Source: a virus (taxonomy: Duplodnaviria > Heunggongvirae > Uroviricota > Caudoviricetes). From it: a stretch of DNA of 64,000 nt. The stretch lies in the IMG/VR virus record IMGVR_UViG_3300029456_000117; one strand, 5' to 3'. Positions within the stretch are counted from its first letter, which is position 1. Every line of letters begins with the position of its first letter. This document shows, piece after piece, positions 1 to 64,000 of this stretch. A program made the translations under genes and the position numbers. The notes under the pieces were generated by a model. That model saw only the letters and a program-made list of their open reading frames with translations. It made no database searches and had not been told where the DNA came from.

Positions 1-266
1 TAAGTCTGTCGCAACATCATTTCCACCAAGTATGTGATAAGGTTCATACATCCTTGTGGCGTTCTCTCGTGCGTATATGGGGCAGTAACCCCTCTCAGAC
101 CACTTATTGTATGTCTGAACGATACCATTTCTTAAAAGAGCTTCTACACCCTTGTCAATGGCTTTGTTTTTTAAGTGCTGATTGTACATCAGCTTCGCCA
201 TCACGCCCATTCCGCTGATTATCAATCCAAAAAGAAACTCGATCCAATATTTCACGATAAAATCTA
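1..266 (-). CDS. hypothetical membrane protein, 3' part truncated by window edge
   Basis: Minus-strand ORF starting with ATG at 266 (MIDFIVKYWIEFLFGLIISGMGVMAKLMYNQ...) and running off the window. The N-terminus is hydrophobic. Confidence 0.3.
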
Positions 267-479
267 TCATTCTTCACGCTCCCGTCTGTATGCTCTCAAA
301 TCATACTCAATTAAATCCATCTTCTGATCCACGTCGTTTTTCATATCATCGAGTTCCTTATGCAGCTCATCCGATATTCTGCACTGCTCAATGATTTCTT
401 CCTGTTTTCGGATGATTTCAAGCATTTGTGTGGTTGCCTCACACAGCCTATCTACAATGACATAACTTCCATCACGCAT
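267..479 (-). CDS. small hypothetical protein downstream of DGR RT
   Basis: 70-aa ORF with a charged, coiled-coil-like sequence. Its start overlaps the RT stop. Confidence 0.3.
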   Translation of the reverse strand: MRDGSYVIVDRLCEATTQMLEIIRKQEEIIEQCRISDELHKELDDMKNDVDQKMDLIEYDLRAYRREREE

Positions 480-1500
480 GACTTTCCTTTAACTCCTTTG
501 CTTCGCAGGTGATCTTCTCCACCAGATTATAGGTATCGGCGTGTTTGATTGAACCAATTCTGCTCGTGAGAGACTTGTCGAAAAATTCTTCTGTGATTGT
601 TCCATTCTTAAAGTTTTTCATAAGACGCTTCAATCTTCGCATAGCATCTTTTCTGATTTTCTTCGTGGAGTTCCAATGCCTATATCCTACAAAATCAACG
701 CCGTTCTTCGCATATACGATTGTTGTCTTTGGATTTAACTGCAATTTCAGAACTTCCGCAAGGAATGTCTCTATCTGTTTCTTCCACCGTTTTAACTGTT
801 CGAGATCATCTGATATAATCAGAAAATCGTCCATATATCTCATGTAATACTTCGCATGAAGAGTATGTTTTACGAACATATCTAAGCGGTGTAAGTATAC
901 ATTAGCAAATAACTGGCTTGTAAGATTTCCAACCGGTATGCCGACACCGTCCGGGAATATCCCATTATGGTCTATTATCCGGTCAAGGATTACGAGTAAG
1001 TCCTTGTCTTTAATGTAGGTTCTAATTTCTCTTTTCAGAACCTTGTGGTCTATGCTCTGGAAGTAATGGTGTATGTCGGCTTTCAACACATAAACTGATT
1101 TGCCTTGCACGACTTCCAGATTATATAACCACCTTGTCAACTGCTTGCTGGCTCTGTGAGCACCTTTCCCCTTTCTGCAAGCGTAGGAATGGTATATGAA
1201 CTGATGCTCAAATATCGGCTCTATATAATTGACAATCATGTGTTGGATAACCCTATCGTAGAACGGCAATGCCATAATTATCCGTTCCTTTGGTTCCCAC
1301 ACTTTGAAAACTTTGTACTTCCCAGGAGTGTATGTCAAACTCTTTAATTCCCGGCGGGCTTTGCTGAGATATTCTTCTCTGTTTGCTTCAAACTCCAAAA
1401 CCTCCGGTCTGTACCTTTTGCACCGCCTCGCCTTTCTGTATGCAAGTAAGGCATTGCTCATGGTACAGATGTTTTTCATAAGACCTGTTATTCTCTTCAT
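472..1500 (-). CDS. diversity-generating retroelement (DGR) reverse transcriptase
   Basis: 342 aa with an RT fold. It has the DGR-specific motif-4 signature IPVGNLTSQ (I/LGxxxSQ, replacing the QGxxxSP of group II introns) and the YMDD catalytic box (YMRYMDDFLI). It lies immediately downstream of a TR/VR pair. Confidence 0.9.
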   Translation of the reverse strand: MKRITGLMKNICTMSNALLAYRKARRCKRYRPEVLEFEANREEYLSKARRELKSLTYTPGKYKVFKVWEPKERIIMALPFYDRVIQHMIVNYIEPIFEHQFIYHSYACRKGKGAHRASKQLTRWLYNLEVVQGKSVYVLKADIHHYFQSIDHKVLKREIRTYIKDKDLLVILDRIIDHNGIFPDGVGIPVGNLTSQLFANVYLHRLDMFVKHTLHAKYYMRYMDDFLIISDDLEQLKRWKKQIETFLAEVLKLQLNPKTTIVYAKNGVDFVGYRHWNSTKKIRKDAMRRLKRLMKNFKNGTITEEFFDKSLTSRIGSIKHADTYNLVEKITCEAKELKESHA

Positions 1501-1667
1501 ATAATCGCTTACGTCACACTTCCTTCGCTTACGCTACTATTTGACTCCGCTGTTTTAAATTTGCCCGATTCGCACGGGACGGGATAGCCGTCTGACTATT
1601 CAATAATGATTATCAAATAATCCTTGTTGGCAAGCCGTAGCTCCACCAATCTGAAAGTTTCTAAATA

Positions 1668-1793
1668 GTCACAGACGCACCAGACGCCAATGTTCGTGTT
1701 CACGTTCCACGGATAATTGTTGCAATTCACAGTCCGCGAACCATCGTGAACCCCGTTGTTCCAGTTGCCACCGCCAATGAGCGCGTGCAAACC
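1668..1793 (-). repeat. DGR template repeat (TR), about 126 bp
   Basis: Near-identical to 2301-2426 (VR). All 12 mismatches sit at TR positions that are T on the plus strand, which is A on the coding (minus) strand. The ORF 1596-1790 is just the TR read in frame, not a gene. Confidence 0.85.
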
Positions 1794-1835
1794 TCGGAGC
1801 GACAGTGCGAATTAACAGCTACCCCAAATAGTTGC

Positions 1836-2234
1836 TTATTTTCGTTTCTCTGCTTGTGCTTTATTTATCAGACCTCCGATGCACGCTCCCATAATTCCTA
1901 TCTGCTCTGCACAATATTCGTAAACTCTATTGTTCATCGCAGAATATCCAAGATCGTGCGCCAATCGGATTTTTCTTACCAATTTTCCTTTCAGCCTGTC
2001 GGCTGTATAAAGATGGCTGATTGTCTTTGACCTCTCGTATGCTTCTATCTCATCCATGATTCCGTCTATACATTCTCGTATATCCTTTTGGAGAGTGAAT
2101 TTCTCATAATGTGGCATTTCTCTCACTTTCTTATGGAGATATACCGATAGGTCGTAGGCCATCTGGTGTGCTTCGGTATGAATGTAATCCATCTTGGTTG
2201 TGGTCTGATTTTCGTATTTGCTCTTGTATGCCAT
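1836..2234 (-). CDS. avd: Avd-like accessory variability determinant (predicted four-helix-bundle protein)
   Basis: 132-aa basic protein sitting exactly between the VR-containing target gene and TR/RT, as in the Bordetella phage BPP-1 cassette. Size and predicted helical character match bAvd and the 23S-rRNA-IVS protein family. Confidence 0.7.
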   Translation of the reverse strand: MAYKSKYENQTTTKMDYIHTEAHQMAYDLSVYLHKKVREMPHYEKFTLQKDIRECIDGIMDEIEAYERSKTISHLYTADRLKGKLVRKIRLAHDLGYSAMNNRVYEYCAEQIGIMGACIGGLINKAQAEKRK

Positions 2235-2261
2235 CTATTACACCCAACCTTTCAACCGCAA

Positions 2262-2285
2262 GGGACTCGGCTTTCGCCGGTCCCC
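2262..2285 (-). other. GC-rich stem-loop immediately 3' of VR (candidate DGR homing hairpin/cruciform)
   Basis: The sequence gggac-tcgg-ctttcg-ccg-gtccc forms an imperfect inverted repeat 16-39 nt downstream of the VR 3' end. The analogous hairpin in BPP-1 enhances mutagenic homing. Confidence 0.45.
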
Positions 2286-2291
2286 ATCAGC

Positions 2292-3395
2292 TTACAGCGA
2301 GTCACAGACGCACCAGACGCCAACGTTCGTGTCCACGTGCCACGGATAATCGCCGCAATACACAGTCCGCGAACCAGCGTGAACCCCGTCGTTCCAGAAG
2401 CCACCGCCAATGAGCGCGAGCAAACCAGTGTTGCTGGCCATGTAAAGCTGGCCAACTTTCTGTCCGCTCATAACGTCATACCAGTTCCATGCTGATCCGG
2501 TAGGGTCGTGAATGAACTCATCAAGCCACTTCCATACGTTTCCAACAAGGTCGCGAACATTCGTTGCGGAAACTGCGTTCTTTACATTTCCGCAGGCGGT
2601 TCTTGCCGTATTGGAAGTTGCGGACCATGCGTAGGTGTTGTTACCATCTTCGCCCTGTGGAGAACCGTATGCGCCTTTGCAGAACTCAGCGTAGGTTGGA
2701 AGTCTCTTTCCTACTCTCATAGCTCTTTCATTGGCGATATACCAGTTTAATCCCTCTGTTCCAGTAATCGGCACAACACCCTTTTTGCTCTGCAAACCAC
2801 TGGCACCATTGTCGGATGAAAGATAGATGTCTCCCCAGAACGGTCCGATATAAACCATTCCGGTAGGATCACAAGTAGGTCTATGGAGAAGAGTCCATAC
2901 AGAGTTAGGAACAATCCCCTCTGTTACGTTTGTTTCCCATCCGCTTCCGAGTGCTGCCCCGGATGCGCTGATCGGAATACCGGAACTATTTGTTTTTCTG
3001 ACTACACCGTAATGGAAGCCACCGATTTTTCTTGATGTAACTGCTGTATAACCGTTTGGATATGTCGTATTAAGGGAAATACGATACTGTTCGGATGCAA
3101 AGTTGGTTGCGTCTCCGCCGGTGGGATCGCAGATATAAATGCAGTAATCTTTTCCGACTTCAAATTTTGAAGCCGTTCCGTCCAGATTGCTTGCTGTGAG
3201 TGTGGTCTTTTCTGTCTTGAAAACAGAATTTCCTACTGCAATCAGAACTCCGGCGATTACAGTAAGTGTTCCGCTCTCCATGCGGATGAATTTCTTATCT
3301 GATGCCACCACATCAGACATGAGGGCAAGTTTGGGAGTGGTTATCTTTGCAATATCATTCTCCATTGCCTCATCATAACCGTAGAATTTACTCAT
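2292..3395 (-). CDS. DGR variable target protein, putative receptor-binding tail fibre with a C-terminal C-type-lectin/FGE-like fold
   Basis: 367 aa. The C-terminal roughly 42 aa are encoded by the VR. The sequence GNVWKWLDEF...GGGFWNDGVHAGSRTVYCGDYPW resembles the FGE-sulfatase/CLec domain (GNVWEW motif) typical of DGR targets. It is the last gene of the tail module. Confidence 0.85.
   Translation of the reverse strand: MSKFYGYDEAMENDIAKITTPKLALMSDVVASDKKFIRMESGTLTVIAGVLIAVGNSVFKTEKTTLTASNLDGTASKFEVGKDYCIYICDPTGGDATNFASEQYRISLNTTYPNGYTAVTSRKIGGFHYGVVRKTNSSGIPISASGAALGSGWETNVTEGIVPNSVWTLLHRPTCDPTGMVYIGPFWGDIYLSSDNGASGLQSKKGVVPITGTEGLNWYIANERAMRVGKRLPTYAEFCKGAYGSPQGEDGNNTYAWSATSNTARTACGNVKNAVSATNVRDLVGNVWKWLDEFIHDPTGSAWNWYDVMSGQKVGQLYMASNTGLLALIGGGFWNDGVHAGSRTVYCGDYPWHVDTNVGVWCVCDSL
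2301..2426 (-). repeat. DGR variable repeat (VR) at the 3' end of the target gene
   Basis: 126 bp, with 114/126 identity to TR. All 12 differences correspond to TR adenines on the coding strand (TR N codons AAC/AAT become F, D, H, Y, V and others in VR). The 21 nt at the 3' end are identical to TR (candidate IMH). Confidence 0.85.
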
Positions 3396-3831
3396 TAGCC
3401 AATTCCTCCTTGATCTGATTCAGTTCTTCGGCTGTCATGCCGAGACTGTCATAAATTGTGTAAGGTGCGGTAACTGCAATTTCCGTGGCTTCGGTAGAAA
3501 CCATAGCGGAAGTGGAGATAATGGTTGTTTCCAACTGGGTATCTCCAGTGTGCTCATCCGGTTCTCCCTCTTCGTGTGTAACATTCGTGATGTTCACAGT
3601 CTTGTTGCCAACGATTGCCTTTGTTCCGGCCTTTGCCTCTGCACAATAGTTGATAGTTACTGTTTTCTTATCCTCTCCTACCGCAAGGATAGGGCAGTGA
3701 AGATAATTCATGTTTTCGAGATCTTCGATGGCTTCTAACAGATCCTTTGCCGCAAATGCGCCATCGTCTACGAGGGTTTTACAGTTTCTAATGTCCTCGG
3801 CGGTTGCAAGTCTCTTAGGGAAATCTCTCAT
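3388..3831 (-). CDS. hypothetical tail-associated protein
   Basis: 147-aa ORF placed between the tail-fibre genes and the DGR target. Confidence 0.4.
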   Translation of the reverse strand: MRDFPKRLATAEDIRNCKTLVDDGAFAAKDLLEAIEDLENMNYLHCPILAVGEDKKTVTINYCAEAKAGTKAIVGNKTVNITNVTHEEGEPDEHTGDTQLETTIISTSAMVSTEATEIAVTAPYTIYDSLGMTAEELNQIKEELANE

Positions 3832-3845
3832 TGTGTCTACCTCCG

Positions 3846-4634
3846 TTATTTATTTACATAGGCTCCTACAAAACCATCGACAAACGCCAATCCGTTGCCG
3901 TCTATGATTCTGAAAGTCTTATGTGTCATAAGATCCGCATTGCTGATAGAAAATGTTTTCGGGGCAACCATATAGTTGTCGTTCGCAATGCTTATTGTGT
4001 ACTCTCCTGCCTCTGTGAGATACAAAGGCTGAGTATAATCTGTAACAGTATATTTGTTACCGGATGTTACATTTTGAACAGTTATTGCAGCAGCAGTTCC
4101 AACGGTATCGTTGAAATGTATCTTCACTGCAAGGTTTCTAATGTGGGTTTCCACATCGTTGATTTCATTCTGCAATTTTCCGGCTGCATCCGCTGACAAC
4201 TGATCTTTAATCATTGAAAACCATTGATTAAACAATATTTCCTGATTGTTCTCAAACGTTGTCATTTCAGATGTGTAGTCTTTCTTTAACTGCACAACAT
4301 CCGCATTTGCCGTTGCTTGCAAATTGTCGAGAAAGATATTGAATGAGTCGAGATCCAGATTTGCTCTCTTGTCAAACTCAACTTTCTGGTTCTCAAAAAA
4401 CTCTGTGAATACCTCATACAAATCTGTTCCGTTTTCCAATGCTGCCATGATTGCATTGACGGCTGTATTGATGCGGTTGGCATCATACGCACCGAAAAAC
4501 GATTCATCATACACCGTATACTGGGTCACATCTTTTACGGAATAACTGCCGTCCCCATTATCAATAGGTATGAACTTCCGCAGACCGGACCATACGGCAT
4601 CCTTGTAGTCTGTCTTTAATCGTTCCCACGCCAC
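3846..4634 (-). CDS. hypothetical tail fibre/structural protein
   Basis: 262-aa ORF in the tail module. Confidence 0.4.
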   Translation of the reverse strand: MAWERLKTDYKDAVWSGLRKFIPIDNGDGSYSVKDVTQYTVYDESFFGAYDANRINTAVNAIMAALENGTDLYEVFTEFFENQKVEFDKRANLDLDSFNIFLDNLQATANADVVQLKKDYTSEMTTFENNQEILFNQWFSMIKDQLSADAAGKLQNEINDVETHIRNLAVKIHFNDTVGTAAAITVQNVTSGNKYTVTDYTQPLYLTEAGEYTISIANDNYMVAPKTFSISNADLMTHKTFRIIDGNGLAFVDGFVGAYVNK

Positions 4635-5252
4635 TTAGAACGCCTCCCTCCTTATGCCAAAGTTAAAGGTAAGCATCTGCCGACCTCTGTATTGGTTTAA
4701 TAACTGATTGAATAAATCCAAAATCAGGCTTTCAATGCGGTTGAGTTCGTTGAAATCAAAAATCTTTCCATTTGCTGTGTATAAGGGGTTCTCCCCTATG
4801 TCCGGCTTAAATGTGTTTTCAGCTATGAGCTTAATGTTTTCTTCCAACTGATTTATCTCATCCGCATAAAAATACTGGTCTTTGCTCCTATCGTCTCCCA
4901 GATCATTTATGGAAAACTCCTGGTACATTGCCACGGCTATCTCTCTGAGATATGCAAGGTTGTTCTTTATCCGGTTGAAATCCTCCGTGTTGAACCGGTC
5001 TCCGTGATAAATCCCATCATCGTCTGTGTAACCGTACCAATCTGTTTTTGGAGTGGTCCAGGAACCCGAGATAGAAATAACCATTGTTTCCGTTGTACTA
5101 TTCCCGGCAGAATCCGTTGCCGTCAATACGGCTACATGATCCTTTTCCGAACCATCTATGCTTGCGGAGGCTTTATATACGGTTCCGATAGAGTGCTGAA
5201 AATTCAGTTCTTTATCGTCAAGTGTTCCTGTGACATTTGCTATATCAGCCAT
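4635..5252 (-). CDS. hypothetical structural protein
   Basis: 205-aa ORF, contiguous with neighbours on the same strand. Confidence 0.4.
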   Translation of the reverse strand: MADIANVTGTLDDKELNFQHSIGTVYKASASIDGSEKDHVAVLTATDSAGNSTTETMVISISGSWTTPKTDWYGYTDDDGIYHGDRFNTEDFNRIKNNLAYLREIAVAMYQEFSINDLGDDRSKDQYFYADEINQLEENIKLIAENTFKPDIGENPLYTANGKIFDFNELNRIESLILDLFNQLLNQYRGRQMLTFNFGIRREAF

Positions 5253-5265
5253 TATTCATCGCCTC

Positions 5266-5472
5266 CTATCCTTTGGTGTAATTGCCAACGTATGCCAGTG
5301 GCAATTTATCAGGAATTTCCTTGTCTGATATATTGACATAGGAGCCAACATAATTGCCGACAAATGCAACGCCTTTCAGTTCCTCAATGGAAACTGAGAT
5401 TGTGTATTTCCCCTTTGCCTGCACGGGGTTCGGACTTATCGTAACGTCCCTTACCAATATGTTAGCTGCCAT
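5266..5472 (-). CDS. small Ig-like repeat protein
   Basis: 68 aa. The repeat SPNPVQAKGKYTISVSI matches the C-terminal repeat of the upstream Ig-like protein (APNPADVGATYVISVSV). Confidence 0.3.
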   Translation of the reverse strand: MAANILVRDVTISPNPVQAKGKYTISVSIEELKGVAFVGNYVGSYVNISDKEIPDKLPLAYVGNYTKG

Positions 5473-5482
5473 GCCGCACCGC

Positions 5483-6370
5483 CTAATCTGTTACCGAAAC
5501 AGAAATTACATAGGTTGCTCCGACATCCGCCGGGTTCGGTGCCAATGAAACATCTGAGATAACCGGTGCTTTTGTATCGAGGGTTACTGTTCTTGTGACG
5601 GTCGTGGTTCTTCCGGCTCCGTCCTTTGCTACAACGGTAATGGTGTTTGAGCCATCTTTCAGGGTTATATCTTTTGAGAAAGTGCCATCGTCATATACAG
5701 TTACTGCGCTGCCGTTGATTGTCAGCGTAACCGGACTTGATGTTGCATCGTTGGTAGTTCCGGCTACCGTTACTGTGGTTTTATTCGTGACGAGTTTGTT
5801 TACCGGACTTGTAACTGATAACTCAGGCGGTACAGTATCGATCTTGAATGAAACACTCTTTTGAGTAGCTGCATTGCCGTCATAGTCGGATGCTTTTACA
5901 ACAACGGTGTGTGAACCGTCTGAAAGTGCTGTGGACGGTTTATAACTGCATGAATAACCGGACGTTGTCTTTGTCTTTGTGATTCCAGATATTTCAGAAC
6001 CATCAATAAGCAGTTTGATTGTCCCTGGATTGACACCAGAATCATCATCTGTGACTGTGAATGAAATTGTCGGTTGATTGCTCGTAAGTAACTGTGATGC
6101 TGTCGGAGAAGAGATTGTGATAACCGGTGCGGTTTTCTCTTTTACCGTAAGCCTCAGCTTGCTTCCGAGTGTGGCATCCGACTGGTTTACAGTAGTCGTG
6201 TTGCCGGCCTCATCCTTGGCGATGATCTGTACTCCGTAATAATGTCCTGACTGATTGTATGAGGACTTTGCCGGAGCTGTAAGCGTAGCCTTGTAAGTCT
6301 TTGATTTGCTGTCGTATGTGAGTGTGGTAGTCACGCCATTTACGATAGCCTGTACGGATTTAATAGCCAT
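5483..6370 (-). CDS. Ig-like (BIG-type) domain tail/decoration protein
   Basis: 295 aa, Thr/Ser/Val-rich, with repeated beta-sandwich-like segments (VTxxAxDxxGNxxT). Confidence 0.5.
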   Translation of the reverse strand: MAIKSVQAIVNGVTTTLTYDSKSKTYKATLTAPAKSSYNQSGHYYGVQIIAKDEAGNTTTVNQSDATLGSKLRLTVKEKTAPVITISSPTASQLLTSNQPTISFTVTDDDSGVNPGTIKLLIDGSEISGITKTKTTSGYSCSYKPSTALSDGSHTVVVKASDYDGNAATQKSVSFKIDTVPPELSVTSPVNKLVTNKTTVTVAGTTNDATSSPVTLTINGSAVTVYDDGTFSKDITLKDGSNTITVVAKDGAGRTTTVTRTVTLDTKAPVISDVSLAPNPADVGATYVISVSVTD

Positions 6371-6394
6371 TCATTTTCCTCTTCCTTTCTGTTC

Positions 6395-8641
6395 TTATTT
6401 TTCTGATACCCTACGGGCAATTACCTTTCCAGATAAGCTCTGTGAGAAATTAACAATGTGGCGGTAGATATTTACCTTTAATCCGGGGCGGTATGCGTTC
6501 TCTTGATAAACAATGTCGTTCGCATCAATCTCTGGATTTCCACGGGTATTGTATTCGTACTCAATACCGGCGTTGTAATAATCCCCAAGCCAGTCTGCCA
6601 AGTGGTTTGCTGTTTCCATATCGCTTACCAGAGGATTTTTCCATGTTATGGTCTTTCCTCTGCTATTGAGCGTTTTTACGGCATACTGCTCAACAATGTT
6701 GTATCTGTGTCCTATAATTTCAAACTGGTACTTGCCAGTAATCAGAAACTTAACTGTCACATAATAATCTCCGCTTTCTACAATGCTGACGTTTGATGCT
6801 GAGGAATTGAACGTAGCTCTGCATCCATAAGTCGGATCTCCGAGATAATACGTCTGAATATCTCCCTTTACTGCCTCAGTCTCTTCACTGATAAGAGTTT
6901 CTTCCGCAGTTCCTTTCTGGTAGGAATAGCATGGCACTCTGACAGCCTTGACAAGCTCCTGTTTGATTGATTTTGGAGAAGAGGTCATATCCTGCCTTTC
7001 CATCGTAAAATCCGTTATATCGCCAAATGAGAAGTAATCAACGACTATGCGGTTGAATGGTTCTTTTGTCTTTGTGAACTCAATCTCCATCAAATCAAAA
7101 TCATCAAAATCGTGCTGCACTATCAGCCTCTTTGTAATGTCCGAATTTACCTCATACTCATCCACCTTTTTGCCGTCATTGAAAGTCCTGAATATAATTC
7201 CGTCCGGCAGTGTAGAACCGAACATTAACTGCAAACCATAGTACATGCAGGCGGTTTCCTGAGTGATGTAGATAATCGGATTTTCTTCAAACAGGCAATC
7301 CTTATTGGACTGCTGTAATGAAATATATCCGGTGTACTTATCTGCCTTACTCTGGTTCTCCGGGAGATAATACATTTCTGCATTTACAGTGGTGTAGTTG
7401 TGTGCAAATGAAGCGTACTCCTGTTTTGCAGTCTCACTCTTTATATTCCGAACATGGGAATACTCTGTCTCTCCGTTGCACGTTATGTCGTACTCCGGTG
7501 CGAATGAGGATTTAATTTGTGGTCTGCCGTACCGGTTCTGTGAAAGAACACATCTGCAGGCATTAGCGATAATCTGTAAGGCCTCTTTGTGTTTAACTCT
7601 CGGTATGGGGTTTTTTGTGGTTGACTTTTTGAGGTACGGATCAATGTAGTATTCCTCAATTCCGGCATCCTGGAAAACCAACTCTGCTGCATGGTAATAT
7701 GTGATTCCTGCCGGAGCATAGCAGCCTTTGTAATATTCCTCGTCCATGTTTCTGAAAAGATCCTGACACCTTATCGTTGCCGAGTAATCATCGCTTTCCC
7801 ATGCACTACACTGTAACTTTGCCCCTCTTATCCATTCGATAGTGTCTGAGTTCGGCAACTGATAACCGTACCAGACATACATCTCCTGCCCTGTCTCCAA
7901 GAAGTTGATTGCTGAGTTTGGATTGTCTACATTGAAATACTGATCGTAGTTCTGTAGTTTAACCATGAAATCTATCTGTGGAACATCCTCGCAAATCGGG
8001 GATATGTAGCTGTCTAATTTAGAATCCATAATGTCCTCGTTGTAGTACACAAGGCCATAGCCTAACTGAATTGAATAAATCCTCAGTCGGGAATATGGAT
8101 TTTTCATCTTATAGAAGATGAATTTTATATATGTGGTATTCTCTAACACCTGTTCTGTACTGAACTCTGACTGATCGTTGTCAACAATCTCTATCCTCTG
8201 TCCGCTACTCGTGAGTATGTCGAACCGAGTAGGATAAACCTCTCCAAAATTGATAGTCAGTCCTTTAATGTCCGTTGCTACAACATTCAGTTCGATAAGC
8301 AGCTCATATCCGCTTGCCGGAATCAGAGGTTTGCTTACCAAACCGGTGTCGTAGTAATTCCCGGAAGTATTCTCTCTTGGTAGAAAATACATAGAGCCAT
8401 CTACCTTTGTGAAATCCTGCTCCAATGTGGCATATACGGTTGTCTCTTTTCGCTGACCGAATAAACCGGTCTGCTTTGAATAGTAGGCAAAGTTGTTACC
8501 CATGACGGTTGCATTGGCCTGTGCTTCCTGATTTACCAGACCGAATGAAATCATCATATATGATCGCTCTCTCAGAGAGCTTTTCATGCTTGCCTTGTAT
8601 TCATTTGATACTTTCTGCATACCATCACTCTCCGCAATCAA
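6395..8641 (-). CDS. phage tail protein (Tal-like tail tip or tail-associated protein)
   Basis: 748-aa ORF two genes downstream of the tape measure. Position is conserved in siphovirus tail modules. Confidence 0.55.
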   Translation of the reverse strand: MIAESDGMQKVSNEYKASMKSSLRERSYMMISFGLVNQEAQANATVMGNNFAYYSKQTGLFGQRKETTVYATLEQDFTKVDGSMYFLPRENTSGNYYDTGLVSKPLIPASGYELLIELNVVATDIKGLTINFGEVYPTRFDILTSSGQRIEIVDNDQSEFSTEQVLENTTYIKFIFYKMKNPYSRLRIYSIQLGYGLVYYNEDIMDSKLDSYISPICEDVPQIDFMVKLQNYDQYFNVDNPNSAINFLETGQEMYVWYGYQLPNSDTIEWIRGAKLQCSAWESDDYSATIRCQDLFRNMDEEYYKGCYAPAGITYYHAAELVFQDAGIEEYYIDPYLKKSTTKNPIPRVKHKEALQIIANACRCVLSQNRYGRPQIKSSFAPEYDITCNGETEYSHVRNIKSETAKQEYASFAHNYTTVNAEMYYLPENQSKADKYTGYISLQQSNKDCLFEENPIIYITQETACMYYGLQLMFGSTLPDGIIFRTFNDGKKVDEYEVNSDITKRLIVQHDFDDFDLMEIEFTKTKEPFNRIVVDYFSFGDITDFTMERQDMTSSPKSIKQELVKAVRVPCYSYQKGTAEETLISEETEAVKGDIQTYYLGDPTYGCRATFNSSASNVSIVESGDYYVTVKFLITGKYQFEIIGHRYNIVEQYAVKTLNSRGKTITWKNPLVSDMETANHLADWLGDYYNAGIEYEYNTRGNPEIDANDIVYQENAYRPGLKVNIYRHIVNFSQSLSGKVIARRVSEK

Positions 8642-8996
8642 TAAGGTTTACTTTGCAACTCTGATAGGTAATTGGATTTCCGTCTGAATCTATCCAGTAC
8701 GGTTCCGCCGTTCTATCTCCTGGGTACATCTTAATCGTGATTTTCTTCATTGTTACCGGATCCGGGAACGTGACATATACGAAAAATGCACTCAGCACCG
8801 TAAGCATCCGGCTCCATTCTGCTGCTGTAAGCCACGGCCATTCGAGGGTGTCGAGTTTGTATTGATCCCGACCAACCCTCTGCCCTACGACCGTGCCGTT
8901 GGCATTTCTTCCGGCATCCACCATGGTAGATACTGTTGGTTTTGCCCCACGCTTCGGAGGTGGGAAGTCATAACCATTAACTGATATATAAGCCAT
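8625..8996 (-). CDS. putative distal tail protein
   Basis: 123-aa ORF directly downstream of the tape measure gene. Confidence 0.35.
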   Translation of the reverse strand: MAYISVNGYDFPPPKRGAKPTVSTMVDAGRNANGTVVGQRVGRDQYKLDTLEWPWLTAAEWSRMLTVLSAFFVYVTFPDPVTMKKITIKMYPGDRTAEPYWIDSDGNPITYQSCKVNLIDCGE

Positions 8997-9010
8997 TCCC
9001 TATCCCTCCT

Positions 9011-12000
9011 TTACGCTCCTTGGAAGCTGTAACCGTTCGCATTACGCTGTGTGGTTACTGCATCCGTTACTGTCTTGCCGCCAATCTCAACAATCGTCTG
9101 TTCTTTCTTGTCGGCCTGTGTCTTTGTGTTTCTTGAAATATCATTCACAGCGGTTGTGATACCCAGATCATCTAGGGCCTCTTTTATAGCGTCTTTCAGG
9201 CCGCCGCCGGAATTGAGGGTAGCCTGTACAGTTCCTCGTGTGGAAACCTCTCTCGTAACTCTCTGCACAATGGCTTCATTCGTGAAATCACTGCCGTAGT
9301 TGTTCTGGTAATCTTTCAATGCAGCATTGTCGATTTTCAGACGTGTGCCGAGGTTCACTTCCATGTTTGAGAACGAATCCGTCCAGGATGTTACAAATCC
9401 TTTTGTTTTCGCTCCCTCTTTTTCGATTCCCTCGTTATATCCCTCTACGGAATACACACCTAACTGCCGGAATACCCTTGACGGAGAGTTTATATCCAAC
9501 TTGTCCTTGAACCATGAGATAATACTGCTGCCCCATGATTCAATGTTGTTCTTGCAGGTGGAATACAGATTTCCTATACCGTTCTTAAAACCATCTACCA
9601 CATTTTTTGCAATGTCATACCACTTGTCATAAGAACAGGTATTTGTGAACCACGTTTTTACATTAGAAGCCCATGTTGTAATGTTGCTCTTACAAGTCGT
9701 ATAGCTGTTTCCGATTTTCGTTTTGAAGCCGGAAATAATATTCTCTGCATAGGTGCTCCACTTAGAGCTATTGATGCCTCCAAAACCACTATCAGAGAAC
9801 CATGTTTTGAGGTTTGACGCCCATGTTGTGATATTACTTTTCGTATCTGTGTATGACAGTCCGATTTTGTTTCTGAAACCAGTTATGATATTTCCTGCAT
9901 AAGTGGTCCATGTGGCATTGTTGATATTTCCGAATGAAGATCCAGAAAACCAATCTTTCAGGCTACTCGCCCAAGTAGTAATGTTGTTCTTTGTGGTGGT
10001 ATAGGTGTTTCCAACCTTTTCCCGGAAGCCGGAAATGATATTGTTTGCGTAGGTCTGCCAAGTATTGCTATTGATGTTTCCAAAGCCGCTGCTCGTATAC
10101 CATTCCTTAACTTTGCTCGCCCAGGTTGTGATGTTATCTTTTGTGGTGGTGTATGTGTTACCCACCTTTGTTTTGAAACCAGTGATAATATCATTTGCGT
10201 AGGTGGTCCATGTACCGTTATTCACTCCGCCGAATGAAGAACTATTAAACCATTCCTTTGCCTTTGAGGCCCATGTGGTAATGTTGTCCTTGGTCTGTGT
10301 ATAGGCATTTCCCACCTTTGTCTTGAAACCGGAGATAATGTCATTTGCATATCCGGTCCATGTTTCCATGTTGACTCCACCAAATGATGAATTGTTGAAC
10401 CACTCTTTGGCCTTAGTAGCCCAAGTCGTGATGCTGTCTTTTGTGGTGGTGTAAGCATTGCCTATCTTGTCCTTGAAGCCGGTTATGATGTTCTGACCGT
10501 GAGTCTCCCAAGTCTCTTTGCAAATCTTTCCAAAGTTCGTACCTGAGAACCAGTCATTGATCTTTTCAGCCCACTCCGTAACTTTTGCTTGACAGTCTGA
10601 GAATTTCTTCCCGATGCCTCCATTGAAAGCAGTGACAAGATTGCTTCCAAGTGTGCTGAATACGGTTGAATCGGATGAACCACCTATGCCAAATATTCCT
10701 TTGACAACATCCGTCACATTTCCGAAACAACTCAACGCTGTCTGCAATGGTGCTGGCAAAAGGGATTTAGATATTCCACCAAGCAAACCACTGACTATTT
10801 TCTCTCCGACAGTATTTATTTCTCCATCATCAGACCCAATTCCGAACTTCTTTGATATTCCCTCAACAACGCTTGTTTTCAGTTCGTTCCAAATGGCGGT
10901 CCATGATACCCATTTGAACAAATTCTTGAACGTCCACTTGGCTGCAAATACCTTAAATACTGTTTTGAGAATTGTGTCCCAGTCAATCTCGGACATTGCC
11001 GTTCCTACGCCCTTTAGAAGTTCGTACCAATCTACCTCATCTATCAAAGTGTTAATCAGTGTGCATACACCAGTGATGAGGGAATTGATTGTACCTCCTG
11101 CATCTTTCCAGTTGATGGTTTTTACGGCTTTGTTAATTGCACTCGCAAAGTCACTACCGATTTTCTTGAAATCAATCTTTGCAAGGAATTTTCCAATACC
11201 ACTGAAAAGTGTCTTGATACTGTTTCCGAGCGTCGTTCCGACAAGTTCCCAGTCAATGTTTGTGATTGCCGTATTGAGGTTTGAACCAAGTCCAGAACAG
11301 AAACTATCGAAGCCGTCCTTAACTGTTTTCCAGTCGATGTTTTTCAGTGCCGTATTGACACCGCTTGCAAAGTTCTTTGCGATGTCCGTCCACGGAAATG
11401 TCTTTGAGAAATTCAGTACGGCGGTAAATACCCCATTCACGAAACCGGCAAATGTTTCTCCGATTCCGTCATAATCAATTCCGGCGATCGCATTGCCGAG
11501 AAGATTTCCGATTGCAGTTCCAAGTGAAGCCCAGTCCAACCCTTTGACAAATGTTTTTGCAAAAGTGATTGCTGAGTTTATCGTATTGGAAATTGCAGTG
11601 CCGATTTTCTTCCAAAGGTCCTCTGTCTGCAGGGCAGCGTTGATTGCATCAACAATGCCTTGTGCCAACCCCTTTGCAGTCTTATTTATCAGAGTCCAAT
11701 CCAGAGTATCTAATGCGCCTATGATAAGGTTTGCAATGGCTGTTCCAAGACTGCTCCAGTGGAAGTTCTCAACGAATGAATCAACAAACTCAAACGCTGA
11801 GTTGATTGCCTGCGCTATGGTTACTCCGATTTCTGTAAATAATCCCGGGGTTTCAAGGAAACCATTCAGGAATGTGGCGATACTCTTGGCGATCTTTCTC
11901 AGTGTTGCCTTAATTCCATCCCACGGAATGTTTTCGAGAGCTTCTTTTAGCTTCTCTCCGAACATTCTTCCTATCTCTGTGAAATCAGCATCCGCCCATG

Positions 12001-13696
12001 CGTCCTTAACCATTTCCGCAAGGTCTTTGTACTTATCAGCTACCGCATCTGTCTCATATCCGCTTCCATCAGCTCCGCTGTTGCTGCCGCTGCCGCTTTT
12101 ATCGTCACTCAGGATATTAAGCTCATCTATGCCGGTGGTAAGGTTCTTTGCCGCCTTTGCTGCGCTATTTAAGGAATCTGTATAATCTTTGTTCTGTCGT
12201 ATTGCCTTGGTGTAGAACTTCTTGCCTGTAAGTGCTGAGAAGAACTGTGCCAACGCGTTTGTTGCTGCAACGAGCTTCTGAATCAGATAATCCAGAATTG
12301 GAGTAACCACATTCAGGATTGGTTCAAATGCAGTTGTCAGTGATGCTCCAAGCTGACGTAAATCGTTATAAAGAAGATTTACGTTTTTGTGAAACTCTGT
12401 TCCGGCTCTTTTTGAATAAATAACAAGGTTGTCGAATCCTGTTTTTACGAGTTCAAATAGGTGTGTAAACATTGAGCGCAGTAACATGAATGTTCCAAGT
12501 CGGAGGATGGAACCCAGTTTCTTTGCAAACGCTCCACTCTGTTTTTCAGAAAAACCAAGACTCTCTCTGACACGCTTTTTGAGTTCCTTGAATTTGTTTA
12601 TAATTGCAGCAATCCCAGAACGGATTTTATTCACTACCGTTTTCACGGCAGAAATTATTTTTTGCACCTCATTCTTTACGGCATTTGCTACCTGTCTTAC
12701 GGCATTGATAATGGCAGTGAGTATTGTCAGTATGATACCGATAATAGGAATTGCCGACTGTACTGCTTCCAATCCAACTGCCATAGACTGGAATCCGGCA
12801 TTTGCCGCCATGCCCCCGGTTTCAATAGCTGGAAGAATTGATGCAATTCCACTTAATATAGAAGAAAAAGTTCCAAGTCCGCATTTCTGTGCGGCATCCC
12901 CTATGGACTTAATGGACTTTGCCACATCCTCCATATTCTTAGGAGACTGTGAAACTGTTTCCTTGAACTGCTTAAACTGTTCCTGAGCCTGTCTGAGACC
13001 ATTCACAGCTTCCTCATACTGACCGGTATCAAACCGTATCTTCCCACTCTCCATACCGCTAACAGTGGCTTTGTACTTATTGATCTGGTCTATGAGTTCC
13101 TGAATACGTCTATTAGCCGGATTTGTGTTTGCCTGATTGAGACTTTCGTTTAAGTTTGTCTGTCCGGCTGCTGCACTCTGCCCGGCGGTTCCGAGGTTAT
13201 TTTCCTCCTGCGCCAACTGACTTGCCGCTGATGCAGCACTGTTCATTGCTGCCTGTGCCTCTTCTGATGCAGTCGCAACGCTTTCTGTGGCTGCTGCTGC
13301 TTGCTGACCGTTCTCCAAAGGCTGTACACGTCTCTGTGCGCCCTCAGAATCAATTCTGATGCTGACACGGTTATTTGATCCGAGGTTTCCAAGTGCTGTG
13401 CTGACTTCCTTTACGGTAGCCGCAACCTCTTTCAGTTTTGCCGTATCAACTCCTGCCAGAGACTTAATGGATGATGCAATGCTTCTCATACCACTTCCGG
13501 CATTTTTAAGATCATCTCCAACGCCGGAGAAACCACGCATTACATCAAGAATCTGTTTTAACTTTTCTGTATCTAATCCCTCAGTGATTTTCTTCATTGA
13601 GGCAAGAGCTTTTGTTACTTTATCAATACCACCGTCTGCCTTATCAGTGGTGGCTTCTATTTCCAATAAAATGCTATCTACTCTGTTATCAGGCAT
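9011..13696 (-). CDS. tail tape measure protein
   Basis: 1561 aa with N-terminal coiled coil, hydrophobic segments and a tandem repeat block. It lies downstream of the G/GT chaperone pair and the major tail protein. Confidence 0.85.
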   Translation of the reverse strand: MPDNRVDSILLEIEATTDKADGGIDKVTKALASMKKITEGLDTEKLKQILDVMRGFSGVGDDLKNAGSGMRSIASSIKSLAGVDTAKLKEVAATVKEVSTALGNLGSNNRVSIRIDSEGAQRRVQPLENGQQAAAATESVATASEEAQAAMNSAASAASQLAQEENNLGTAGQSAAAGQTNLNESLNQANTNPANRRIQELIDQINKYKATVSGMESGKIRFDTGQYEEAVNGLRQAQEQFKQFKETVSQSPKNMEDVAKSIKSIGDAAQKCGLGTFSSILSGIASILPAIETGGMAANAGFQSMAVGLEAVQSAIPIIGIILTILTAIINAVRQVANAVKNEVQKIISAVKTVVNKIRSGIAAIINKFKELKKRVRESLGFSEKQSGAFAKKLGSILRLGTFMLLRSMFTHLFELVKTGFDNLVIYSKRAGTEFHKNVNLLYNDLRQLGASLTTAFEPILNVVTPILDYLIQKLVAATNALAQFFSALTGKKFYTKAIRQNKDYTDSLNSAAKAAKNLTTGIDELNILSDDKSGSGSNSGADGSGYETDAVADKYKDLAEMVKDAWADADFTEIGRMFGEKLKEALENIPWDGIKATLRKIAKSIATFLNGFLETPGLFTEIGVTIAQAINSAFEFVDSFVENFHWSSLGTAIANLIIGALDTLDWTLINKTAKGLAQGIVDAINAALQTEDLWKKIGTAISNTINSAITFAKTFVKGLDWASLGTAIGNLLGNAIAGIDYDGIGETFAGFVNGVFTAVLNFSKTFPWTDIAKNFASGVNTALKNIDWKTVKDGFDSFCSGLGSNLNTAITNIDWELVGTTLGNSIKTLFSGIGKFLAKIDFKKIGSDFASAINKAVKTINWKDAGGTINSLITGVCTLINTLIDEVDWYELLKGVGTAMSEIDWDTILKTVFKVFAAKWTFKNLFKWVSWTAIWNELKTSVVEGISKKFGIGSDDGEINTVGEKIVSGLLGGISKSLLPAPLQTALSCFGNVTDVVKGIFGIGGSSDSTVFSTLGSNLVTAFNGGIGKKFSDCQAKVTEWAEKINDWFSGTNFGKICKETWETHGQNIITGFKDKIGNAYTTTKDSITTWATKAKEWFNNSSFGGVNMETWTGYANDIISGFKTKVGNAYTQTKDNITTWASKAKEWFNSSSFGGVNNGTWTTYANDIITGFKTKVGNTYTTTKDNITTWASKVKEWYTSSGFGNINSNTWQTYANNIISGFREKVGNTYTTTKNNITTWASSLKDWFSGSSFGNINNATWTTYAGNIITGFRNKIGLSYTDTKSNITTWASNLKTWFSDSGFGGINSSKWSTYAENIISGFKTKIGNSYTTCKSNITTWASNVKTWFTNTCSYDKWYDIAKNVVDGFKNGIGNLYSTCKNNIESWGSSIISWFKDKLDINSPSRVFRQLGVYSVEGYNEGIEKEGAKTKGFVTSWTDSFSNMEVNLGTRLKIDNAALKDYQNNYGSDFTNEAIVQRVTREVSTRGTVQATLNSGGGLKDAIKEALDDLGITTAVNDISRNTKTQADKKEQTIVEIGGKTVTDAVTTQRNANGYSFQGA
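9520..10720 (-). repeat. about 7-8 tandem 150-bp (50-aa) repeats within the tape measure gene
   Basis: Repeated protein unit ITTWASKAKEWFNSSSFGGVNNGTWTTYANDIITGFKTKVGNTYTTTKDN with a matching periodic DNA pattern (cccaNgtNgtRatgYtg...). Coordinates are approximate. Confidence 0.6.
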
Positions 13697-13821
13697 TTTG
13701 CCACCTCACTTCGTAAAACCCTGTCCGTGGGTGGTATTGTTTGTCCGTAAAATAAGAAAACATGGGGAACTGCGCCGGACTTGCGCTGTTTCGGTTCGTC
13801 AACCTATCCCCATGTAATCAG

Positions 13822-14230
13822 CTACTTTTCTCTTCGCTGTCTCAATCGCTTATTATGTTCTGCGGCAAAGGCAGCGAATCTGTCTGCATCCGTCATTTTT
13901 GCTCCCGGCGGTGCGTCCTCTGTGCTGTTCATGCTTCTTGGTTGGCTTGGGTATGCCGGAGCATTTCTGCCAAGGAAGATTGCCATGGCATCTACGACAT
14001 ACGAACCAACGGACCACGCCAACGTATCTAAGGCTGTGGCCTGTTCTTTCGCTTCCATTTCTCTCTTCTTTTGGAATGGCTCTAATTTCGTAGGGTTTAA
14101 TGTCCAAAAGGTCTCATAGGAAACTCCATAAAGGAGAGCGTTGGGAAGCCAAACTTTATTGATAATCTCTGTAAATGTTTTGTATTTACTGAGATCTATT
14201 TCCTCTACTCTGTTGCCGCCTTGGTTTTCT
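13822..14230 (-). CDS. T-extension ORF of the tail assembly chaperone (-1 frame relative to G)
   Basis: The frame is open continuously from about 14230 to the stop at 13822. It overlaps the end of the G ORF in the -1 frame. The candidate slippery region is GGAGGAAAGAAAACC at about 14210-14225. Confidence 0.4.
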
Positions 14231-14558
14231 TTCCTCCGCTCTTCGGAGGTTCCTCGGCTTCCTCGCCAAAACCCGCGGTTTTCATTGCCTCCGTAAAGGC
14301 TTCCATGACTTCATCCATGGAACCACCGTACTTCAAATGTTCGCTCAGTATCTTTCCGGCTTTTGTGAGATCCTTTGTGCCGGTAAGGACTGCGATGATC
14401 GCTCTGATTGTCTTAAAAATCTTCATGTTCTCTCTGGTATCATCATCCAGAAGTCCCATTACATCTACATCGTGATCTTCCAGATCACACATAAGGTTTG
14501 TAAAATCGAGATCTGCTACTTTAATCTCTTTAGGTCCATTCGCTGTCTGTAAAATCAT
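14205..14558 (-). CDS. tail assembly chaperone (gpG-like)
   Basis: 117-aa acidic protein immediately upstream of the tape measure, followed by a -1 frame ORF. This is the conserved G/GT arrangement. Confidence 0.55.
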   Translation of the reverse strand: MILQTANGPKEIKVADLDFTNLMCDLEDHDVDVMGLLDDDTRENMKIFKTIRAIIAVLTGTKDLTKAGKILSEHLKYGGSMDEVMEAFTEAMKTAGFGEEAEEPPKSGGKKTKAATE

Positions 14559-14634
14559 ACTTATTAACCGTCCTTTCGTTAATCTGTCCTATTTGTACGG
14601 CAGAGGATTATTCCCCTGCCGCTGCTTCACTTTT

Positions 14635-15054
14635 TCACGCTGTTACATAACGAAGAGCCTCTTCGCCCTCATCAGTAATGGAGAATGACATTTCTCTCGC
14701 ATTGTTGGAAGATCCGCTTGTCGGATATACTGCCATAACACCGGCCCACTCCCATTTGCCGTCAACACCCTCTTCTCCAAACCATAACTGGTATTTATCA
14801 ACTTTTCCTGCTTCCTGCAGATCCAAGAGTTTCTTGTAATCAGCTTTCTCATACCATGCTTTGAAAGCAAGATCCCCTGTGTCCTCGATACCGTTAATGG
14901 TTCTTTTCTTCGTATCGGAAAGTGTTGTAACATCGAGTTTTTCCTTTTCTCCACCGAGATCCGGGTACTCAGTAATATCGATCAACTTCTCAAATGTTCC
15001 GGGAGCATCTGCTTTCTCGTGCATGAGATATGTCACATTTGTACATTTTGCCAT
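14635..15054 (-). CDS. major tail protein
   Basis: The likely start is the internal Met (MAKCTNVTYLMHEK). About 139 aa, positioned upstream of the chaperones. Confidence 0.55.
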   Translation of the reverse strand: MAKCTNVTYLMHEKADAPGTFEKLIDITEYPDLGGEKEKLDVTTLSDTKKRTINGIEDTGDLAFKAWYEKADYKKLLDLQEAGKVDKYQLWFGEEGVDGKWEWAGVMAVYPTSGSSNNAREMSFSITDEGEEALRYVTA

Positions 15055-15172
15055 CTTCGTTCTACCTCCTTGTGTTTTCCTTTGCCTAAGAGGTAAAGCC
15101 TTGAATTTATTAAAACCACCGGCAGACACCAGGCGAGTGCTTTTCGGGAGCGACCCTAGCCGATGGAGTTAA

Positions 15173-15541
15173 TCATGTTTCCAGTTTTGAGAATCGGGTA
15201 AGGAATTGTGAAATGGAAGTATCGCTTACATTCTCCACAGGGGAGAAGTAGTCGCAATGAAATCCAATCCCTACCATATATTCCCTTGCGGAATTTGCTA
15301 ACTTCCGCACTTCTGAGGCGGATTTGTTTGAATAGAATTTGACTTCCAATCCAAGATTGATACCGTCCTCTGTATTTGAAAGTGTGGATAACGCTCCGTC
15401 TCCGCCTATCTGTTTGAAATACATATAGGGGAATGACGGTGGTGTAGCTTTATACACCTGTCCTCCTTTCAAACTGCTGTATTGTTTCTGCAAGTCTTTC
15501 AGGAGGTTCGTAAAATACAAATTCACATTGTCCTTAACCAT
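15173..15541 (-). CDS. tail completion or head-tail joining protein
   Basis: 122-aa ORF in the connector region. Confidence 0.35.
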   Translation of the reverse strand: MVKDNVNLYFTNLLKDLQKQYSSLKGGQVYKATPPSFPYMYFKQIGGDGALSTLSNTEDGINLGLEVKFYSNKSASEVRKLANSAREYMVGIGFHCDYFSPVENVSDTSISQFLTRFSKLET

Positions 15542-16046
15542 CCTTGAATACCTCGCTTGCTATTTTTTGTGCTTCTTTCCTCAGATATTGTGCCGTCTCA
15601 TACATGAATGGTCTTGACGGCATACCCTCTGTAAATCGCCATGTGCCATCATCAGCCGGATAATACCAACCCTCTCTGCCGTCTTTCGTGGTAAAGATTG
15701 TTGCACCGGAATTGTACGCCCAGTTCATTATTGCCTTGTACTCTTCGCTTGGGTGGGAACTGTCCCTACCCTTTACTCCAGTACCGAACTCAATGTACTT
15801 GCAATACCCTCCGGCACTTATGATTCCAACTCCCTCTGCCTCATCCAGATAACCGATAATGGAAGATCTTGCTGTACCGGTATCAACCGGAACTAGCTCC
15901 TGTGCCTTTTCAACTCCAAGGTCTGTAAGTCTCTGTATAAGTTTCTCTGCGCATTTGTGTATACGCTCTTTCCGCTTTTCCAGTTTCTTAATGGCCTCAT
16001 CTATGCTGTCCGGGTCAAAGGGATTGATCGTTATTTTGTCCTGCAT
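15534..16046 (-). CDS. HK97 gp10-like tail component
   Basis: Likely start at the internal Met (MQDKITINPFDP...). The longer ORF 15534-16169 overlaps the upstream gene. Confidence 0.4.
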   Translation of the reverse strand: MQDKITINPFDPDSIDEAIKKLEKRKERIHKCAEKLIQRLTDLGVEKAQELVPVDTGTARSSIIGYLDEAEGVGIISAGGYCKYIEFGTGVKGRDSSHPSEEYKAIMNWAYNSGATIFTTKDGREGWYYPADDGTWRFTEGMPSRPFMYETAQYLRKEAQKIASEVFKDG

Positions 16047-16446
16047 GGATATTCCCCTTAATCTTCCGTATCGCCCATAGATTCTGTTGCAAATCATGTT
16101 TCGGGCAGACACATATATAATCTGGTTCCGTGTCCGTGGACCCGTCCTCATTGAGAACAGGAACCACATCTATGAAGAGTTTTGAGTATTCATCAATCGG
16201 CAATTTCTGTACGGTTGATATGGTCTTGTCATAGACAATATCTTTACCAAACGGAGAATCCTCTGCATTTCCTGAGTTCGGACTTACTCTCGCAAGCACA
16301 CGAACCGGATTTGAATACTTCGGTATGCTCTCCCCAGTAAGGTTGCCATCCTCATCCACTTCGTCTACCGTTCCGTCATAGGTCTGGTAATAAAAGGGGA
16401 CTTGGTTCAATCTGAGGTCTTTAAGTCTCAGCTTAGGCATTGCCAT
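16015..16446 (-). CDS. head closure/connector protein
   Basis: 143-aa ORF in the head-tail connector cluster. Confidence 0.4.
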   Translation of the reverse strand: MAMPKLRLKDLRLNQVPFYYQTYDGTVDEVDEDGNLTGESIPKYSNPVRVLARVSPNSGNAEDSPFGKDIVYDKTISTVQKLPIDEYSKLFIDVVPVLNEDGSTDTEPDYICVCPKHDLQQNLWAIRKIKGNIHAGQNNDQSL

Positions 16447-16786
16447 CCCTCCTTAACAGACCGACATAGGTTTTGGGTGGAATCTTCGCCAAGGCCAACT
16501 CAATATCTTTCTTACCTGTCTGTCCCCAGTTCCTGGTAACTCCAAGTTCTGTGTGAGATACAAGTCCACCCCTCGCATCGTCAGAGTTTATGGCTTTTGC
16601 CAAATCATAGATTTCAAACTCATACCGGTTATAAAACCTCTCCAACTCTGCCTCTGTCGGAATATCATCATCCGCCCAAAAGTGTTGATTTGCAGCCTGT
16701 TTCTGAGCTTTCACAAGGAGGACGGCAATCTGTTCGTCAGTGAGAGTTTCATCATCTAAGATGACTTTCAACAATTTAGCGTCCAT
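16433..16786 (-). CDS. head-tail adaptor (gp6-like)
   Basis: 117-aa acidic protein immediately downstream of the capsid gene. Confidence 0.4.
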   Translation of the reverse strand: MDAKLLKVILDDETLTDEQIAVLLVKAQKQAANQHFWADDDIPTEAELERFYNRYEFEIYDLAKAINSDDARGGLVSHTELGVTRNWGQTGKKDIELALAKIPPKTYVGLLRRDGNA

Positions 16787-17036
16787 AATCCGTCCTCACT
16801 TTCTTACCCTTGCTGAGTTAAAAACTCTGCGATCAGCTTTGCTTTTACGGTTTCTTTCATGTCATACCCACGTTCCGTTGCGATAGCCTTAATCTGTGCC
16901 ACTGTCAGAGCATTAAGTTCTTCCTCTGTATACTTCTTTGTGACATCAGTAACCGTCTCTTCTGTGCTCGCATCTGATGATGTGGAAACAGAAGAATCGG
17001 CTACGATACGGGAACCACCGTCAAGGGTATGACCTG

Positions 17037-18020
17037 TTATTCCCCCGGTTTTGTGGTTGCTGTCAGTTTGCTCGGAAGATCTGTGGAAATATTTGTGAAC
17101 TTAGCACTCATCCACTCAGGACCGTGATCCAAACCAATCTGTCCGAAAATCTGATATGTTTCTCCTGCACCAGTCTTTGCAAGCTGCTCCAGGAAGAAAT
17201 TGCCCTTGCCAGGAACCATCTGATGAACCGGAGCCATGATGGACGGATCGAACAGAACGGCTGTGCCGGTAGGCATAGTATCAAACAAAGCAACTGCCAC
17301 TTCTCCAAGAGGGGTAACTACTGTCTGTAATTTGATACCGTTCACTTCTCTTCCAAGGGGAACGATTGTAAGGTTGTTCTGCTGCGCATCAAGGTTAAGC
17401 TGCAACATTGTAGTTGCATCAACTCCGAGAACAATGTTGTCTGTCTTTGCGCCCTGATCGTGGATGGACTTTAATCCCTCTGCTACAAGCCAGTATGTGA
17501 GAGGCTTTTTAGCAAGATCAAGTACGTTGGTTGTGATAGCTGTCAGAAGTCCTCTTGTTTTATTGGCCTCTGCATCAGTAGTTGCCTTTGCGTACTTTCC
17601 GTTGATGAATGTGTACTCAATATCCTGTGCGATCTTTGCCATTCTACGAGAAACCTGAAATGCAAGCTCGTCCATAGGGTTTGCCTGCTGACCGGCCACA
17701 TTGATACCCTGCAGTGTACCCATGTTACTCTGCTTTCCGTAAGAAATCGCAACGGATTTCTGGAAGATCTGAGTTACATTGGTAAGCTGGCTTCTAGTTA
17801 CCATTTCCGGCTGTGGTGCAGTAAGGGATGCTGTTTCAGAAATCTCCGGCTGTTCGCCTGTTTCTGTGTTGTACTCCTGACCGCAAGTAAACTCTACATG
17901 ATTGGTTACAAGAGGTCTTGCGCCAATCATAGTAGAGAACGGTGTTGCTGTCTGTCCTTTAGCGAATAACATTCCGCTAAAATTAGGAACAGCGAATGAT
18001 GTTGCTGTGCCCTGTGCCAT
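17037..18020 (-). CDS. major capsid protein (HK97 fold, separate scaffold)
   Basis: 327 aa, preceded by a scaffold gene and Mu-F/portal genes. Composition and position are typical of an MCP. Confidence 0.75.
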   Translation of the reverse strand: MAQGTATSFAVPNFSGMLFAKGQTATPFSTMIGARPLVTNHVEFTCGQEYNTETGEQPEISETASLTAPQPEMVTRSQLTNVTQIFQKSVAISYGKQSNMGTLQGINVAGQQANPMDELAFQVSRRMAKIAQDIEYTFINGKYAKATTDAEANKTRGLLTAITTNVLDLAKKPLTYWLVAEGLKSIHDQGAKTDNIVLGVDATTMLQLNLDAQQNNLTIVPLGREVNGIKLQTVVTPLGEVAVALFDTMPTGTAVLFDPSIMAPVHQMVPGKGNFFLEQLAKTGAGETYQIFGQIGLDHGPEWMSAKFTNISTDLPSKLTATTKPGE

Positions 18021-18041
18021 AATTCATTACCTCCTTTAGAT

Positions 18042-18716
18042 TTATGCCTGCTGATTGTTAGCGGCACTTTGACTTAATATTGCAAGAATCGCAGCCTGTG
18101 AATCGCCTGCGTCCATTGCCTGTTTAATCTGTGCTGAATAGTCAACCTGACCTACGTTTCCAGACTGTGGCGTAGGCATCTGAGCCAAATACTGAGCGCG
18201 GATTTCCGACTCTTTCTGTTTGTCTCTTTCCGCCATAAACTTAGTGATGTTTCCGGTAACAACATCCATGCTTCCCTCATACTCTGCTGTTGCCGTAGCC
18301 TTTGCCATTTCGGCCGGCATACCCATTCCTAAGTAACGCTCCGATGATTCCGCTACCGCTTTGAATTTTTCCAGTTCCTTGACATAAGCATCTCTCTGAG
18401 CCTGCTGTTCCGCTTTTGCCTCTGCCTCCTGCTCTTCGGCTGTCTGCTTAGCTCTAAGCTGTTTGCGAAGATTTCCCTCGGATGTACAAAGTTTGTCGTT
18501 ATCGGATTTCAGTTTCGCATTTGCCGCTTTCTCCTGTGCAAGCTGTGCCATAAGGCTCTCAACGGTTACTTCTCCGCCGGAGTTGTTTTCCTCATGCTTA
18601 TCTGTCTGAGGCTGTTGCTGTGTACCGGATGCCTGAGTGGGCTGATTCTGCGGTGCTGTCTGAGACTGCTGCTGTGTCTGGTTCTGAGTTGTTGTGCTGT
18701 TTACATCTGCCATAAT
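18042..18716 (-). CDS. scaffolding protein
   Basis: Q/T-rich low-complexity N-terminus followed by a long coiled coil (AKLKSDNDKL...), located between the MCP and minor head protein. The start is taken at MADVNSTTT within ORF 18042-18788. Confidence 0.55.
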   Translation of the reverse strand: MMADVNSTTTQNQTQQQSQTAPQNQPTQASGTQQQPQTDKHEENNSGGEVTVESLMAQLAQEKAANAKLKSDNDKLCTSEGNLRKQLRAKQTAEEQEAEAKAEQQAQRDAYVKELEKFKAVAESSERYLGMGMPAEMAKATATAEYEGSMDVVTGNITKFMAERDKQKESEIRAQYLAQMPTPQSGNVGQVDYSAQIKQAMDAGDSQAAILAILSQSAANNQQA

Positions 18717-18918
18717 TGACCTCCTGCGTTTGAACGGTTCTCTCCGTGTGAATTTCTGCGTTTTTTTACTTGCGTCTCTGCAAGACAATAGTTGTATGCG
18801 TTTGATGAGGGTTTTCTCTAACCCGTTATCTGAAAGGAATTACTCCCTCTGTAACCGAAAAAATGAGCCGGACACGATTTTCCATCACATCCGGCTCATA
18901 GGCTCTAACTGTATTCAG

Positions 18919-19113
18919 TTAGTTTTTCTTTGCTGCCTTTTTGGCAGTTGTTTTCTTGGTAGCAGTTTTCTTTGCTGTGGACTTCTTTGCTGCCGCTTTC
19001 TTATTGGCAGTTTTCTTGGCAGTATCTTTCTTTGAAACGGATTTCTTTGAAGCTGCTTTCTTCTTATCGTCCATCTTTTTCTTGTCTGCTGCTGTCTTTT
19101 TTGCAGTTGCCAT
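18919..19113 (-). CDS. lysine/alanine-rich histone-H1-like small basic protein
   Basis: 64 aa made almost entirely of KKTAAKK-type repeats (MATAKKTAADKKKMDDKKKAASKK...). Confidence 0.45.
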   Translation of the reverse strand: MATAKKTAADKKKMDDKKKAASKKSVSKKDTAKKTANKKAAAKKSTAKKTATKKTTAKKAAKKN

Positions 19114-19132
19114 TGGTTTTCTACCTCCTGAT

Positions 19133-19795
19133 TTATAATTCTACGCACCGGCAGTTGATGATCTCATCTATCGGTGCGCCCATACTATCATCGAGCGGGA
19201 ACATCATTTTGTACCCATTGATGATAAAAGGCTCGTTAATAGGAACTGTTTGGCCGTCCGCCTCCCAGTGGCTAACCCGGACACGTTCATCCCTCATGCT
19301 TACCCATGTGTGGGTATTCTGTTTCTTATCCACAAGGTTCTGATGATTTATCCAGTTATATATCCAGTTTGTCTCATTTAGGGCAATCTCTGTAGCTCTG
19401 ACATCAGAGAACATTCTTTTCACACTTTTGGGAACATCCTCTTCATTCATCATGCCACCGGTCATACGAGATATTTTATATTTATCGTTGCCGTTGGCAT
19501 TTGCAACTGCCCTCTCTGTGGCTTCCTGAATATACTTTGCAAATCTGTATGCCTTTTCCCTTACTTCTGTGTCGTACTGATATTCAGGCATCATGGCAAA
19601 ATAGAGATCCATGAGTTCATTTTCATAATCAGCACTCGTCTTTTCGTAAAGGAAAATGCCGGAAATAAGATTGAGGAACTGTGCTTCAAAGAAGTCTACA
19701 AGTGCATTTATAAACTCCTTGGCGGTTTTCTTCCGGCGGAGCTTATCGTCTTTGAGAATGTTCATTTCGTCAAAGTATTCAACCGGATTATACAT
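19133..19795 (-). CDS. minor head protein (Mu F / SPP1 gp7 family)
   Basis: 220 aa, with WVSMRDERVRVSHWEADGQTVPINEPF matching the Phage_Mu_F signature. It lies downstream of the portal. Confidence 0.7.
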   Translation of the reverse strand: MYNPVEYFDEMNILKDDKLRRKKTAKEFINALVDFFEAQFLNLISGIFLYEKTSADYENELMDLYFAMMPEYQYDTEVREKAYRFAKYIQEATERAVANANGNDKYKISRMTGGMMNEEDVPKSVKRMFSDVRATEIALNETNWIYNWINHQNLVDKKQNTHTWVSMRDERVRVSHWEADGQTVPINEPFIINGYKMMFPLDDSMGAPIDEIINCRCVEL

Positions 19796-19807
19796 AGTTC
19801 ACACCGC

Positions 19808-21424
19808 CTATTCTTCTACCATTGCAGTCTTACTTGGCTGCTTAGATTCCTCTGTCTTATCTTTTTCCGTGTTGTTCTCCCCACCGTTCCCCTCTTCATC
19901 CTTGTATGCGTTAGGGTTCGGTTGCTGTGTATTTTCCTCCTTGGAGGCAAGTTTCTTCTGTATGCCATCAATAATAGGCTTACTATCAACCCATGCCTGT
20001 TGTGGATCTGTGAACAGTCCAACAGTGTTAAACGATGTAAGACCGTCTACTCCGGCATTAAGCAATGCCACAAGGGAATTGGTCTTAGACACCAAATCAT
20101 AGGTTTTTGTACGGCAGAAACGGATTTCAACATCTGCTGTCTCTATATCTTTCAGACCGTCATACGGTCTCTGATCTGTCTTAATGATTTCGATTGCCAA
20201 ATCAATGAGCTGCATTTCCGGCTCAGTGAATAACTGTTCAACCGTCTTAGCGGAAATCTCCAAACACTGCCATCCATTGGATAACTGCATCGCACCGGTG
20301 GTTGAACCGCCACTTGCCTCCTGCCATGATGGTGTAGAGGTAATCTGCTCCAACTGAGAATTGAGATGATCCACAAGTTTCTGAACCTCACTCTCATTCA
20401 ATGTCTGATTGAGGTAAGTGATCTTTGCTTCCTTGCCGTCCCCGGTACTCTTTGTCATAATGACTCCATCGCCGTCTACGAGGTTTTTCTTGCCCTCTTC
20501 GTTTACCTGGCAGTTGTGCATCCAGAGTAAACTCTGAACGTGTTGCAGAATATCATTGATACGGTCAGAATCCACAAGATTCATTGCATCCATCAGTGGG
20601 ATAACCTTTTCAAAAATACCCATGCGGTCATTCAGATAAAATTCAACGACCGGTATTCTTCGGAGTGGGTTTGGTGCGATATTCTCTTTCAGATGATAGT
20701 CTGTCGTGTTCAACTCATGCTCAATGGTATAGCAGAAATTCTTTGAGTATGCCGTAAGAGTAATTGTTCCATCATCATGTACGGAATAGGTGCATCCTAG
20801 CACCGGTTCTCTATATGCGTCATTTGAGTACACCACAAAGGTTGTAAGTGGACTTGGAACCAATAGCTCAAATGGAGAATATCTGCTCTTATTTCTGTTC
20901 GGCAGCATCATCTGGTAGCCGACACCACAGATAAATAGGTTTCTTCCAAGGGCAATATCTTTTGCCGCTTTGCTCTGCTCCTGCATCATTTTATTGAGCA
21001 TGGCGATCTTCAAATCGTCAATATTCTCTCCATCGTCCTCATCCTTTTTTCTCAAAAATCCGAATAAGGCTTTCTTCTGTTTCTTTGTCGGTTCTATCTT
21101 TGCTCTCTGCACGAAAGTGATCGGGTTGGAAAAACAATATCCCAGATGCACGTCCACAATCTTTGAAGCATTGTTTTCTACGACTGTGGCATTGAGATCC
21201 GGTCTGATTTTCTTTTCACGGTTAAGAATTGGCTGATTGCCTTTCTCGTACTCAAAAAGAAAAACTTCCTGTGCCACATTCTCCTGGTGTTCCATAAACG
21301 CCTTAGATACAACCGATATGATATTGTCTTTCGTAATTTCCCTCTCATCAGTCATTAACATTCGTCTACCGAGAGTTGGACGGTTGCTTGCGTACATGAA
21401 GTTTCCCCTTTCTGAATAAAACAA
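19808..21424 (-). CDS. portal protein
   Basis: 538 aa with an acidic C-terminal tail. It is the first gene of the head module, next to the Mu-F-like gene. Confidence 0.8.
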   Translation of the reverse strand: MFYSERGNFMYASNRPTLGRRMLMTDEREITKDNIISVVSKAFMEHQENVAQEVFLFEYEKGNQPILNREKKIRPDLNATVVENNASKIVDVHLGYCFSNPITFVQRAKIEPTKKQKKALFGFLRKKDEDDGENIDDLKIAMLNKMMQEQSKAAKDIALGRNLFICGVGYQMMLPNRNKSRYSPFELLVPSPLTTFVVYSNDAYREPVLGCTYSVHDDGTITLTAYSKNFCYTIEHELNTTDYHLKENIAPNPLRRIPVVEFYLNDRMGIFEKVIPLMDAMNLVDSDRINDILQHVQSLLWMHNCQVNEEGKKNLVDGDGVIMTKSTGDGKEAKITYLNQTLNESEVQKLVDHLNSQLEQITSTPSWQEASGGSTTGAMQLSNGWQCLEISAKTVEQLFTEPEMQLIDLAIEIIKTDQRPYDGLKDIETADVEIRFCRTKTYDLVSKTNSLVALLNAGVDGLTSFNTVGLFTDPQQAWVDSKPIIDGIQKKLASKEENTQQPNPNAYKDEEGNGGENNTEKDKTEESKQPSKTAMVEE

Positions 21425-21645
21425 AAGAACCGATCAAGTCTACTTATGACTTAACCGGCTCAAAGGCTCTTTGCTTAATTCTATTTTTATTACTTCCTTA
21501 CATCCACGGCAGTTTATAAAAATCGTGCCGGATGCTCCGGGTGCTTTCTTGAAAAGAAGTTTTTCACGGTTTGCCCGCGCCTTACATACAGGGCAGTATA
21601 CGTTTTCCGTTTCCAATATAGCTGCTCCTTTCTGTATGTGGATAG

Positions 21646-21719
21646 TTGCGTGGATGGGATTTGAACCCACGACCGTCTGATTAAAAGTCAGATGCGCTAC
21701 CGAACTGCGCCACCACACA
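21646..21719 (-). tRNA. tRNA-Lys (anticodon UUU)
   Basis: Cloverleaf is TGTGTGG-TG-GCGC/AGTTCGGTA/GCGC-A-TCTGA/CTTTTAA/TCAGA-CGGTC-GTGGG/TTCAAAT/CCCAT-CCACGCA-A. Confidence 0.75.
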
Positions 21720-21789
21720 TTACTGGGCGGCTCACCACCGCCCTATCCTACAATAATGGAGGAACCCATGGCCTCTCGAAAGAGGCAAG

Positions 21790-21862
21790 AGCCGAGAGTG
21801 GGAATCGAACCCACAACCTTTTGATTACAAATCAAATGCTCTGCCAGTTGAGCTATCCGGGC
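21790..21862 (-). tRNA. tRNA-Thr (anticodon UGU)
   Basis: D arm is GCTC/AACTGGCA/GAGC, anticodon arm is TTTGA/TTTGTAA/TCAAA, T arm is GTGGG/TTCGATT/CCCAC. The acceptor has one mismatch. Confidence 0.65.
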
Positions 21863-21864
21863 TT

Positions 21865-22004
21865 ACCAATATGGAGTAGCGTTCACTACTCCATATCAAG
21901 AAAGGGATAATCCACCAACGTCTATACCAAGACACCATCATTTTAACAAAAAAGGAACAACCACGCATTAGAATATCGGTGAAACCGATATTCTAATGCA
22001 GTCA
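21865..22004. terminator. two strong hairpins (candidate bidirectional terminators) between the tRNA pair and accessory genes
   Basis: First hairpin is atatggagtag-cgttca-ctactccatat at about 21866-21893. Second is gcattagaatatcggt-gaa-accgatattctaatgc at about 21968-22004. Confidence 0.4.
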
Positions 22005-22024
22005 TTCCTCGTTAAATGATAAAA

Positions 22025-22249
22025 TTAAAATTTTATGATGTAATTGAGTTCGTTATTATATGTCTTTTGGTTCGTAGTCGATGCAGTAATCATCCCAGGA
22101 TGTGACCGCTCCATAGCAATCACTTTCCTCATTGGCGCATATCCAATCCGTTGTCCCATTAAAATTATCATGCCAAGCACATGATCCGCAATTTCCGTTA
22201 CATTCCATTCTGCATCTCCATCAATCTCTGTGCCTCTTCCGGGCTGCAT
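22025..22249 (-). CDS. hypothetical protein
   Basis: 74-aa ORF. Confidence 0.3.
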   Translation of the reverse strand: MQPGRGTEIDGDAEWNVTEIADHVLGMIILMGQRIGYAPMRKVIAMERSHPGMITASTTNQKTYNNELNYIIKF

Positions 22250-22530
22250 ACCGTCACTCCGGTTTCTTCCTCACACTTCTTTACCATACCGGCTCCGTCC
22301 CCAGCATAGCTTTCCCAAATGTGCTGTGATTCTACGAACACATCATTGATACGCTTATATCCGAATCCATAGGTTCTGTGAAGTGCTATGGCAATCGCAG
22401 CATATATCTGTGGAACCATCTGGTCTGCCGCAGTAGCAACGTTCTGTGAGCGGTTTCTTCTGGCGATTTCATTCAGGGAATTTATCAGTTTGTTATTCTT
22501 CGCCATATCTTTCCTCCAGTGCATCCTCAA
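22198..22530 (-). CDS. hypothetical protein
   Basis: 110-aa ORF. Confidence 0.35.
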   Translation of the reverse strand: MRMHWRKDMAKNNKLINSLNEIARRNRSQNVATAADQMVPQIYAAIAIALHRTYGFGYKRINDVFVESQHIWESYAGDGAGMVKKCEEETGVTVCSPEEAQRLMEMQNGM

Positions 22531-23236
22531 TAATAGAGTCCGTGTAAAGAAATTCTTTCATATCTGCTCCGTAGCAAGACGGCTCGATAGGTTCTCCACC
22601 ATAACAAGCCATTCCATGAGGACATTCAGCGTTTTCAGGACAATATTTGCAATAATCCTCTCCGTCATGTGTTTTCAGCCATTCATCAAGGATTTGTTCG
22701 TCTCGATGCTTTTCAAATACCGCTATTGCATCTGCCAGAAAGTCGGTCTGGGCAAACCATTTCAGATCGTCAATCACTTTCCACGGGTTATCGCCAGATA
22801 CATTCATACAAACTTCATGTAACCTTTCCATTTGATCGCAGTCTTTATATTTTTCCTCTATTTCTGCGATAGGAGATTTTAATGCGTGATAATTGCGAAT
22901 GTGAACATAATTGAAGTATGCCGAGGAATATTCCCCTACTTCATACTCTCCGGGTTCAAATGTGTGGTTTTGCATCACGATCTGCAAAGCAACTGGAAGC
23001 TCGATAATGAGCATTTCGGCTTTTTCAATATCCTCAGCAGCGTATTCTCCACTTTCTTCATCGCAGTGCCATCCCATGATTTCACACACATTCGTTGTGG
23101 GACCGCTGTTCCCGAATGGTCTTTTAACATCTATTACCGGTCTATATCTATCCTTAGAATCTATTAAAATGGAGATTCTAAAATTAAGGTCTGTCATAAT
23201 CTTTATGTGCTCCGGTTTTAATTTAAAACTTGGCAT
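22493..23236 (-). CDS. hypothetical protein (Cys/His-rich)
   Basis: 247-aa ORF. Confidence 0.45.
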   Translation of the reverse strand: MPSFKLKPEHIKIMTDLNFRISILIDSKDRYRPVIDVKRPFGNSGPTTNVCEIMGWHCDEESGEYAAEDIEKAEMLIIELPVALQIVMQNHTFEPGEYEVGEYSSAYFNYVHIRNYHALKSPIAEIEEKYKDCDQMERLHEVCMNVSGDNPWKVIDDLKWFAQTDFLADAIAVFEKHRDEQILDEWLKTHDGEDYCKYCPENAECPHGMACYGGEPIEPSCYGADMKEFLYTDSIIEDALEERYGEE

Positions 23237-23242
23237 ATCAAC

Positions 23243-23557
23243 CTACCTCCGTTTCATTCCTCTGACTGTATGTTTCCTTTTGTTTCCCATAAATCTGCCA
23301 CTTCCCTTTGAACCGCCAAATATGAAAGCGGACATATTTCCGCCGGACGGTTTCTGTGTAGGTGGTGTTTCTGACGGTGCCGGTTTATACTTGGGTCTCC
23401 ATACCATGACAATTTTATTGTCTTTGGGATCCACAAATCCAATACCATTTTCAAAGATAGTAAGATTAAGTCCATGCCGGATGCAGGCCTCTTCGATCTC
23501 TTTCTGCACCTCAACCGCTTTTTTCTGTGCTTCTGTCATTATATCTTCTCCTTTCAT
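23243..23557 (-). CDS. hypothetical protein
   Basis: 104-aa ORF. Confidence 0.4.
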   Translation of the reverse strand: MKGEDIMTEAQKKAVEVQKEIEEACIRHGLNLTIFENGIGFVDPKDNKIVMVWRPKYKPAPSETPPTQKPSGGNMSAFIFGGSKGSGRFMGNKRKHTVRGMKRR

Positions 23558-23581
23558 CGGTCAATCTCACACCTCATCATC

Positions 23582-23896
23582 CTAAACTTTCAGTTTTTCA
23601 ATTTCTTCAAGGACCGTGGTATACTCGGCATTTATAATCTCAATCAGTTTATCTCTGGAATTTTTAATGTTGGCAGCATAGGTTTCCAATATCAATGCCA
23701 TTGTCTTATTTGCCTCTTCCTGACTGAGTAAGGTTGCTGTATCTCTGCCTCCATCTGCGTGAATATAGAGTTTGGCCTGTCCTTGCTGATCCGCATTGTA
23801 TGCTTTCATGCTTTGAATTAACGTAGTTGCCTCTGTACTCACGGAATCTATTGTTCCAAGGTATGATCTGCACATTTCATAATTTGTAGTGTTCAT
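23582..23896 (-). CDS. hypothetical protein
   Basis: 104-aa ORF. Confidence 0.4.
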   Translation of the reverse strand: MNTTNYEMCRSYLGTIDSVSTEATTLIQSMKAYNADQQGQAKLYIHADGGRDTATLLSQEEANKTMALILETYAANIKNSRDKLIEIINAEYTTVLEEIEKLKV

Positions 23897-23932
23897 ATTT
23901 CTGTAAACCTCTTTCCGTCTGCATATCGTCTG

Positions 23933-24136
23933 TCAATAATCGTTTTTTATAAAACCTTTTCGTTGAGCGCAACTCATGCAGTAATTGTATCTGCCGTAAA
24001 TGATTCCTCCGCATCCCCTGCATTTATGTCCTCGCTCTATTGCTTTCCCATACGGTTGTCCTAATGCGTAATAGCATTTCCTGCAGTATGTGTAATGATC
24101 CTGACAATAGCCTCCGCATCTTTGACAAAATGCCAT
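23933..24136 (-). CDS. Cys-rich zinc-ribbon-like small protein
   Basis: 67 aa with several CxxC pairs. Confidence 0.4.
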   Translation of the reverse strand: MAFCQRCGGYCQDHYTYCRKCYYALGQPYGKAIERGHKCRGCGGIIYGRYNYCMSCAQRKGFIKNDY

Positions 24137-24295
24137 TTTTAATTACCATCCTTTCTATCCATCAAACACTGGAAGAATTTTTCAATTTCGTCTTTGAGTT
24201 CTTTTGAATCTGTTTCAAACACAACCTTGTATTCTTTCTTTCTGCTTCCGTCTTTCAGTTCTATATCATCACTATTTGAATACCACGATTTCATA

Positions 24296-24562
24296 TCAGT
24301 TTTCCTCCGAGTATCTAACGCGTTCTGGATTCACTTTCATGGCACACTCCCGGCATATAAATTGATTGGAATGGTTCTTGATAAGGCCAAGATACGGTTT
24401 TTCCTCAGAACCGAATTTATATCCGCACGCAAAGCACTTATCTAATCCTCTATTCTTAACTCCGAGTGACTGTCGGAACATTAGTGTTTCTCCGATTGTA
24501 CTCTGCCACTTGGCGCAATCATAGATTTCATAATTCCTTACGGTTGTTTTTGATATTTTCAT
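24296..24562 (-). CDS. zinc-ribbon small protein
   Basis: 88 aa with CFACGY...CRECAMK. Confidence 0.4.
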   Translation of the reverse strand: MKISKTTVRNYEIYDCAKWQSTIGETLMFRQSLGVKNRGLDKCFACGYKFGSEEKPYLGLIKNHSNQFICRECAMKVNPERVRYSEEN

Positions 24563-24772
24563 CTACCGTCCTAACCTTTCCTGAATGATTTTCTGTCCAT
24601 CTTCACTCTCATAAAACCTTTGAATTGTTCCGAAACAAAACCTCACTCCATCAGGGATCGGCATATAAGTAAGCAGCTCTCCGGTTTCTAATCGCATTTC
24701 GCAGGATTTAATTCCGAAAATCTTTGATTTACACGTCAACTGAAACTTGTGTTTACAGGTCTGTTCTGCCAT
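24563..24772 (-). CDS. hypothetical protein
   Basis: 69-aa ORF. Confidence 0.35.
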   Translation of the reverse strand: MAEQTCKHKFQLTCKSKIFGIKSCEMRLETGELLTYMPIPDGVRFCFGTIQRFYESEDGQKIIQERLGR

Positions 24773-25448
24773 CGTCCTCTCCGATCTCCGAGAACTTCGT
24801 GTATATCCTGTTCTCAGCGTAGTAGATGTTATAATCTTTCTGCCGGATGTAATGCCACAATCCTTTTTCGTGACCGGCTTTCAGAAAATCATGGTTGTAA
24901 TACTCCGTCTCGTACCGCTCATTAACCATCTGCCGGAAACTGAGTTCATCTATCTGGTCTGAGGAATGAACAAAGTCTGAGATCTTGGTAATATCCTCTT
25001 TCGATAATTTCTCTGTTGCCACGAACACAACTCTTACGATTTCCGTTCCGTGTCTCTCCACATATTCCAAATCCTCAACGGATTGCAGATGATACACCAC
25101 TCTTTTGCAGAAATGGTACGGAAACTCCGACTCTGTGTAGCTCGTGTGCATTTCCATTGGAATACCGGCTTTAATGCAGATACCCATAACCATGCCGAGA
25201 TACATAGGCACAAGAGGATTGTCACTATACCGGTAAAGCGGATCTCCACCGCCGGAGATAGATACGATATTCGCTCCGGTCAATGTAATGGCATCCTCCA
25301 ATTTATCCAGACCGTCCACCGTGGATTTCGGCACTTTAATTCCATTCTCCCGGACTATGCAGTAAGGGCATCTGCCGTGGCAACCAAAGTTTGTTATTAC
25401 ACTCAGGTATTTATCCATTGATTGAATCCTCCCATAATTTATCCACAA
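24753..25448 (-). CDS. radical SAM enzyme (NrdG/QueE-like activating enzyme)
   Basis: 231 aa with a CxxxCxxC cluster (GCHGRCPYCIV) and a glycine-rich SAM motif (ISGGGDP). Confidence 0.55.
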   Translation of the reverse strand: MWINYGRIQSMDKYLSVITNFGCHGRCPYCIVRENGIKVPKSTVDGLDKLEDAITLTGANIVSISGGGDPLYRYSDNPLVPMYLGMVMGICIKAGIPMEMHTSYTESEFPYHFCKRVVYHLQSVEDLEYVERHGTEIVRVVFVATEKLSKEDITKISDFVHSSDQIDELSFRQMVNERYETEYYNHDFLKAGHEKGLWHYIRQKDYNIYYAENRIYTKFSEIGEDDGRTDL

Positions 25449-25818
25449 AGGTCTCTTCTATCCTTGCCAGAACCTTATCAGCTTTCACATCACTTTCAGG
25501 AACTTCGTGATAGATATATGTCTGCATGATTGCATTTGAGCCAAAAGTACCCATGACAAAGGAAATGGGATTCCCAAACCTCTTGCAAAGGAAATACTCT
25601 ATGAACTGATCGTGATGCTTATTCGCATGAACATACACATATCCATCATCTTCATATCCTCTGCCCTCATTCAAATCTGGATTGTAGTACACCTTATAGA
25701 CCTTGATTGATTCTCGTATGACCTTTTCATCGTGTTCTTTCGCTTCTTTCTCATTATCAAACTCTTTTCCGTCTGATGTTGTGTAGATAGTCCTTTTCTT
25801 TACCATTCTAACCTCCAA
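25411..25818 (-). CDS. hypothetical protein
   Basis: 135-aa ORF. Confidence 0.4.
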   Translation of the reverse strand: MEVRMVKKRTIYTTSDGKEFDNEKEAKEHDEKVIRESIKVYKVYYNPDLNEGRGYEDDGYVYVHANKHHDQFIEYFLCKRFGNPISFVMGTFGSNAIMQTYIYHEVPESDVKADKVLARIEETFVDKLWEDSING

Positions 25819-25900
25819 ATTCTAATTTTGATTGTTCATTTTCAATTCTCCATAAAAAATAGGTGGTAGTCATTCCGACCGCCACCTACTGTTACACACT

Positions 25901-27352
25901 CTATTCAACTGTGATGCAATCATATCTCTCAGAATTGATTGTGTTCTCCATTGCCTCAACCGGGTTGTAACCAAGGTTCTGCAGAATCTGTTTGAATACC
26001 GTCACGGACTGTCCGCTTGCAAGCTGCACGCCCTTGCGGTTGTGATCTGCATGGAATACATCGTGTCTGCTATTCACATTCCAGAAGATAATGTTCGGGA
26101 TTACATAACCAGCCTTGCGGAACTTATTTGCCATCTTGTCATAGAAAGACCACTCACGGTTTCCACAACAGTCAATTTCCATGTCTGATATGACAACGAT
26201 TGCTTTCGGCATTTCCTCCTGCGGAGTATTGTGTTTTTCCGCAATTTCAAGAACCCTCTCAAAAGCAGCTTTAAGGTCTGTGTTATTATCCCAATTTGCT
26301 CTGCTTACGTTGTGGATCTTCTGTTCAATGGTTTCTCCCCTCAGAATAACCGTCTCTGGTCTGTCAGAGAATGTCATAAACAGATTGTGGTATGCACCCA
26401 CATTTCTCTCTGCAAAATAGATTGCAAGACCGATTGATGTTGCCATAGGTCTGCCTCTCATGGAACCGGACACATCCGCCATAACTAAAGCGTTTGTTCC
26501 TTTCTCCACATAATCCGGCAAGGCTTTCCACTGGGCTTCAAGTACCTTGTTGCTCTCTCTGCCGTAAAGGATCTTCTCAACAATATCGTAAGGGAATAGT
26601 GTTGAGGCATTGATCTTTACCTCTCCCTTTTCTGCTTTGCTGATAAACTCTCCAAATCTCTCAGCATCATGTTTCATAAATGCCTTGCGGTAAATCATCA
26701 TCGCACGGCTCGGAACTTCCGGGTATTTGATTTCATCCCATCTTCCGGCTGACATAAGACTTTCAACGACACCGATCTGTTTTCTCATGCTACGGACGAT
26801 TCTCTTGAAATTGTAGACTGGATAGCCTAATTTCTGCGCCGTAAGGATTCCGAGTTTTCTTGTGGCAGAGCTGCTTGCATCTGCGGTCTTAATCCACTTT
26901 GCAAGTAAGGAAATTGCATTTCCGGCATTGAGGTTCTGTAAATCTTCCTCAAACTGTTTCTTCATTGCAGCCCACATATCGTCCTCCAACGGAGTGCCGA
27001 TAAGCTCATACAGATCATCATATCTTCCGAACACACCGACCAGATCAAGGTTCGGTCTGAGTGCTTCCGGGTGTTTCTCTGCCATATAACGAATAATGGT
27101 TCTGAAAGTCTTTCTCTCTCCAAGACCGCCGCGAATGTCTCTTGCATAGAACGCAATCTTTGTAGCAAAGAGTTTGTCCTGTGCGTATGCCTCCGCAAAC
27201 AGAGTGGTAATTCTGTTCTCATCAGCCTCTCTCAGCGATCCGATTGTACCAAACAGATCCAATCTGGCATCGCCAGAAGTATTCAGTGCCACCGCACCAT
27301 TTTCAGTCCGGGTAAATCTACCCTCTTCTCTCATTGCATCTGCAAAGCTCAT
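25901..27352 (-). CDS. rsr: Ro60/Rsr-like RNA-binding protein (TROVE domain plus C-terminal vWA/MIDAS)
   Basis: 483 aa. The C-terminal vWA domain carries MIDAS motif DVSGSM (VMADVSGSMRGRPMATSIGLAIYFAERN). The N-terminal roughly 350 aa are helical-repeat TROVE-like. Size and architecture match bacterial Rsr. Confidence 0.7.
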   Translation of the reverse strand: MSFADAMREEGRFTRTENGAVALNTSGDARLDLFGTIGSLREADENRITTLFAEAYAQDKLFATKIAFYARDIRGGLGERKTFRTIIRYMAEKHPEALRPNLDLVGVFGRYDDLYELIGTPLEDDMWAAMKKQFEEDLQNLNAGNAISLLAKWIKTADASSSATRKLGILTAQKLGYPVYNFKRIVRSMRKQIGVVESLMSAGRWDEIKYPEVPSRAMMIYRKAFMKHDAERFGEFISKAEKGEVKINASTLFPYDIVEKILYGRESNKVLEAQWKALPDYVEKGTNALVMADVSGSMRGRPMATSIGLAIYFAERNVGAYHNLFMTFSDRPETVILRGETIEQKIHNVSRANWDNNTDLKAAFERVLEIAEKHNTPQEEMPKAIVVISDMEIDCCGNREWSFYDKMANKFRKAGYVIPNIIFWNVNSRHDVFHADHNRKGVQLASGQSVTVFKQILQNLGYNPVEAMENTINSERYDCITVE

Positions 27353-27369
27353 GTTTTCCTACCTTTCCA

Positions 27370-27465
27370 GGACTCTCATTTACGGAATTGAACCGTTTCA
27401 CATTGTTTTTTAGACATTTGCTTTAACCATTGTGATTGCTGTAGGAGTCCCTATAAAATTGTTTA
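27370..27465 (-). ncRNA. tRNA-like/Y-RNA-like element next to rsr (acceptor-like terminal stem, internal T-loop GGTTCAATTCC, conserved GTGAC..ACAGCAATC motif)
   Basis: 5' GGGACTC pairs with 3' GAGTCCT. An internal T-loop-like CGG/TTCAATT/CCG is present. Motif copy 1. No anticodon arm. Confidence 0.3.
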
Positions 27466-27475
27466 CTGTTTCATT

Positions 27476-27560
27476 GTCAGGACACTATTGGGGTTTATGA
27501 TTAACAGTCATATCCAAAAGGGTTGCTGTAAGTGTCCCATGTAAAGTTTTATGCCTATCT
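27476..27560 (-). ncRNA. armless tRNA-like element (acceptor stem plus Asn-like anticodon arm TATGA/CTGTTAA/TCATA, no T arm)
   Basis: 5' GGGACAC pairs with 3' GTGTCCT. Motif copy 2 occupies the D-arm position. Confidence 0.3.
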
Positions 27561-27803
27561 GGCTAACTTTTTAAGTTCATACCGCCTGTTATGTATCGCT
27601 CCGACAGAACGACCAATTTTCTCAGACAATTCAGAATCGGTAATCTCATGCTTGATTACCAGTGTATCTTCCTCCGCAGTCCACGGATGAGACGGATATA
27701 GAAATGAAGTTTTGCTGTAATATCGCCTATGCTGTCTCTGACACGCCTTATGATACTTTTCCATATCCCTATAATCTTCTTTTCGGTTCATAGGCAACCT
27801 CAT
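27555..27803 (-). CDS. small Myb/HTH-like DNA-binding protein
   Basis: 82 aa. WTAEEDTLV...LSEKIGRSVGAIHNRRYEL resembles a Myb/SANT or sigma-region-4-like HTH. Confidence 0.4.
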   Translation of the reverse strand: MRLPMNRKEDYRDMEKYHKACQRQHRRYYSKTSFLYPSHPWTAEEDTLVIKHEITDSELSEKIGRSVGAIHNRRYELKKLAR

Positions 27804-27886
27804 TTCTTTACATGACGCTGTTTCAAACGGGAAAATATTGTCAATGGAATTTTCTGTTTTGAAAGATTGCTGTAAGCGTCACTTAA

Positions 27887-27987
27887 TTGCCCCGACAGGA
27901 CTTGAACCCGTATGCTCGATTGCTGTGCGGAACACAAGCGTTATCGCAGTCATGTTCCCTCCGGTTTACCATAACCGGCAATCGGGG
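27887..27987 (-). ncRNA. YrlA-like tRNA mimic 1 (101 nt; acceptor, D and T arms intact; anticodon stem-loop replaced by a long bulged helix)
   Basis: Acceptor stem is GCCCCGA/TCGGGGC. D arm is CCGG/TTATGGTAAA/CCGG. T arm is CGGG/TTCAAGT/CCTG. The middle section is GGAAC-ATGACT-GCG-ATAA-CGC-TTGT-GTTCC plus motif copy 4. Confidence 0.45.
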
Positions 27988-27989
27988 CA

Positions 27990-28108
27990 GAGACGAGGGA
28001 CGGAATCGAACCGCCGACACATGCCTTGGATTGGAATGAGATTGCTGCTGAGATCACTAACATGATCTGCGTATTCATATCATTGCTCTACCATCTGAGC
28101 TACCTCGC
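27990..28108 (-). ncRNA. YrlA-like tRNA mimic 2 (119 nt)
   Basis: Acceptor stem is GGCGAGG/CCTCGTC. D arm is GCTC/AGATGGT/AGAGC. T arm is GGCGG/TTCGATT/CCGTC. About 65 nt of extra structured sequence, containing motif copy 5, replaces the anticodon/variable region. Confidence 0.45.
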
Positions 28109-28158
28109 CATGTGGCACGTCTTATTGATTTGTAAGGACGTTTGTGCCATCGCCTTGA

Positions 28159-28278
28159 TTGGAGAGAGTTGGATTTGAACCAACAATGAAGCAGGCCCCA
28201 AGCTGTAAGATTTGCTGTCAGCATCACAAACATGATGTATTGTACATAACTGCCGCGTCTACCGTTCCGCCATCTCTC
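28159..28278 (-). ncRNA. YrlA-like tRNA mimic 3 (120 nt)
   Basis: Perfect acceptor stem GGAGAGA/TCTCTCC. T arm is GTTGG/TTCAAAT/CCAAC. The body has multiple small hairpins and motif copy 6, with no 7-nt anticodon loop. Confidence 0.45.
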
Positions 28279-28310
28279 CATATTCAGTTTTAATACGGAA
28301 ATCCGTATCA

Positions 28311-28431
28311 GTTGCGTGGGAGGGAATCGAACCCCCATCTCTTCGTTACCATCGAAAAAAGAATTATTGCTGTCCGTGTCACATGGAGCATGACAACCGC
28401 TCATAATGTTCTCTCCATTGAACTACCACGC
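28311..28431 (-). ncRNA. YrlA-like tRNA mimic 4 (121 nt; retains a possible GGU anticodon arm after a 47-nt insertion)
   Basis: Acceptor stem is TGCGTGG/CCACGCA. D arm is GTTC/AATGGAGA/GAAC. T arm is GGGGG/TTCGATT/CCCTC. There is a 47-nt insert containing motif copy 7, then TTTCG/ATGGTAA/CGAAG. Confidence 0.45.
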
Positions 28432-28434
28432 AAG

Positions 28435-28506
28435 ATTGCGGAGACAGGATTTGAACCTGTGACCTCCGGGGCATGAACCCGACAAGCTACCACTGCTCCA
28501 CTCCGC
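28435..28506 (-). tRNA. tRNA-Met (CAU), initiator-like
   Basis: GGCGGAG-TG-GAGC/AGTGGTA/GCTT-G-TCGGG/TTCATGC/CCCGG-AGGTC-ACAGG/TTCAAAT/CCTGT-CTCCGCA-A. It has a 1:72 mismatch and GGG:CCC in the anticodon stem, as in initiator tRNAs. Confidence 0.6.
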
Positions 28507-28721
28507 CATGATGTAACCTCGCCCCTAGGCTACCTTGTAAGTTCCGCTATGTCGTTCCTTGCGTCCCTCACTTAACCGGTGCTAACTACGACAGTATGTG
28601 ACCGGCGGACTTGATTAAATATTTCCGTACACCCGCTTAATGCCCCTCATTGGCGGTTCTGCCGAGACCAATGGCAATGCCGATAGAAAATATCTTTCGG
28701 GAAATCTCTCTAACCCAACTG

Positions 28722-28752
28722 GTTTAGCGTCCGAAGTCAGGACGGCTTTTTA
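28722..28752 (+). terminator. plus-strand rho-independent terminator-like hairpin with U-tract
   Basis: The sequence is gcgtcc-gaagtca-ggacgg-ctttttat. The U-tract is only on the plus strand. The only plus-strand ORF ending here is a weak 64-aa ORF. Confidence 0.4.
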
Positions 28753-29115
28753 TAATACTCTGGATATTGTCTTTCCAGAATTGTTCAGAATAAATACAAC
28801 CTTGTCCTCACAACCAATTCTGCTAAATACATAGCTTTCATCATCAGTTGTTACGACTACGAGATTATCGTTTTCTTCTAACGCAGGATCTCCGAGGTAC
28901 CAAGTAATGTTGTCTCTGCAAAAGCCGGCCTTTTTAATCTCATTCTCAACGCGGTTATAATTCTCTTTTCTCGCGTAAAGTTCTTCGTCAGCATCTTTGC
29001 AATTCTTTGTGTCAATCAACTTTGACTTCAAATCTCCTACTGAAAAACTTTCGATAATTCTTGATTCCATAAGGATTAAATTGTCTGAACCTTTCTTGCC
29101 TATCTGTAATATCAT
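28750..29115 (-). CDS. hypothetical protein embedded in the tRNA array
   Basis: 121-aa ORF with balanced composition. Confidence 0.45.
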   Translation of the reverse strand: MILQIGKKGSDNLILMESRIIESFSVGDLKSKLIDTKNCKDADEELYARKENYNRVENEIKKAGFCRDNITWYLGDPALEENDNLVVVTTDDESYVFSRIGCEDKVVFILNNSGKTISRVL

Positions 29116-29241
29116 TTCGTTTCTTCCTTTCTGTCTGAGCCTTTCGGCTTTATTTTCTCCGTTCCGGACCGGATATTGGATAGGTAAGGGATCGAACCTT
29201 ACACTGGAATATTACGATAGTCGCAGATTACCTCATGTGTT

Positions 29242-29345
29242 TGGTGCGTACGGATTTTTGAACCTATCGTATCAAAGGTGGATGGCTGCCATTCCTGCTT
29301 ATTCCAATCACTGCACTTTGCGCTGTTGCCACATCGGGACGCACC
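29242..29345 (-). ncRNA. tRNA-like element (104 nt) with perfect acceptor stem GGTGCGT/ACGCACC and a T-loop-like GGTTCAAAA
   Basis: A 7-bp terminal stem encloses structured sequence. There is no canonical anticodon arm. Confidence 0.35.
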
Positions 29346-29436
29346 TTTTCCTCAACCGTACTAATATTGCAGTTACCCTTTACTGCCTACTATCCAATTC
29401 TGAAACCTCCTCCACCGGTGGAATACGGTTTCATAG

Positions 29437-29519
29437 CGGTGCATATAGGAATCGAACCTATACGGCATTTCTGCCGGATGGCTTAGCAAGCCACTCCGCT
29501 ACCATTACGGCAATGCACC
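29437..29519 (-). tRNA. tRNA-Ser (anticodon GCU), class II
   Basis: Acceptor stem is GGTGCAT/ATGCACC. Anticodon arm is GTGGC/TTGCTAA/GCCAT. Long variable arm is CGGCA-GAAA-TGCCG. T arm is ATAGG/TTCGATT/CCTAT. Confidence 0.6.
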
Positions 29520-29523
29520 ATAA

Positions 29524-29595
29524 CGACTCTATTGGGAATCGAACCCAAATTTTCCGATAGACAGTCGGGCGTAATAACCTTTATACCATAGAGCC
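29524..29595 (-). tRNA. tRNA-Asp (anticodon GUC)
   Basis: GGCTCTA-T-GGTA...TACG-CCGA/CTGTCTA/TCGG-AAAAT-TTGGG/TTCGATT/CCCAA-TAGAGTC-G. Confidence 0.65.
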
Positions 29596-29719
29596 AAAAC
29601 CACAAAGTAAAATGCGACCTCACACCGCGGAATCGAACCGTTCCTTTCTCTATTGGTTTTTGGATAGAGAATGTGCAACCCATACACCTACGAATCGAAC
29701 GTATCCTTTACTTTGCCAC

Positions 29720-29802
29720 GCCGTGTTAGGGATTTGAACCCCAGAGACTTTTACATCCAGACGGTTTTCAAGACCGCACCCTCGACCAACCGGACACACG
29801 GC
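29720..29802 (-). tRNA. tRNA-Ser (anticodon UGA), class II
   Basis: Acceptor stem is GCCGTGT/ACACGGC. Anticodon arm is GCGGT/CTTGAAA/ACCGT. A long variable arm is present. T arm is TGGGG/TTCAAAT/CCCTA. Confidence 0.7.
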
Positions 29803-29916
29803 AGAGTAGTTTTCCCTTGGTAACGTACAAGTCGGAGATCCTCTTCCGCCGGTCGTAAACGCCCTTTCGTAACCTTTTTATGGAGTGCTTTGAAAGAGTA
29901 AGTCAAGTGTCTCCAA

Positions 29917-29988
29917 CTGGCAAGGTGGGGATCGAACCCACGACATTCTGATTAACAGTCAGACGCTCTACCACTGAGCTACAAGCCA
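29917..29988 (-). tRNA. tRNA-Asn (anticodon GUU) with two U-U mismatches in the acceptor stem
   Basis: TGGCTTG-TA-GCTC/AGTGGTA/GAGC-G-TCTGA/CTGTTAA/TCAGA-ATGTC-GTGGG/TTCGATC/CCCAC-CTTGCCA-G. Confidence 0.55.
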
Positions 29989-29991
29989 TTA

Positions 29992-30066
29992 TTGGAGTAA
30001 CAGGACTCGAACCTGCGCTAACCAACATCCGTAGTGTTGTGCTCTATCCATCTGAGCTATACTCCA
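29992..30066 (-). tRNA. tRNA-Arg (anticodon ACG)
   Basis: TGGAGTA-TA-GCTC/AGATGGAT/AGAGC-A-CAACA/CTACGGA/TGTTG-GTTAG-CGCAG/GTTCGAGT/CCTGT-TACTCCA-A. Confidence 0.7.
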
Positions 30067-30069
30067 ATG

Positions 30070-30833
30070 CAGTCCGGCGGCAGCTTGGATGGTTGCCACT
30101 ACCGAACCGATGCAACGTGTAAGACAGTTGCCAACAAAGGTATTTCATTTTTTAATGTGGTTCTCGGACCTTGCACCCCTCCACATGGTTCTCATAATCC
30201 ACCGACTACATACTCAAAGAACCTTTGACGAGTCCAACTCTTTATCGCCTTACCTCGGATGTACGTTGTTATCGCAGTTCTCCGCCTCTACTACATTCCT
30301 CTGCGCCTGACTAAGCATGACGGCTCGATTGGTTACGGCTCACGCACATCTATAATCAGGTCTTTCTCGGAAGTTTCCACCGCCGCTTAAATCGCTGTAA
30401 CGCTCATGCACTCTAAGCAGTAAATTTTCCGCACCGGAGTTTTTCTTAAAAACTCTTGGTAATGAAAAAGCACTTGGTGATCACCGGAACCTCGCCACCG
30501 CCAATTTTCTTTCCTGTTAAAGCCGGACTAAGAAAATCAGTTAAGAAATCCGCTCGTCCTACGGTGGGGAGTTGAACCCCACTTTCCCCGGCATGGTGTC
30601 CGTGGCATTTCCAGTTATGCTATCGTAGGCACCGTTGCAACAGTGGTCTTTAGCGTGACTTACGCAAGCTCTCCAATTTTAAGTCCTGTCGGCTTTCCCA
30701 GACTACTCACATAAGCCTCTCAGTGAGCATTGCAATCTCCCTATTTAATGATTGCTTACCACGGCTTTCGCCAATACTTTTCAGCCGGAACACTAAACCA
30801 ACTATAAACAGTCAGCGTTATTCTCAGTTGAAA
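30070..30833 (-). other. about 760-nt ORF-free region inside the tRNA array, with a tRNA-like fragment at about 30566-30631 and repeated ccaccgcc elements
   Basis: There is no minus-strand ORF of 60 aa or more. The fragment has a T arm TGGGG/TTCAACT/CCCCA and acceptor-like pairing. The strand and extent of any RNA are unknown. Confidence 0.2.
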
Positions 30834-30905
30834 TGTTCGATGGGAGAATCGAACTCCCGTCCCCACCGTGAAAAGGTGGTGTCTTGACCGTTTGACTAAT
30901 CGAAC
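30834..30905 (-). tRNA. tRNA-Glu (anticodon UUC)
   Basis: GTTCGAT-TA-GTC/AAACGGTCAA/GAC-A-CCACC/TTTTCAC/GGTGG-GGAC-GGGAG/TTCGATT/CTCCC-ATCGAAC-A. Confidence 0.65.
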
Positions 30906-31013
30906 AGAGGAGCGTTCCTTTTTACCGAAAGGCAATTAACCGCACAAGCGTAAACGGGTTCCTGATATTGATTTTTTCTTGCAAGATTACTTTCTCGGCT
31001 CATTACACCGAAA

Positions 31014-31103
31014 TGGGCGAAAGAGGAATTGAACCTCCAATGTTTACCACGAGGGAACGGATTTACAGTCCGCCGCAACACCACCAATCGTTGCCGTTCG
31101 CCC
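31014..31103 (-). tRNA. tRNA-Tyr (anticodon GUA), class II
   Basis: Acceptor stem is GGGCGAA/TTCGCCC. Anticodon arm is GCGGA/CTGTAAA/TCCGT. The variable region is 18 nt. T arm is GGAGG/TTCAATT/CCTCT. Confidence 0.6.
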
Positions 31104-31221
31104 GGAATTTTCTTTGTATCGCCAAGAACATTAGGAAAGAAGCGGTGGGAATCTTGATCGCTAGAGCTGCACCCACAGGTGGAATCGAACCACCACACTA
31201 CACCAAGTTCGCTCCGATCAT

Positions 31222-31497
31222 TTAGCGATTCACTTCATCTTTCAGTGCTTTACCGGCTTTGAACTTAGGTGCTTTGCAAGCCGGAATGGAAATCTCTTTT
31301 CCGTTCTGAGGGTTCTTGCCAACTCTGGCAGCGCGCTCAGTCACTTCAAATGTTCCGAAACCTACCAACTGCACTTTTCCACCCTTTCCAAGTTCTCCGC
31401 CTACGATCTCAACAAATGCGTTGAGTGCTTTTTCAGCGTCACTTTTGGAAAGTCCGGCATCGTCAGCCATAGCCTGTACTAATTCAGCTTTATTCAT
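31222..31497 (-). CDS. hup: HU family DNA-binding protein
   Basis: MNKAELVQAMADDAGLSKSDAEKALNAFVEIV...VQLVGFGTFEVTERAARVGKNPQNGKEISIPA is a canonical HU/IHF signature. Start is taken at the internal Met of ORF 31222-31533. Confidence 0.8.
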   Translation of the reverse strand: MNKAELVQAMADDAGLSKSDAEKALNAFVEIVGGELGKGGKVQLVGFGTFEVTERAARVGKNPQNGKEISIPACKAPKFKAGKALKDEVNR

Positions 31498-32467
31498 TGC
31501 CCTGTACCTCCGTTGTTGATGAAAGATCTCCAATGTCTACGATTGTGTCCGTGCCGTCAGATAGTGATACTTTCGGCAGTGCGCCGTCCCACTTCTCCAA
31601 ATACATCTGCTGCAAAATCTTATTCGTCAGTGAATCATTCAACAGTTTATTGGCGTCCGCTTCCCCCTGCGCTTTAATAACGGCAGCATCAGCTTCGCCC
31701 TGCGCCTGAGTAGTTTTTACCTTGGCATCTGCCTCAGCGGCCTCGATTTTTTTCTTATTTTCGATCTGCTGCTGTTCATAAGCCAACTGTGCGGTCTGTT
31801 TTTCAGCGATTGCCTGATTGTAACTGTCCTCAAAATCAGTATTGGCAATTACTACCTTGTTGATGATTACTACGTCCTCTCCATATTTCTCATTGAGGGC
31901 TTTCTGAATGTTCTGCATGGAAAGAGGTTCTACGATTCCTCTATTCGTTGCATCTGTTGAGGCCAAGGACTTGCTGCTTGTCTTGATTGCGGAAGCCACA
32001 AGTGTCTGCGTTACAAGGTTCTCCTTATAGTTGCTGACGTTTGCATAAATCCATGCGGACATTTCCGGGTTGATCTGGTATGTAACTGTAATGCCGTCAT
32101 AATACAGTGACGTTCTTTCCGATGTTTCAGACCAAATCTGTCCGTCAAAAACAATGTCCTGCTGCTTGTTGTTGACTTTCTCAATCTTCTGGATGAATGG
32201 GATCTTCCAGTTTGCGCCGTTCTGTATTGTTGTCTCATCAATCTGTCCGAATGTGCTTTTAACTCCGGTATATCCGGTCGGTATAATCACGAGTGAATTA
32301 CCTACTCCGAATACAATCAGACCAACAAGTGCCACAACAACAAAACCTTTTGGGAATTTTGCTTTCTCATTTCCCTTTTCCTCGATTTCATACTGTTTTA
32401 ACAAACACCCTGCAATGATGCCGCCGAAGAAAAGTATGATTCCGATGATCGTCAAAATGATACTCAT
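31490..32467 (-). CDS. SPFH/band-7 (HflK/C, stomatin-like) membrane protein
   Basis: 325 aa with an N-terminal TM helix, an SPFH core and a C-terminal AEA/Q-rich coiled coil (QAQGEADAAVIKAQGEADA). Confidence 0.65.
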   Translation of the reverse strand: MSIILTIIGIILFFGGIIAGCLLKQYEIEEKGNEKAKFPKGFVVVALVGLIVFGVGNSLVIIPTGYTGVKSTFGQIDETTIQNGANWKIPFIQKIEKVNNKQQDIVFDGQIWSETSERTSLYYDGITVTYQINPEMSAWIYANVSNYKENLVTQTLVASAIKTSSKSLASTDATNRGIVEPLSMQNIQKALNEKYGEDVVIINKVVIANTDFEDSYNQAIAEKQTAQLAYEQQQIENKKKIEAAEADAKVKTTQAQGEADAAVIKAQGEADANKLLNDSLTNKILQQMYLEKWDGALPKVSLSDGTDTIVDIGDLSSTTEVQGNE

Positions 32468-32629
32468 TCCGTTCTCCTTTTCCGTTTGTATTGCTACCTC
32501 TGGTAGCCGTCACGGTCATGCGCTGGACATTCCGTTTCTGTTCTGCATCGGCGCACTCAACCACCTTACTTCGTCTGGTCTATCTTGGTGTAGCTTCCAT
32601 TTACCCGGGAAATGCCAGATCGCCATGCG

Positions 32630-32704
32630 TGGACCATCAGGGACTTGAACCCCAGACCATCCGGTTATGAGCCGGACGCTCTAACCAACTGAGCTAATGG
32701 TCCA
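32630..32704 (-). tRNA. tRNA-Met or tRNA-Ile2 (anticodon CAU), elongator type
   Basis: GGACCAT-TA-GCTC/AGTTGGTTA/GAGC-G-TCCGG/CTCATAA/CCGGA-TGGTC-TGGGG/TTCAAGT/CCCTG-ATGGTCC-A. Confidence 0.65.
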
Positions 32705-32803
32705 TACCTCACACTCAGGGAGATTTGATGTGAGGTTTCGGAGGATTATCATAAGTGGGAACCCTCCGATGTAGGATTGCTGTCGGGGAACAGTAATCCC
32801 GAG

Positions 32804-32876
32804 TGGGAAGTGTTGGTGTCGAACCAACTCCTATGGATTTTCAGTCCATCGCTTCTACCGAGTTAGCTTACTTCCC
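32804..32876 (-). tRNA. tRNA-Phe (anticodon GAA)
   Basis: GGGAAGT-A-AGCT...GAAGC-G-ATGGA/CTGAAAA/TCCAT-AGGAG-TTGG/TTCGACA/CCAAC-ACTTCCC-A. Confidence 0.7.
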
Positions 32877-33029
32877 ATATTACGGCACTGTTACTGTGCC
32901 GTAATGGTTAGGAGAAACTTTAATGCCAAATACCTTGTGTTCACTCCGCTTAACTTATGTCCGTGTCACTTGGTATGGTCGTAGTATAGCCTACTGAACA
33001 TTGTTTGTCAAGTGGAATAAACAATATTT

Positions 33030-33284
33030 TCAAAAAAATTTGTTTTTCTGTGTGCAGTCGGCTTTACAACCGTTTTTCTGAACATCAGAAATCAACTTGC
33101 TTACAGGGATTTTGAGAAAATTTGCTATATCGTATATCTTGTCGATTGACGGATAACTTTTGCATTGTTCCCAATCGCTCACGGTATTCTGCGCCACATG
33201 AACGCCCGTTGCAAGTTCGTGTTGTGTAATTCCCCTATTCGTTCTTTCTTTTTTCAAGTTGGTGGCGAAACTATATTGTCCCAT
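33030..33284 (-). CDS. XRE-family HTH transcriptional regulator (Cro/CI-like)
   Basis: LKKERTNRGITQHELATGVHVAQNTVSDWEQCKSYPSIDKIYDIANFLKIPVSKL is a classic HTH_3 pattern. Confidence 0.7.
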   Translation of the reverse strand: MGQYSFATNLKKERTNRGITQHELATGVHVAQNTVSDWEQCKSYPSIDKIYDIANFLKIPVSKLISDVQKNGCKADCTQKNKFF

Positions 33285-33295
33285 GCTATCCCTTT

Positions 33296-34948
33296 CTATA
33301 TTCCTAAGTCACTTCTCTTTACTACCTGTCCCTCTCCGCCAAGAAGAGCATCTACAAACTGGGCGAACATTGCCAGAGTGTCCGGCGCATCATCATGTTT
33401 ATTCTTTCCGAGCTGTGTATAACTGCAAAGGAATGACATCATCACACCGTAATCACTCTTAGGCTCATATTCTGTAATATCCTTGAATATGACGTGTTCC
33501 TTAACCCATGAAGAATTGACGATGATCTTGGTCTCTTTGTTCTGAGTAGTGTATTTCTTCGTGATATGGCATCTGCCGCCTTTTGCTTTGACAAGTCTCT
33601 CAACTTCATTTGCGGTTCTGCTACCCTCTTTGTTGCTCTCGAACTGTGCCTGCTGTACATGATGCTTAACAAGCATATCTGAGTTGAGTTCGTCCAAGGT
33701 CCCAGGGTCGATGTTTTTGAATACCAGATCTTCCAGATAGTATCTGTCTCCGTACTGATAGAAAACTCCGAGGAAATTGTAATCTGTACCGGTGTCCTTG
33801 GTATCGCAGATTGCCAATATAGAATCCGGTTCTCTGTCCGGCAGTCCTCCGATATATCTCTGCAATTCTGTTGGATGATACAGAATACCCTCTCTCTCAA
33901 TCGGATCGCTCTTATACAGGCAGCGATATGAAACATCATCCATCGACATTTCCATATCGTGGAAGTATTTCTCATCGAATCCAACATCATAATCGTAATC
34001 AAAGTTGCTTTTTCCGGTCTGAGGATCAATGTCTGGAACAGCAATGAACTCTGCCCTCGGATTGCCCTCATACATTCTTTCAAGCCGACCAATAACATCA
34101 TGCACACTCCATCTGGTTGCAATGTGGATCTCTTTTGCTTTCTTCTTTTTACGAGATTTAAGGTCTGTGGTGTACTCTCCGTACAACTTATCCAGACGAT
34201 CAATAGACAGAGCCTCTTCGATACCGGAAACCAAATCATCCACATACAGAAATCCCTCACAACGGGTAACACCGGTAAGGGAACCTCTAATTGGTCTGCA
34301 GGTCAGTGTCTTAAACGGTTGCCATCTTCCAAGGTTTATTGTCTCTTCTTTTGCGTTATTTCCCTCAAATACAATGTCCGGGAACACATCGCTCCAACAA
34401 TATTCATTGCTGGTAATTATGTTGAGAACGGCATCATAGAACATTCTCGTCATAAATCCAGAATGGGAGGACATAAGGTTTGGCGTGTTTGGGTAATGCC
34501 CCATTACAAACGATATGAAAAACTCTCCCAGTGTGGTCTTGCCGGTGCCAGGAGGCATTGATATTGATAGAATATCCAACTCATCATCAATAAGCCTCTG
34601 CATCTTCTGTACAAGCCAATAAATCTTATTTCTTCGTGGCTGATAGTATCTGTCCTCTGGATCTCTGTTCTTTTCCACATAAAGCAGATAAGAGTCAAAA
34701 TCCTTATGTTCCTGTGCCAAGAACAAAAGAGCCTTATTGTACAAATCGTAATATTTAATATCTCCTGTCGCACATAGTCTCAGTGCAAGGAATCTGACCT
34801 TATTCGCTAATTTCCGTGAAAGTTCTTTATCTTCCCGAATAACCTCATTTGCCATTCCGAGTAAGGACAGAAGATTGTCATAGTCACTCAGATCGCTTTT
34901 CAGAAGCCTTACGATAATCTCTTTATTCGATAGTTCGTGTTGAGCCAT
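33296..34948 (-). CDS. terminase large subunit
   Basis: 550 aa. Walker A is MPPGTGKT. The C-terminal nuclease motif is KHDDAPD. The length is typical. Confidence 0.8.
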   Translation of the reverse strand: MAQHELSNKEIIVRLLKSDLSDYDNLLSLLGMANEVIREDKELSRKLANKVRFLALRLCATGDIKYYDLYNKALLFLAQEHKDFDSYLLYVEKNRDPEDRYYQPRRNKIYWLVQKMQRLIDDELDILSISMPPGTGKTTLGEFFISFVMGHYPNTPNLMSSHSGFMTRMFYDAVLNIITSNEYCWSDVFPDIVFEGNNAKEETINLGRWQPFKTLTCRPIRGSLTGVTRCEGFLYVDDLVSGIEEALSIDRLDKLYGEYTTDLKSRKKKKAKEIHIATRWSVHDVIGRLERMYEGNPRAEFIAVPDIDPQTGKSNFDYDYDVGFDEKYFHDMEMSMDDVSYRCLYKSDPIEREGILYHPTELQRYIGGLPDREPDSILAICDTKDTGTDYNFLGVFYQYGDRYYLEDLVFKNIDPGTLDELNSDMLVKHHVQQAQFESNKEGSRTANEVERLVKAKGGRCHITKKYTTQNKETKIIVNSSWVKEHVIFKDITEYEPKSDYGVMMSFLCSYTQLGKNKHDDAPDTLAMFAQFVDALLGGEGQVVKRSDLGI

Positions 34949-34993
34949 GAAAATTCATCCTTTCTCACGGCTCTACACGGCTCTGTAATATAC

Positions 34994-35362
34994 CTACGGC
35001 ATAACGATTTTAACTTTCGCATCCACAATAATTCCACATTTCATAGGATCATCATATGTTTCAAACTGAATTGCGCCATTTTCTTTAAGTGCTCTGCCAA
35101 TTTCAACTGCCATTCTGTCTTTTATGATTTCTCCCATATTGTCACTTCCTGCTTCAAATATTGTGAGTATTTTGCGTTCTCCAAATGTTCTAATCTCTTT
35201 TCTGCCATACACCGATTGCCAACCTTTTAATCGGCGGTTTTCTTCTAAGATTGTGTTATACGCCGCTTTCAGGCGTTTCCTTTTCAGGCGTGTCTCTTTC
35301 CGTTGCTTTTTCACGTTTTTCCTCCTGGTCTTTTCTATCTCGTACACTCTTACTGCAAACAC
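34994..35362 (-). CDS. hypothetical basic protein immediately upstream of the large terminase (possible small terminase)
   Basis: 122 aa with an Arg/Lys-rich N-terminus, in the position normally occupied by TerS. Confidence 0.3.
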   Translation of the reverse strand: MFAVRVYEIEKTRRKNVKKQRKETRLKRKRLKAAYNTILEENRRLKGWQSVYGRKEIRTFGERKILTIFEAGSDNMGEIIKDRMAVEIGRALKENGAIQFETYDDPMKCGIIVDAKVKIVMP

Positions 35363-35615
35363 TCAGAATAACCATATTGAGATGCTTATTCTGTTCTTTG
35401 AGCTGAGAGTTCTGTTCCAACAGCAGCTCATTCATCTGTGTAATTTCTTTCTTCACTTCATTGTTGGACTTTGCATCTTTCCAACCAACAACAATGTAAA
35501 GCGCCAATATTGCAATCCAAATGATTGCTAAAATAACATCTACCATTCTTTTATTCCTCCGGCATATAATAAACTCCGCAGCTATACGCTGTAACATCTG
35601 CTTGTCCGTTGCCAC
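35256..35615 (-). CDS. membrane protein with coiled coil
   Basis: The TM helix VILAIIWIAILALYIVVGW is followed by a coiled coil. It overlaps neighbouring ORFs in other frames. Confidence 0.35.
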   Translation of the reverse strand: MATDKQMLQRIAAEFIICRRNKRMVDVILAIIWIAILALYIVVGWKDAKSNNEVKKEITQMNELLLEQNSQLKEQNKHLNMVILSVCSKSVRDRKDQEEKREKATERDTPEKETPESGV

Positions 35616-35886
35616 GAACCATAATAATGCTATGATCCATTGCTAGGTCCTTTGCGGCATCCTCGGATATGTTGCAATTCTTGGCTACTATCATATCAGG
35701 AGGAAAAGCATTCCCAAGTAACTGTTCAAATACTTCTTTCCCCCTCTGTTCTGTATCGTAAGCCGCAAGTGTGTAATTATCGGCGGTAATTCTTTTTCCG
35801 TTGAGTGCAATGCTTTTAACGTTGCCGATATTAACTACGTTGCTGCGGTCCTGATCTACAATATACATCTCTAATACTCCAACCAC
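35551..35886 (-). CDS. hypothetical protein
   Basis: 111-aa ORF. Confidence 0.35.
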   Translation of the reverse strand: MVGVLEMYIVDQDRSNVVNIGNVKSIALNGKRITADNYTLAAYDTEQRGKEVFEQLLGNAFPPDMIVAKNCNISEDAAKDLAMDHSIIMVRGNGQADVTAYSCGVYYMPEE

Positions 35887-36665
35887 TTATTGTCAAAATA
35901 GCAGAATCCGAACACGGCCGCTCCTATCAGAATTACCCATACAACCCAGAAAATTACCAACCCGGCAGTTCCGTTTGAAACCATATAGTCCACCGCTTCA
36001 TCTATCGTATCTGCCTGAATGAACGGTGTTCCGTCCTCTATGGTATTATCTTTGAGATTGGCATAGATAACTCCGCTGTATTCCGTGTTGATAACATAGT
36101 ACAAATACCTCACATGGGACGATTGCTTAATCGTGTCATACAGGTAAGACCCCGGCATCTGGATTTTTCCATACGGAAACTCCACACCAAGGAATGACAC
36201 CGTTTGACTATGGTTTTCCCAACTATCGTAATAATCCCACGAATAATATACCTCCGTGGTGTAATAAGTCTGTGTTTTCCCATTTACCGTCCGTGTATGT
36301 GCCACCTGTCTCGTATGTTGATTGTAGTGTTGTTCCTCAACCTTTATGTAGGCAGCTGGCACTCCACCTATGCCCGGATCTGTAACAGGATCTACTGCCA
36401 CCAGATTTCCTTTCACAAACGCATTTCCTACATCAGTTCGCATACCGTACTGAAACAGTTCTGCATTTCCATCAATCTGCATGGCTTGATAGTATTCCTG
36501 ATTCTGTTCGTCATTGTGTGAAGCTATCTTTTCACTAATGAAAAATCCACCCATAAGCATGATAAGGATAATGACGATGCTAAACATCAGTTCACGCACC
36601 GTCATATCCCAACCGTTGCCAGAGTAGATTATCTTACTCCATTTCCTCATAGGCTTATTCTCCAA
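35871..36665 (-). CDS. membrane protein
   Basis: 264 aa with N- and C-terminal TM helices. Confidence 0.45.
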   Translation of the reverse strand: MENKPMRKWSKIIYSGNGWDMTVRELMFSIVIILIMLMGGFFISEKIASHNDEQNQEYYQAMQIDGNAELFQYGMRTDVGNAFVKGNLVAVDPVTDPGIGGVPAAYIKVEEQHYNQHTRQVAHTRTVNGKTQTYYTTEVYYSWDYYDSWENHSQTVSFLGVEFPYGKIQMPGSYLYDTIKQSSHVRYLYYVINTEYSGVIYANLKDNTIEDGTPFIQADTIDEAVDYMVSNGTAGLVIFWVVWVILIGAAVFGFCYFDNKWLEY

Positions 36666-37206
36666 ACAGATTGCTTACCGGCTGTCTGTCCTCTTCGCTG
36701 TATTCCAGATAGTCATAATTGATAACCTCATATCCCATAACTCCCAAGATCTGCTTATGTGGAAATTTACGCACATATTTCTTATACGCTCTTACCTCAT
36801 TATTGTAGGCAGTGCGGTACTGCAGGATCATATTCTCTGTGGTTGAAAGTTCATTCATCAGTTCCTTGTAATTCTCGTTGGATTTTAATTCCGGGTATGC
36901 TTCGGCAACCGCAGCTATGGAAGTTGTCACATTCTCAATATCTGTGGTGCTGCCATTGTTTCCTCTTGCTTCTACGACATTAAGAAGAGTCTCTGCCTCA
37001 TGCTTATCGTACTCCTTGACGCAATCTGCCAGATTGTAGATAAGATCCGTTCTGCGTTTCTCCTGTGCCTGAATATCAGAGTCAGCCGTAAAGACCTGTT
37101 CCTCCAACGAAACCGCTCTGTTGTTGGTACTTACAAAAATTCCTGCTATCAGTAATACAAATGCGGCTACAATGCCGACAATAATCCATGTTCCTTTATT
37201 TTTCAT
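36655..37206 (-). CDS. LemA family protein
   Basis: 183 aa with an N-terminal TM helix and conserved LemA core (EEQV...YNNEVRAYKKYVRKFP). Confidence 0.7.
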   Translation of the reverse strand: MKNKGTWIIVGIVAAFVLLIAGIFVSTNNRAVSLEEQVFTADSDIQAQEKRRTDLIYNLADCVKEYDKHEAETLLNVVEARGNNGSTTDIENVTTSIAAVAEAYPELKSNENYKELMNELSTTENMILQYRTAYNNEVRAYKKYVRKFPHKQILGVMGYEVINYDYLEYSEEDRQPVSNLFGE

Positions 37207-37414
37207 TGTTGTTGCCCTCCATCTTTATCATAAATTTGTTTTCTGCCAATACGATTCCTCCGGGAGTTTCCGTGAATATTGGCTCTGTTCCGTTGTAAAT
37301 CTGAAATTCCACATCATTCCGGCAGACGGCATCTCCGCCGTCCATCGGAATAGCTGCCAGAACTTCTTTTGTATCGGTCTTATAGACCACCACCGTTGTC
37401 ATATTGCACCTCAC
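37196..37414 (-). CDS. hypothetical protein
   Basis: 72-aa ORF. Confidence 0.3.
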   Translation of the reverse strand: MRCNMTTVVVYKTDTKEVLAAIPMDGGDAVCRNDVEFQIYNGTEPIFTETPGGIVLAENKFMIKMEGNNNEK

Positions 37415-38178
37415 ATGAAGTAATCATAACCGACACCATATTTTGCCATGATAAGACTCTTTGCCATTTCCTCTAGCTTCTGGTGTTCGGTCGCATCCAG
37501 ATACACGCCCTCATAGGTTCCACCCTGGCATCCCATCCAATCGTACTTGCAATGTAAAAGTTCATGCACAAGATCCTTTTCCATGCAGTGTTTGAACAAT
37601 GTATTGTTCTCTTTGTAAGATTCATCGCTGAGTAACTGGATGTTTGCCTGACTGGATTCAAATATGAATGTGTTATATCCGGCAGCGTCAATTACCTCTT
37701 CTCCATTAGGGTTCATAATCTTATCCTTAACGTGTGCCAGTATTAGCCACCCATCAAGGAATAATCTGTGTTGCCACTCTCTCAGGCACTCTTCTAACTG
37801 CTCTTGGTTTTTGAATATGTCTATCGGTTTTTCTTTCCCGTCTCTCTTTTCAAGAGTTCCACAAGTATTGTTCTCGAAAGCCGTACCGTCTGCAACAGAA
37901 AAGCACCATTTGTCTCCATATCTGCGTCCGCACACATAATCCCCTATCTTTACCGGTATTTCGCATCTGCACTGATTTCCTACGTTGGTAATGAGTACCA
38001 GCCCACCTTTTACGGTGCTATGGTCTATGAAAAAGTTCTCTCCGCTGGCAGTCATATAATCATCAATTTTCTTGCCGCAAGTAAGCAGATCGAACATTTC
38101 ACGCTGATTTTCCCCAGTCCACATCATGGTTTTTACTTCATCCGGGGACTTCGGTTTCAAGTTCAAATTATCCATCAT
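37411..38178 (-). CDS. hypothetical protein
   Basis: 255-aa ORF. Confidence 0.45.
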   Translation of the reverse strand: MMDNLNLKPKSPDEVKTMMWTGENQREMFDLLTCGKKIDDYMTASGENFFIDHSTVKGGLVLITNVGNQCRCEIPVKIGDYVCGRRYGDKWCFSVADGTAFENNTCGTLEKRDGKEKPIDIFKNQEQLEECLREWQHRLFLDGWLILAHVKDKIMNPNGEEVIDAAGYNTFIFESSQANIQLLSDESYKENNTLFKHCMEKDLVHELLHCKYDWMGCQGGTYEGVYLDATEHQKLEEMAKSLIMAKYGVGYDYFM

Positions 38179-38405
38179 TCGCTCTCCTTTACTTTCTTGG
38201 CAGATTTTACCTTGATTTTCTTTCTACCGAACTGCTGATATACCAGAGCAGACGCATGAACACTGTCCGTGCTACATACGGTAACAGTTCTGCGGATTGG
38301 TTTTCTCTCAATGGTTTCAAACACTACTTTGTACCACCGTTGTTTCATTGGTTCTGCCCTCCTGTATTCTTCCGTATATTCTTTCGCACTTTTCGGCGTG
38401 TTCAC
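38175..38405 (-). CDS. hypothetical protein
   Basis: 76-aa basic ORF. Confidence 0.3.
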   Translation of the reverse strand: MNTPKSAKEYTEEYRRAEPMKQRWYKVVFETIERKPIRRTVTVCSTDSVHASALVYQQFGRKKIKVKSAKKVKESE

Positions 38406-38527
38406 ATCTGATTGTGGTTAATACCTTTTGGGTCTGATCCGCTAATACAGTAATATCAACCTTATCAACGTCAGCTTCAAAATCAGGGCAGAAAGCACAA
38501 TAATCTTTCACTCTGAGTTCCATTCCA

Positions 38528-39145
38528 TTATCCATGACAGCCCACCGCCTTTAACATACTGATTTTCTCTACCAGAACATCAACCGTTGCGTTGAGCTTG
38601 CTGTTCTTAATGCAAACTTCCTGATAATCCTCATATAATTTTCCACCATTCAGCATTTCAGTCTGTTCCTTGACTGTGGCATTCAGCTCTGCATTGAAAC
38701 TTTCAAGCTGTTCAATCTGTTTCCTCAGATTATCATTCTCTTTTTCTACTTTCGCATTTCTTTCTTCCAGAGATTTCTTGTTTGCTTTCAGTTTTTCAAC
38801 CTCGCTCGTAAGTTCTCCGAGTTTCTTTATCATTTCCTGCTCAGACATGGTTCCCTTTTCCTCCGTCTCTTCTACTCCGAGAAGTACCTTAATCTGTTTC
38901 TTTGAAATGTGATATGTCATTGCAAGGGCGGCTATGGATTCCCCGGAAGAATACTTTTGCTCAATCTCTGTTTTCTTCACGGAAATATCCACACCATTCG
39001 TATTGAACATACGCTTGTAACCGCCCTCTTCCAGAATTTCTACTATTGTCTGCGTGTCGCACACATTCAAGTCCGCAAGAATGGGTATCTGTCTCTTATG
39101 GTTCTTCGCCAAGCGGTAATCCATTAAGATTTGTCCCTTATCCAT
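38528..39145 (-). CDS. DNA-binding/coiled-coil protein
   Basis: 205 aa with an N-terminal HTH-like segment and a long coiled coil. Confidence 0.4.
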   Translation of the reverse strand: MDKGQILMDYRLAKNHKRQIPILADLNVCDTQTIVEILEEGGYKRMFNTNGVDISVKKTEIEQKYSSGESIAALAMTYHISKKQIKVLLGVEETEEKGTMSEQEMIKKLGELTSEVEKLKANKKSLEERNAKVEKENDNLRKQIEQLESFNAELNATVKEQTEMLNGGKLYEDYQEVCIKNSKLNATVDVLVEKISMLKAVGCHG

Positions 39146-39746
39146 TCTTACCTCCCTGTTTTACCCCCCCCCCCACGGAGAAAAAGTCCTCATATATCGC
39201 TTTGATAACTTCCGCATCGTAGAGTGCATTGTGTTTTTGACCTTTCGGCAAATCAATTCCTCTGTCTGTAAGGAGCTGTTCTCTCGAAATGTCAAAAGCC
39301 GCCTTTTCTGAAATATCCAGAATCATTGAAATGTCCTGGCAGAGATCGTGGCAAAACGGATTGATGTACTCCGGCAGCAACATAGCTCCGTCTGCAATCA
39401 GTTCGCATAATAAAACCATATCGTAATGGCACACATCAGAGACAAACTGAATATCATCTCCGAAACCATCAAGCCAATTAAGCAATTCTGTTCTCACATC
39501 GTCCCTGTTGCCGATTACTCTTGTTGTAAGCTCATCCTCTTCCAGTTCCTTTTCCAGCTCCGTGTTGCCGCTCAGGAGCAGATGATCCAGCACATTCTTG
39601 GTAATCCAATCATCGCACTGCGTCTCATCGTAATCGGTCAGCTCCGCATAAAATCTTTCGCCCTCATCAGAAACCAGTCCGATACTTATGAGTGTTGTGT
39701 TCTGATGCAGACCGGTAAACTCTGTGTCAAAAAATATCTTTCTCAT
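39138..39746 (-). CDS. DnaQ-like 3'-5' exonuclease (DEDDh)
   Basis: ExoI motif FFDTEFTGL at the N-terminus and H-x4-D near the C-terminus. An 11-G tract lies 10 codons before the stop. Confidence 0.65.
   Translation of the reverse strand: MRKIFFDTEFTGLHQNTTLISIGLVSDEGERFYAELTDYDETQCDDWITKNVLDHLLLSGNTELEKELEEDELTTRVIGNRDDVRTELLNWLDGFGDDIQFVSDVCHYDMVLLCELIADGAMLLPEYINPFCHDLCQDISMILDISEKAAFDISREQLLTDRGIDLPKGQKHNALYDAEVIKAIYEDFFSVGGGVKQGGKNG
39164..39174 (-). repeat. poly-G (11) tract near the 3' end of the exonuclease gene
   Basis: Homopolymer on the coding strand (plus strand poly-C). Confidence 0.9.
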
Positions 39747-39988
39747 TCAGTTCCCTCCATTTCGTTTGGGATCTCCGGCACAGCTTCAAAATTCACTCTC
39801 AGATACCGTTCAAACAGTGAAGCGCAAACCATTGTGTAGCTGTATACTTCTTTGTCAAGAACCTCATCCTTGATAGAATCCGTAATCCGAGTCATCATAA
39901 TTGCTGTCGGAGTTGTTGATTTCTCATTCTCAAATGCTTTCAGCATAATGTTACCGTCATATCCCTTGGCAAATTCCCTCAGTGTCAT
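39743..39988 (-). CDS. hypothetical protein
   Basis: 81-aa ORF. Confidence 0.35.
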   Translation of the reverse strand: MTLREFAKGYDGNIMLKAFENEKSTTPTAIMMTRITDSIKDEVLDKEVYSYTMVCASLFERYLRVNFEAVPEIPNEMEGTE

Positions 39989-39991
39989 GGA

Positions 39992-40918
39992 TTATTCCTC
40001 CGATTTCTGCGCCTTTTTAGCTTTCTTTGCGGCTTTCTTTGCCTCTTTCTCAGCCTGTGCCATCTCAGGAATGAACTCACGGAAAATGTTGTTGTAATTT
40101 CCGTTGTTGCCGGCCCATTTCTTCACGATAGCCATAGCCAGACCGGCTTCCTCGGAATAGGTATCAGCCTTTTTAGGCTTACGAATGGTTACTTCCTTGC
40201 CATCAACAACCTTTTTCTTGATTTCCACATTATCCATGCAGTTTACAACCGTCTTTGTTCCGTCAGACCAGAACACGATTGTTGCCGGATTCTGGAACAG
40301 GACTTTCTCGATACCGTATGCTCCAATAGGCTTGTCCTCAACCATTGCTTCTACACAAAGTTTATCCCAACGATACGGGCTACCACATACATGATTGATC
40401 TTTCCAGCGTAAGTCGTGCCGTCCTCGCACTCGATAGTTACTTTCTTAAATTTCTTGTCTGCTAAACTTCTATCCATATTGTCCTCCTTAATACCTAACT
40501 GGTTAAAAATGTCTCCAAACAATGTTTCTCCCGGAATAGTGCATGATGCTATTACCTGATCTCTTAATAATCCGATTGTGGCATTTTGACATTTCTGTGA
40601 AAAATCCTCTGCGATACTCGCAACCGGTATATCATCAAAATCCGGCCATGGTTCTCCGAGGCAACGCGCTCTTTCGATGCTCACTCTCCGCCACTGTTCT
40701 TCCGATGATGCTGTTGCCGTTACCTGTCTTGCATTTTCCCACCATCGGTTTTCGGTAAATGCCGAGTGTTGCATCACTCTGTCAAATGTTTGTAATGGTG
40801 GTATCAGCCGTTCTTTCGGTAATCCAAAGCGTTCAAAACCCTGCATGGCAAACGCTATCGGATCGGGTAACTGTGCCGCTTCTGGCGGTCTCCACGGTTT
40901 CTTTTCTTTCTCTTCCAT
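39992..40918 (-). CDS. hypothetical protein with a lysine-rich C-terminal tail
   Basis: 308-aa ORF. Confidence 0.45.
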   Translation of the reverse strand: MEEKEKKPWRPPEAAQLPDPIAFAMQGFERFGLPKERLIPPLQTFDRVMQHSAFTENRWWENARQVTATASSEEQWRRVSIERARCLGEPWPDFDDIPVASIAEDFSQKCQNATIGLLRDQVIASCTIPGETLFGDIFNQLGIKEDNMDRSLADKKFKKVTIECEDGTTYAGKINHVCGSPYRWDKLCVEAMVEDKPIGAYGIEKVLFQNPATIVFWSDGTKTVVNCMDNVEIKKKVVDGKEVTIRKPKKADTYSEEAGLAMAIVKKWAGNNGNYNNIFREFIPEMAQAEKEAKKAAKKAKKAQKSEE

Positions 40919-40942
40919 TGGTGTCCTCCTTGTGATTTATTA

Positions 40943-41269
40943 TCAAGGGTGGTATGCCCTTAATCTCATGTTGAAATTGTTCTCGATTTTCGCCACAACG
41001 CAGTCCTTTTTCAGTATGCACTTAGCACATTTTTCGAGATTTCTGTAAGGTTCTCTGCCAAAACACGGTTGAAACAGCTTGTTTATGGCAGATTTCTTCA
41101 TTTTCACTTCAAAAGGTATTTCAAATCCATCTCTCAGACGAGCAATATCCGGCATATCATACTCTTCATCCAGTGTAGTCTCGGATATTTCCTTAATTTC
41201 CGCAAGCGGTATGGGATCTCCGAGCCGTTCATCCATGATAAAGAGCTGTGGTCTGGTCTCATTTTCCAT
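40943..41269 (-). CDS. hypothetical protein
   Basis: 108-aa ORF. Confidence 0.4.
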   Translation of the reverse strand: MENETRPQLFIMDERLGDPIPLAEIKEISETTLDEEYDMPDIARLRDGFEIPFEVKMKKSAINKLFQPCFGREPYRNLEKCAKCILKKDCVVAKIENNFNMRLRAYHP

Positions 41270-41280
41270 CCATATTCCTC

Positions 41281-41544
41281 CTATGCCTCTATCAGTGTGA
41301 ATACACGTTTATACACATCCTTATCCGGCAGACACCGCAATTTATTCAGTGTTGTGTTTCCAAGATAAACATTATATGTGCAATCCCCTATGGTTAATGT
41401 TCCTATGCTGCCAGGATCTTTCATTTCCACCTGTACGCTATTGCTTTTATTCAGCATCGCCCGTATGGTCTTGCACACTTCCTCATTTTCTTTTTCTGAT
41501 GCAAGGCAATCAAAACACGGATTTTTATTCTTTGATGATCTCAT
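41281..41544 (-). CDS. hypothetical protein
   Basis: 87-aa ORF. Confidence 0.4.
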   Translation of the reverse strand: MRSSKNKNPCFDCLASEKENEEVCKTIRAMLNKSNSVQVEMKDPGSIGTLTIGDCTYNVYLGNTTLNKLRCLPDKDVYKRVFTLIEA

Positions 41545-41712
41545 AATATTCGCCCTCGCACTCTTTCGGAGCCATAGTTCCCCATCCGTCAGCCTTTCTC
41601 ATCTCATAATGGGTTCCTCTGTCGATGGCAAAGAGTTCTTCGCCCTTATCAATATTCATTTCCATATTCTTCTCAATGTCATTTACGACAATATTCTGTA
41701 AGAAACGTGCTA

Positions 41713-42009
41713 TCATGTCTCTTTCTCCTTTATCACTTCGGCAAACGCCGGATTCTCATGCAGCTTTTCAGTAGACCATCCTATGTGATGATACAGTTTT
41801 TCCATAAATTCAAGGCACTCTGCCTTGTCATATGCCAGTAGGAAACACAGTAATTGTTCTCTGTTATACATCACTGACGGTCCGGCTCCCATTTTGATAT
41901 AATCGTAATCTGGGTAACGTACCTGAAACTCATTCTGTGTTGCTACCAGTATCTCAAATTTCACTGCTGATCCGTGCGGTTCCCTTATGCAATGTCTGAA
42001 TGGTATCAT
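41713..42009 (-). CDS. hypothetical protein
   Basis: 98-aa ORF. Confidence 0.4.
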   Translation of the reverse strand: MIPFRHCIREPHGSAVKFEILVATQNEFQVRYPDYDYIKMGAGPSVMYNREQLLCFLLAYDKAECLEFMEKLYHHIGWSTEKLHENPAFAEVIKEKET

Positions 42010-42275
42010 TCTCTATCCCTCACTCTTTTCTCCCATCTCTCATGTTTTCGTGCCATCTGTTCCTCATCAACCGTAAGTGAAAGTTCTCCGGCACACTGCA
42101 CGACATCTGTGTATTCCTCTCTGATATTGGCAATGGCTTCTTTCTCAGTAACCGGTGTCGGATTCTCTTTGCGGATAATCCTTGCCATTTTGAGAGCCGC
42201 CTTTGCCAGTTCAGTACATTCCTCGGCAAGCTGTTCCAACATTGCAGCTTCGCCAATTTCTTCAATAATTTTCAT
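42006..42275 (-). CDS. MazG-like nucleotide pyrophosphohydrolase (small)
   Basis: 89 aa with an EExxEL-type helical pattern (IEEIGEAAMLEQLAEECTELAKAA). Confidence 0.4.
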   Translation of the reverse strand: MKIIEEIGEAAMLEQLAEECTELAKAALKMARIIRKENPTPVTEKEAIANIREEYTDVVQCAGELSLTVDEEQMARKHERWEKRVRDRE

Positions 42276-42532
42276 TATCTCTCCCTCTTTGTGATAACTT
42301 TAAGTCTATCCAGTGGATATATCTCCACTTTGCCATTTTCCAGAATGACAACCGCTTTTGTGCCAAGCAGGCTCGTGATTGTATCTATCCATGTTCCTTT
42401 TTTGATTTTGCAGTGAGCACAATCTGGTATCTCATTACACATATCAGCAATATCATTACAGAATTTGCACTCTGAGTAGCTTCTTGTGATTTCTACCGGT
42501 CTATCCATTACGCACATCCTCCGATACGTCAA
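42275..42532 (-). CDS. hypothetical Cys-rich protein
   Basis: 85-aa ORF. Confidence 0.4.
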   Translation of the reverse strand: MTYRRMCVMDRPVEITRSYSECKFCNDIADMCNEIPDCAHCKIKKGTWIDTITSLLGTKAVVILENGKVEIYPLDRLKVITKRER

Positions 42533-42538
42533 AATTCT

Positions 42539-42856
42539 CTAAATGCTCATATTCGATAGTTTCTTGTCTGATTTCAATTTGATTTTCGCTATGCGTTTCT
42601 GTTCCCTATCCATCTTTTTGATGCACTTATCCAACTGCCTTGCGTATGGACTGCTATTCGGGTCTGAGCACTCCATGATAAAAGCCTCTCTGTGTGGAGA
42701 CTGATAAGGGCTTTTGTATCTGTATTTTTCGTATTCTCTTCTCTCTGCCACTATCAGAATCGCAATTTTCAATACAAACCACGCTGTATTGAGCAAAACT
42801 AACCCTACGATAACCGCGACAACCGTCTTTACCATCTCTCTACCTCCACATTTCAC
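42539..42856 (-). CDS. hypothetical membrane protein
   Basis: 105 aa with an N-terminal TM helix. Confidence 0.4.
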   Translation of the reverse strand: MKCGGREMVKTVVAVIVGLVLLNTAWFVLKIAILIVAERREYEKYRYKSPYQSPHREAFIMECSDPNSSPYARQLDKCIKKMDREQKRIAKIKLKSDKKLSNMSI

Positions 42857-43098
42857 ACTAAAAAATTCTCAATTCTTATCTCTCCGCATTTCTTACACCC
42901 GCATTTGCATACCTCGTACTTAAATCCGCCGTAATCAGGTAGCGTCCAGAGGACTTCCAACACTTCCCACTCATGCTTGCACGGAAGAAAATACGATACC
43001 AAAATCTTGTCGAACAACCTTTTATACCACGGTTCCTTGTGCCAAGACCTCTTTTTATTTTCCGGGGAATTTTTGGAATTGCTGTTTTCATTGCTCAT
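42853..43098 (-). CDS. hypothetical protein
   Basis: 81-aa ORF. Confidence 0.4.
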   Translation of the reverse strand: MSNENSNSKNSPENKKRSWHKEPWYKRLFDKILVSYFLPCKHEWEVLEVLWTLPDYGGFKYEVCKCGCKKCGEIRIENFLV

Positions 43099-43138
43099 CC
43101 GGTTTTACCTCCTGTGAGGCGTAAGCCTCCGCCGATTT

Positions 43139-43441
43139 TTAATTTTTACCACTTATCATCTCCACGAGTAACCGTGACGGCATCCTCATTATGAGGTCAT
43201 TACACATTTGATTCAGACGATGGTTTTCATCCGCAAGCGTATTTACCATGAGGTACAATCCCTCTTCTCTGGTAAGTTCTCCGCGCTCTATCATCTGCCA
43301 TACTCGGAATACCGTTGCATTGTTTCTGATATGCGTTTCAGAGATCCCTACGGTGTATGCCTCTGTCATGCAGTCCGGTTGAACTTCCGCAGTGTGTCCT
43401 CTTTCCATTTGTCCCATGCGGTCTGTTTCTTCTCTCTGCAT
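43139..43441 (-). CDS. hypothetical protein
   Basis: 100-aa ORF. Confidence 0.4.
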   Translation of the reverse strand: MQREETDRMGQMERGHTAEVQPDCMTEAYTVGISETHIRNNATVFRVWQMIERGELTREEGLYLMVNTLADENHRLNQMCNDLIMRMPSRLLVEMISGKN

Positions 43442-43840
43442 ACTTCCGCCTCTCTCTGCTTATTCTGTGTTGCTGTTTCTTTGTTTTGTTCCATATTTCT
43501 CTCTTTCTATGCCGGTAGGCATCCGCCGATTTTAGATTTTGTGGTTTTGTAAACCTTTCGCTTTCCATCTGTTATCTGGATGCCGTATCTGTACTTACAT
43601 TGTAAATTGGGTGGTTTACGGTAATAGGGTTCTTTGCCATTTTACGATTGGGGTGGTTTTGGGCTTTTTTAATTTTTCGGGAACTCAGAGGGGTGAGCTG
43701 CCCCTGATCCGCTCCGCTCTACACCCCCGCCCCAGGGCGCAAGCTGCCGGACCTGTCCCCAGATCGCCACACCAGAGCCGCCGGAAACGTGCCGGAGTTC
43801 GTAAAAGTAAAAGAAAACGAACCGCAAAACCGCATAAACT

Positions 43841-44479
43841 CTATATATTTATATCTCCGTCCGTGTCTGCCGGATCTTTTCCGCTCATTTCCACCGGTAA
43901 ACGCTGCGCGATCTCTGCCGCCGTTGGCAGTTCTGCCGCCTGTTTGCCTACGTTTAAATCTATCTTTTGCGCCGCCTGCGTGTAACCGTGGTTGTTGTTC
44001 ATATCCGTAGCAAATACGATCGGCGGGATCTTGCCAGCAAAGGCGAGTTGTTTCTTAAATGCTGCTATACTTGTTTTCAATCTTTTTATTGTGTCAGAAT
44101 ACGCACCCGGGCGGGCTGTTTCCCAATTATTAAGCGTTTCCCTAGAAATACCGGCAAAACTACAAAATCCCTCTACATCAGGCACCAAACGCACACCCTC
44201 CGCCGCTCTATCCTTAATATATAAAATGTACTTTTCCGCTACCTCTGTAAATTCTTCTACAGTTTCCAACTTCCTAGGCCGTCCGCCTTTGTTCTGTACC
44301 TCTCCGCCCTCCGGCGTTTCCTCTGTCTGTAAGAATCCAGTTAAAAAGGCATCACATAAAGCCGCCGTTGTTTCTGCGTCCGTTGGCTCATAGTCGCGTC
44401 CCTCCTTAAAACGTTTATAGCTCTGTTTCCTTACTCCGTTTTCGTCTCTCTGTGCCGTTTCTTTCTTCTCTGTTGCCAT
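43841..44479 (-). CDS. terminase-small-subunit-like DNA-binding protein (uncertain)
   Basis: 212 aa with KGGRPRK...ETVEEF resembling TerS N-terminal motifs. It lies about 9 kb from TerL, inside a GC-rich island. Confidence 0.35.
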   Translation of the reverse strand: MATEKKETAQRDENGVRKQSYKRFKEGRDYEPTDAETTAALCDAFLTGFLQTEETPEGGEVQNKGGRPRKLETVEEFTEVAEKYILYIKDRAAEGVRLVPDVEGFCSFAGISRETLNNWETARPGAYSDTIKRLKTSIAAFKKQLAFAGKIPPIVFATDMNNNHGYTQAAQKIDLNVGKQAAELPTAAEIAQRLPVEMSGKDPADTDGDINI

Positions 44480-44614
44480 CTCTGCGCCCTCCTTTCCTCT
44501 GTGCCCTCTGTGGCGGTCCTACACTGTCACACGGGCAAAATAAAAAGGACACCGGGAAAAGCTGCTTTCTGCTTCTCTCTGTGCCCTACGTTCTACTTTT
44601 TCGGCTATCCTTAT

Positions 44615-44821
44615 TTATTTTATATGTGGATCTGCTCCGCCCTCCGGCGGCTCTGTTATTTCTATCTCTATACCGCAACCAATGGCGGCGGCGTATTTCT
44701 CCATATCGTCAAGTGTGAACTTGTCGGCGTTTAGTCTCTGGTTTACGTTCTGCCGGGACACGCCCAGACGATCCGCCACCTCTTGCACCGATACCCCGCG
44801 CCGTTTCATCATAACGCGCAT
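44615..44821 (-). CDS. HTH transcriptional regulator (repressor-like)
   Basis: HTH GVSVQEVADRLGVSRQNVNQRL. The start is taken at internal MRVMMKRRG. The longer ORF 44615-44977 would overlap operator sites. Confidence 0.55.
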   Translation of the reverse strand: MRVMMKRRGVSVQEVADRLGVSRQNVNQRLNADKFTLDDMEKYAAAIGCGIEIEITEPPEGGADPHIK

Positions 44822-44939
44822 TTTTTCGCCAAAACTCAACCGCACCGGCTCCGCCCTCCTTTCTCTCTGTACCCCTTTAATATATAGGAATCTGCGCCGC
44901 CTGTCAAGTCTGCCGTTTACATGGTAAAGACTGCGCCGG

Positions 44940-45075
44940 GGTTTTTCTGCACTTTGTAAAGTGTACAATTTACACAATAAACCGCCGTTGTTTTGTTTAG
45001 TCGGCTATACACTTTTCACAAACTCAAAAAAATGTAAAGTTTTTGCTTGACTTTGTAAAGCGTGCGGTTTACAAT
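44940..45075. promoter_or_regulatory. divergent regulatory region with two copies of a roughly 24-bp palindromic operator (TTTGTAAAG-N8-TTTACAAT)
   Basis: Copy 1 is ctttgtaaagtgtacaatttacacaat. Copy 2 is ctttgtaaagcgtgcggtttacaatac. Each has inverted half-sites TGTAAA/TTTACA. Between them is ttgcttgac. Confidence 0.5.
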
Positions 45076-45766
45076 ACAGACATAAAGAACGAACCGCAAC
45101 GGACAACAACGAACCGTCGGACGTTCAGCAAAACAAACAATCAAGGCAGGCGGGGCGCACGGTGTACCCCAAAAGATCAACAGCTTTCAGACCGGACCAA
45201 GGGCAACAGCCCGGACCAAGGCAACAGAAAGCCGGCACTTATTAAGATGAGACCGAACACACGCCCACCGCCTCCGGCTTGTATCTCCTGTGAGGGCTGC
45301 CCCTGTGGTAATGAGTGCATATATCAGGCAAAAGGAAAATTGTAAACCTGTGCTAGGGTGTACCAATTCACACCGCACATATAAAAAAGATAATTAAGTT
45401 ATTGGAAGTATGAAAGCACTTTGAAACTTTCAGAACCGCACGAGATCGGGAAAGCGGTATAAAACCGGCCCGGCATCGAGTGAAAGCAGTTAGCACTCTA
45501 ACAATGATTAACGCCCCCGACGTTCCCAGGGGAAAGCGGGAACCGCTCCGGAACTATTGAGCCGGGGCGATGGCTGGAACGAGTTGCCTATATACACGCA
45601 GCATAAAAGGGAATAGGACAGGCGAACCCCTGCAAGCCGCCGTCTGCAAGTCTGACGTAAACGACTTTGAAACAAAATAAAAAAGGGCGATCCGCTACAC
45701 CTACCAAGCGACACGGACCGCCGCCACCCCTCCGGGCTTGTCTCCTATTATAACAGGCTTTCCCGG

Positions 45767-46198
45767 ATGGAACAACAGAAAAGAGAGGGAAAGACCATGA
45801 CAGCAGAAAAAATTATTGATTCTTTGAGATTCACAGCAACAGAGGCAGACGAACAAAAGGACCTTTTTACACCGTCCCACGTTCTCTATAAATGCCGCAT
45901 TGTCAACCCGGCAAATAATCGCCGCTACACTTTTGATTATCAATGCAACCCAAGCGCAACGCATGAGCCAACAAAAGAAGATTGTTTATATTGTCTCTTG
46001 TCTGATGCTTCTTGTGCTGATAGCTGCACAGATGAGGCGGACTTTTTAACAGAGTTTGGATATATTGACGGCGGAGCGGATCAGGTTCGCAAAGGCTTAA
46101 AGGCCTATAAGGCTTGCAAGCGTACCGCGGCAGCTATTGACCGTATTTTTACAGAGGACGAAAAAACCGCCCTTAATGAATATTACGAAAATTACTAA
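45767..46198 (+). CDS. hypothetical protein
   Basis: 143-aa ORF with an upstream RBS. Confidence 0.4.
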   Translation: MEQQKREGKTMTAEKIIDSLRFTATEADEQKDLFTPSHVLYKCRIVNPANNRRYTFDYQCNPSATHEPTKEDCLYCLLSDASCADSCTDEADFLTEFGYIDGGADQVRKGLKAYKACKRTAAAIDRIFTEDEKTALNEYYENY

Positions 46199-46263
46199 TT
46201 GACAGAAACGAGGCGCGCGCCCTCCGGGGCGCTCCCTCTCAAAATATAGGAGGCTTATATATT

Positions 46264-46536
46264 ATGATGACATTATCAGAGGCGAAAGCCATTTATAGAA
46301 CCGGAAAAGGCCACTTTTTCGACCGTGAAACGTTCAAATATTGGGGATCTCGTATAGAATCCGCTTTGTATAAAAACCGCTGTTTTGTTACCAGTGAAAA
46401 CAATTTTGACGGCAGCCGCAGAGCTTACACCGTGCGCCGTTTCTCTCCTGACTTTCTCCACGTTGAGACGGTCGGAGAGTTCCAGGAACACGCTACAAAA
46501 TGGGGCGCAAGAGAAGCAGCAAAGGAGGTTGTATAG
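46264..46536 (+). CDS. hypothetical protein
   Basis: 90-aa ORF. Confidence 0.4.
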   Translation: MMTLSEAKAIYRTGKGHFFDRETFKYWGSRIESALYKNRCFVTSENNFDGSRRAYTVRRFSPDFLHVETVGEFQEHATKWGAREAAKEVV

Positions 46537-46540
46537 AGTT

Positions 46541-46939
46541 ATGAAAGAATTTATGTATGTTTTCCAGATTTCAAAATTGATCACTTTTGAAGTAAATTTT
46601 TACACCCTCGGCACCAACTCCGCGCCGTACTTCTCAACCTCTGCGAATGAGTTCTGCAGAAGTAAACTAGACTACACCAGAGGCGGACAGGCTCAGCGGG
46701 ATCTGTTGCCGAAGTTCTCCCCGGCTCGCCGTTTCTTTGAAAAGTGGGATCATTGCCATTTACACGACTTGACCCCGGCAGAATATGAGGAAATAGCCGC
46801 AGATATTGAGGAATTGAAAACACGATACAATTATATTGAGGACATCCGCGACACTTTCCGCGGTTCCCGCTCCTCTATTCCATTTTATGATATTGTGAAA
46901 CTCTCCAAGATGGAGCCCAAAAAGAAAGGGGGCGCATAG
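46541..46939 (+). CDS. hypothetical protein
   Basis: ATG at 46541 is preceded by aaaggagg. 132 aa (MKEFMYVFQ...). Confidence 0.4.
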   Translation: MKEFMYVFQISKLITFEVNFYTLGTNSAPYFSTSANEFCRSKLDYTRGGQAQRDLLPKFSPARRFFEKWDHCHLHDLTPAEYEEIAADIEELKTRYNYIEDIRDTFRGSRSSIPFYDIVKLSKMEPKKKGGA

Positions 46940-46940
46940 T

Positions 46941-47321
46941 ATGAAAATCGACATTGAAAGACTTATTGACGCAGTAGCCGCAGAAAATGAGGCCTACAAC
47001 GAATATTGTTATAGCTCTAAAACCTTATACCGTGGTCCCTTTGAGGAAATCACAACCCGAAAAAATCATGTTAATTATGCGCGAGAGGTTCACGACAGGG
47101 AACAAAACGCCGTTGATACATTGGCGGAGGTTTTCCAAATGGACACAGAGACACGCAACCGGCTTTATATTGCAACTAGAGCCGTGAACCGATGGCGGAA
47201 CGCTACACAGTGGGCGCGGCTTATCCCGGACACCATGCAAGACCAGATCCGCCGGTTTATCTTCGGAGAACCCGAAGCACCTAATAGCACTTGTAAATAT
47301 TGCGGAGTATGGCAGGCATAG
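46941..47321 (+). CDS. hypothetical protein
   Basis: 126-aa ORF. Confidence 0.4.
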   Translation: MKIDIERLIDAVAAENEAYNEYCYSSKTLYRGPFEEITTRKNHVNYAREVHDREQNAVDTLAEVFQMDTETRNRLYIATRAVNRWRNATQWARLIPDTMQDQIRRFIFGEPEAPNSTCKYCGVWQA

Positions 47322-47385
47322 ACGGACGGCGGCGGATCATCCGCCCCGGCTCTGCCGGATATATTAAAAGATCGGAGGCTTTAGG

Positions 47386-47682
47386 ATGGCTTATAAATGC
47401 CTGAACCGTTCCGCAGTATTGGAACATCTGCAAGAGGGGCAAACCGTAAATATTGATGAGTATATAGAGAAAATGCAGTTTTTCAAGAAATACGGAAACA
47501 ACCAGGGAATCTATATAACAGACAGCCGCTATATTGAGTATAGAGAAATCGGCTTGCACTATTTCAAGTATGATACATTGATAAAATTCTTTGAGGATTT
47601 CAAACAGAGGAACCACGCAAAACGTATATTGATAACATTCAGTAAAAACCACCGCTTACAATGTGAGCCGGTGCAGGATTAA
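47386..47682 (+). CDS. hypothetical protein
   Basis: 98-aa ORF. Confidence 0.4.
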   Translation: MAYKCLNRSAVLEHLQEGQTVNIDEYIEKMQFFKKYGNNQGIYITDSRYIEYREIGLHYFKYDTLIKFFEDFKQRNHAKRILITFSKNHRLQCEPVQD

Positions 47683-47697
47683 GGAGGCCTTTATATT

Positions 47698-48273
47698 ATG
47701 GGATGGGATTATACACACGCTACACACTACACCAGAACCGGAGCTATTGACCGGAAAGCAGAAATTGACGAGCTTTACACATGGCAGAACGACACCAGAA
47801 AAGCCGAGGTTGTGCGCTCCGCAATGGTAGGCGGTACATATTACGCCGCTGTTAAAGTAACCATATTGAGCACCGGAGGGGCTGAGACATTCGCCGCCGT
47901 TGTATTGACGCACACCAACAGCCGGGATTATTTCAACTTTGGAGTTAAGACGATGGGAGAAAGTTCTGGACCATGTGAAGATCATTGCCCGGCTTCTATT
48001 CTCTCTCTTCTCTCCCCTACTGATTCAGAATATGCCAATAACTGGCGCGAGAGATGCAGAAAGAACATTGAAGTAAAGAAAGATCCGCACGCATTGAAAA
48101 ATTTACCTGTCGGCGCAGTGATCCGCTTTACTCTCCACACTGGGGAAAGCATCGAACTATTGAAACACGCCGCGTCGTATCAGTTCAAACGCCCTTTCTG
48201 GTTCTGCCAATCATCCGGCCGTTATATGCCAGCAACCAGGATCCCGGCAAATTATGAAGTAGTCACAGCATAA
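47698..48273 (+). CDS. hypothetical protein
   Basis: 191-aa ORF. Confidence 0.4.
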   Translation: MGWDYTHATHYTRTGAIDRKAEIDELYTWQNDTRKAEVVRSAMVGGTYYAAVKVTILSTGGAETFAAVVLTHTNSRDYFNFGVKTMGESSGPCEDHCPASILSLLSPTDSEYANNWRERCRKNIEVKKDPHALKNLPVGAVIRFTLHTGESIELLKHAASYQFKRPFWFCQSSGRYMPATRIPANYEVVTA

Positions 48274-48301
48274 CATATTGAGTTTAGGAGGATAAGAAAC
48301 C

Positions 48302-48667
48302 ATGAATAATACAGCATTGAGAATTGAGAACGGTATGAGCAGTTTTGAGTTACTGCAGGCCAAGGTGTCAAGCCTTGAAGCAACAGAAAAGCGCATGAGC
48401 ATTGAAGAGGATCGCCGCATGGCTGCCATTGATGCAATGGATCGCACCTATAACAACCCATCCACACCGCGCCGCACACGCTTTGAGCTTTCTATTGAGC
48501 TTCCTATTCAGCGTGAGGCGTTGAAAAATTACCACAATGAGCGCAGTCGGGTATCTGCCGAGCTTCGAGGATTGAGAACGGCTATTGACCTGATTCTAAC
48601 CGTTTCCAACTACGGCGGAGAGGTTACACCCGGAAACCGCCGATTGATTGAGAGTATTTTGATCTAA
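48302..48667 (+). CDS. hypothetical protein
   Basis: 121-aa ORF. Confidence 0.4.
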   Translation: MNNTALRIENGMSSFELLQAKVSSLEATEKRMSIEEDRRMAAIDAMDRTYNNPSTPRRTRFELSIELPIQREALKNYHNERSRVSAELRGLRTAIDLILTVSNYGGEVTPGNRRLIESILI

Positions 48668-48719
48668 TCCGTTACATTGTAACGATATGTAACACGTTGT
48701 AATATGGAGGTAACACAAA

Positions 48720-48959
48720 ATGTTAGAAATGTCATTCTATAAAGGTACCTTGGACAGAGCCAAGGCAAGGGAAGTTGTTGAGGCATCCGAAAAGCCTTTG
48801 ATGTTCCGATATGGCTTCGCTTTTAGAGGCGCAGAGAAAAGACCTATAACCAAAGAAAAAGCATTGAGTATTATTGATGATTCCGGCAACTATCTGGATA
48901 TAACAGAAACCGACAATGAGATCCTTTTGAATACTTTTTCAAGTAATGATATGTGGTAG
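48720..48959 (+). CDS. hypothetical protein
   Basis: 79-aa ORF. Confidence 0.35.
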   Translation: MLEMSFYKGTLDRAKAREVVEASEKPLMFRYGFAFRGAEKRPITKEKALSIIDDSGNYLDITETDNEILLNTFSSNDMW

Positions 48960-49156
48960 GAGGTATGAACGTGGTAGTTATTTCATTGACAGATAGAGAA
49001 CAGACATTATTGAGTGACAGTGTATTGACGATGATAGAGAACGCAGGGCAGGCGCAACGCCTTGTATGTGACACTGAATCGCAGAAAGCTATTGACATAC
49101 ACATCAAAGAATTACAGGCATTAAACAGAAAGTTGTGTACTACCGGCATCCGGTAA
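48953..49156 (+). CDS. hypothetical protein
   Basis: 67-aa ORF. Confidence 0.3.
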   Translation: MVGGMNVVVISLTDREQTLLSDSVLTMIENAGQAQRLVCDTESQKAIDIHIKELQALNRKLCTTGIR

Positions 49157-50421
49157 AGAAAGGATTGAGAACCATGAGAAAGAAAAGCGTATTTATTAAC
49201 TGTATGGAGACATTGACCGCAAATAGAAAACACAGCGAGGCCCGCACACTTCTCAATGCAGGACTGAAAGAGTCCGCAGAGAGACAGACCGCTGCCACCG
49301 CTCCGGCGTATGAACTTACAAAGCCGTATATCTTCCCTGCCGTTGATGGCAATATGACTTATCACACCTCATGGGGATCTCATGGAGTAAAGAACGAAGC
49401 CGAAACCATATTGAGTGTATTGAACTCTTTCCGCCTCCGCTCCACCCTTGCAAAAATCAATCAAGGACCACGCCTTACACAGTATGTTATTGAACCGGCT
49501 CCCGGAACTCAGGTGCAAGCCATTTTGAGACATGAAAAGGAATTTCAGGCAGCTTTACATTGCAACGCCTCTTTGAGATTTGATAATGGCTATGTGTATA
49601 TTGAGGTTCCGACCGGTACAGAAACCGTGTTCCTGGGCGATATGCTCATTGATAATGAGTATCAGTCCTCCAGTGGTTTCACAATGGCGATCGGCATGGC
49701 GGTTGACGGTTCCAAGCATTACATTGATATTGCCAAGGCTTGCCATATCCTCATTTCTGGTATGACAGGATCTGGTAAATCAATCGTTCTGCATAACCTC
49801 ATCTTGTCTCTATTGATGAAAAAGAATCCGGCACAGATGCACTTATATATCATTGACCCAAAAGCAACAGAGTTTGAGTATTACAAGAACCTTGCAGCGT
49901 GTACGGTTGTATCTGAGGTAAATGGTGCGGTTGAACTATTGAAGAACCTTTGTATTGAGATGGATCGCCGCTACTCCATTCTTGCCTCTACCGGCTGCCG
50001 TGACATTGACAGCTATAATACAAAGTTCGCAGATGCTCCTATGAGGCGTGACATAGTTTTCATTGATGAGTTATCCGACCTTATGAGCATGGGTGGAAAA
50101 TCCGTTGAGGGACATATTGTAAGAATTGCACAGAAAGCCCGTGCCTGTGGCATCCACCTTGTAATCGCTACACAGTACCCGGTTGCAAAGGTTGTTACTG
50201 GATTGATTAAGGCAAATATGCCTACAAAGATCTGTCTCCGTGTTGGTACAGTCACAAACTCTATGGTCGCATTGGATATGGCCGGCGGCGAAAAGCTCAT
50301 GGGTCATGGCGATATGCTTTTTCTCCCTAACGGTTCTCTTTCCCCGGTAAGGTTGCAAGGTGGGTTTGTATCTGAGACGGCAATCAACAATGTCGTTGCC
50401 GGTTTGATGAAAAATCAGTAA
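49135..50421 (+). CDS. FtsK/SpoIIIE-family DNA translocase ATPase
   Basis: 428 aa. Walker A is SGMTGSGKS. The Walker B region is IVFIDELSDLM. An FtsK-like TQYP...R motif is present. Confidence 0.75.
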   Translation: MYYRHPVKKGLRTMRKKSVFINCMETLTANRKHSEARTLLNAGLKESAERQTAATAPAYELTKPYIFPAVDGNMTYHTSWGSHGVKNEAETILSVLNSFRLRSTLAKINQGPRLTQYVIEPAPGTQVQAILRHEKEFQAALHCNASLRFDNGYVYIEVPTGTETVFLGDMLIDNEYQSSSGFTMAIGMAVDGSKHYIDIAKACHILISGMTGSGKSIVLHNLILSLLMKKNPAQMHLYIIDPKATEFEYYKNLAACTVVSEVNGAVELLKNLCIEMDRRYSILASTGCRDIDSYNTKFADAPMRRDIVFIDELSDLMSMGGKSVEGHIVRIAQKARACGIHLVIATQYPVAKVVTGLIKANMPTKICLRVGTVTNSMVALDMAGGEKLMGHGDMLFLPNGSLSPVRLQGGFVSETAINNVVAGLMKNQ

Positions 50422-50429
50422 GTAGGAGG

Positions 50430-51026
50430 ATGGTTAGAATGGCAGGAAAGACAACAACGGCTTGTACGCATGAACAGTACGAGACTATCATAAAAACTTT
50501 ATATGAGGGCATTGGAGACTGCATACAGCCTAATCCCCGGATTGCTACGATCCTCGTTATTGAGGCGAATGTAGGATTGCGTATTGGAGACACACTCTCC
50601 CTCCGGCGTTCCTCTTTCATCAAGACACCATCCGGCCACGCTTTCAATATCGTTGAGCATAAGACCGGAAAGGTTCGCCGTTTCAAGGTCCAGGAACAGG
50701 TCTACAACTTCCTCCTTGAATATGCGGACTCTGAGGGCATTGAGGGCGATGATCTGATATTCCCTATCGGTGTCCGGGCAGTGCAAAAGCATCTGAAAAA
50801 GGTTTGCGACTGGCTCGGTCCTGAATATGAGGATATATCCACCCATTCGTTCCGTAAATACTTCGGAACAGAGATTTACTACAAGAATGGAAAGGACATT
50901 GAACTGGTCCGCCGCCTGTATCAGCACAGTTCCGCCGCCGTTACGGCTCGTTACTTGGGTGTTACGGACGAAAAGATTGAACAGGCATTAGATTCCCACG
51001 TTGATATTATTTACCGCCCCAAATGA
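50430..51026 (+). CDS. small tyrosine recombinase/integrase (catalytic domain only)
   Basis: 198 aa. The catalytic residues are R (LRIGD), HxxR (HSFRKYF), H (YQHSS) and Y (ARYLGV). Confidence 0.6.
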   Translation: MVRMAGKTTTACTHEQYETIIKTLYEGIGDCIQPNPRIATILVIEANVGLRIGDTLSLRRSSFIKTPSGHAFNIVEHKTGKVRRFKVQEQVYNFLLEYADSEGIEGDDLIFPIGVRAVQKHLKKVCDWLGPEYEDISTHSFRKYFGTEIYYKNGKDIELVRRLYQHSSAAVTARYLGVTDEKIEQALDSHVDIIYRPK

Positions 51027-51301
51027 GGCGCATATATAGTAATGGTTCCTTATAAGATTTGTCTATTTGAGTGTCGTGTAACAGGTTTCTGGCAGTTTTT
51101 AATGTGAAAACTGCTGCCGGTATGAGGGTTGATAACGGCATACACCATCCCTTTGTTGGTTGACAGGTTTTCCGGCTTTAATGCGAAACCGGATAAGGAT
51201 AGTGGGATCTCCTGACATTCGCGTATCTCCGGCGGAGCGCACGATGCCGCTTGATAAGAACGTGTCCAAATAGACAAATGCTATAAGGAGCCATTGAAGA
51301 A

Positions 51302-51994
51302 ATGGAGGTCTTAGGCATGATTGATATTACAAACTGCAATAAAATCATCATTGATACAAACGAAAAGGTTGAAAAGATCATTGATTGGTACGAACAAAAT
51401 AAAGATTGGTTGGATGCCGAAGAGTTCCGCATCCCTATCCCCTCCGCTCTCGTTGAGCTGCCGGAGGAAGATATAAAATTCTATTATGAATCTGAGGGTG
51501 TGTTTGCGCGGTTGCACCTGTATATGGCCGGTGTGTATGTCTGTAATTACAGATATGATCCGAAGTCTCAGAAGATAGGCGAACTCATTTTCCCGGTTAC
51601 TTTAAGTAAGGAAAAACGCAAGGCAGCTCAGATGATATTGGCTGCCGACAGAACGCCGTACAAAGAGGCATTGAAGTTCCACTCTCTCATGTGCTTTGCC
51701 ACTCATTACCGCAACTGCATTGAGACAGCGGATCAGAAAGAGAAACATATCTCCAGTAGCCATAAGAAACGCATACAGCGTTCCGGCGGTACAACTCCGC
51801 TCATCACAACGTATCGCATTGATAACCGTCCCATTCCGGCACATCCGGGAGCAAAACGGCAATATACAAAGCCTACGGAACAGGTAAGTGTGAGAGGCTT
51901 CTACCGAACCACTAAAACAGGCAAACGTGTATGGGTTCGCCCATTCACAAAATACAACGGAAACTCTGAAAATCATAAAACATACAAAGTATAG
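51302..51994 (+). CDS. hypothetical protein
   Basis: 230-aa ORF. Confidence 0.4.
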   Translation: MEVLGMIDITNCNKIIIDTNEKVEKIIDWYEQNKDWLDAEEFRIPIPSALVELPEEDIKFYYESEGVFARLHLYMAGVYVCNYRYDPKSQKIGELIFPVTLSKEKRKAAQMILAADRTPYKEALKFHSLMCFATHYRNCIETADQKEKHISSSHKKRIQRSGGTTPLITTYRIDNRPIPAHPGAKRQYTKPTEQVSVRGFYRTTKTGKRVWVRPFTKYNGNSENHKTYKV

Positions 51995-52003
51995 GAGGAC
52001 ACT

Positions 52004-53209
52004 ATGAGCAATTTGAAAGTATACGCAAAAACCATTGAAGATGAAGCACTTGAACAGATCAACACTCTTCTGTCTCAGGATGCCTTTAAGGACTGCAAGG
52101 TTCGCATTATGCCGGATGTTCATGCCGGTAAAGGCTGTGTAATCGGATTTACGGCAGACCTGGGAGAAAAGGTTATCCCGAACATTGTCGGAGTAGATAT
52201 TGGCTGTGGTATGCTCTGCGTGAGCATCGGACACGGAGATATTGATTTTGAAAAATTGGATAATGTCATTCGTACCTATGTCCCTAGTGGAAGAAATGTG
52301 CATGACGGTAGAGTTATGCGTTTTGGCGAATTACAAGACCTCTACTGTTACCGCGAATTGAGAGACACCAAGCGTATTGAGCGTTCTATCGGAACTCTCG
52401 GCGGCGGGAACCATTTCATTGAGGTTGATGTTGCTGAGGATGGATATAAGTATCTGGTTATTCATACCGGTAGCCGTAACCTCGGAAAACAGGTGGCGGA
52501 TTATTACCAGAATCTTGCCTACGAATTGATGTGTGGCAAGGACGATTTGTATGAGCGTCAGGATAAGCTCATTGAGGAATACAAGGCTGCCGGAAGAAAG
52601 TCTGAGATTGAGGCTGCCTTAAAAGAATTGCGTGAGAATTTCCGTGCCACCACTCCGAAGCTGCCAAAGGATCTGTGCTACTTGGATGGAAAGTACCGGG
52701 AGCAGTATTTACATGATATGCGTATCTGCCAGAAGTTTGCATATTTCAACCGTGTGATGATCGCGCAAATCATCTGCAATCACATGGGATGGGGAGTTGA
52801 TGCTGATATGCCGGATTACTTTGAGTGCATCCACAACTATATAGACCACGATTCTAATATTGTCCGCAAGGGTGCTATCTCTGCAAAACTCGGAGAAAAG
52901 GTACTTATCCCTATCAATATGCGTGACGGCTGTATTCTCGGAACCGGAAAGGGCAATGATGATTGGAACTGTTCTGCGCCGCATGGAGCTGGCCGGCTTA
53001 TGTCCCGGAGCAAAGCAAAGGAAACTCTCTCTTTGAGCGATTATTCTGCTTCTATGTCCGGCATCTACACCACTTCCGTATCTGAGGAAACCATAGATGA
53101 AGCTCCGATGGCATACAAACCGATTGAGGAAATCATGGACTGTATCAAAGATACCGTTGATATTCTCGCAGTATTGAAGCCGGTCTATAATTTCAAGGCG
53201 AGCGAATAA
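52004..53209 (+). CDS. rtcB: RtcB-family RNA 3'-phosphate/2',3'-cyclic-phosphate ligase
   Basis: 401 aa. It has the RtcB signatures MPDVHAGKGCVIGF, GGGNHFIEV, HTGSRNLG and the C-terminal HNY...GAGR metal/GTP-binding residues. Confidence 0.85.
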   Translation: MSNLKVYAKTIEDEALEQINTLLSQDAFKDCKVRIMPDVHAGKGCVIGFTADLGEKVIPNIVGVDIGCGMLCVSIGHGDIDFEKLDNVIRTYVPSGRNVHDGRVMRFGELQDLYCYRELRDTKRIERSIGTLGGGNHFIEVDVAEDGYKYLVIHTGSRNLGKQVADYYQNLAYELMCGKDDLYERQDKLIEEYKAAGRKSEIEAALKELRENFRATTPKLPKDLCYLDGKYREQYLHDMRICQKFAYFNRVMIAQIICNHMGWGVDADMPDYFECIHNYIDHDSNIVRKGAISAKLGEKVLIPINMRDGCILGTGKGNDDWNCSAPHGAGRLMSRSKAKETLSLSDYSASMSGIYTTSVSEETIDEAPMAYKPIEEIMDCIKDTVDILAVLKPVYNFKASE

Positions 53210-53271
53210 AGTAGCGTTATTTTATACATTGATGTATAATGTACTAAACATTGAACATGGAGGATATGCCT

Positions 53272-53946
53272 ATGAAAATGAGATATTTAGCTGTGTTGCT
53301 GTTATCTGCCGTCCTATTGGTCGGATGCGGAAACAGCACCGCAACAAAGAGTGGAAATACCGCAGTTGATACCACCGCCGAAACCGAACAAAAAGAGAAC
53401 CTTGCTGATATGATGGAAACCAAGGAATACTCATGTACGGTTGATGATTCATTCATGTATTACGTTATGTATGTTACGAACAATTCCGATAAGGTTGTCA
53501 GCATTGATTTGAACGTGACCGCACTCGATTCTTCCGGCGGTATGGTTGGTTCTTCCAGTGACGGCACAAAGGCTGTTGCTCCCGGTCAGACTGCCGGGAT
53601 ATGGACCACATTCGATGAATGGGATAAAATAAGCAGCTTCGATTATACGATGTCCGTAAATGAGGAAAAGGACTTCTCTCCGGTATATGATGATCTTTCG
53701 ATTGATTACAACACGACCGATGCAGGCATTGTTGCATCTGTCACGAACAACGGGGACTCTCCTGCGGATTTCGTGTGGATGGATGTAGTGTATCTAAAAG
53801 ATGGGGAGATGGTAAATTTCAGTGAATTGTCTTTCATGGACGATAACCAGGAATTGCAGCCGGGAACAACGCTCTCTGATGAGGGGACTTGCTACTCCGA
53901 TTCTGGTTTTGATGATGTAGTGATTGCCATAAATGGCAGAAAATGA
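53272..53946 (+). CDS. lipoprotein
   Basis: Signal peptide with lipobox (MKMRYLAVLLLSAVLLVGCG). A bidirectional terminator hairpin follows. Confidence 0.55.
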   Translation: MKMRYLAVLLLSAVLLVGCGNSTATKSGNTAVDTTAETEQKENLADMMETKEYSCTVDDSFMYYVMYVTNNSDKVVSIDLNVTALDSSGGMVGSSSDGTKAVAPGQTAGIWTTFDEWDKISSFDYTMSVNEEKDFSPVYDDLSIDYNTTDAGIVASVTNNGDSPADFVWMDVVYLKDGEMVNFSELSFMDDNQELQPGTTLSDEGTCYSDSGFDDVVIAINGRK

Positions 53947-53961
53947 TTTAAGGCAGAGGTT

Positions 53962-54621
53962 TTATTCCTCTGCCTTTTCTATGAGCTCCCATGCCTTTTC
54001 ATCGCCAAATTCTTTCCTTACGGCTTTCCATAATCTGAGGTACTTCTTGGATTCTCTGTCTCTTTCAGTCCTTGCCTTATCAATCTGACTTCTGAGACGG
54101 CTTATATACTGCTCATCCTCCGTCTGTATCAGCTTATCAGAATCCCGATACAACGAACGAATCATGCTCTCTTTGAGCATATCTACCCACAGAGTAGATA
54201 CCTCTGTACTGCGTCCATTGACTGAACGGCGCATTTTATACTCTCTGCCGGATAAATCCTGTTTCTTTGCTTTCTTAGCGCAGTAATCTCCGATATAGAC
54301 ACCAATCCAGTCCGGTATCTCTTCCTTGACCTGATTGTATAATTCCCTTGTGAGAACATAATAGTTGTAATGGCCTACAAAGGATTTTGCAGCAGCACTA
54401 TGGAAGTCCGCTTTCGACACCTTAATTTCATAGCACCGGAACACTCCCTTGGTGTCATAGGTCATGTAATCAACTCTTTCTCTTCCGCAAAATCCGATTG
54501 TTACCTCATAGCAGCCAAATACACCGGTCTTTCTTGTGGCCAGTCTGATTGCTTTTTCCAGTGCTACAGTTTCAGCGGTTTTCATTTCAGATCCTCGATT
54601 GAGAATACAAGACCTACACAA
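53962..54621 (-). CDS. PD-(D/E)XK-like nuclease fold protein (tentative)
   Basis: 219 aa. VDYMTYDTKGVFRCYEIKVSKADF fits D...E-x-K. Confidence 0.3.
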   Translation of the reverse strand: MCRSCILNRGSEMKTAETVALEKAIRLATRKTGVFGCYEVTIGFCGRERVDYMTYDTKGVFRCYEIKVSKADFHSAAAKSFVGHYNYYVLTRELYNQVKEEIPDWIGVYIGDYCAKKAKKQDLSGREYKMRRSVNGRSTEVSTLWVDMLKESMIRSLYRDSDKLIQTEDEQYISRLRSQIDKARTERDRESKKYLRLWKAVRKEFGDEKAWELIEKAEE

Positions 54622-54968
54622 TAAATCTCCCCATCTTCCCAGATGTCAAAGTGTTCGCAAGGAATGTCTGTTTTGTAAGTCCATGCTGCCGGAAGTCCGT
54701 CCCTGTTCATGCCATCACACCAGACAGCATCTATCCAGTTTGCACGTTCTTCTCCCTCCTGATCCACACCGTTTCTGTCAAAGTATACTCTTCCTCCATC
54801 GAAGCAACCGCCCTCATCATAGATTGCCCCATCAAACTCCATGAGATCATCAGATGCACCGTAAACAATAACCAGACCGCTTTCCTTTGCTTCCTGCTTC
54901 ACATCGTCAAAACTATCTCCGTATGCTCTCCCATTGAGCTTTTCTGCCAATTCTTTTGATGTAATCAT
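54582..54968 (-). CDS. hypothetical protein
   Basis: 128-aa ORF. Confidence 0.35.
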   Translation of the reverse strand: MITSKELAEKLNGRAYGDSFDDVKQEAKESGLVIVYGASDDLMEFDGAIYDEGGCFDGGRVYFDRNGVDQEGEERANWIDAVWCDGMNRDGLPAAWTYKTDIPCEHFDIWEDGEIYCVGLVFSIEDLK

Positions 54969-54980
54969 CGCATATCCTCC

Positions 54981-55316
54981 TTAATCTGTATATACTACTA
55001 TTCTCTGTCCCTCCATTCTGTAACCAAAACAGAGGTTTCCACCGTCTGCTATGATTGCACAGTCATGGTCAGACAGATTATTCACGTTTCCGATAATCTC
55101 ATAATATTTACAGGCATATCCGCTTTCTCCGCTCATAATAACGGTTTTCTTAGAAAGAATCTTATTCCGCTGTTTCTCTGACATACAATCCCATTCATAC
55201 GGATATACCACAACTGCCTTGTCCTTGATCTTTTCGTACTCCTTGAACCATGTTTTAATCATCGGCTGACTCCTTTCTTGCATATTTGCACCCTGAGAAG
55301 TTGGTTCCGACATCAA
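54981..55316 (-). CDS. hypothetical protein
   Basis: 111-aa ORF. Confidence 0.35.
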   Translation of the reverse strand: MMSEPTSQGANMQERSQPMIKTWFKEYEKIKDKAVVVYPYEWDCMSEKQRNKILSKKTVIMSGESGYACKYYEIIGNVNNLSDHDCAIIADGGNLCFGYRMEGQRIVVYTD

Positions 55317-55453
55317 GAAACATATCCAGAATGATTTTCTCGCTCTCTCCGCAGAAATTTATATGTCCTGTCTTTGTGTGTTTAACTATCAGCTTTTCGC
55401 AGTTAAGGCAGCACGCCTTTTCGTTCCGTTCCTCGAACCTCTGCAAAGCCGTC

Positions 55454-55732
55454 TTATTCATTCTGGTTTCCTGCCTTTCTGAAATGATCCGCAATTTTGC
55501 AGATTGTAGCATCTCCGACTCCTTTGATTGAGGAAATCTCTTTGAGAAATTTGTTAATATCCGCTCCGCCGGAGGACTTTTTACCCTGATTAAAACCCTC
55601 ACTTCTGGCTTTCTCCACTCTGTCCTCAACATAATGTACCAACTGCTCATCTGTCATTTTCCGCATCTTTACGGCTTTTTCGTGAATCTTATCCTCGTCC
55701 GCAGTTCTGCGGCAACTTCTTTTCTTTGCCAT
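55454..55732 (-). CDS. hypothetical protein
   Basis: 92-aa ORF. The alternative overlapping ORF 55255-55650 is equally possible. Confidence 0.3.
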   Translation of the reverse strand: MAKKRSCRRTADEDKIHEKAVKMRKMTDEQLVHYVEDRVEKARSEGFNQGKKSSGGADINKFLKEISSIKGVGDATICKIADHFRKAGNQNE

Positions 55733-55742
55733 TGTGATCCTC

Positions 55743-56054
55743 CTATCTCATGTATGTTTCAACAATGCACGCATCGTCCTCCGGTGTCCTTGGGAACTTA
55801 AAAATAAATCCGGCTGACATTACATCATCTTCGCATCTTTTAAGGTTTTCATATTCGCAGTAAACATTCGTTGGCCGATTCTTCTCTCCGTCCCATACTC
55901 TTGCCACCACTTTTCCCGGAAAGTCTTTCGGGCTGTCATATATCACTACTAGCGGCACTTTTATATCTGAATAGTCCACCAGATTAAGTGTCGGTACTCT
56001 CTTATACAACGGCGTGTTCTGTTTTGCTAATTTCTTCTGTTTGTTCACTCCCAT
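55743..56054 (-). CDS. hypothetical protein
   Basis: 103-aa ORF. Confidence 0.35.
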   Translation of the reverse strand: MGVNKQKKLAKQNTPLYKRVPTLNLVDYSDIKVPLVVIYDSPKDFPGKVVARVWDGEKNRPTNVYCEYENLKRCEDDVMSAGFIFKFPRTPEDDACIVETYMR

Positions 56055-56677
56055 ACCTCCTGTAATTCCACATGGAATGATTTCAATAGTTCATCGTCCA
56101 TATTTGACATAAATGTTCTGTACGATATATCAGGTTTATTTTCCATAAACCACTCTACCGCCTTTTGATTTCTGGCTGTTCTGGCAGATAGATTTCTCCA
56201 ATTATCCTGATACCGAACCCTTTTCAATTCTCCGTACCATACAAGAAATCGTTCTCTCGTGCCGTTCCGGTCAATCCTCATAGGCACATACGGATCAATA
56301 ATCTTATAGTCTATCCGGCAGACTGCTGTTGGAACTGCCATAACCCACATTTCTCCTGTGGCAACGGCATCCGGCACTTTATCCGCTATTTGCTCCGGCA
56401 TGAGGATAGCATCACTCTCTATGTAATACGCATGGATAACAACCGGTACACCAATCCTCGCCATGTTGTACACTACTGTTCCGCCTTGCGGCATCGCTTG
56501 GATTGCACTTAATACATTCGGTGCTGCGCATATTCTCGGAGTGGTGTTGTCCTCATTGGGGCAAATCTGTTTCGGTATTCTCGGTATGAACTTTTCCACT
56601 TCATCAAATGAAACGTGAACCAATTTACTGTTGTTTCTTTTTCCTCTTTGCTTCATCCTTTTTCCGTTGGCGTTCAT
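56045..56677 (-). CDS. hypothetical protein
   Basis: 210-aa ORF. Confidence 0.4.
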   Translation of the reverse strand: MNANGKRMKQRGKRNNSKLVHVSFDEVEKFIPRIPKQICPNEDNTTPRICAAPNVLSAIQAMPQGGTVVYNMARIGVPVVIHAYYIESDAILMPEQIADKVPDAVATGEMWVMAVPTAVCRIDYKIIDPYVPMRIDRNGTRERFLVWYGELKRVRYQDNWRNLSARTARNQKAVEWFMENKPDISYRTFMSNMDDELLKSFHVELQEVWE

Positions 56678-56829
56678 CCCAGTAGGGATGTTCCAACCTT
56701 TCTAGTCCAGTGCATCCTATCTGCAGGCACTTATGGACTTTCATTTGCTTCGTTGATAGATACCCTTTATGTGTTTTGCAGTACGCTACCGGCGATTTAA
56801 CCATATTTTTATCAATGCTCCGAAATAAA

Positions 56830-57645
56830 TCAGGCATGGATAAGAGCTTTCGGGAACTCTTGAATGAGTTCTTCGCCCCAAATGTCCGTGAGGCTTGGTT
56901 TCATAAATACCGGTATGTTGTACTTTCTGCACTGTTCAACAATATTTTCTATCCATTCTCGTCTTGGTATGACTTTATCTTTTCTGCTGCCAGTCTCCGC
57001 TCCTACGATGATCCACTCCGGGATGTATGATTTCTCACTCAGCTCTCCAAAGTCTGCCAGTATAGGCTCTACTGACAAAAACGTATGGAACTCATAGTGT
57101 CCGTCCTGTCCCATATACTCCGTATCTGGATCTGTGACTGTCGTTCCGTACCACATATTATCTCTGAGTGGTAATTCTCCGTAATGATGCAGCTCAATAT
57201 ATCTTCCGGGATTCTTCGTGAGGAAGAGGTAATTATGCTGCGGAGCTTTCTCACAAGCATTAAACACTTCCCTGATCCATCTATCAGGAACCCACTCTCC
57301 AAACACATCCGACATTGATCCGACAAAGATATTTCTCTGCCTCTTTTTGTCTCTGTATTCTCCCATGCGGTATCTGTGTATTGTCGGTACAAATCCGTGT
57401 GGATAAGCACATCTGTACTGTTTCCCGGTCTCATCGTCCACATAATACGGCTGCTCATTGATTTCGTAGACTTTTGAGCCATCATCTCTCGTAAGTTTGT
57501 ACGTTTCCGGCTCTACCAGATGGCAGCCTTTTCTTGATACAAACCGGTTAGCAATACCTCTTGCATAACAATAAGGGCATTTGTGACGGCAACCTGTTAT
57601 GGGATTCCATGTGCTGTCAGCCCATTCTATCTTTGTTTTATCCAT
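56830..57645 (-). CDS. phage Gp37/Gp68 family protein (DUF5131)
   Basis: The N-terminus MDKTKIEWADSTWNPITGCRHKCPYCYA matches the family's TxIEWTDxTWNPxxGC signature. Confidence 0.6.
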   Translation of the reverse strand: MDKTKIEWADSTWNPITGCRHKCPYCYARGIANRFVSRKGCHLVEPETYKLTRDDGSKVYEINEQPYYVDDETGKQYRCAYPHGFVPTIHRYRMGEYRDKKRQRNIFVGSMSDVFGEWVPDRWIREVFNACEKAPQHNYLFLTKNPGRYIELHHYGELPLRDNMWYGTTVTDPDTEYMGQDGHYEFHTFLSVEPILADFGELSEKSYIPEWIIVGAETGSRKDKVIPRREWIENIVEQCRKYNIPVFMKPSLTDIWGEELIQEFPKALIHA

Positions 57646-57874
57646 TGCGTTTCCTCCTGACGTACTTCCCTACATGATTGACGTAGCCGCAATAACAACA
57701 TCTCACATCATCTCTGAGGCGGCTCTTATAAATCTGATTCCCGCAGCATCCACAGTCAAATTCTTTCGGGTTTACTTTATTTTTCTTCATTCTCCTATCG
57801 CTCCTTTGGAAATAATTTGCCGTCAAACCATTCCGGTTCCCGGCGGACTTTGAAATACTTGTACTTCGGATCAT
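57638..57874 (-). CDS. zinc-ribbon protein
   Basis: 78 aa with CGCCGN...CCYCG. Confidence 0.35.
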   Translation of the reverse strand: MIRSTSISKSAGNRNGLTANYFQRSDRRMKKNKVNPKEFDCGCCGNQIYKSRLRDDVRCCYCGYVNHVGKYVRRKRNG

Positions 57875-58355
57875 CGCTTATACTCACAGCCAAAATCCAG
57901 TTGTCGATCATGCTCATTTTTTTAATCCAAACAGGTATCTCGAATCCATCGCATTTCAATATCCACTCGCTGCCAACTGGGTATTTAATAACTGTGTCAT
58001 TCGCAAGATCCGGTTCTGCAAAATAAGGAATACCATAGTCCTCTCTGTTTCCTGCATTATCATCAATGTAACAGGTGGCACATATTTTTCTGGTATTGTT
58101 TCCAAACTTTTCTACCAACTCAGGCAGATTGTCATTGACTGCATCAAACTCTAATCCGTACTGTTTGCACCACTCCACTGCTTTCTGCGTCTGTTCCTCA
58201 TTCCGGCACGTCCAGAGGATGAGTTTTGTTCCGTTTTCTCTTTTGCGAATAAGGTAGCTTATCAATTTCTTATTCGGTGGTCCTATTTCCGGCCATCTGT
58301 TCTCGCAGAGTGTTCCGTCAAAATCTACCGCATATATCTCTGTCGAACTGCTCAT
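57795..58355 (-). CDS. HAD-superfamily phosphatase/nucleotidase
   Basis: DxDGT motif (AVDFDGTL) near the N-terminus. 186 aa. Confidence 0.5.
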   Translation of the reverse strand: MSSSTEIYAVDFDGTLCENRWPEIGPPNKKLISYLIRKRENGTKLILWTCRNEEQTQKAVEWCKQYGLEFDAVNDNLPELVEKFGNNTRKICATCYIDDNAGNREDYGIPYFAEPDLANDTVIKYPVGSEWILKCDGFEIPVWIKKMSMIDNWILAVSISDDPKYKYFKVRREPEWFDGKLFPKER

Positions 58356-58358
58356 CAG

Positions 58359-58670
58359 CTAAATAACCTCCCATCTTCGTAAAAATCTTTTTCTTGCAAC
58401 AACAGTTTCGCAATTATCGGTCGCTCTTAATACCCCCTCTTCATATCCTTGAAATGTCTCTGGATTGAATGTAATTGTTGCGCCTGGGATGAGCATTTTG
58501 CTTAATCTTTCAGCTTTCGGTATCTTTTCTCCCAAAATAGTTCCGCAATTACATATCTCCACAATTCCGTTGGGGTACATTTTTTGACAAGTTTTGCATC
58601 TGCAAACCTTTTTTACCCTCATGTTTCTCCTCCTTTTATCTGTTATCGTTCCTTTCCATTCCCAAATCAA
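58359..58670 (-). CDS. hypothetical Cys-rich protein
   Basis: 103-aa ORF. Confidence 0.35.
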   Translation of the reverse strand: MIWEWKGTITDKRRRNMRVKKVCRCKTCQKMYPNGIVEICNCGTILGEKIPKAERLSKMLIPGATITFNPETFQGYEEGVLRATDNCETVVARKRFLRRWEVI

Positions 58671-59341
58671 ATAGTGATAATTGTGCTCTTTCTCTTTCTA
58701 ACCTTGTATTTGAGGCCTCATACATCTCGGTATCTATCTCAAACCCTACAAACTTCACACCGTTTCTATGGTATGCTATGAGGCTTGACGCGGATCCTAC
58801 GTGGGTGTCAAGCACCACCCCCCCCCCCCGATAGCTTAAAAACACCTACGAGGTATTCGTACAATGCTATCGGTTTCTGGGTTGGATGGATGCGCTTCTC
58901 TGAATTTGTTCCGCCAGTGTTTGAGTATCTGAACAGTTTTGCCGGGAGATTGTAAGAAGTCCACGCAATCTCCGCTTGTGAAAAGGCATCCCACGGCTGC
59001 ACCTTATCCCATACAACAAAACACTTTGTTGGTGGCAGATTGAAATAATTTCCGCCCCATATAATCTGATTTTTCGATACGCGGAACAATTCTTTGAAGT
59101 ATTCCTCCGTTGGCGGTTTGCTATCCCATTCCTTTACCTGTCCACTCCGTTTCAATCTGCTTGCAGTGCTTTCGGCTGGATAACCGTTCTTCGTCCGGCT
59201 CTTATTGGTTCCCATCGCCATGTTCGGCGCATTGATTCCGTATGGTGGGTCTACGATTGCCACATCAAAGTATTTATCAGGGAAAAGTTTCATGCCGGCC
59301 ATACAGTCCATGTTGTAGTAACCAAAATCTAATTTATCCAC
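58636..59341 (-). pseudogene. N6-adenine DNA methyltransferase (DPPY motif) split by a 12-G homopolymer tract. As sequenced it is out of frame (OFF state)
   Basis: The N-terminal ORF 58808-59341 (IVDPPYGINAP) ends GGGGGA-stop inside the tract at 58818-58829. The C-terminal ORF 58636-58845 (VVLDTHVGSASS..., AdoMet motif) continues in another frame. One extra G (or two fewer) fuses them. Confidence 0.6.
58818..58829 (-). repeat. poly-G (12) tract inside methyltransferase 1
   Basis: Homopolymer at the frameshift point. Confidence 0.9.
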
Positions 59342-59998
59342 TTAATAATGCTCACTCCCTTATAACCTTTTTGAAACTCATACCACGCATACGCAACTGC
59401 ACTTCCGCCTCCGGCTTTCATTTCCTCAAACATTCCATTTTTGGCGCACAGAATACGGCTGCGTGACACATATACATATCTCGGAGGGTATTTCTTAAAC
59501 AGCTCGCCTCTTGCCTTTCCCTCCAAGAACTGTAATTTAAGGAACATGAACACCTTTCTCCCGTCCGGTATGATCGTCATTGCGTGTTCAATGAACTCTT
59601 TTGCGTACTTGTACGGAGGATTGGTAAGAATATCGCCATCCCACATTTCTGTTGTCTGCAAGAAGTCTATTCCTCCCTCTCCATACCCTCTGTCGATAAG
59701 GTCCGTACTGCGTACCTCGTACCCAAGTTCTATGAGACGTTCTGATAAGTGTCCTTGTCCTGCAGAGCACTCCCAAATCTTATGATTCAGCTCTGCCCCC
59801 CCCCTGTAACAATGCGTCTACTGCGATAGGGTCTGTCGCATAGTAGTCGTTAATCTCTCTTTCTTTCTCTGTGTGGTTGGATGCACCAAGAGTTGTAAAA
59901 ATGCTCTTGCCATTTCCGGTCCAATCTTTTCCCATTTCTGATCTCCTTATAAATATCCAAATCTGTAACCATATATGGATTCTAGTTCTCCGCGGCAT
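59329..59998 (-). pseudogene. second DNA methyltransferase (NPPY motif) split at a 9-G homopolymer tract
   Basis: The N-terminal ORF 59780-59998 ends at the G-tract 59796-59804. The C-terminal ORF 59329-59661 carries TNPPY. The frames differ across the tract. Confidence 0.5.
59796..59804 (-). repeat. poly-G (9) tract inside methyltransferase 2
   Basis: Homopolymer at the frameshift point. Followed by TGT on the plus strand. Confidence 0.9.
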
Positions 59999-60519
59999 AC
60001 CTTACCGACCGAGTTCGGCGGTAGATTGTACAGTCGTTCCGCCTCACGACATGAGAAAAAGATTTCTTCCTCATCGCCTATGCAGATAACCATGCGATGT
60101 TTCCCCGGCTTGTCCCTGCGGTTTCCGCACTGTACTCTTTTATCAGCCCATCTCAGGTTGTATATGCTGTTGTCGAACCTCTCTCTGTTGTTTATATGGT
60201 CTACTGTGTCATACCGCCGTCTGTTACCCATGTAGAACGTCTGCATAACTATCTGGTGTCTCTTAAATCGCACTTGGTTTCCGTCTGTATCTGTGAACAT
60301 ACTGGAAATATCGTATTTATCTCCGTATGCCATATTGCATAGGATCCCATTCCGTATGAGTCTGCCAAATGATGATATGTAGCACTCCATGTTGAAGTCA
60401 TGCACACTCTTTACTTCCAAATTCTCATCAAACTTAACAAGCCGTGTGACTTTTCTCCATGTTTCTTCCTTGTCCGGGTACTTCCGGCGGATATACTCAA
60501 AAGTTTCTGTTTCTCTCAT
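59947..60519 (-). CDS. HNH homing-type endonuclease
   Basis: VDHINNRERFDNSIYNLRWAD is an HNH (H-N-N) motif. 190 aa. Confidence 0.6.
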   Translation of the reverse strand: MRETETFEYIRRKYPDKEETWRKVTRLVKFDENLEVKSVHDFNMECYISSFGRLIRNGILCNMAYGDKYDISSMFTDTDGNQVRFKRHQIVMQTFYMGNRRRYDTVDHINNRERFDNSIYNLRWADKRVQCGNRRDKPGKHRMVICIGDEEEIFFSCREAERLYNLPPNSVGKVCRGELESIYGYRFGYL

Positions 60520-60785
60520 ACTCTCTCAAATGTGTAGATTGAATTTCTGGTTGTTACCTCAATGTATTTTCCTCTATCCTCGGTCTTGAATCCGATAACT
60601 GTACTCGTAACAATCATGCCGACATACGGTGTTCCATCCGGCTGAGCCAACCATTCAATCATCATGGCATCTCCGTTTCTTGGAGTGGGTTTCTTGCACA
60701 TTCTCCCTACTCTGAGAGGGTATCTGCCCTCAATTCTCGGATTGCCTTTTCTGTCTGTAATTGATACAACTCTATAAGTTTCCAT
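60516..60785 (-). CDS. hypothetical protein
   Basis: 89-aa ORF. Confidence 0.35.
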   Translation of the reverse strand: METYRVVSITDRKGNPRIEGRYPLRVGRMCKKPTPRNGDAMMIEWLAQPDGTPYVGMIVTSTVIGFKTEDRGKYIEVTTRNSIYTFERV

Positions 60786-60795
60786 GGCAGCCTCC

Positions 60796-61326
60796 TTAAT
60801 AAAGATTCCACAAAAACAGTTCTTCGTTTTCTGCCGGATCGCACTTTTCTTTCCATTCCAGTTTTCTCACTACATCCCATGTTTTCATGCAGATATTAGA
60901 TAAGTCGTACCTGTCGTACACCCTCTTGTCGATAAACAGGCGCATATCCAAGTCCTCATCGTAGAGATTGGAACTCATGTATTTCAGATTACGAATATCC
61001 TCATCTGTGGCTTCTGCATGGACTGTTACTGTGATACCATCCAAGTGTTTTAAAATTACCGGATGATCGTCCATTGTCAGACAAGCCGTATAAAGATAGA
61101 TTTTCTGTCTCTTATTCTGCTTTCTGAGCATTTTAATGACTGTGTAGAGCTGTGCCGGATTTATCATAGGCTCTCCGCCGGTAATCACAACTTCCTCATA
61201 GTCCTTTAATGCCGTGATACCGCCAATCACTTTCGCCAATGATGTGTAGTCCAATTTGCTGTTGCAGCACCCCGGGCACTTCCGGTCGCACTTTGATGTG
61301 ATAATTACTCTCGCTGTCTTTTTCAT
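60796..61326 (-). CDS. small radical SAM enzyme, QueE-like (7-carboxy-7-deazaguanine synthase-like)
   Basis: CxxxCxxC cluster (CDRKCPGC) and ITGGEP motif. 176 aa. Confidence 0.5.
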   Translation of the reverse strand: MKKTARVIITSKCDRKCPGCCNSKLDYTSLAKVIGGITALKDYEEVVITGGEPMINPAQLYTVIKMLRKQNKRQKIYLYTACLTMDDHPVILKHLDGITVTVHAEATDEDIRNLKYMSSNLYDEDLDMRLFIDKRVYDRYDLSNICMKTWDVVRKLEWKEKCDPAENEELFLWNLY

Positions 61327-61335
61327 CTTTCCTCC

Positions 61336-62061
61336 TTAATCCATGCCGTCATAAAGGCTTTCAGATAATTCAACCTGTTCGTCTGTCAAATCCCTAAGTG
61401 CATTGATTATCTTCATCTTTGTTTCTTTGCATGGGAAATATCCGTACTTTGCATATCTCAGCATCCGTTCAAAAGTGCTCATTGGAAACGGAATATCTTT
61501 ATCAATTACAATCCGTTTAAGATGCAGATGTTCAAAAAACGCATCATCCATCAGGATTTTGTACTCAATGTGTGTTTCCGGTATTCCAATTTCCTCTAGG
61601 AAATGCTCATCTTCCAGAGTTTCAAACGGAAGTTCTTGTCTTTTCGCTACCGCACCAGTTTCATCCTCTACTTCCTCTTTGTAATATGCGAACTTCGTGA
61701 TTGTGAAATCGAACTTATTCAGAATTTCTTCCGGTTTTCCAAATATTTTGCAACAAAGTTCAATCACAACACCTGTTTCAATGTGTTTGTATGCCTTTAC
61801 ATTGTCGTTTTCGTAGTGGAAATGATATTTCTCATCTCTTACATCGTCTCCGTCATATCCTGGTGTCTGACTGTCAAAATACTGTACCGCATCATCAAAA
61901 TCGCTTTCATTCTCAAAGAAAATATCAAGGTCCTTTACCTTTTCTTTATTGAATATGTTTTTGAAACATCCTCCACATATAAATCCTTTATGACCGGTCA
62001 TGTACTCATCAAGCCAATTTAATATCCAGAAGTTTTCTCTGTCTCTCTTTATTAGAGCCAT
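61336..62061 (-). CDS. nucleotidyltransferase-fold (pol-beta-like) protein
   Basis: GGCFKNIFNKEKVKDLDIFF fits the GS/GG-x(10-13)-DxD NTase signature. 241 aa. Confidence 0.35.
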   Translation of the reverse strand: MALIKRDRENFWILNWLDEYMTGHKGFICGGCFKNIFNKEKVKDLDIFFENESDFDDAVQYFDSQTPGYDGDDVRDEKYHFHYENDNVKAYKHIETGVVIELCCKIFGKPEEILNKFDFTITKFAYYKEEVEDETGAVAKRQELPFETLEDEHFLEEIGIPETHIEYKILMDDAFFEHLHLKRIVIDKDIPFPMSTFERMLRYAKYGYFPCKETKMKIINALRDLTDEQVELSESLYDGMD

Positions 62062-62069
62062 GTTTCCTC

Positions 62070-62606
62070 CTATCTCCGTGCCATTGCTTCCTCGTATAAT
62101 CGTTTGTATACGTCCCTCTCAGCAGTTATCTTTGCAATTTCCAACTGTGTCTCAATGTCCGGCATCTCCACCTTTTCTGCAATAGGTTCAGGTTCTTTCT
62201 CGTCTGGCTTCACTGCTTCATTTGCAGCTTCCGCCCACTTCTTTACCAGATCATTCGATTTGATGTTAATTCCAATACCGATACTTACCGCCAATGCCGC
62301 ATCAATCTTTTTCATTTCCGCCATAGAACACTGCCCTATGTAGTCTCCAACCTTATCCTTATTTACCGTGTCAATCTGCTCACAAAGCACAGTGGACGGA
62401 TATTTTGAACTGTTAATTTTAACGTGTGTCGGCAACGGTTTCTTTTCCTGGGTGGTAAGGTAAACCACTTCCAATATAGGACCTGCGTTGTTGCCAATAT
62501 CATTGCTTATGATTACCGCAGGTCTACCCCCCCCCTGTACATTTCCGCTATATTCACTCTCGTTGCGGATATAGAAGATTTCCCCTCTATAAAATTCTTT
62601 GTTCAT
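62070..62606 (-). CDS. PemK/MazF-like toxin-fold protein with an acidic C-terminal extension
   Basis: GGGRPAVIISNDIGNNAGPILEVVYLTT matches the MazF/PemK core (RPxlvvs...vvPlT). It contains an in-frame 9-G tract (GGG). Confidence 0.5.
   Translation of the reverse strand: MNKEFYRGEIFYIRNESEYSGNVQGGGRPAVIISNDIGNNAGPILEVVYLTTQEKKPLPTHVKINSSKYPSTVLCEQIDTVNKDKVGDYIGQCSMAEMKKIDAALAVSIGIGINIKSNDLVKKWAEAANEAVKPDEKEPEPIAEKVEMPDIETQLEIAKITAERDVYKRLYEEAMARR
62527..62535 (-). repeat. poly-G (9) tract inside the PemK-like gene (in frame)
   Basis: Homopolymer followed by TGT on the plus strand. Confidence 0.9.
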
Positions 62607-62615
62607 AGTGTCCTC

Positions 62616-62993
62616 CTATTCGATTTCATCCTCCTGCGGCATCTCGAATACTCCAAGTGGTTGATCCGCCACATATTCACATACTAAGTCTCTGGGGTTT
62701 TCATCCTGTCCTCTTTCAAACAGCAAATTCATGGTGTAGCAGTCCATAAGCATCGAAATCGCCATTCTGCATTTTTCTTTCGTAGAGTATCTGCCAATCA
62801 CTACTCTACTTTCTCCTACGAGGGCAGCAACCTTGTACCGCCCATCATATTTGCTGTCCGTGCTGTATTCTGTTACCTTGTCGTTGTTCAGAACTACTGC
62901 TCCATCCTGAGACTTAACAAACATCACGTTTTGCCTCTCTTTCCTTAATTCGCCCCATCTGTCGATTGATTTTGAAATCAATTCGATCCTCAA
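62616..62993 (-). CDS. hypothetical protein
   Basis: 125-aa ORF. Confidence 0.35.
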   Translation of the reverse strand: MRIELISKSIDRWGELRKERQNVMFVKSQDGAVVLNNDKVTEYSTDSKYDGRYKVAALVGESRVVIGRYSTKEKCRMAISMLMDCYTMNLLFERGQDENPRDLVCEYVADQPLGVFEMPQEDEIE

Positions 62994-63228
62994 CCTCCGC
63001 TACGCAGTTAAAAATAATTTCCAACTGTGTGAGCATGATCTGTACATCTGCAATTTCATCTATCACTGCTTCTCTCATTTCCGCTGTTTTCTCATCGCTA
63101 CGGCGGAATTTCAGAATGGCTTTGACGAGTTCCGAACACTCTTCAATAGCCATATCCTCCTGTGCATCGTTTCCATACGTTTCTACGATGGTGTTGAGGT
63201 TTCTCATCTGTTCCTGTGTCAATACCAT
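62914..63228 (-). CDS. MazG-like nucleotide pyrophosphohydrolase
   Basis: EECSELVKAI...DEIADVQIML matches the MazG EExxE / ExxD helices. 104 aa. Confidence 0.55.
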   Translation of the reverse strand: MVLTQEQMRNLNTIVETYGNDAQEDMAIEECSELVKAILKFRRSDEKTAEMREAVIDEIADVQIMLTQLEIIFNCVAEVEDRIDFKINRQMGRIKEREAKRDVC

Positions 63229-63234
63229 TACCTC

Positions 63235-63909
63235 CTAATATCTGATATTTAGATTTCCATGTTCATTGATCCAATCAATAATTTCCTTGAATCCAAGACC
63301 TCCCTCATCCCACGGTTTCATAATGTACTCATACTGTTTGGGATGAGTGAGTTTCATCTTTTCAAATCTTCCTGGGGACTTTTCAAGGTGGCATCCATAG
63401 CCGCAGAACATACAACCAGTACGTTCACATCCGGTCGTTTTGAGAACCGGCCTGCCGAGGTCGAAGATTTCCATATTGCTTACATCAGCTAATGTCATTT
63501 GACCGTGTGCCTCATCCTCTGTCACAACTTTTCCGTATACGGAACAGATTTCAAACCTCTTTGGCTGTTTTTTAATGTATTTTCTGGCTTTTCTTCTTTT
63601 GGTCTTATCTGCCCTGCATCGGACTTCCATGTTGCAAGCTGCTAAGTTCTGGTCGTATTCGTCCTGCAACTGCCGTATGTAGAGAAGTATGTCCTGCTCC
63701 GTCCAAAATGCCATTGGTTGGCTTTGCGGATATTTTAATTCAAACGCATTGCACCCTGTTTTCAGCCACCCTATCGTCCTCTTTTGACTTTCCGATGCAA
63801 GCATCGCAAGTATTGGTCTTTTACCGGTTTCTTTGTAATATTTCTTTGCCGGTCTTTTCTTCATTACAGCGCAGCACGTATCATTCACTTCAAATGGAGC
63901 TTCAAGCAT
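63235..63909 (-). CDS. PAPS-reductase-family (PP-loop) protein, C-terminal part. The gene continues upstream across a 7-G tract and beyond the window
   Basis: The upstream frame (..LIVKNGGS..) is offset by one nt relative to this ORF. An 8-G version of the tract at 63950-63956 would fuse them (..TGGGSKKSRFNCEKWRFMLEAPFEVNDTCC..). Confidence 0.45.
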   Translation of the reverse strand: MLEAPFEVNDTCCAVMKKRPAKKYYKETGKRPILAMLASESQKRTIGWLKTGCNAFELKYPQSQPMAFWTEQDILLYIRQLQDEYDQNLAACNMEVRCRADKTKRRKARKYIKKQPKRFEICSVYGKVVTEDEAHGQMTLADVSNMEIFDLGRPVLKTTGCERTGCMFCGYGCHLEKSPGRFEKMKLTHPKQYEYIMKPWDEGGLGFKEIIDWINEHGNLNIRY

Positions 63910-63949
63910 GAACCGCCATTTTTCACAATTAAATCTTGATTTCTTGCTG

Positions 63950-63956
63950 CCCCCCC
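63950..63956 (-). repeat. poly-G (7) tract inside the PAPS-reductase-like gene
   Basis: Homopolymer followed by TGT on the plus strand. Frames differ on either side. Confidence 0.85.
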
Positions 63957-64000
63957 TGTCGTTACTGCGCCTTGAAGCCGTTTTAATCTTGTTTTAGAAC

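Follow-up and report, generated by a model that had tools for sequence, protein, structure and literature searches.

The presence of an RtcB-type RNA ligase gene in a phage genome that also carries tRNAs, further small RNAs and a Ro60-like protein raises the question of whether these parts make up a phage version of the rsr-yrlBA-rtcBA RNA-repair module, as the original prediction had it, and of what such a ligase could do for the phage. We have addressed it in a window of 64,000 nucleotides (the whole stretch of DNA that was analysed), which derives from a temperate siphovirus of gut Lachnospiraceae. The window includes portal, terminase and tape-measure genes, and a copy that is 88% identical and has the same genes around it lies inside a 355-kb contig of Diplocloster hominis; because this relative is integrated, the phage is regarded as temperate.

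The RtcB ligase and its transcription unit

The rtcB gene (52004..53209, plus strand) encodes a protein of 401 aa from an ATG start preceded by a strong Shine-Dalgarno sequence (AGGAGGA, 51993-51999), and the initial high-confidence call of an RtcB ligase is fully borne out. The translated ORF contains MPDVHAGKGCVIG, GTLGGGNHFIEV and CIHNYID and belongs to the Pfam family PF01139 (E=1e-62; score of 213 bits, cut-off 27); its residues 3-401 match PHROG 1075 'tRNA splicing ligase' (E=3.9e-133), and RtcB chains of the PDB are matched at 1e-13 to 1e-10. The protein is 34% identical to E. coli RtcB and 49% identical to that of Listeria phage A511. When aligned with the K-12 enzyme, D75, C78, N167, H168, H185, R189, H281, H337, R341 and R345 of E. 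coli correspond to D65, C68, N136, H137, H154, R158, H277, H327, R331 and R335, respectively. The roles of the E. coli residues reportedly come from studies of the Shuman laboratory; the set that we take to be essential, which includes the metal-binding Asp, Cys and His residues and the His nucleophile (H337, the site of GMP attachment), is fully conserved. As judged from these residues, the window RtcB is predicted to be an ordinary, catalytically competent ligase.

The protein scores far under the NCBIfam equivalog cut-offs, and shows an insertion of about 40 residues (around positions 175-215) common to the RtcBs of Listeria and gut phages. Membership in the RtcB2-PrfH ribosome-rescue module was considered and rejected, as the RtcB2 model TIGR03073 reaches only 100.6 bits (cut-off 271.8) on the N-terminal part and RtcB lies next to phrog_10678 and an FxLYD lipoprotein gene instead of a PrfH gene. 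Cellular relatives with 57-68% identity occur in genomes of Clostridia, and the best relative in a named phage is that of Dulem virus 39 (62.5% identity), in whose first 50 kb no Ro-like gene or tRNA is annotated.

RtcB lies in the sole plus-strand block of an otherwise minus-strand genome (approximately 45.0-53.95 kb). This unit starts near promoter-like sites at 45047/45367, divergently from a gene for an HTH regulator (44615-44977, minus strand), and a hairpin located between convergent genes (53950..53976; a 10-bp stem, 6 of whose pairs are GC, ahead of a T-run) is likely a bidirectional terminator closing it. The companions of RtcB in the unit are FtsK-like, short tyrosine recombinase (integrase-family), phrog_10678 and FxLYD lipoprotein-like genes. 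The gene is nearly fixed in the lineage of the window, being present in 60 of the 62 contigs that extend far enough downstream of FtsK; L209 and L227 also carry it, though they are not among the IMG/VR matches listed. A recent foreign insertion of RtcB finds no compositional support, the GC content being 0.45-0.46 in the plus-strand block and 0.41-0.48 elsewhere; the nucleotide skews follow the coding strand.

The conserved partner of RtcB, phrog_10678 (51302..51994, plus strand), is listed as a protein of 230 aa, although most homologues start at M6 (51317). It ends in a very basic and invariant C-terminal tail (KRxYTKPTEQVSVRGFYRTTKTGKRVWVRPFTKY), has no match in Pfam or NCBIfam, and its best BFVD match is an uncharacterised protein of Bacillus phage PBC2. 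We regard this tightly conserved partner gene, without a known fold relative, as one of three finds that outweigh RtcB itself, the others being the DUF2828 protein with its flanking RNA family and a chromosomal DUF2828-RtcB cassette of Clostridia.

The tRNA, small-RNA and DUF2828 island

On the minus strand, between 21.6 and 32.9 kb, ARAGORN called 13 tRNAs, one of them odd with a 4-base anticodon. Those for Lys-UUU and Thr-UGU adjoin the portal gene (21645..21862), and the other 11 form an array (28434..32876) with specificities for Met (initiator-like), Ser, Asp, Ser, Asn, Arg, the odd 4-base-anticodon species, Glu, Tyr, Met and Phe. The tRNA-Met at 28436-28507 looks like an initiator since it combines three G:C pairs in the anticodon stem with a 1:72 mismatch. 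Within the array lies a gene for an SPFH/Band-7 protein (31490..32467, minus strand; Pfam Band_7, E=2.5e-15), a family reportedly proposed by Burroughs and Aravind in 2016 as a scaffold for RNA repair; among the matches listed, only a subset of relatives carry it, about 14 of some 50 lineage-A island loci.

Directly downstream of the array, the window carries seven small RNA genes (27368..28432, minus strand), supported by Rfam tRNA matches, folds and conservation, and then the gene for a protein of 483 aa of the DUF2828 family (25901..27352, minus strand). The window thus belongs to the genomes with an island of tRNA array, ACAGCAA small RNAs and DUF2828, and the same order is found in A511, Tsamsa and the gut phage contig L151. 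The DUF2828 protein, made up of DUF2828, DUF7788 and VWA domains, is what had been taken for Rsr. Its sequence rejects a canonical Rsr identity, since TROVE gave no match at E<=10 and phmmer found no Ro60 chain, but the best match of its predicted model is with Ro60 structures. The protein therefore looks like a Ro60-fold one by a model comparison that is its sole tie to Ro60, and only this part of the rsr claim can be kept. No paper linking RtcB with DUF2828 appeared in the literature searched, where the papers mentioning DUF2828 were unrelated.

Four of the seven small RNAs are tRNA-like with expanded arms (28312-28432, 28160-28279, 27991-28109 and 27888-27988) and match the Rfam tRNA model at 40-44 bits with inserts of 55-62 nt, the other three being stem-closed (27814-27880, 27481-27536 and 27370-27450). 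All seven contain (Y)ACAGCAAY, an enriched motif, or a near variant of it, and the cluster is conserved in 39-57 related contigs. They had been described as Y-RNA-like mimics. The RNAs are real and conserved, but none reaches the threshold of YrlA (Rfam RF02553), whose best matches in the window reach 19-31 bits, the gathering score being 69, and concern the tRNA-like parts only; membership in that family was therefore rejected. The common layout of these RNAs consists of a terminal stem of 6-7 bp, a single-stranded (Y)ACAGCAAU right after the 5' arm and a 3' end of CUG or CAG, with a tRNA-like domain inserted in some members.

RNAs with the ACAGCAA motif flank DUF2828 genes in eight different contexts, and the pair extends to Clostridia chromosomes and to phages of Bacillota and Actinomycetota, a looser variant occurring near the gene in a cyanophage. 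The RNAs track DUF2828 and not RtcB: none was found near RtcB where DUF2828 is absent, and most phages with such RNAs beside DUF2828, e.g. Tsamsa and CELFI, are without RtcB. This family, not described by Rfam, is the most novel item of our study, albeit a side finding. Its sole Rfam match is a weak one to Dictyostelium Class I RNA, which has the same architecture and CUUACAGCAA motif; to our knowledge these RNAs have no known function, and they are thought to be unique to dictyostelids. That they could be eukaryotic counterparts of the ACAGCAA RNAs is a speculative suggestion to which we attach little probability.

In the window itself, 25 kb separate RtcB from the DUF2828 gene, the two being read from different strands as parts of separate transcription units, and neither RtcA, RtcR, archease, a kinase-phosphatase nor an HD protein was found in the approximately 60 ORFs scanned, a set that leaves out small ORFs of the structural region. 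Hence, what survives of the proposed phage version of rsr-yrlBA-rtcBA is the co-residence of a putative Ro60-fold protein, tRNA-like RNAs, tRNAs and RtcB, and not a single operon, TROVE, YrlA or RtcA/RtcR. RtcB does lie inside a co-directional island cluster in A511, in the contigs L151, L154, L156, L162 and L002, and in L248, a chromosomal Clostridia cassette of DUF2828 and RtcB placed among housekeeping genes, but not in the window or its lineage. In A511 the order is 16 tRNAs, DUF2828, HD phosphohydrolase and RtcB, with an Rnl-type RNA ligase further on. Among the gut phage contigs in which RtcB is clustered with island parts (L151/L154/L156/L162), L151 carries tRNAs, a tRNA-like RNA, DUF2828, a tRNA, RtcB and TerL on one strand. 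DUF2828 also adjoins RtcB in contig MT837221, and in another gut-phage lineage 5-7 tRNAs directly precede RtcB and TerL.

Across 50,697 phage records RtcB occurs in 654 (about 1.3%), and its overlap with DUF2828 amounts to about 78 records versus the 9 expected if both were independent. This overlap comes almost entirely from two related groups of Herelleviridae infecting Listeria (about 53 records) and Enterococcus (about 21), and is zero in the records of Mycobacterium (221+95) and Bacillus (63+28) phages, which together point to few independent co-occurrence events. Approximately 88% of the RtcB-positive records are devoid of DUF2828. Conversely, DUF2828 and tRNAs occur without RtcB nearby in 15 of 19 lineage-B loci among the matches listed, relatives with 85-88% identical DUF2828 mostly have no RtcB nearby, and one lineage-A contig (L217/L135) has kept the island and lost RtcB. 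RtcB-DUF2828-tRNA clusters recur across phages, but RtcB and DUF2828 are separable genes.

Possible roles of the phage RtcB

In the established mechanism, RtcB is guanylylated on a histidine in a reaction that takes GTP and Mn2+, and the GMP is passed on to the 3'-phosphate of an RNA that is then attacked by the 5'-OH end; in the window RtcB, H327 would be the histidine taking the GMP. By this chemistry, RtcB would directly reseal the breaks made by metal-independent endoribonucleases. On balance, we lean towards a phage RtcB that mends tRNAs, and perhaps mRNA or rRNA as well, after their cleavage by RNase toxins of the host or of competitors, acting beside the tRNA array and the DUF2828 RNAs from a unit of its own. 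Anticodon nucleases and toxin-antitoxin RNases would be candidate damaging agents, the tRNA array could provide replacement for damaged tRNAs, and the Ro60-like DUF2828 protein, together with the small RNAs that belong to it, might constitute a further RNA-maintenance device alongside the ligase, which would be expressed together with phrog_10678 and not as an operon with the island. We infer such substrates, as well as the timing of RtcB action and any physical cooperation with DUF2828; the anti-defence purpose is likewise inferred and appears plausible. A function in the repair of effector-cleaved RNA has been attributed to phage tRNAs, RtcB/Rnl ligases and ROT/TROVE proteins (PMC7824862), and tRNA halves ending in 2',3'-cyclic phosphate induce the Salmonella rsr-yrlBA-rtcBA operon (PMC7790460). 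No experiment on a phage RtcB was found in the literature searched. The idea of a repair toolkit is in print already, and our window adds one phage to the annotated and interpreted set. Since Diplocloster hominis CSJ-3, a gut bacterium in culture, harbours this lineage as a prophage, the idea is testable there.

The unit of RtcB also holds integrase-like and lipoprotein genes, which could mean prophage rather than lytic expression. RtcB might then act as the host rtcBA system does, shielding the lysogen, and not the lytic cycle, from RNase bacteriocins, contact-dependent tRNase toxins or stress-induced RNA breakage. Such lysogenic conversion, which we hold to be rather unlikely, would fit a temperate phage with an integrated relative in Diplocloster hominis, the placement of RtcB in a sole plus-strand block that diverges from an HTH regulator and is closed by a hairpin, the integrase-family and FxLYD lipoprotein-like neighbours, typical of accessory units, and the related cellular RtcBs of Clostridia. 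It is at odds, however, with the location of RtcB elsewhere, next to tRNA arrays and terminase in lytic-type gene blocks, and with its retention by A511-type phages, which are generally regarded as strictly virulent. A damaging agent could also be sought in the phage itself, as the window encodes a MazF/PemK-like endoribonuclease of 178 aa (62070..62606, minus strand; Pfam PemK_toxin, E=4e-23; PHROG 1936, E=1e-40) with a 70-aa C-terminal extension. The GGRPAVIIS and VVYLTT stretches of its translation appear to hold the Arg and Thr that we take to be the MazF catalytic residues, so that it is a possible in-phage source of 2',3'-cyclic-phosphate/5'-OH ends. Upstream of it lies an ORF (62616-62993, 125 aa) that matches unknown PHROGs only and in which no MazE-type antitoxin was recognised, and directly downstream a candidate Pol-beta-type nucleotidyltransferase (61336..62061, minus strand) without a Pfam or PDB match. 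The latter's PHROG 4400 (E=5e-72) is of unknown function, PHROG 1614 'nucleotidyltransferase' is a weak match (E=2.6e-7), and a G-G-x12-D-L-D motif is present in the translation.

If the MazF-like enzyme cut host and perhaps phage RNAs, RtcB could reverse or limit the damage on those that are needed; RtcB accepts RNAs cleaved by MazF as substrates, and the E. coli enzyme rejoins 16S rRNA that MazF has cut, reversing this processing (PMC5416887; PMC7790460). The MazF-like gene is moreover conserved alongside RtcB in most lineage-A contigs with enough flank. We nonetheless find this kind of self-damage control improbable, for 9 kb separates the two genes, which lie on different strands, the MazF gene is absent within 10 kb of RtcB in the group 2 and B lineages, and a query fusing RtcB and MazF retrieved a union of 744 records versus 654+97, i.e. 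about zero overlap when threshold losses are allowed for. In Faecalibacterium phage FP_Brigit, no RtcB is annotated within the 22 kb examined that surround the MazF-like gene; a general phage pairing of the two genes was accordingly rejected, with no co-occurrence in the 50,697 records. The last alternative, already raised by the original prediction, is that RtcB processes the insert-bearing tRNA-like genes, joining the halves after an endonuclease has cut out the 55-62 nt inserts as occurs in archaea and eukarya. Archaea and animals use RtcB as their tRNA-splicing ligase, and four tRNA-like genes of the window do have large insertions in or beside the anticodon arm. These inserts, however, share the ACAGCAA motif with the free-standing stem RNAs and with RNAs beside DUF2828 in unrelated genomes, and are for this reason better understood as functional modules than as introns. 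Furthermore, these RNAs follow DUF2828 also in genomes without RtcB (Tsamsa, CELFI), and the scanned ORFs yielded no splicing endonuclease, all of which leaves splicing with hardly any probability. We thus retain the repair of toxin-cut RNAs as the preferred role of the phage RtcB.

It is tempting to extend this repair role to the island as a whole. As a tentative and rather doubtful proposal, DUF2828 may represent a second Ro60-like RNP branch with its own small RNAs, working with RtcB and tRNA arrays in an RNA-damage system that would run parallel to Rsr-YrlA-RtcB, with phrog_10678 as a new RtcB-specific cofactor. The chromosomal cassette of Clostridia repeats the rsr-rtcB link of Salmonella, another Ro-like protein taking the place of Rsr. 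Should the DUF2828 RNP, the cassette and the RtcB partner all hold, a second Ro/Y-RNA-like system would be defined, offering a handle on the repair targets of RtcB in Gram-positive bacteria and their phages.

Comparison with known RNA-repair systems

The window RtcB shares with that of the E. coli rtcBA system the fold family and identical catalytic residues, and direct sealing of 3'-P and 5'-OH ends is expected from its sequence, yet it differs by the insertion of about 40 residues and by having no RtcA/RtcR partner that we could find. In T4, Pnkp and Rnl1 repair the tRNA-Lys cleaved by PrrC, a precedent for a phage RNA ligase proposed to undo anticodon-nuclease damage; the window also has a tRNA-Lys(UUU). 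The T4 pathway, however, heals and seals, combining a kinase-phosphatase with an ATP-dependent 5'-P/3'-OH ligase, whereas RtcB seals directly without healing enzymes. Thermus phage phiLo carries a Ro60 with two upstream Y-RNA-like genes and a CGAA bulge motif (PMC12135203). Unlike the DUF2828 protein, this Ro60 is a TROVE one; RtcB is not discussed for phiLo, and the proposed role is the hijacking of the host PNPase (PMC12135203).

With the Salmonella Typhimurium rsr-yrlBA-rtcBA operon (PMC7790460) the window has in common a putative Ro60-fold protein, adjacent tRNA-mimicking small RNAs and RtcB, as well as tRNA breakage as presumed trigger and substrate. The differences lie in TROVE versus DUF2828, in YrlA versus sub-threshold RNAs with a different motif, in the RtcA and RtcR that were not found, in an RtcB located 25 kb off in another unit, and in a phage context with 13 tRNAs. 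The closest likeness is with A511/P100-type Listeria phages, which have the same protein families (RtcB 49% and DUF2828 an estimated 36% or so identical), a tRNA array upstream of DUF2828 and, in the stretch separating the two, ACAGCAAU stem RNAs. In A511, a large virulent myovirus, the cluster runs uninterrupted in one direction and has additional HD and Rnl genes, whereas in our temperate siphovirus RtcB is detached from the island and paired with phrog_10678.

RtcB and its gene neighbourhood

The ORF at 52004-53209 (+), with an ATG start, 401 codons and an upstream AGGAGGA ribosome-binding site, matches the Pfam RtcB model PF01139 (E=1e-62; 213 bits, the threshold being 27) and, over residues 3-401, the PHROG 1075 'tRNA splicing ligase' family (E=3.9e-133). 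Its product also matches RtcB proteins of known structure from Thermus, Pyrococcus and human. Alignment with E. coli K-12 RtcB, taken from NC_000913.3, revealed the same residues in both proteins at D65, C68, N136, H137, H154, R158, H277, H327, R331 and R335. We take these to be every essential residue of the E. coli enzyme, H327 being the counterpart of the GMP-accepting nucleophile H337. Identity amounts to 34% with E. coli RtcB and 49% with that of Listeria phage A511, and an insertion of about 40 residues is shared with the phage RtcBs; the RtcB2/PrfH type was ruled out. Every defining feature of the family that sequence can test was found, and the gene is an ordinary, intact phage rtcB; the original call is confirmed.

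The window is siphovirus-like, with an SPP1-type portal, a terminase-like gene, a 1561-aa ORF of tape-measure size and nearly all genes on the minus strand; an int-alpA RNA (15099-15166 (-); 43.8 bits in Rfam against a gathering score of 35.8) lies within the structural gene region. Its lineage, here lineage A, is represented in IMG/VR by dozens of 60-85 kb contigs. Diplocloster hominis, a cultured member of the Lachnospiraceae, carries a relative with the same kinds of neighbouring gene within a contig of 355 kb, which shows the phage to be temperate and indicates its likely host group. RtcB lies 25 kb from the island of RNA genes, in the one stretch of the window that is encoded on the plus strand (~45.0-53.95 kb). 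This block begins opposite an HTH regulator gene, is closed by a strong hairpin (53950-53976) and encodes, in order, an FtsK-like protein, a short tyrosine recombinase, phrog_10678, RtcB and an FxLYD lipoprotein-like product. The possibility that rtcB resides on a foreign insert finds no echo in base composition, which does not mark the block as foreign. The phrog_10678 gene (51302-51994 (+); 225-230 aa) ends 9 nt before the RtcB start, keeps this position in relatives down to 50-59% identity and is absent together with RtcB in one deletion variant. Its product has no Pfam match, and its decent predicted model (pLDDT 78) has no fold relative in the PDB; the basic, invariant C-terminal tail might point to nucleic-acid binding, and the protein may be an RtcB cofactor.

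The RNA island and the small RNAs accompanying DUF2828

The terminase and portal genes flank the island, which fills the space between them. ARAGORN identified 13 tRNA genes on the minus strand, 11 of them between 28.4 and 32.9 kb and the other two at 21.6-21.9 kb, in agreement with the at least 12 predicted, initiator included: one tRNA-Met, with three G:C anticodon-stem pairs and a 1:72 mismatch, looks like an initiator. One of the 13, at 30556-30629 (-), is an odd call with a four-base anticodon (acca) that is absent from the Rfam output at every threshold used; it may be spurious, a further tRNA mimic or a tRNA of the frameshift-suppressor type. In the window and some relatives the array also harbours an SPFH/Band-7 protein gene (31490-32467 (-)); Burroughs and Aravind reportedly described in 2016 Rot/TROVE and SPFH scaffolds in RtcB systems. 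Other gut phages (lineage B) show a weaker Band-7-like stretch between DUF2828 and TerL, the slot that holds RtcB in other contigs. Three radical-SAM-type proteins (24753-25448, 56830-57645 and 60796-61326, all (-)), one being an island member just downstream of DUF2828 that varies among relatives and another a DUF5131 protein, have possible roles in RNA or DNA modification.

The gene predicted as rsr (25901-27352 (-)) encodes DUF2828, DUF7788 and VWA domains. No TROVE match to its product appeared at E<=10, and none of the Ro60 structures matched it in sequence. Nonetheless, its model aligns with Ro60 structures over 239-295 residues, far beyond the 130-160 of VWA-only matches, and we therefore read it from the model as a probable Ro60-fold protein of a different sequence family; by sequence it is not the canonical TROVE-domain Rsr. 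Some records of DUF2828 proteins already bear the depositor labels 'RNA-binding protein' or 'Ro-like'. Ro60 proteins work with 3'-5' exoribonucleases, and the 202-aa Rv2179c-like 3'-5' exoribonuclease-domain protein at 39138-39746 (-) (E=9e-11) may for this reason be relevant here; it could equally be a DNA exonuclease.

Seven small RNA genes, conserved in 39-57 related contigs, are packed from the tRNA-Met to the DUF2828 start codon (27368-28432 (-)). Four resemble tRNAs whose acceptor, D and T arms are normal but which hold an additional 55-62 bases within or next to the anticodon arm; the other three are hairpin-closed RNAs of 56-81 nt. None reaches the Rfam threshold for YrlA; what stands of the predicted Y-RNA-like mimics is thus a conserved set of tRNA-like and hairpin RNAs, not YrlA membership. 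All seven contain the (Y)ACAGCAAY motif or a near variant. The window holds 18 copies of ACAGCAAY where 4.85 would be expected, and no shuffle out of 100 gave as many as 18. A strict scan (6-bp stem arm, 1-3 nt, ACAGCA[AG], matching arm 20-110 nt downstream) detected two to three tandem elements adjoining the DUF2828 gene in six contexts whose DUF2828 proteins are 24% to 100% identical to that of the window: the window itself, lineage B (locus L151, 9849-9978), Listeria phage A511 (L232, 5694-5955), a chromosomal Clostridia cassette (L248, 8062-8281), MT837221 (L002, 406-609) and L080 (14085-14612). The closing stem accompanies 15 of 18 motif occurrences within 700 nt of a DUF2828 gene versus 9 of 68 elsewhere (Fisher p=3e-8). 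A looser scan (ACAGCA, 0-3 nt spacer, 15-120 nt span) added two phages: Tsamsa of Bacillus, where the elements separate DUF2828 from an array of 17 tRNAs (L252, 1948-2395), and CELFI of Mycobacterium (L253, 3962-4209), in which the middle element, surrounding a tRNA-like domain, has a weak global match to YrlA. Synechococcus phage B23 has a single, more divergent candidate just upstream of its DUF2828 gene. Just downstream of that gene, beside three normal tRNAs, lies a 110-nt 'tRNA-Undet' (L254, 4366-4475), which suggests that cyanophage DUF2828 genes are likewise accompanied by tRNA-like RNAs with inserts.

These RNAs, which track DUF2828 and not RtcB, share a terminal 6-7 bp stem, a single-stranded (Y)ACAGCAAU immediately 3' of the 5' arm and a 3' end in CUG or CAG, some members having a tRNA-like domain inserted. 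By sequence and predicted folding they constitute a family not in Rfam, present in phages of Bacillota and Actinomycetota and in one Clostridia chromosome. Among Rfam families the short forms match only Dictyostelium Class I RNA (RF01414), in global, sub-threshold matches (19.6-23.7 bits versus 41.5) found in three unrelated phages: the window (27370-27450 and 27481-27536 (-)), A511 (L232, 5694-5838) and CELFI (L253, 4157-4211). A 5' G, the terminal stem, an CUUACAGCAA-type motif, here CU[UA]ACAGCAAU by the 5' arm, and the 3' CUG or CAG are common to both and agree with how Class I RNAs have been described, as RNAs of no known function said to be confined to dictyostelids (PMC7919456); the resemblance could reflect homology, convergence or chance. 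This side finding may matter more than the rtcB gene itself, which, as an already-known kind of phage gene, is of modest interest; the RNA family, the chromosomal DUF2828-RtcB cassette and the RtcB partner gene each merit their own study.

Association of RtcB with the island

Among 62 lineage-A contigs, sampled through the neighbouring FtsK gene and having enough downstream DNA, 60 carry full-length RtcB; in one contig (L217/L135) it is reduced to a 28-residue remnant, with DUF2828 and ten tRNAs retained. Within the lineage, co-inheritance of RtcB and island is shared ancestry. Across lineages, the linkage is mixed. In A511, 16 tRNAs are followed consecutively by DUF2828, HD and RtcB, and an Rnl-type RNA ligase gene comes later; gut-phage contigs L151, L154, L156 and L162 carry on one strand tRNAs, a tRNA-like RNA, DUF2828, a tRNA, RtcB and TerL; and in MT837221 RtcB is directly followed by DUF2828. 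In a Clostridia MAG contig (CAKPEF010000001.1; L248, 8277-11212) two ACAGCAA stem RNAs precede DUF2828 and then RtcB (34% and 59% identical to those of the window) amid housekeeping genes, M20 peptidase, GHMP kinase, permease and HtpG among them; the cassette is the Gram-positive equivalent of the rsr-rtcB link in Salmonella, built on another family of Ro-like protein. Also in favour of linkage, a further gut-phage lineage (RtcB 81-83% identical) has 5-7 tRNAs, RtcB and TerL in order, though without DUF2828. On the other hand, 15 of 19 lineage-B loci with 85-88% identical DUF2828 lack RtcB within 10 kb. In the isolate-phage collection RtcB occurs in 654 records and DUF2828 in 709, and their union of 1285 (fused query) implies an overlap of ~78 versus 9 expected under independence, nearly all in Listeria (~53) and Enterococcus (~21) phages; in Mycobacterium (221+95=316) and Bacillus (63+28=91) phages the counts add exactly, so that the overlap is zero. 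The genes cluster in A511, L151-type phages, MT837221 and the Clostridia cassette but form no obligate module: RtcB and DUF2828 are independent accessory genes, frequently found in one and the same terminase-proximal hot spot for RNA genes and in some cases together. In IMG/VR gut phages with similar terminase and portal genes (L052-L070 versus L136-L142) the slot upstream of TerL is variable, holding tRNAs with RtcB or tRNAs with DUF2828, and both in a few contigs, in the manner of an accessory-RNA-gene hot spot.

Possible role and comparison with known systems

RtcB directly seals 3'-phosphate or 2',3'-cyclic-phosphate ends to 5'-OH ends in a GTP/Mn2+-dependent reaction, and these are precisely the ends that cleavage by metal-independent RNases, anticodon nucleases and MazF among them, produces. 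MazF has been used to make them, and tRNA halves induce the Salmonella rsr-yrlBA-rtcBA operon (PMC7790460). The role best supported, by this induction, by the recurrence in other genomes of RtcB next to a Ro-like protein and tRNA arrays, and by a published comparative reading of jumbo phages to the same effect (PMC7824862), is the mending of tRNAs cut by toxins, in which the window RtcB would rejoin the cleaved molecules. Such repair may serve the lysogen instead of lytic growth, as the temperate lifestyle and the placement of rtcB in an accessory-type unit would fit. The damage could also be self-inflicted: a MazF/PemK-like endoribonuclease with a 70-aa C-terminal extension and no recognisable antitoxin (62070-62606 (-); E=4e-23) is conserved across most of lineage A, and E. 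coli RtcB reverses MazF cleavage of 16S rRNA (PMC5416887), but the RtcB-MazF pairing was not seen in other phages. Phages of Faecalibacterium and Lactobacillus have comparable MazF-like genes, and a possible Pol-beta-type nucleotidyltransferase gene (61336-62061 (-)) comes next in the window. The alternative that RtcB splices the insert-bearing tRNA-like genes, also raised originally, is unlikely because their 'inserts' hold the same conserved motif as the free-standing RNAs. As for end healing, a 186-aa protein (57795-58355 (-)) with the N-terminal DxDGT motif typical of HAD phosphatases may be a phosphatase of this kind. It weakly matches the PHROGs 'phosphoheptose isomerase' and 'polynucleotide kinase', and an identically labelled gene lies close to the RNA ligase gene of A511.

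Our literature search retrieved no experimental study of a phage RtcB and no paper linking RtcB with DUF2828; earlier studies have described phage Ro60 preceded by Y-like RNAs (PMC4201824; PMC12135203). The original interpretation is partly supported and its concept not new. As for the proposed phage version of rsr-yrlBA-rtcBA, the window shows neither TROVE, YrlA above the Rfam threshold, RtcA/RtcR among about 60 ORFs scanned, nor co-transcription, the hallmarks of the Salmonella-type operon, which it resembles only loosely, in combining a Ro-fold protein, tRNA-mimic RNAs and RtcB. The closest real analogue is the island of A511-type phages, which the lineage of the window also has, though with RtcB outside it.

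Follow-up and report, generated by a model that had tools for sequence, protein, structure and literature searches.

Length-variable poly-G tracts as probable contingency loci in the DNA-modification genes of a temperate gut phage

Hypermutable poly-G tracts are known from Campylobacter phages (Sorensen et al. 2021, Cell Rep 35:109214, as cited in PMC12823448), where, according to the citing article, they are linked with diverse phenotypes, escape from bacterial resistance and perhaps host range. The arrangement resembles the one described here, in that long poly-G runs lie inside phage ORFs; length variation in the Campylobacter phages yields phenotypically mixed progeny. In our case, by contrast, the phage is a temperate one of Lachnospiraceae, the affected genes are toxin-like or serve DNA modification, at least 10 tracts are gathered in one island, and variation is seen at the consensus level across gut metagenomes. 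The Campylobacter tracts are said to lie in receptor-binding or tail genes of lytic phages, whose host reportedly uses poly-G as well.

In phage T2, a contingency locus in the DNA-modification gene agt sets up a trade-off between two Type IV restriction systems (bioRxiv 10.1101/2025.10.21.683753, Gomez, Barrick and Waters). There, too, a homopolymer within a phage DNA-modification gene undergoes reversible frameshifts, and the proposed benefit is likewise bet-hedging between defences that require modification to be absent and those that require it to be present. The T2/T4 loci are A-runs of 6–9 nt with mutant frequencies of about 1e-3 to 1e-4 in lytic coliphages; whereas, the tracts considered here are G-runs of 7–13 nt, many per genome, concentrated in methylases and differing between nearly all assemblies. 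Bacterial phasevarions rest on phase-variable Type III mod or Type I hsd methylases with simple-sequence repeats (review PMC12707154). They share with our locus a repeat inside a methylase ORF, where slipped-strand mispairing toggles methylation, but here the element is a phage and no cognate restriction gene was recognised beside either of its two amino methylases. In the lysogen, the phage locus may also act as a regulator. Finally, multispecific C5 methylases of the Bacillus phages SPR, phi3T and rho11s (Trautner et al. 1996 EMBO J 15:1434, as cited in PMC12707154) carry tandem target-recognition modules, as does a C5 methylase in the present island, with about 10. Unlike those enzymes, the array here consists of at least eight small ORFs, and poly-G at the module cores would set the joins. 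Split C5 methylases are themselves known, examples being M.AquI and M.EcoHK31I.

Poly-G tracts of the window and the genes that carry them

The stretch analysed, referred to here as the window, comprises 64,000 nt of the IMG/VR virus record IMGVR_UViG_3300029456_000117. Its + strand contains exactly five C-runs of at least 6 nt, corresponding to poly-G on the coding strand, and no G-run of that length anywhere. C-run lengths are bimodal, with five long runs and none of exactly 6, and A/T runs reach at most 7 nt. The five runs fall within five ORFs as tracts of 7–12 G (Table 1). GGGGGGG occurs 18 times against 4.6 expected, a count reached in 0 of 100 dinucleotide-preserving shuffles. An earlier note on this DNA had reported five tracts at these positions, all on the coding strand and far above chance in number, and both the run scan and the shuffles agree with it. 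TGT does follow three of the tracts, as it also remarked, a feature in which we found no significance.

Table 1. Positions of tract-bearing genes, poly-G tracts and a tRNA-like gene in the window.
Feature	Position	Strand	Remarks
MTase 1, beta-class N6/N4 amino DNA methyltransferase (predicted), DPPY	58636..59341	-	PF01555; split into 177-aa and 69-aa ORFs; OFF in window
MTase 2, NPPY-motif DNA methyltransferase	59329..59935	-	phrog_799; OFF in window
PemK/MazF-like gene	62070..62606	-	PF02452 (E 4e-23), phrog_1936; ON in window
PAPS-reductase-like gene	63235..64000	-	phrog_424; extends past window end; OFF in window
Poly-G tract, exonuclease-like gene	39164-39174	-	11 G
Poly-G tract T11, MTase 1	58818-58829	-	12 G
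Poly-G tract T10, MTase 2	59796-59804	-	9 G
Poly-G tract T09, PemK/MazF-like gene	62527-62535	-	9 G
Poly-G tract T08, PAPS-reductase-like gene	63950-63956	-	7 G
tRNA-like gene (ARAGORN)	30556-30629		8-nt anticodon loop (ACCA)

The carrier is a temperate, siphovirus-like phage of about 85 kb, common in the human gut, whose host is the Lachnospiraceae bacterium Diplocloster hominis. Most of its tracts form an island of about 8 kb that holds about 10–15 of them and continues beyond the window end. Tract-bearing genes of the island include two or three amino methylases, a split C5 methylase, the PAPS-reductase-like gene and the MazF-like gene.

Fused in silico, MTase 1 matches a single family end to end (PF01555 and phrog_23224), scoring 48.8 bits against PF01555 (cutoff 26.7), with the phrog_23224/67 match spanning residues 8–220. 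Its PDB matches are beta-class MTases (9c3u, CcrM, DpnA, RsrI). The motifs stand in beta order, DPPY at residues 31–34 and VLDTHVGS after the tract, and together with the above-threshold HMM match this order points to a beta-class amino DNA methyltransferase. T11 encodes Gly-Gly immediately before motif I (VLDxxxGS). The frame is open with 8, 11 or 14 G, so that the 12 G of the window need a change of -1 or +2. The earlier note had placed the break in both methylases exactly at a poly-G tract, which the ORF map confirms. Its proposal that one added G restores MTase 1 is wrong, 11 or 14 G being required and not 13; the string KLSGGGG-VVLD that it gave is the product of a +2 change.

MTase 2 is restored from 9 G by 8 or 11 G (-1 or +2). 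The fused 201-aa protein matches phrog_799 over residues 3–201 (E 1.6e-60) and has no meaningful match among PDB sequences. An intact 201-aa gene is called in six relatives (L002, L003, L005-L008). T10 lies just upstream of the SAM-binding motif ECSAGQG, and a second allele with 87% amino-acid identity has its tract at the identical codon between different flanks. Both methylases of the window are thus one nucleotide too long and hence OFF. Neither res nor hsdR was recognised beside them; the neighbours are an HNH endonuclease-like ORF, a radical-SAM gene and a nucleotidyltransferase-like gene.

In the PemK/MazF-like gene, 9 G keep the frame open, as had been noted before, and T09 encodes the conserved GGG of the MazF loop. 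A distant homologue (L075) has GGA GGA GGC for the same three glycines. The claim that one added G fuses the PAPS-reductase-like frames also proved correct: T08 is ON at 8 G, and one relative with 8 G (L005) has an intact 378-aa gene. The fused protein matches phrog_424 with E 3e-44. Another allele of this gene has two different tracts (T08a, T08b) elsewhere in its sequence. The remaining tract of the window, which the earlier note put near the C-terminus of an exonuclease, lies close to the 3' end of a gene of the DEDD-type exonuclease/RNase H-like kind (- strand, phrog_2259). It is conserved, with 7–11 G in about 56 IMG/VR loci that include alleles of only 72% identity. An ON/OFF site it is not: 9 codons separate it from the stop, each of the three frames is closed within 10 codons, and the tract ends 18 nt upstream of the ATG of the following gene. 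Since its length has no ON/OFF effect on the ORF, not every tract is a simple switch.

Elsewhere in the window, ARAGORN reports a tRNA-like gene (Table 1) that is conserved in 9 of 12 relatives. We considered it as a candidate frameshift-suppressor tRNA and dropped it; reading UGGU restores neither methylase frame, and Rfam finds no tRNA at this position at E up to 1.

Tract length and selection among related loci

The earlier note had asked for tract lengths in related genomes. We compared about 90 independent loci; they come from gut metagenomes, from IMG/VR and from an isolate of Diplocloster hominis (CSJ-3), in assemblies of ENA, Logan and IMG/VR. Relatives in IMG/VR were retrieved by a protein-seeded search; an exact flank pattern gave no match there because these relatives have SNPs in the flanks. 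In INPHARED no close cultured relative was found at the DNA level; the matches there were confined to fragments of methylases from Flavobacterium and Bacteroides phages. Across the loci, the codon positions of the tracts are conserved and their lengths range from 5 to 13. Strand bias is complete in the first 83 loci fetched around the island, which contain 524 G-runs of at least 7 and zero C-runs. T11 has 5, 7, 8, 9, 10 or 12 G, T10 6–10, T09 7–10 (13 in L067) and T08 7–9.

Run lengths are distinct between almost all assemblies examined, and each of the 31 loci with all nine main tracts has a unique length barcode (31/31). One relative (L001) shows 0 substitutions over 16 kb, and its sole difference from the window is T11, with 10 rather than 12 G. 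For L004, L009 and L010, 7–11 substitutions in 20 kb stand against 5–7 differing tracts. The share of differing tracts is about 0.5–0.6 whatever the SNP distance, zero included. Among control A/T runs of 5–7 nt, 4 of 2012 comparisons show a difference, against 303 of 413 for G-runs of at least 7. Tract lengths therefore change at rates far above substitution. Four IMG/VR contigs begin exactly at a poly-G tract and a fifth begins no more than a few bases away; a Logan contig terminates 8 nt past a tract. Such breaks are expected if reads are heterogeneous there, and we regard them as suggestive of mixed tract lengths.

In-frame lengths are enriched in MTase 1 (38/55, p 7e-8), the PemK/MazF-like gene (40/65, p 4e-6) and T01 (36/42), which implies that the frame has fitness consequences. 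MTase 1 and T07 are each ON at 8 G but differ, with 37/55 and 11/51, respectively (p 2e-6). T10 is in frame (8 G) in 25/56 and T08 in 2/11. For T02-T07, the PAPS-reductase-like gene and T10x, the in-frame share of consensus sequences is only about one third; for T02-T07 and the PAPS-reductase-like gene, this share is also what neutral drift would give. The first ten loci hinted that MTase 1 and MTase 2 switch together, an association that disappeared with at least 50 loci. Their ON states are uncorrelated, and thus give no sign of coordinated selection.

Apart from the tracts, the genes are intact and, judged by their substitution patterns, under strong purifying selection. No secondary frameshift or stop was found in 55–68 loci per gene. 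After normalisation of the tract, the 233-aa ORF of MTase 1 is intact in 55/55 loci, and with the tract set in frame, MTase 2, PemK, C5B and the PAPS-reductase-like gene are at or near full length in every tract-carrying locus. Values of pN/pS are 0.04–0.11, mostly-OFF genes included (MTase 1, 0.08; MTase 2, 0.04; PAPS-reductase-like gene, 0.06). About 453 of 460 tracts are uninterrupted, despite pS of 0.1–0.3. GGG is the rarest glycine codon, at 8.8% of Gly codons, and at least two consecutive GGG codons occur in the genes of the window only at tracts. In relatives the same glycines are written in mixed codons with no homopolymer; a tract-free MTase 1 allele, for example, reads AAC GGA CCG in 12 loci. 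The homopolymers thus go against codon usage.

A split C5 methylase with tandem recognition modules

Upstream of the window end lies a C5 methylase whose target-recognition modules, about 10 in tandem, occupy 1650-3200 in L001. A profile of the module matches 2470 proteins, many with 2–6 copies. Of ten module-matching proteins tested against PF00145, nine match; eight of these have the N-terminal/core part and one (P0207) only the C-terminal part. The modules share homology with those that stand in tandem in single-chain PF00145 proteins, e.g., P0090. Such full-length methylases were reached by exhaustive profile search; a word-indexed homologue search with one module returned only small ORFs from the same phage group. 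With at least two tandem recognition modules, the enzyme is a predicted multi-TRD methylase.

Its two halves, C5A (PF00145 positions 1–220) and C5B (230–322), are separate ORFs with the small module ORFs between them. These small ORFs lie in different frames; each starts on its own, and purifying selection acts on each in the frame it uses. No single polypeptide with motifs I–X was found, no frame being open across the array; one long ORF through it is impossible because all three frames have stops between T02 and T03. C5A further carries an 8-nt insert within CCA-UAA-GA-CCU-UGC, and a hop over it would restore the frame exactly to TYSFP-CQDLS. Both sides of the insert have pN/pS of 0.02, and the three polymorphisms between it and the next ATG are all synonymous. 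With a take-off codon, a stop and a synonymous landing codon, the insert is a candidate for bypassing of the T4 gene 60 type.

These features allow a more speculative reading, which we put forward tentatively and hold to be doubtful, in which the island is a combinatorial generator of epigenetic barcodes. The tracts would act as three-state connectors between C5 modules, and the catalytic half would also need the 8-nt hop (CCA-UAA-GA-CCU) to gain its active-site Cys. Tract length modulo 3 may then set which recognition modules fuse; the states of T03, for example, may be m1+m3 and m2, or m1 and m2N+m3, or m1+m2C. If this is true, slippage would alter the set of cytosine-methylation specificities, and not merely turn an enzyme OFF.

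Probable contingency loci, competing explanations and significance

We consider it likely that the G-runs are hypermutable contingency loci, at which replication slippage reversibly switches phage DNA-modification genes. Variable lengths, stable A/T controls, intact ORFs under selection and the choice of a rare codon together amount to contingency-locus behaviour in functional genes. The central claim of the earlier note, that these are slipped-strand contingency loci in modification genes, is thus upheld by the saturated length variation, the stable controls and the intact genes. When the DNA replicates, whether as prophage or in lytic growth, slipped-strand mispairing would add or remove G; each change would shift the frame and toggle a gene between full-length and truncated forms. 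Comparison between assemblies suggests that such switching goes on within populations and is reversible. MTase 1 and MTase 2 would be two of about 10–15 independent switches in the island, and each phage population would have its own combination of active modification genes, with a corresponding change in methylation. The payoff may be bet-hedging between hosts whose restriction is blocked by methylation and hosts with systems that target methylated DNA.

Could the length differences be homopolymer errors of sequencing or assembly, with true tracts fixed in frame in ordinary, intact methylases? Most of the compared assemblies are probably short-read, and long G-runs are error-prone in library PCR and sequencing. 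Both methylases of the window are off by exactly one base, lengths in MTase 1 and PemK group at the in-frame value ±1, and contig ends fall at tracts, all of which such errors would produce. However, lengths extend from 5 to 13, several tracts have an out-of-frame mode (T07 mostly 9, PAPS 9), the spread is equal in ENA, Logan and IMG/VR assemblies and the isolate genome, A/T runs as long as 7 nt keep their length, and the 12-G allele of MTase 1 is found again in two further samples. Nor can errors generate the tracts themselves or account for the choice of the rarest glycine codon. We regard this explanation as largely refuted and exceedingly improbable. It is also quite improbable that the tracts are neutral hot spots in dispensable accessory genes, with no adaptive role and OFF marking the onset of decay. 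The in-frame share of about one third in many tracts would fit this, as would the cultured lysogen (L084), in which 8 of 9 tract genes are OFF. Decay is nevertheless hard to reconcile with the lack of secondary lesions, the low pN/pS even of mostly-OFF genes, tracts unbroken at the pS observed, the independent gain of tracts at different codons in alleles of one gene, and the strong enrichment of ON lengths in MTase 1, PemK and T01.

That enrichment also bears on a further explanation, a rheostat in which slippage of RNA polymerase, or a +1 slip of tRNA-Gly on the G-run in the ribosome, yields some full-length protein from out-of-frame alleles, so that tract length tunes dosage and does not turn genes OFF. 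Both window methylases would have to shift by +1 on GGG-G, which is a classic setting for slippage of tRNA-Gly (sufD-type GGGG decoding), and in many tracts strong purifying selection is found alongside a uniform frame distribution. Weighing against it are the in-frame enrichment of MTase 1, PemK and T01, and our failure to find a stimulatory signal. We think a rheostat unlikely, though it could add to variation at the DNA level.

Poly-G and other contingency loci of phages are already known, from Campylobacter phages and T2 agt, and the island described here is an unusually dense new form of them. One practical consequence is that a frameshifted methylase on a phage contig is no ground for 'correction' or for dismissal as a pseudogene. 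If our reading of the tracts as contingency loci is true, a widespread temperate phage, hosted by a commensal of the human gut, diversifies its own DNA modification by many independent hypermutable switches, a phage-side counterpart to bacterial phasevarions. Phage contingency loci would then reach into the gut virome, beyond Campylobacter and T-even phages.

Poly-G tracts in the window and their reading frames

Scanning the window for homopolymers of all kinds gives exactly five C-runs of at least 6 nt on the plus strand. Because the flagged region has its genes on the minus strand, these are G-runs in the mRNA sense. The same scan reveals no C-run of exactly 6 and no plus-strand G-run of at least 6 in the window, where A/T runs reach 7 at most. 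GGGGGGG occurs 18 times, compared to 4.6 expected, and none of 100 dinucleotide-preserving shuffles reaches 18. GGG is the rarest Gly codon in the window's genes (8.8%), and two or more successive GGG codons are seen at the tracts only. These observations show that the tracts are real and beyond chance, upholding the earlier note, which had placed five coding-strand tracts at these sites and judged them too numerous for chance.

Tracts and associated features of the methylase island and exonuclease gene. In-frame entries give loci with the tract in frame and p against 1/3.
Feature	Position	Strand	Length in window	Lengths in related loci	In frame (p)	Pooled pN/pS	Family match
Exonuclease tract	window 39164-39174	-	11 G	7-11 in ~56 loci, among them alleles sharing only 72% protein identity
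MTase 1 tract	window 58818-58829	-	12 G	5, 7, 8, 9, 10, 12	38/55 (7e-8)	0.083	PF01555; phrog_23224 over residues 8-220 (fused in silico)
MTase 2 tract	window 59796-59804	-	9 G	6-10	25/56 (0.09)	0.044	phrog_799, E 1.6e-60, residues 3-201 (fused in silico)
PemK-like gene tract	window 62527-62535	-	9 G	7-10; 13 in one relative	40/65 (4e-6)	0.082	PF02452; MazF-like phrog_1936
PAPS-reductase-like gene tract	window 63950-63956	-	7 G	7-9		0.063	phrog_424 (fused in silico)
T01 (island tract)					36/42 (3e-12)
C5 methylase, N-terminal ORF							PF00145 positions 1-220
8-nt insert	L001 1229-1236, ~5.2 kb beyond window end
TRD modules, ~ten, as separate small ORFs in different frames between the C5 N- and C-terminal ORFs	L001 1650-3430
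C5 methylase, C-terminal ORF (C5B)						0.114	PF00145 positions 230-322
T10x, tract of extra NPPY methylase	L002 8030

When fused in silico, the interrupted products match known families; thus each pair of half-ORFs represents one gene, broken only at its tract, as had been proposed for the DPPY and NPPY methylases (MTase 1 and MTase 2). Fused MTase 1 matches beta-class amino methylases in the PDB (9c3u, CcrM, DpnA, RsrI), and its tract-encoded Gly-Gly aligns with the conserved 'pGG' immediately ahead of the VLDPFxGSG motif. Fused MTase 2 has no match in Pfam or the PDB. Varying each tract length in silico, we find that MTase 1 is continuous at 8, 11 or 14 G and MTase 2 at 8 or 11 G. MTase 1 hence needs the loss of one G or the gain of two, rather than the single added G suggested previously. 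The PemK-like gene is in frame at its present length and the PAPS-reductase-like gene requires 8 G, one more than it has, both as originally described.

The exonuclease tract lies nine codons ahead of the stop, and all frames end within ten codons, so it is no ON/OFF switch for its own ORF. It is also the only tract outside the island. The gene is of the DEDD type, and the tract stops 18 nt ahead of the ATG of the next gene, adjoining that gene's GGGAGG ribosome-binding site (window sites 39164-39174 and 39138-39145). Tract length alters only the C-terminal tail and the position of the stop relative to the downstream start, and might tune translational coupling.

Length variation and upkeep of the tracts

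The comparison with relatives that the earlier note had recommended shows tracts at the same codons with different lengths. Island-side loci contain 524 G-runs of at least 7 and zero C-runs (first 83 loci), a complete strand bias; the 79 exonuclease-side loci contain 66 G-runs and a single C7. Between the window and L001, a related locus, there are 0 substitutions over 16 kb, and the sole difference is the MTase 1 tract (12 versus 10). Three other relatives (L004, L009, L010) carry 7-11 substitutions in 20 kb, yet differ at 5-7 tracts. Among the 31 loci carrying the nine main tracts, all length barcodes are distinct, and the fraction of differing tracts is ~0.5-0.6 at every level of SNP divergence, zero included. 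As a control in the same loci, 2012 comparisons of A/T runs (5-7 nt) yield 4 differences, versus 303 in 413 comparisons of G-runs of at least 7. Tract length changes far faster than substitution.

Five IMG/VR contigs (L027, L030, L050, L052, L055) start at or a few bases from a tract, four of them exactly, and a Logan contig (L171) ends 8 nt past one. This suggests assembly-graph breaks from mixed tract lengths, or coverage loss, and is consistent with read heterogeneity at the tracts. Rare indels outside tracts are also seen between near-identical contigs, in L010 at ~7126-7170 and ~8500 (alignment columns 8475 and 10430). One, a G4 to G5 change, breaks a radical-SAM gene into ORFs of 43 and 147 aa; the other alters a 4-nt AGAA repeat. 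Either may be a true mutation or an error of assembly.

Once tracts are set in frame, every tract-bearing locus has ORFs of full or nearly full length: 233 aa in 55/55 loci for MTase 1, and likewise complete or almost so for MTase 2, PemK, C5B and PAPS. The reading frame at the tracts matters (see in-frame counts in the table). A length of 8 G is ON for both MTase 1 and T07, another island tract, and is found in 37/55 versus 11/51 loci (p 2e-6). The distribution of lengths hence depends on the gene and is not set by mutation alone.

Of 460 tract instances, about 453 consist of G without interruption, despite synonymous diversity of 0.1-0.3. A distant PemK homologue writes the same Gly-Gly-Gly as GGA GGA GGC, and a second MTase 1 allele (80-85% identical, 12 loci) has AAC GGA CCG and no tract. 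The homopolymers are maintained, though the proteins do not require them. In the L002 lineage (L003, L015, L023, L032, L041 and others), an alternative PAPS-reductase allele has two tracts at other positions, T08a and T08b, 68 nt apart, and an extra NPPY/EFYTP-type adenine methylase has its own tract, T10x. More distant relatives mostly lack tracts of at least 7, with exceptions that include L085 (5 runs) and L074 and L089 (single runs). Tracts were gained independently in DNA-modification genes, which argues for selection on switchability itself.

The C5 methylase array beyond the window

An island of ~8.4 kb (L001 1166-9538), extending ~4.5 kb beyond the window end, has the window's tracts at its proximal end. 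Distally lies a C5 cytosine methylase region, in which target-recognition (TRD) modules separate the N- and C-terminal ORFs. Every module comes with a Shine-Dalgarno sequence and a start codon (ATG) of its own and, in its own frame, is under strong purifying selection (pN/pS 0.00-0.17). A profile search with one module returned 2470 proteins, many of them long PF00145 methylases with 2-6 tandem copies; one homologue, P0090 (576 aa), carries counterparts of several phage modules in a single chain. Copy number of the array varies, with size classes of 2460, 2650 and 2836 nt. Tracts T02-T07 encode GGG at the module cores. Because their lengths are uniform over the three frames and each frame joins different pieces, they may serve specificity switching rather than ON/OFF switching. 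We know of no precedent for TRD-only polypeptides acting in trans, and for this reason offer specificity switching as a hypothesis.

In the C5 methylase, an 8-nt insert, TAAGACCT, invariant in 44 loci, directly precedes the codon for the catalytic Cys. Its flanks are in different frames, with purifying selection on both sides (pN/pS 0.02 each), and read in the CQDLSLAGK frame, the stretch from the insert to the next ATG has three polymorphisms, all synonymous. The arrangement CCA-UAA-GA-CCU-UGC suits a hop with take-off, stop and landing, which would restore TYSFP-CQDLS exactly, and the hop-corrected protein aligns contiguously with PF00145. The insert is a candidate for programmed translational bypass.

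Proposed switching, its alternatives and the phage

The tracts are likely to be classical contingency loci, in which slipped-strand mispairing at the G-runs would generate reversible ON/OFF gene states. A pure sequencing artefact is a very unlikely source of the tract lengths, given their wide range, the out-of-frame mode at some tracts, the equal spread in different data sources and the stability of the A/T control runs. Neutral decay of the tract-bearing genes would accord with the in-frame fraction of one-third at many tracts, but is contradicted by the intact ORFs, low pN/pS and convergent gain of tracts. It is also possible that expression is partially rescued by slippage, either of transcription or of the ribosome (+1, on GGG-G), in which case the tracts would act as rheostats instead of switches.

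Among the window's products are a tape-measure protein, portal, major head protein and large terminase, and a plus-strand block (45700-54000) carries an FtsK/SpoIIIE-like gene, an integrase and RtcB RNA ligase. Exact-protein look-up places a neighbouring 186-aa protein in 168 blocks of public assemblies, chiefly from human gut and with contigs reaching 300 kb; IMG/VR holds 73 loci on contigs up to ~85 kb, and the isolate Diplocloster hominis CSJ-3 has a 100%-identical copy of a marker protein on a contig of 355 kb. INPHARED contains no close cultured phage. We read the element as a common temperate siphovirus-like phage of ~85 kb from a gut Lachnospiraceae bacterium. Thirteen tRNAs are called on the minus strand (21645-32876); together with RtcB, they may point to a defence against anticodon nucleases of the host. 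At 30556-30629 (minus strand) ARAGORN reports a tRNA-like gene whose anticodon loop has 8 nt (ACCA), kept in 9/12 related loci. With a cutoff of E 1, Rfam shows no tRNA match at this site, and nothing was found that ties the gene to the frameshifts; a degenerate tRNA is its probable identity.

Poly-G hypermutation in phages is already known, as cited in PMC12823448 (Sorensen 2021), as are a contingency locus in a phage DNA-modification gene, T2 agt (bioRxiv 10.1101/2025.10.21.683753), and phase-variable bacterial methylases (PMC12707154). What differs from known phage contingency loci is the setting, a dense island of poly-G methylase switches in the phage of a gut commensal, of which we found no report in the literature. 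Since the in-frame fraction is one-third at many tracts, most populations carry most tract genes OFF. By analogy with T2 agt, the benefit would be hedging between restriction that is blocked by methylation and restriction that is triggered by it.
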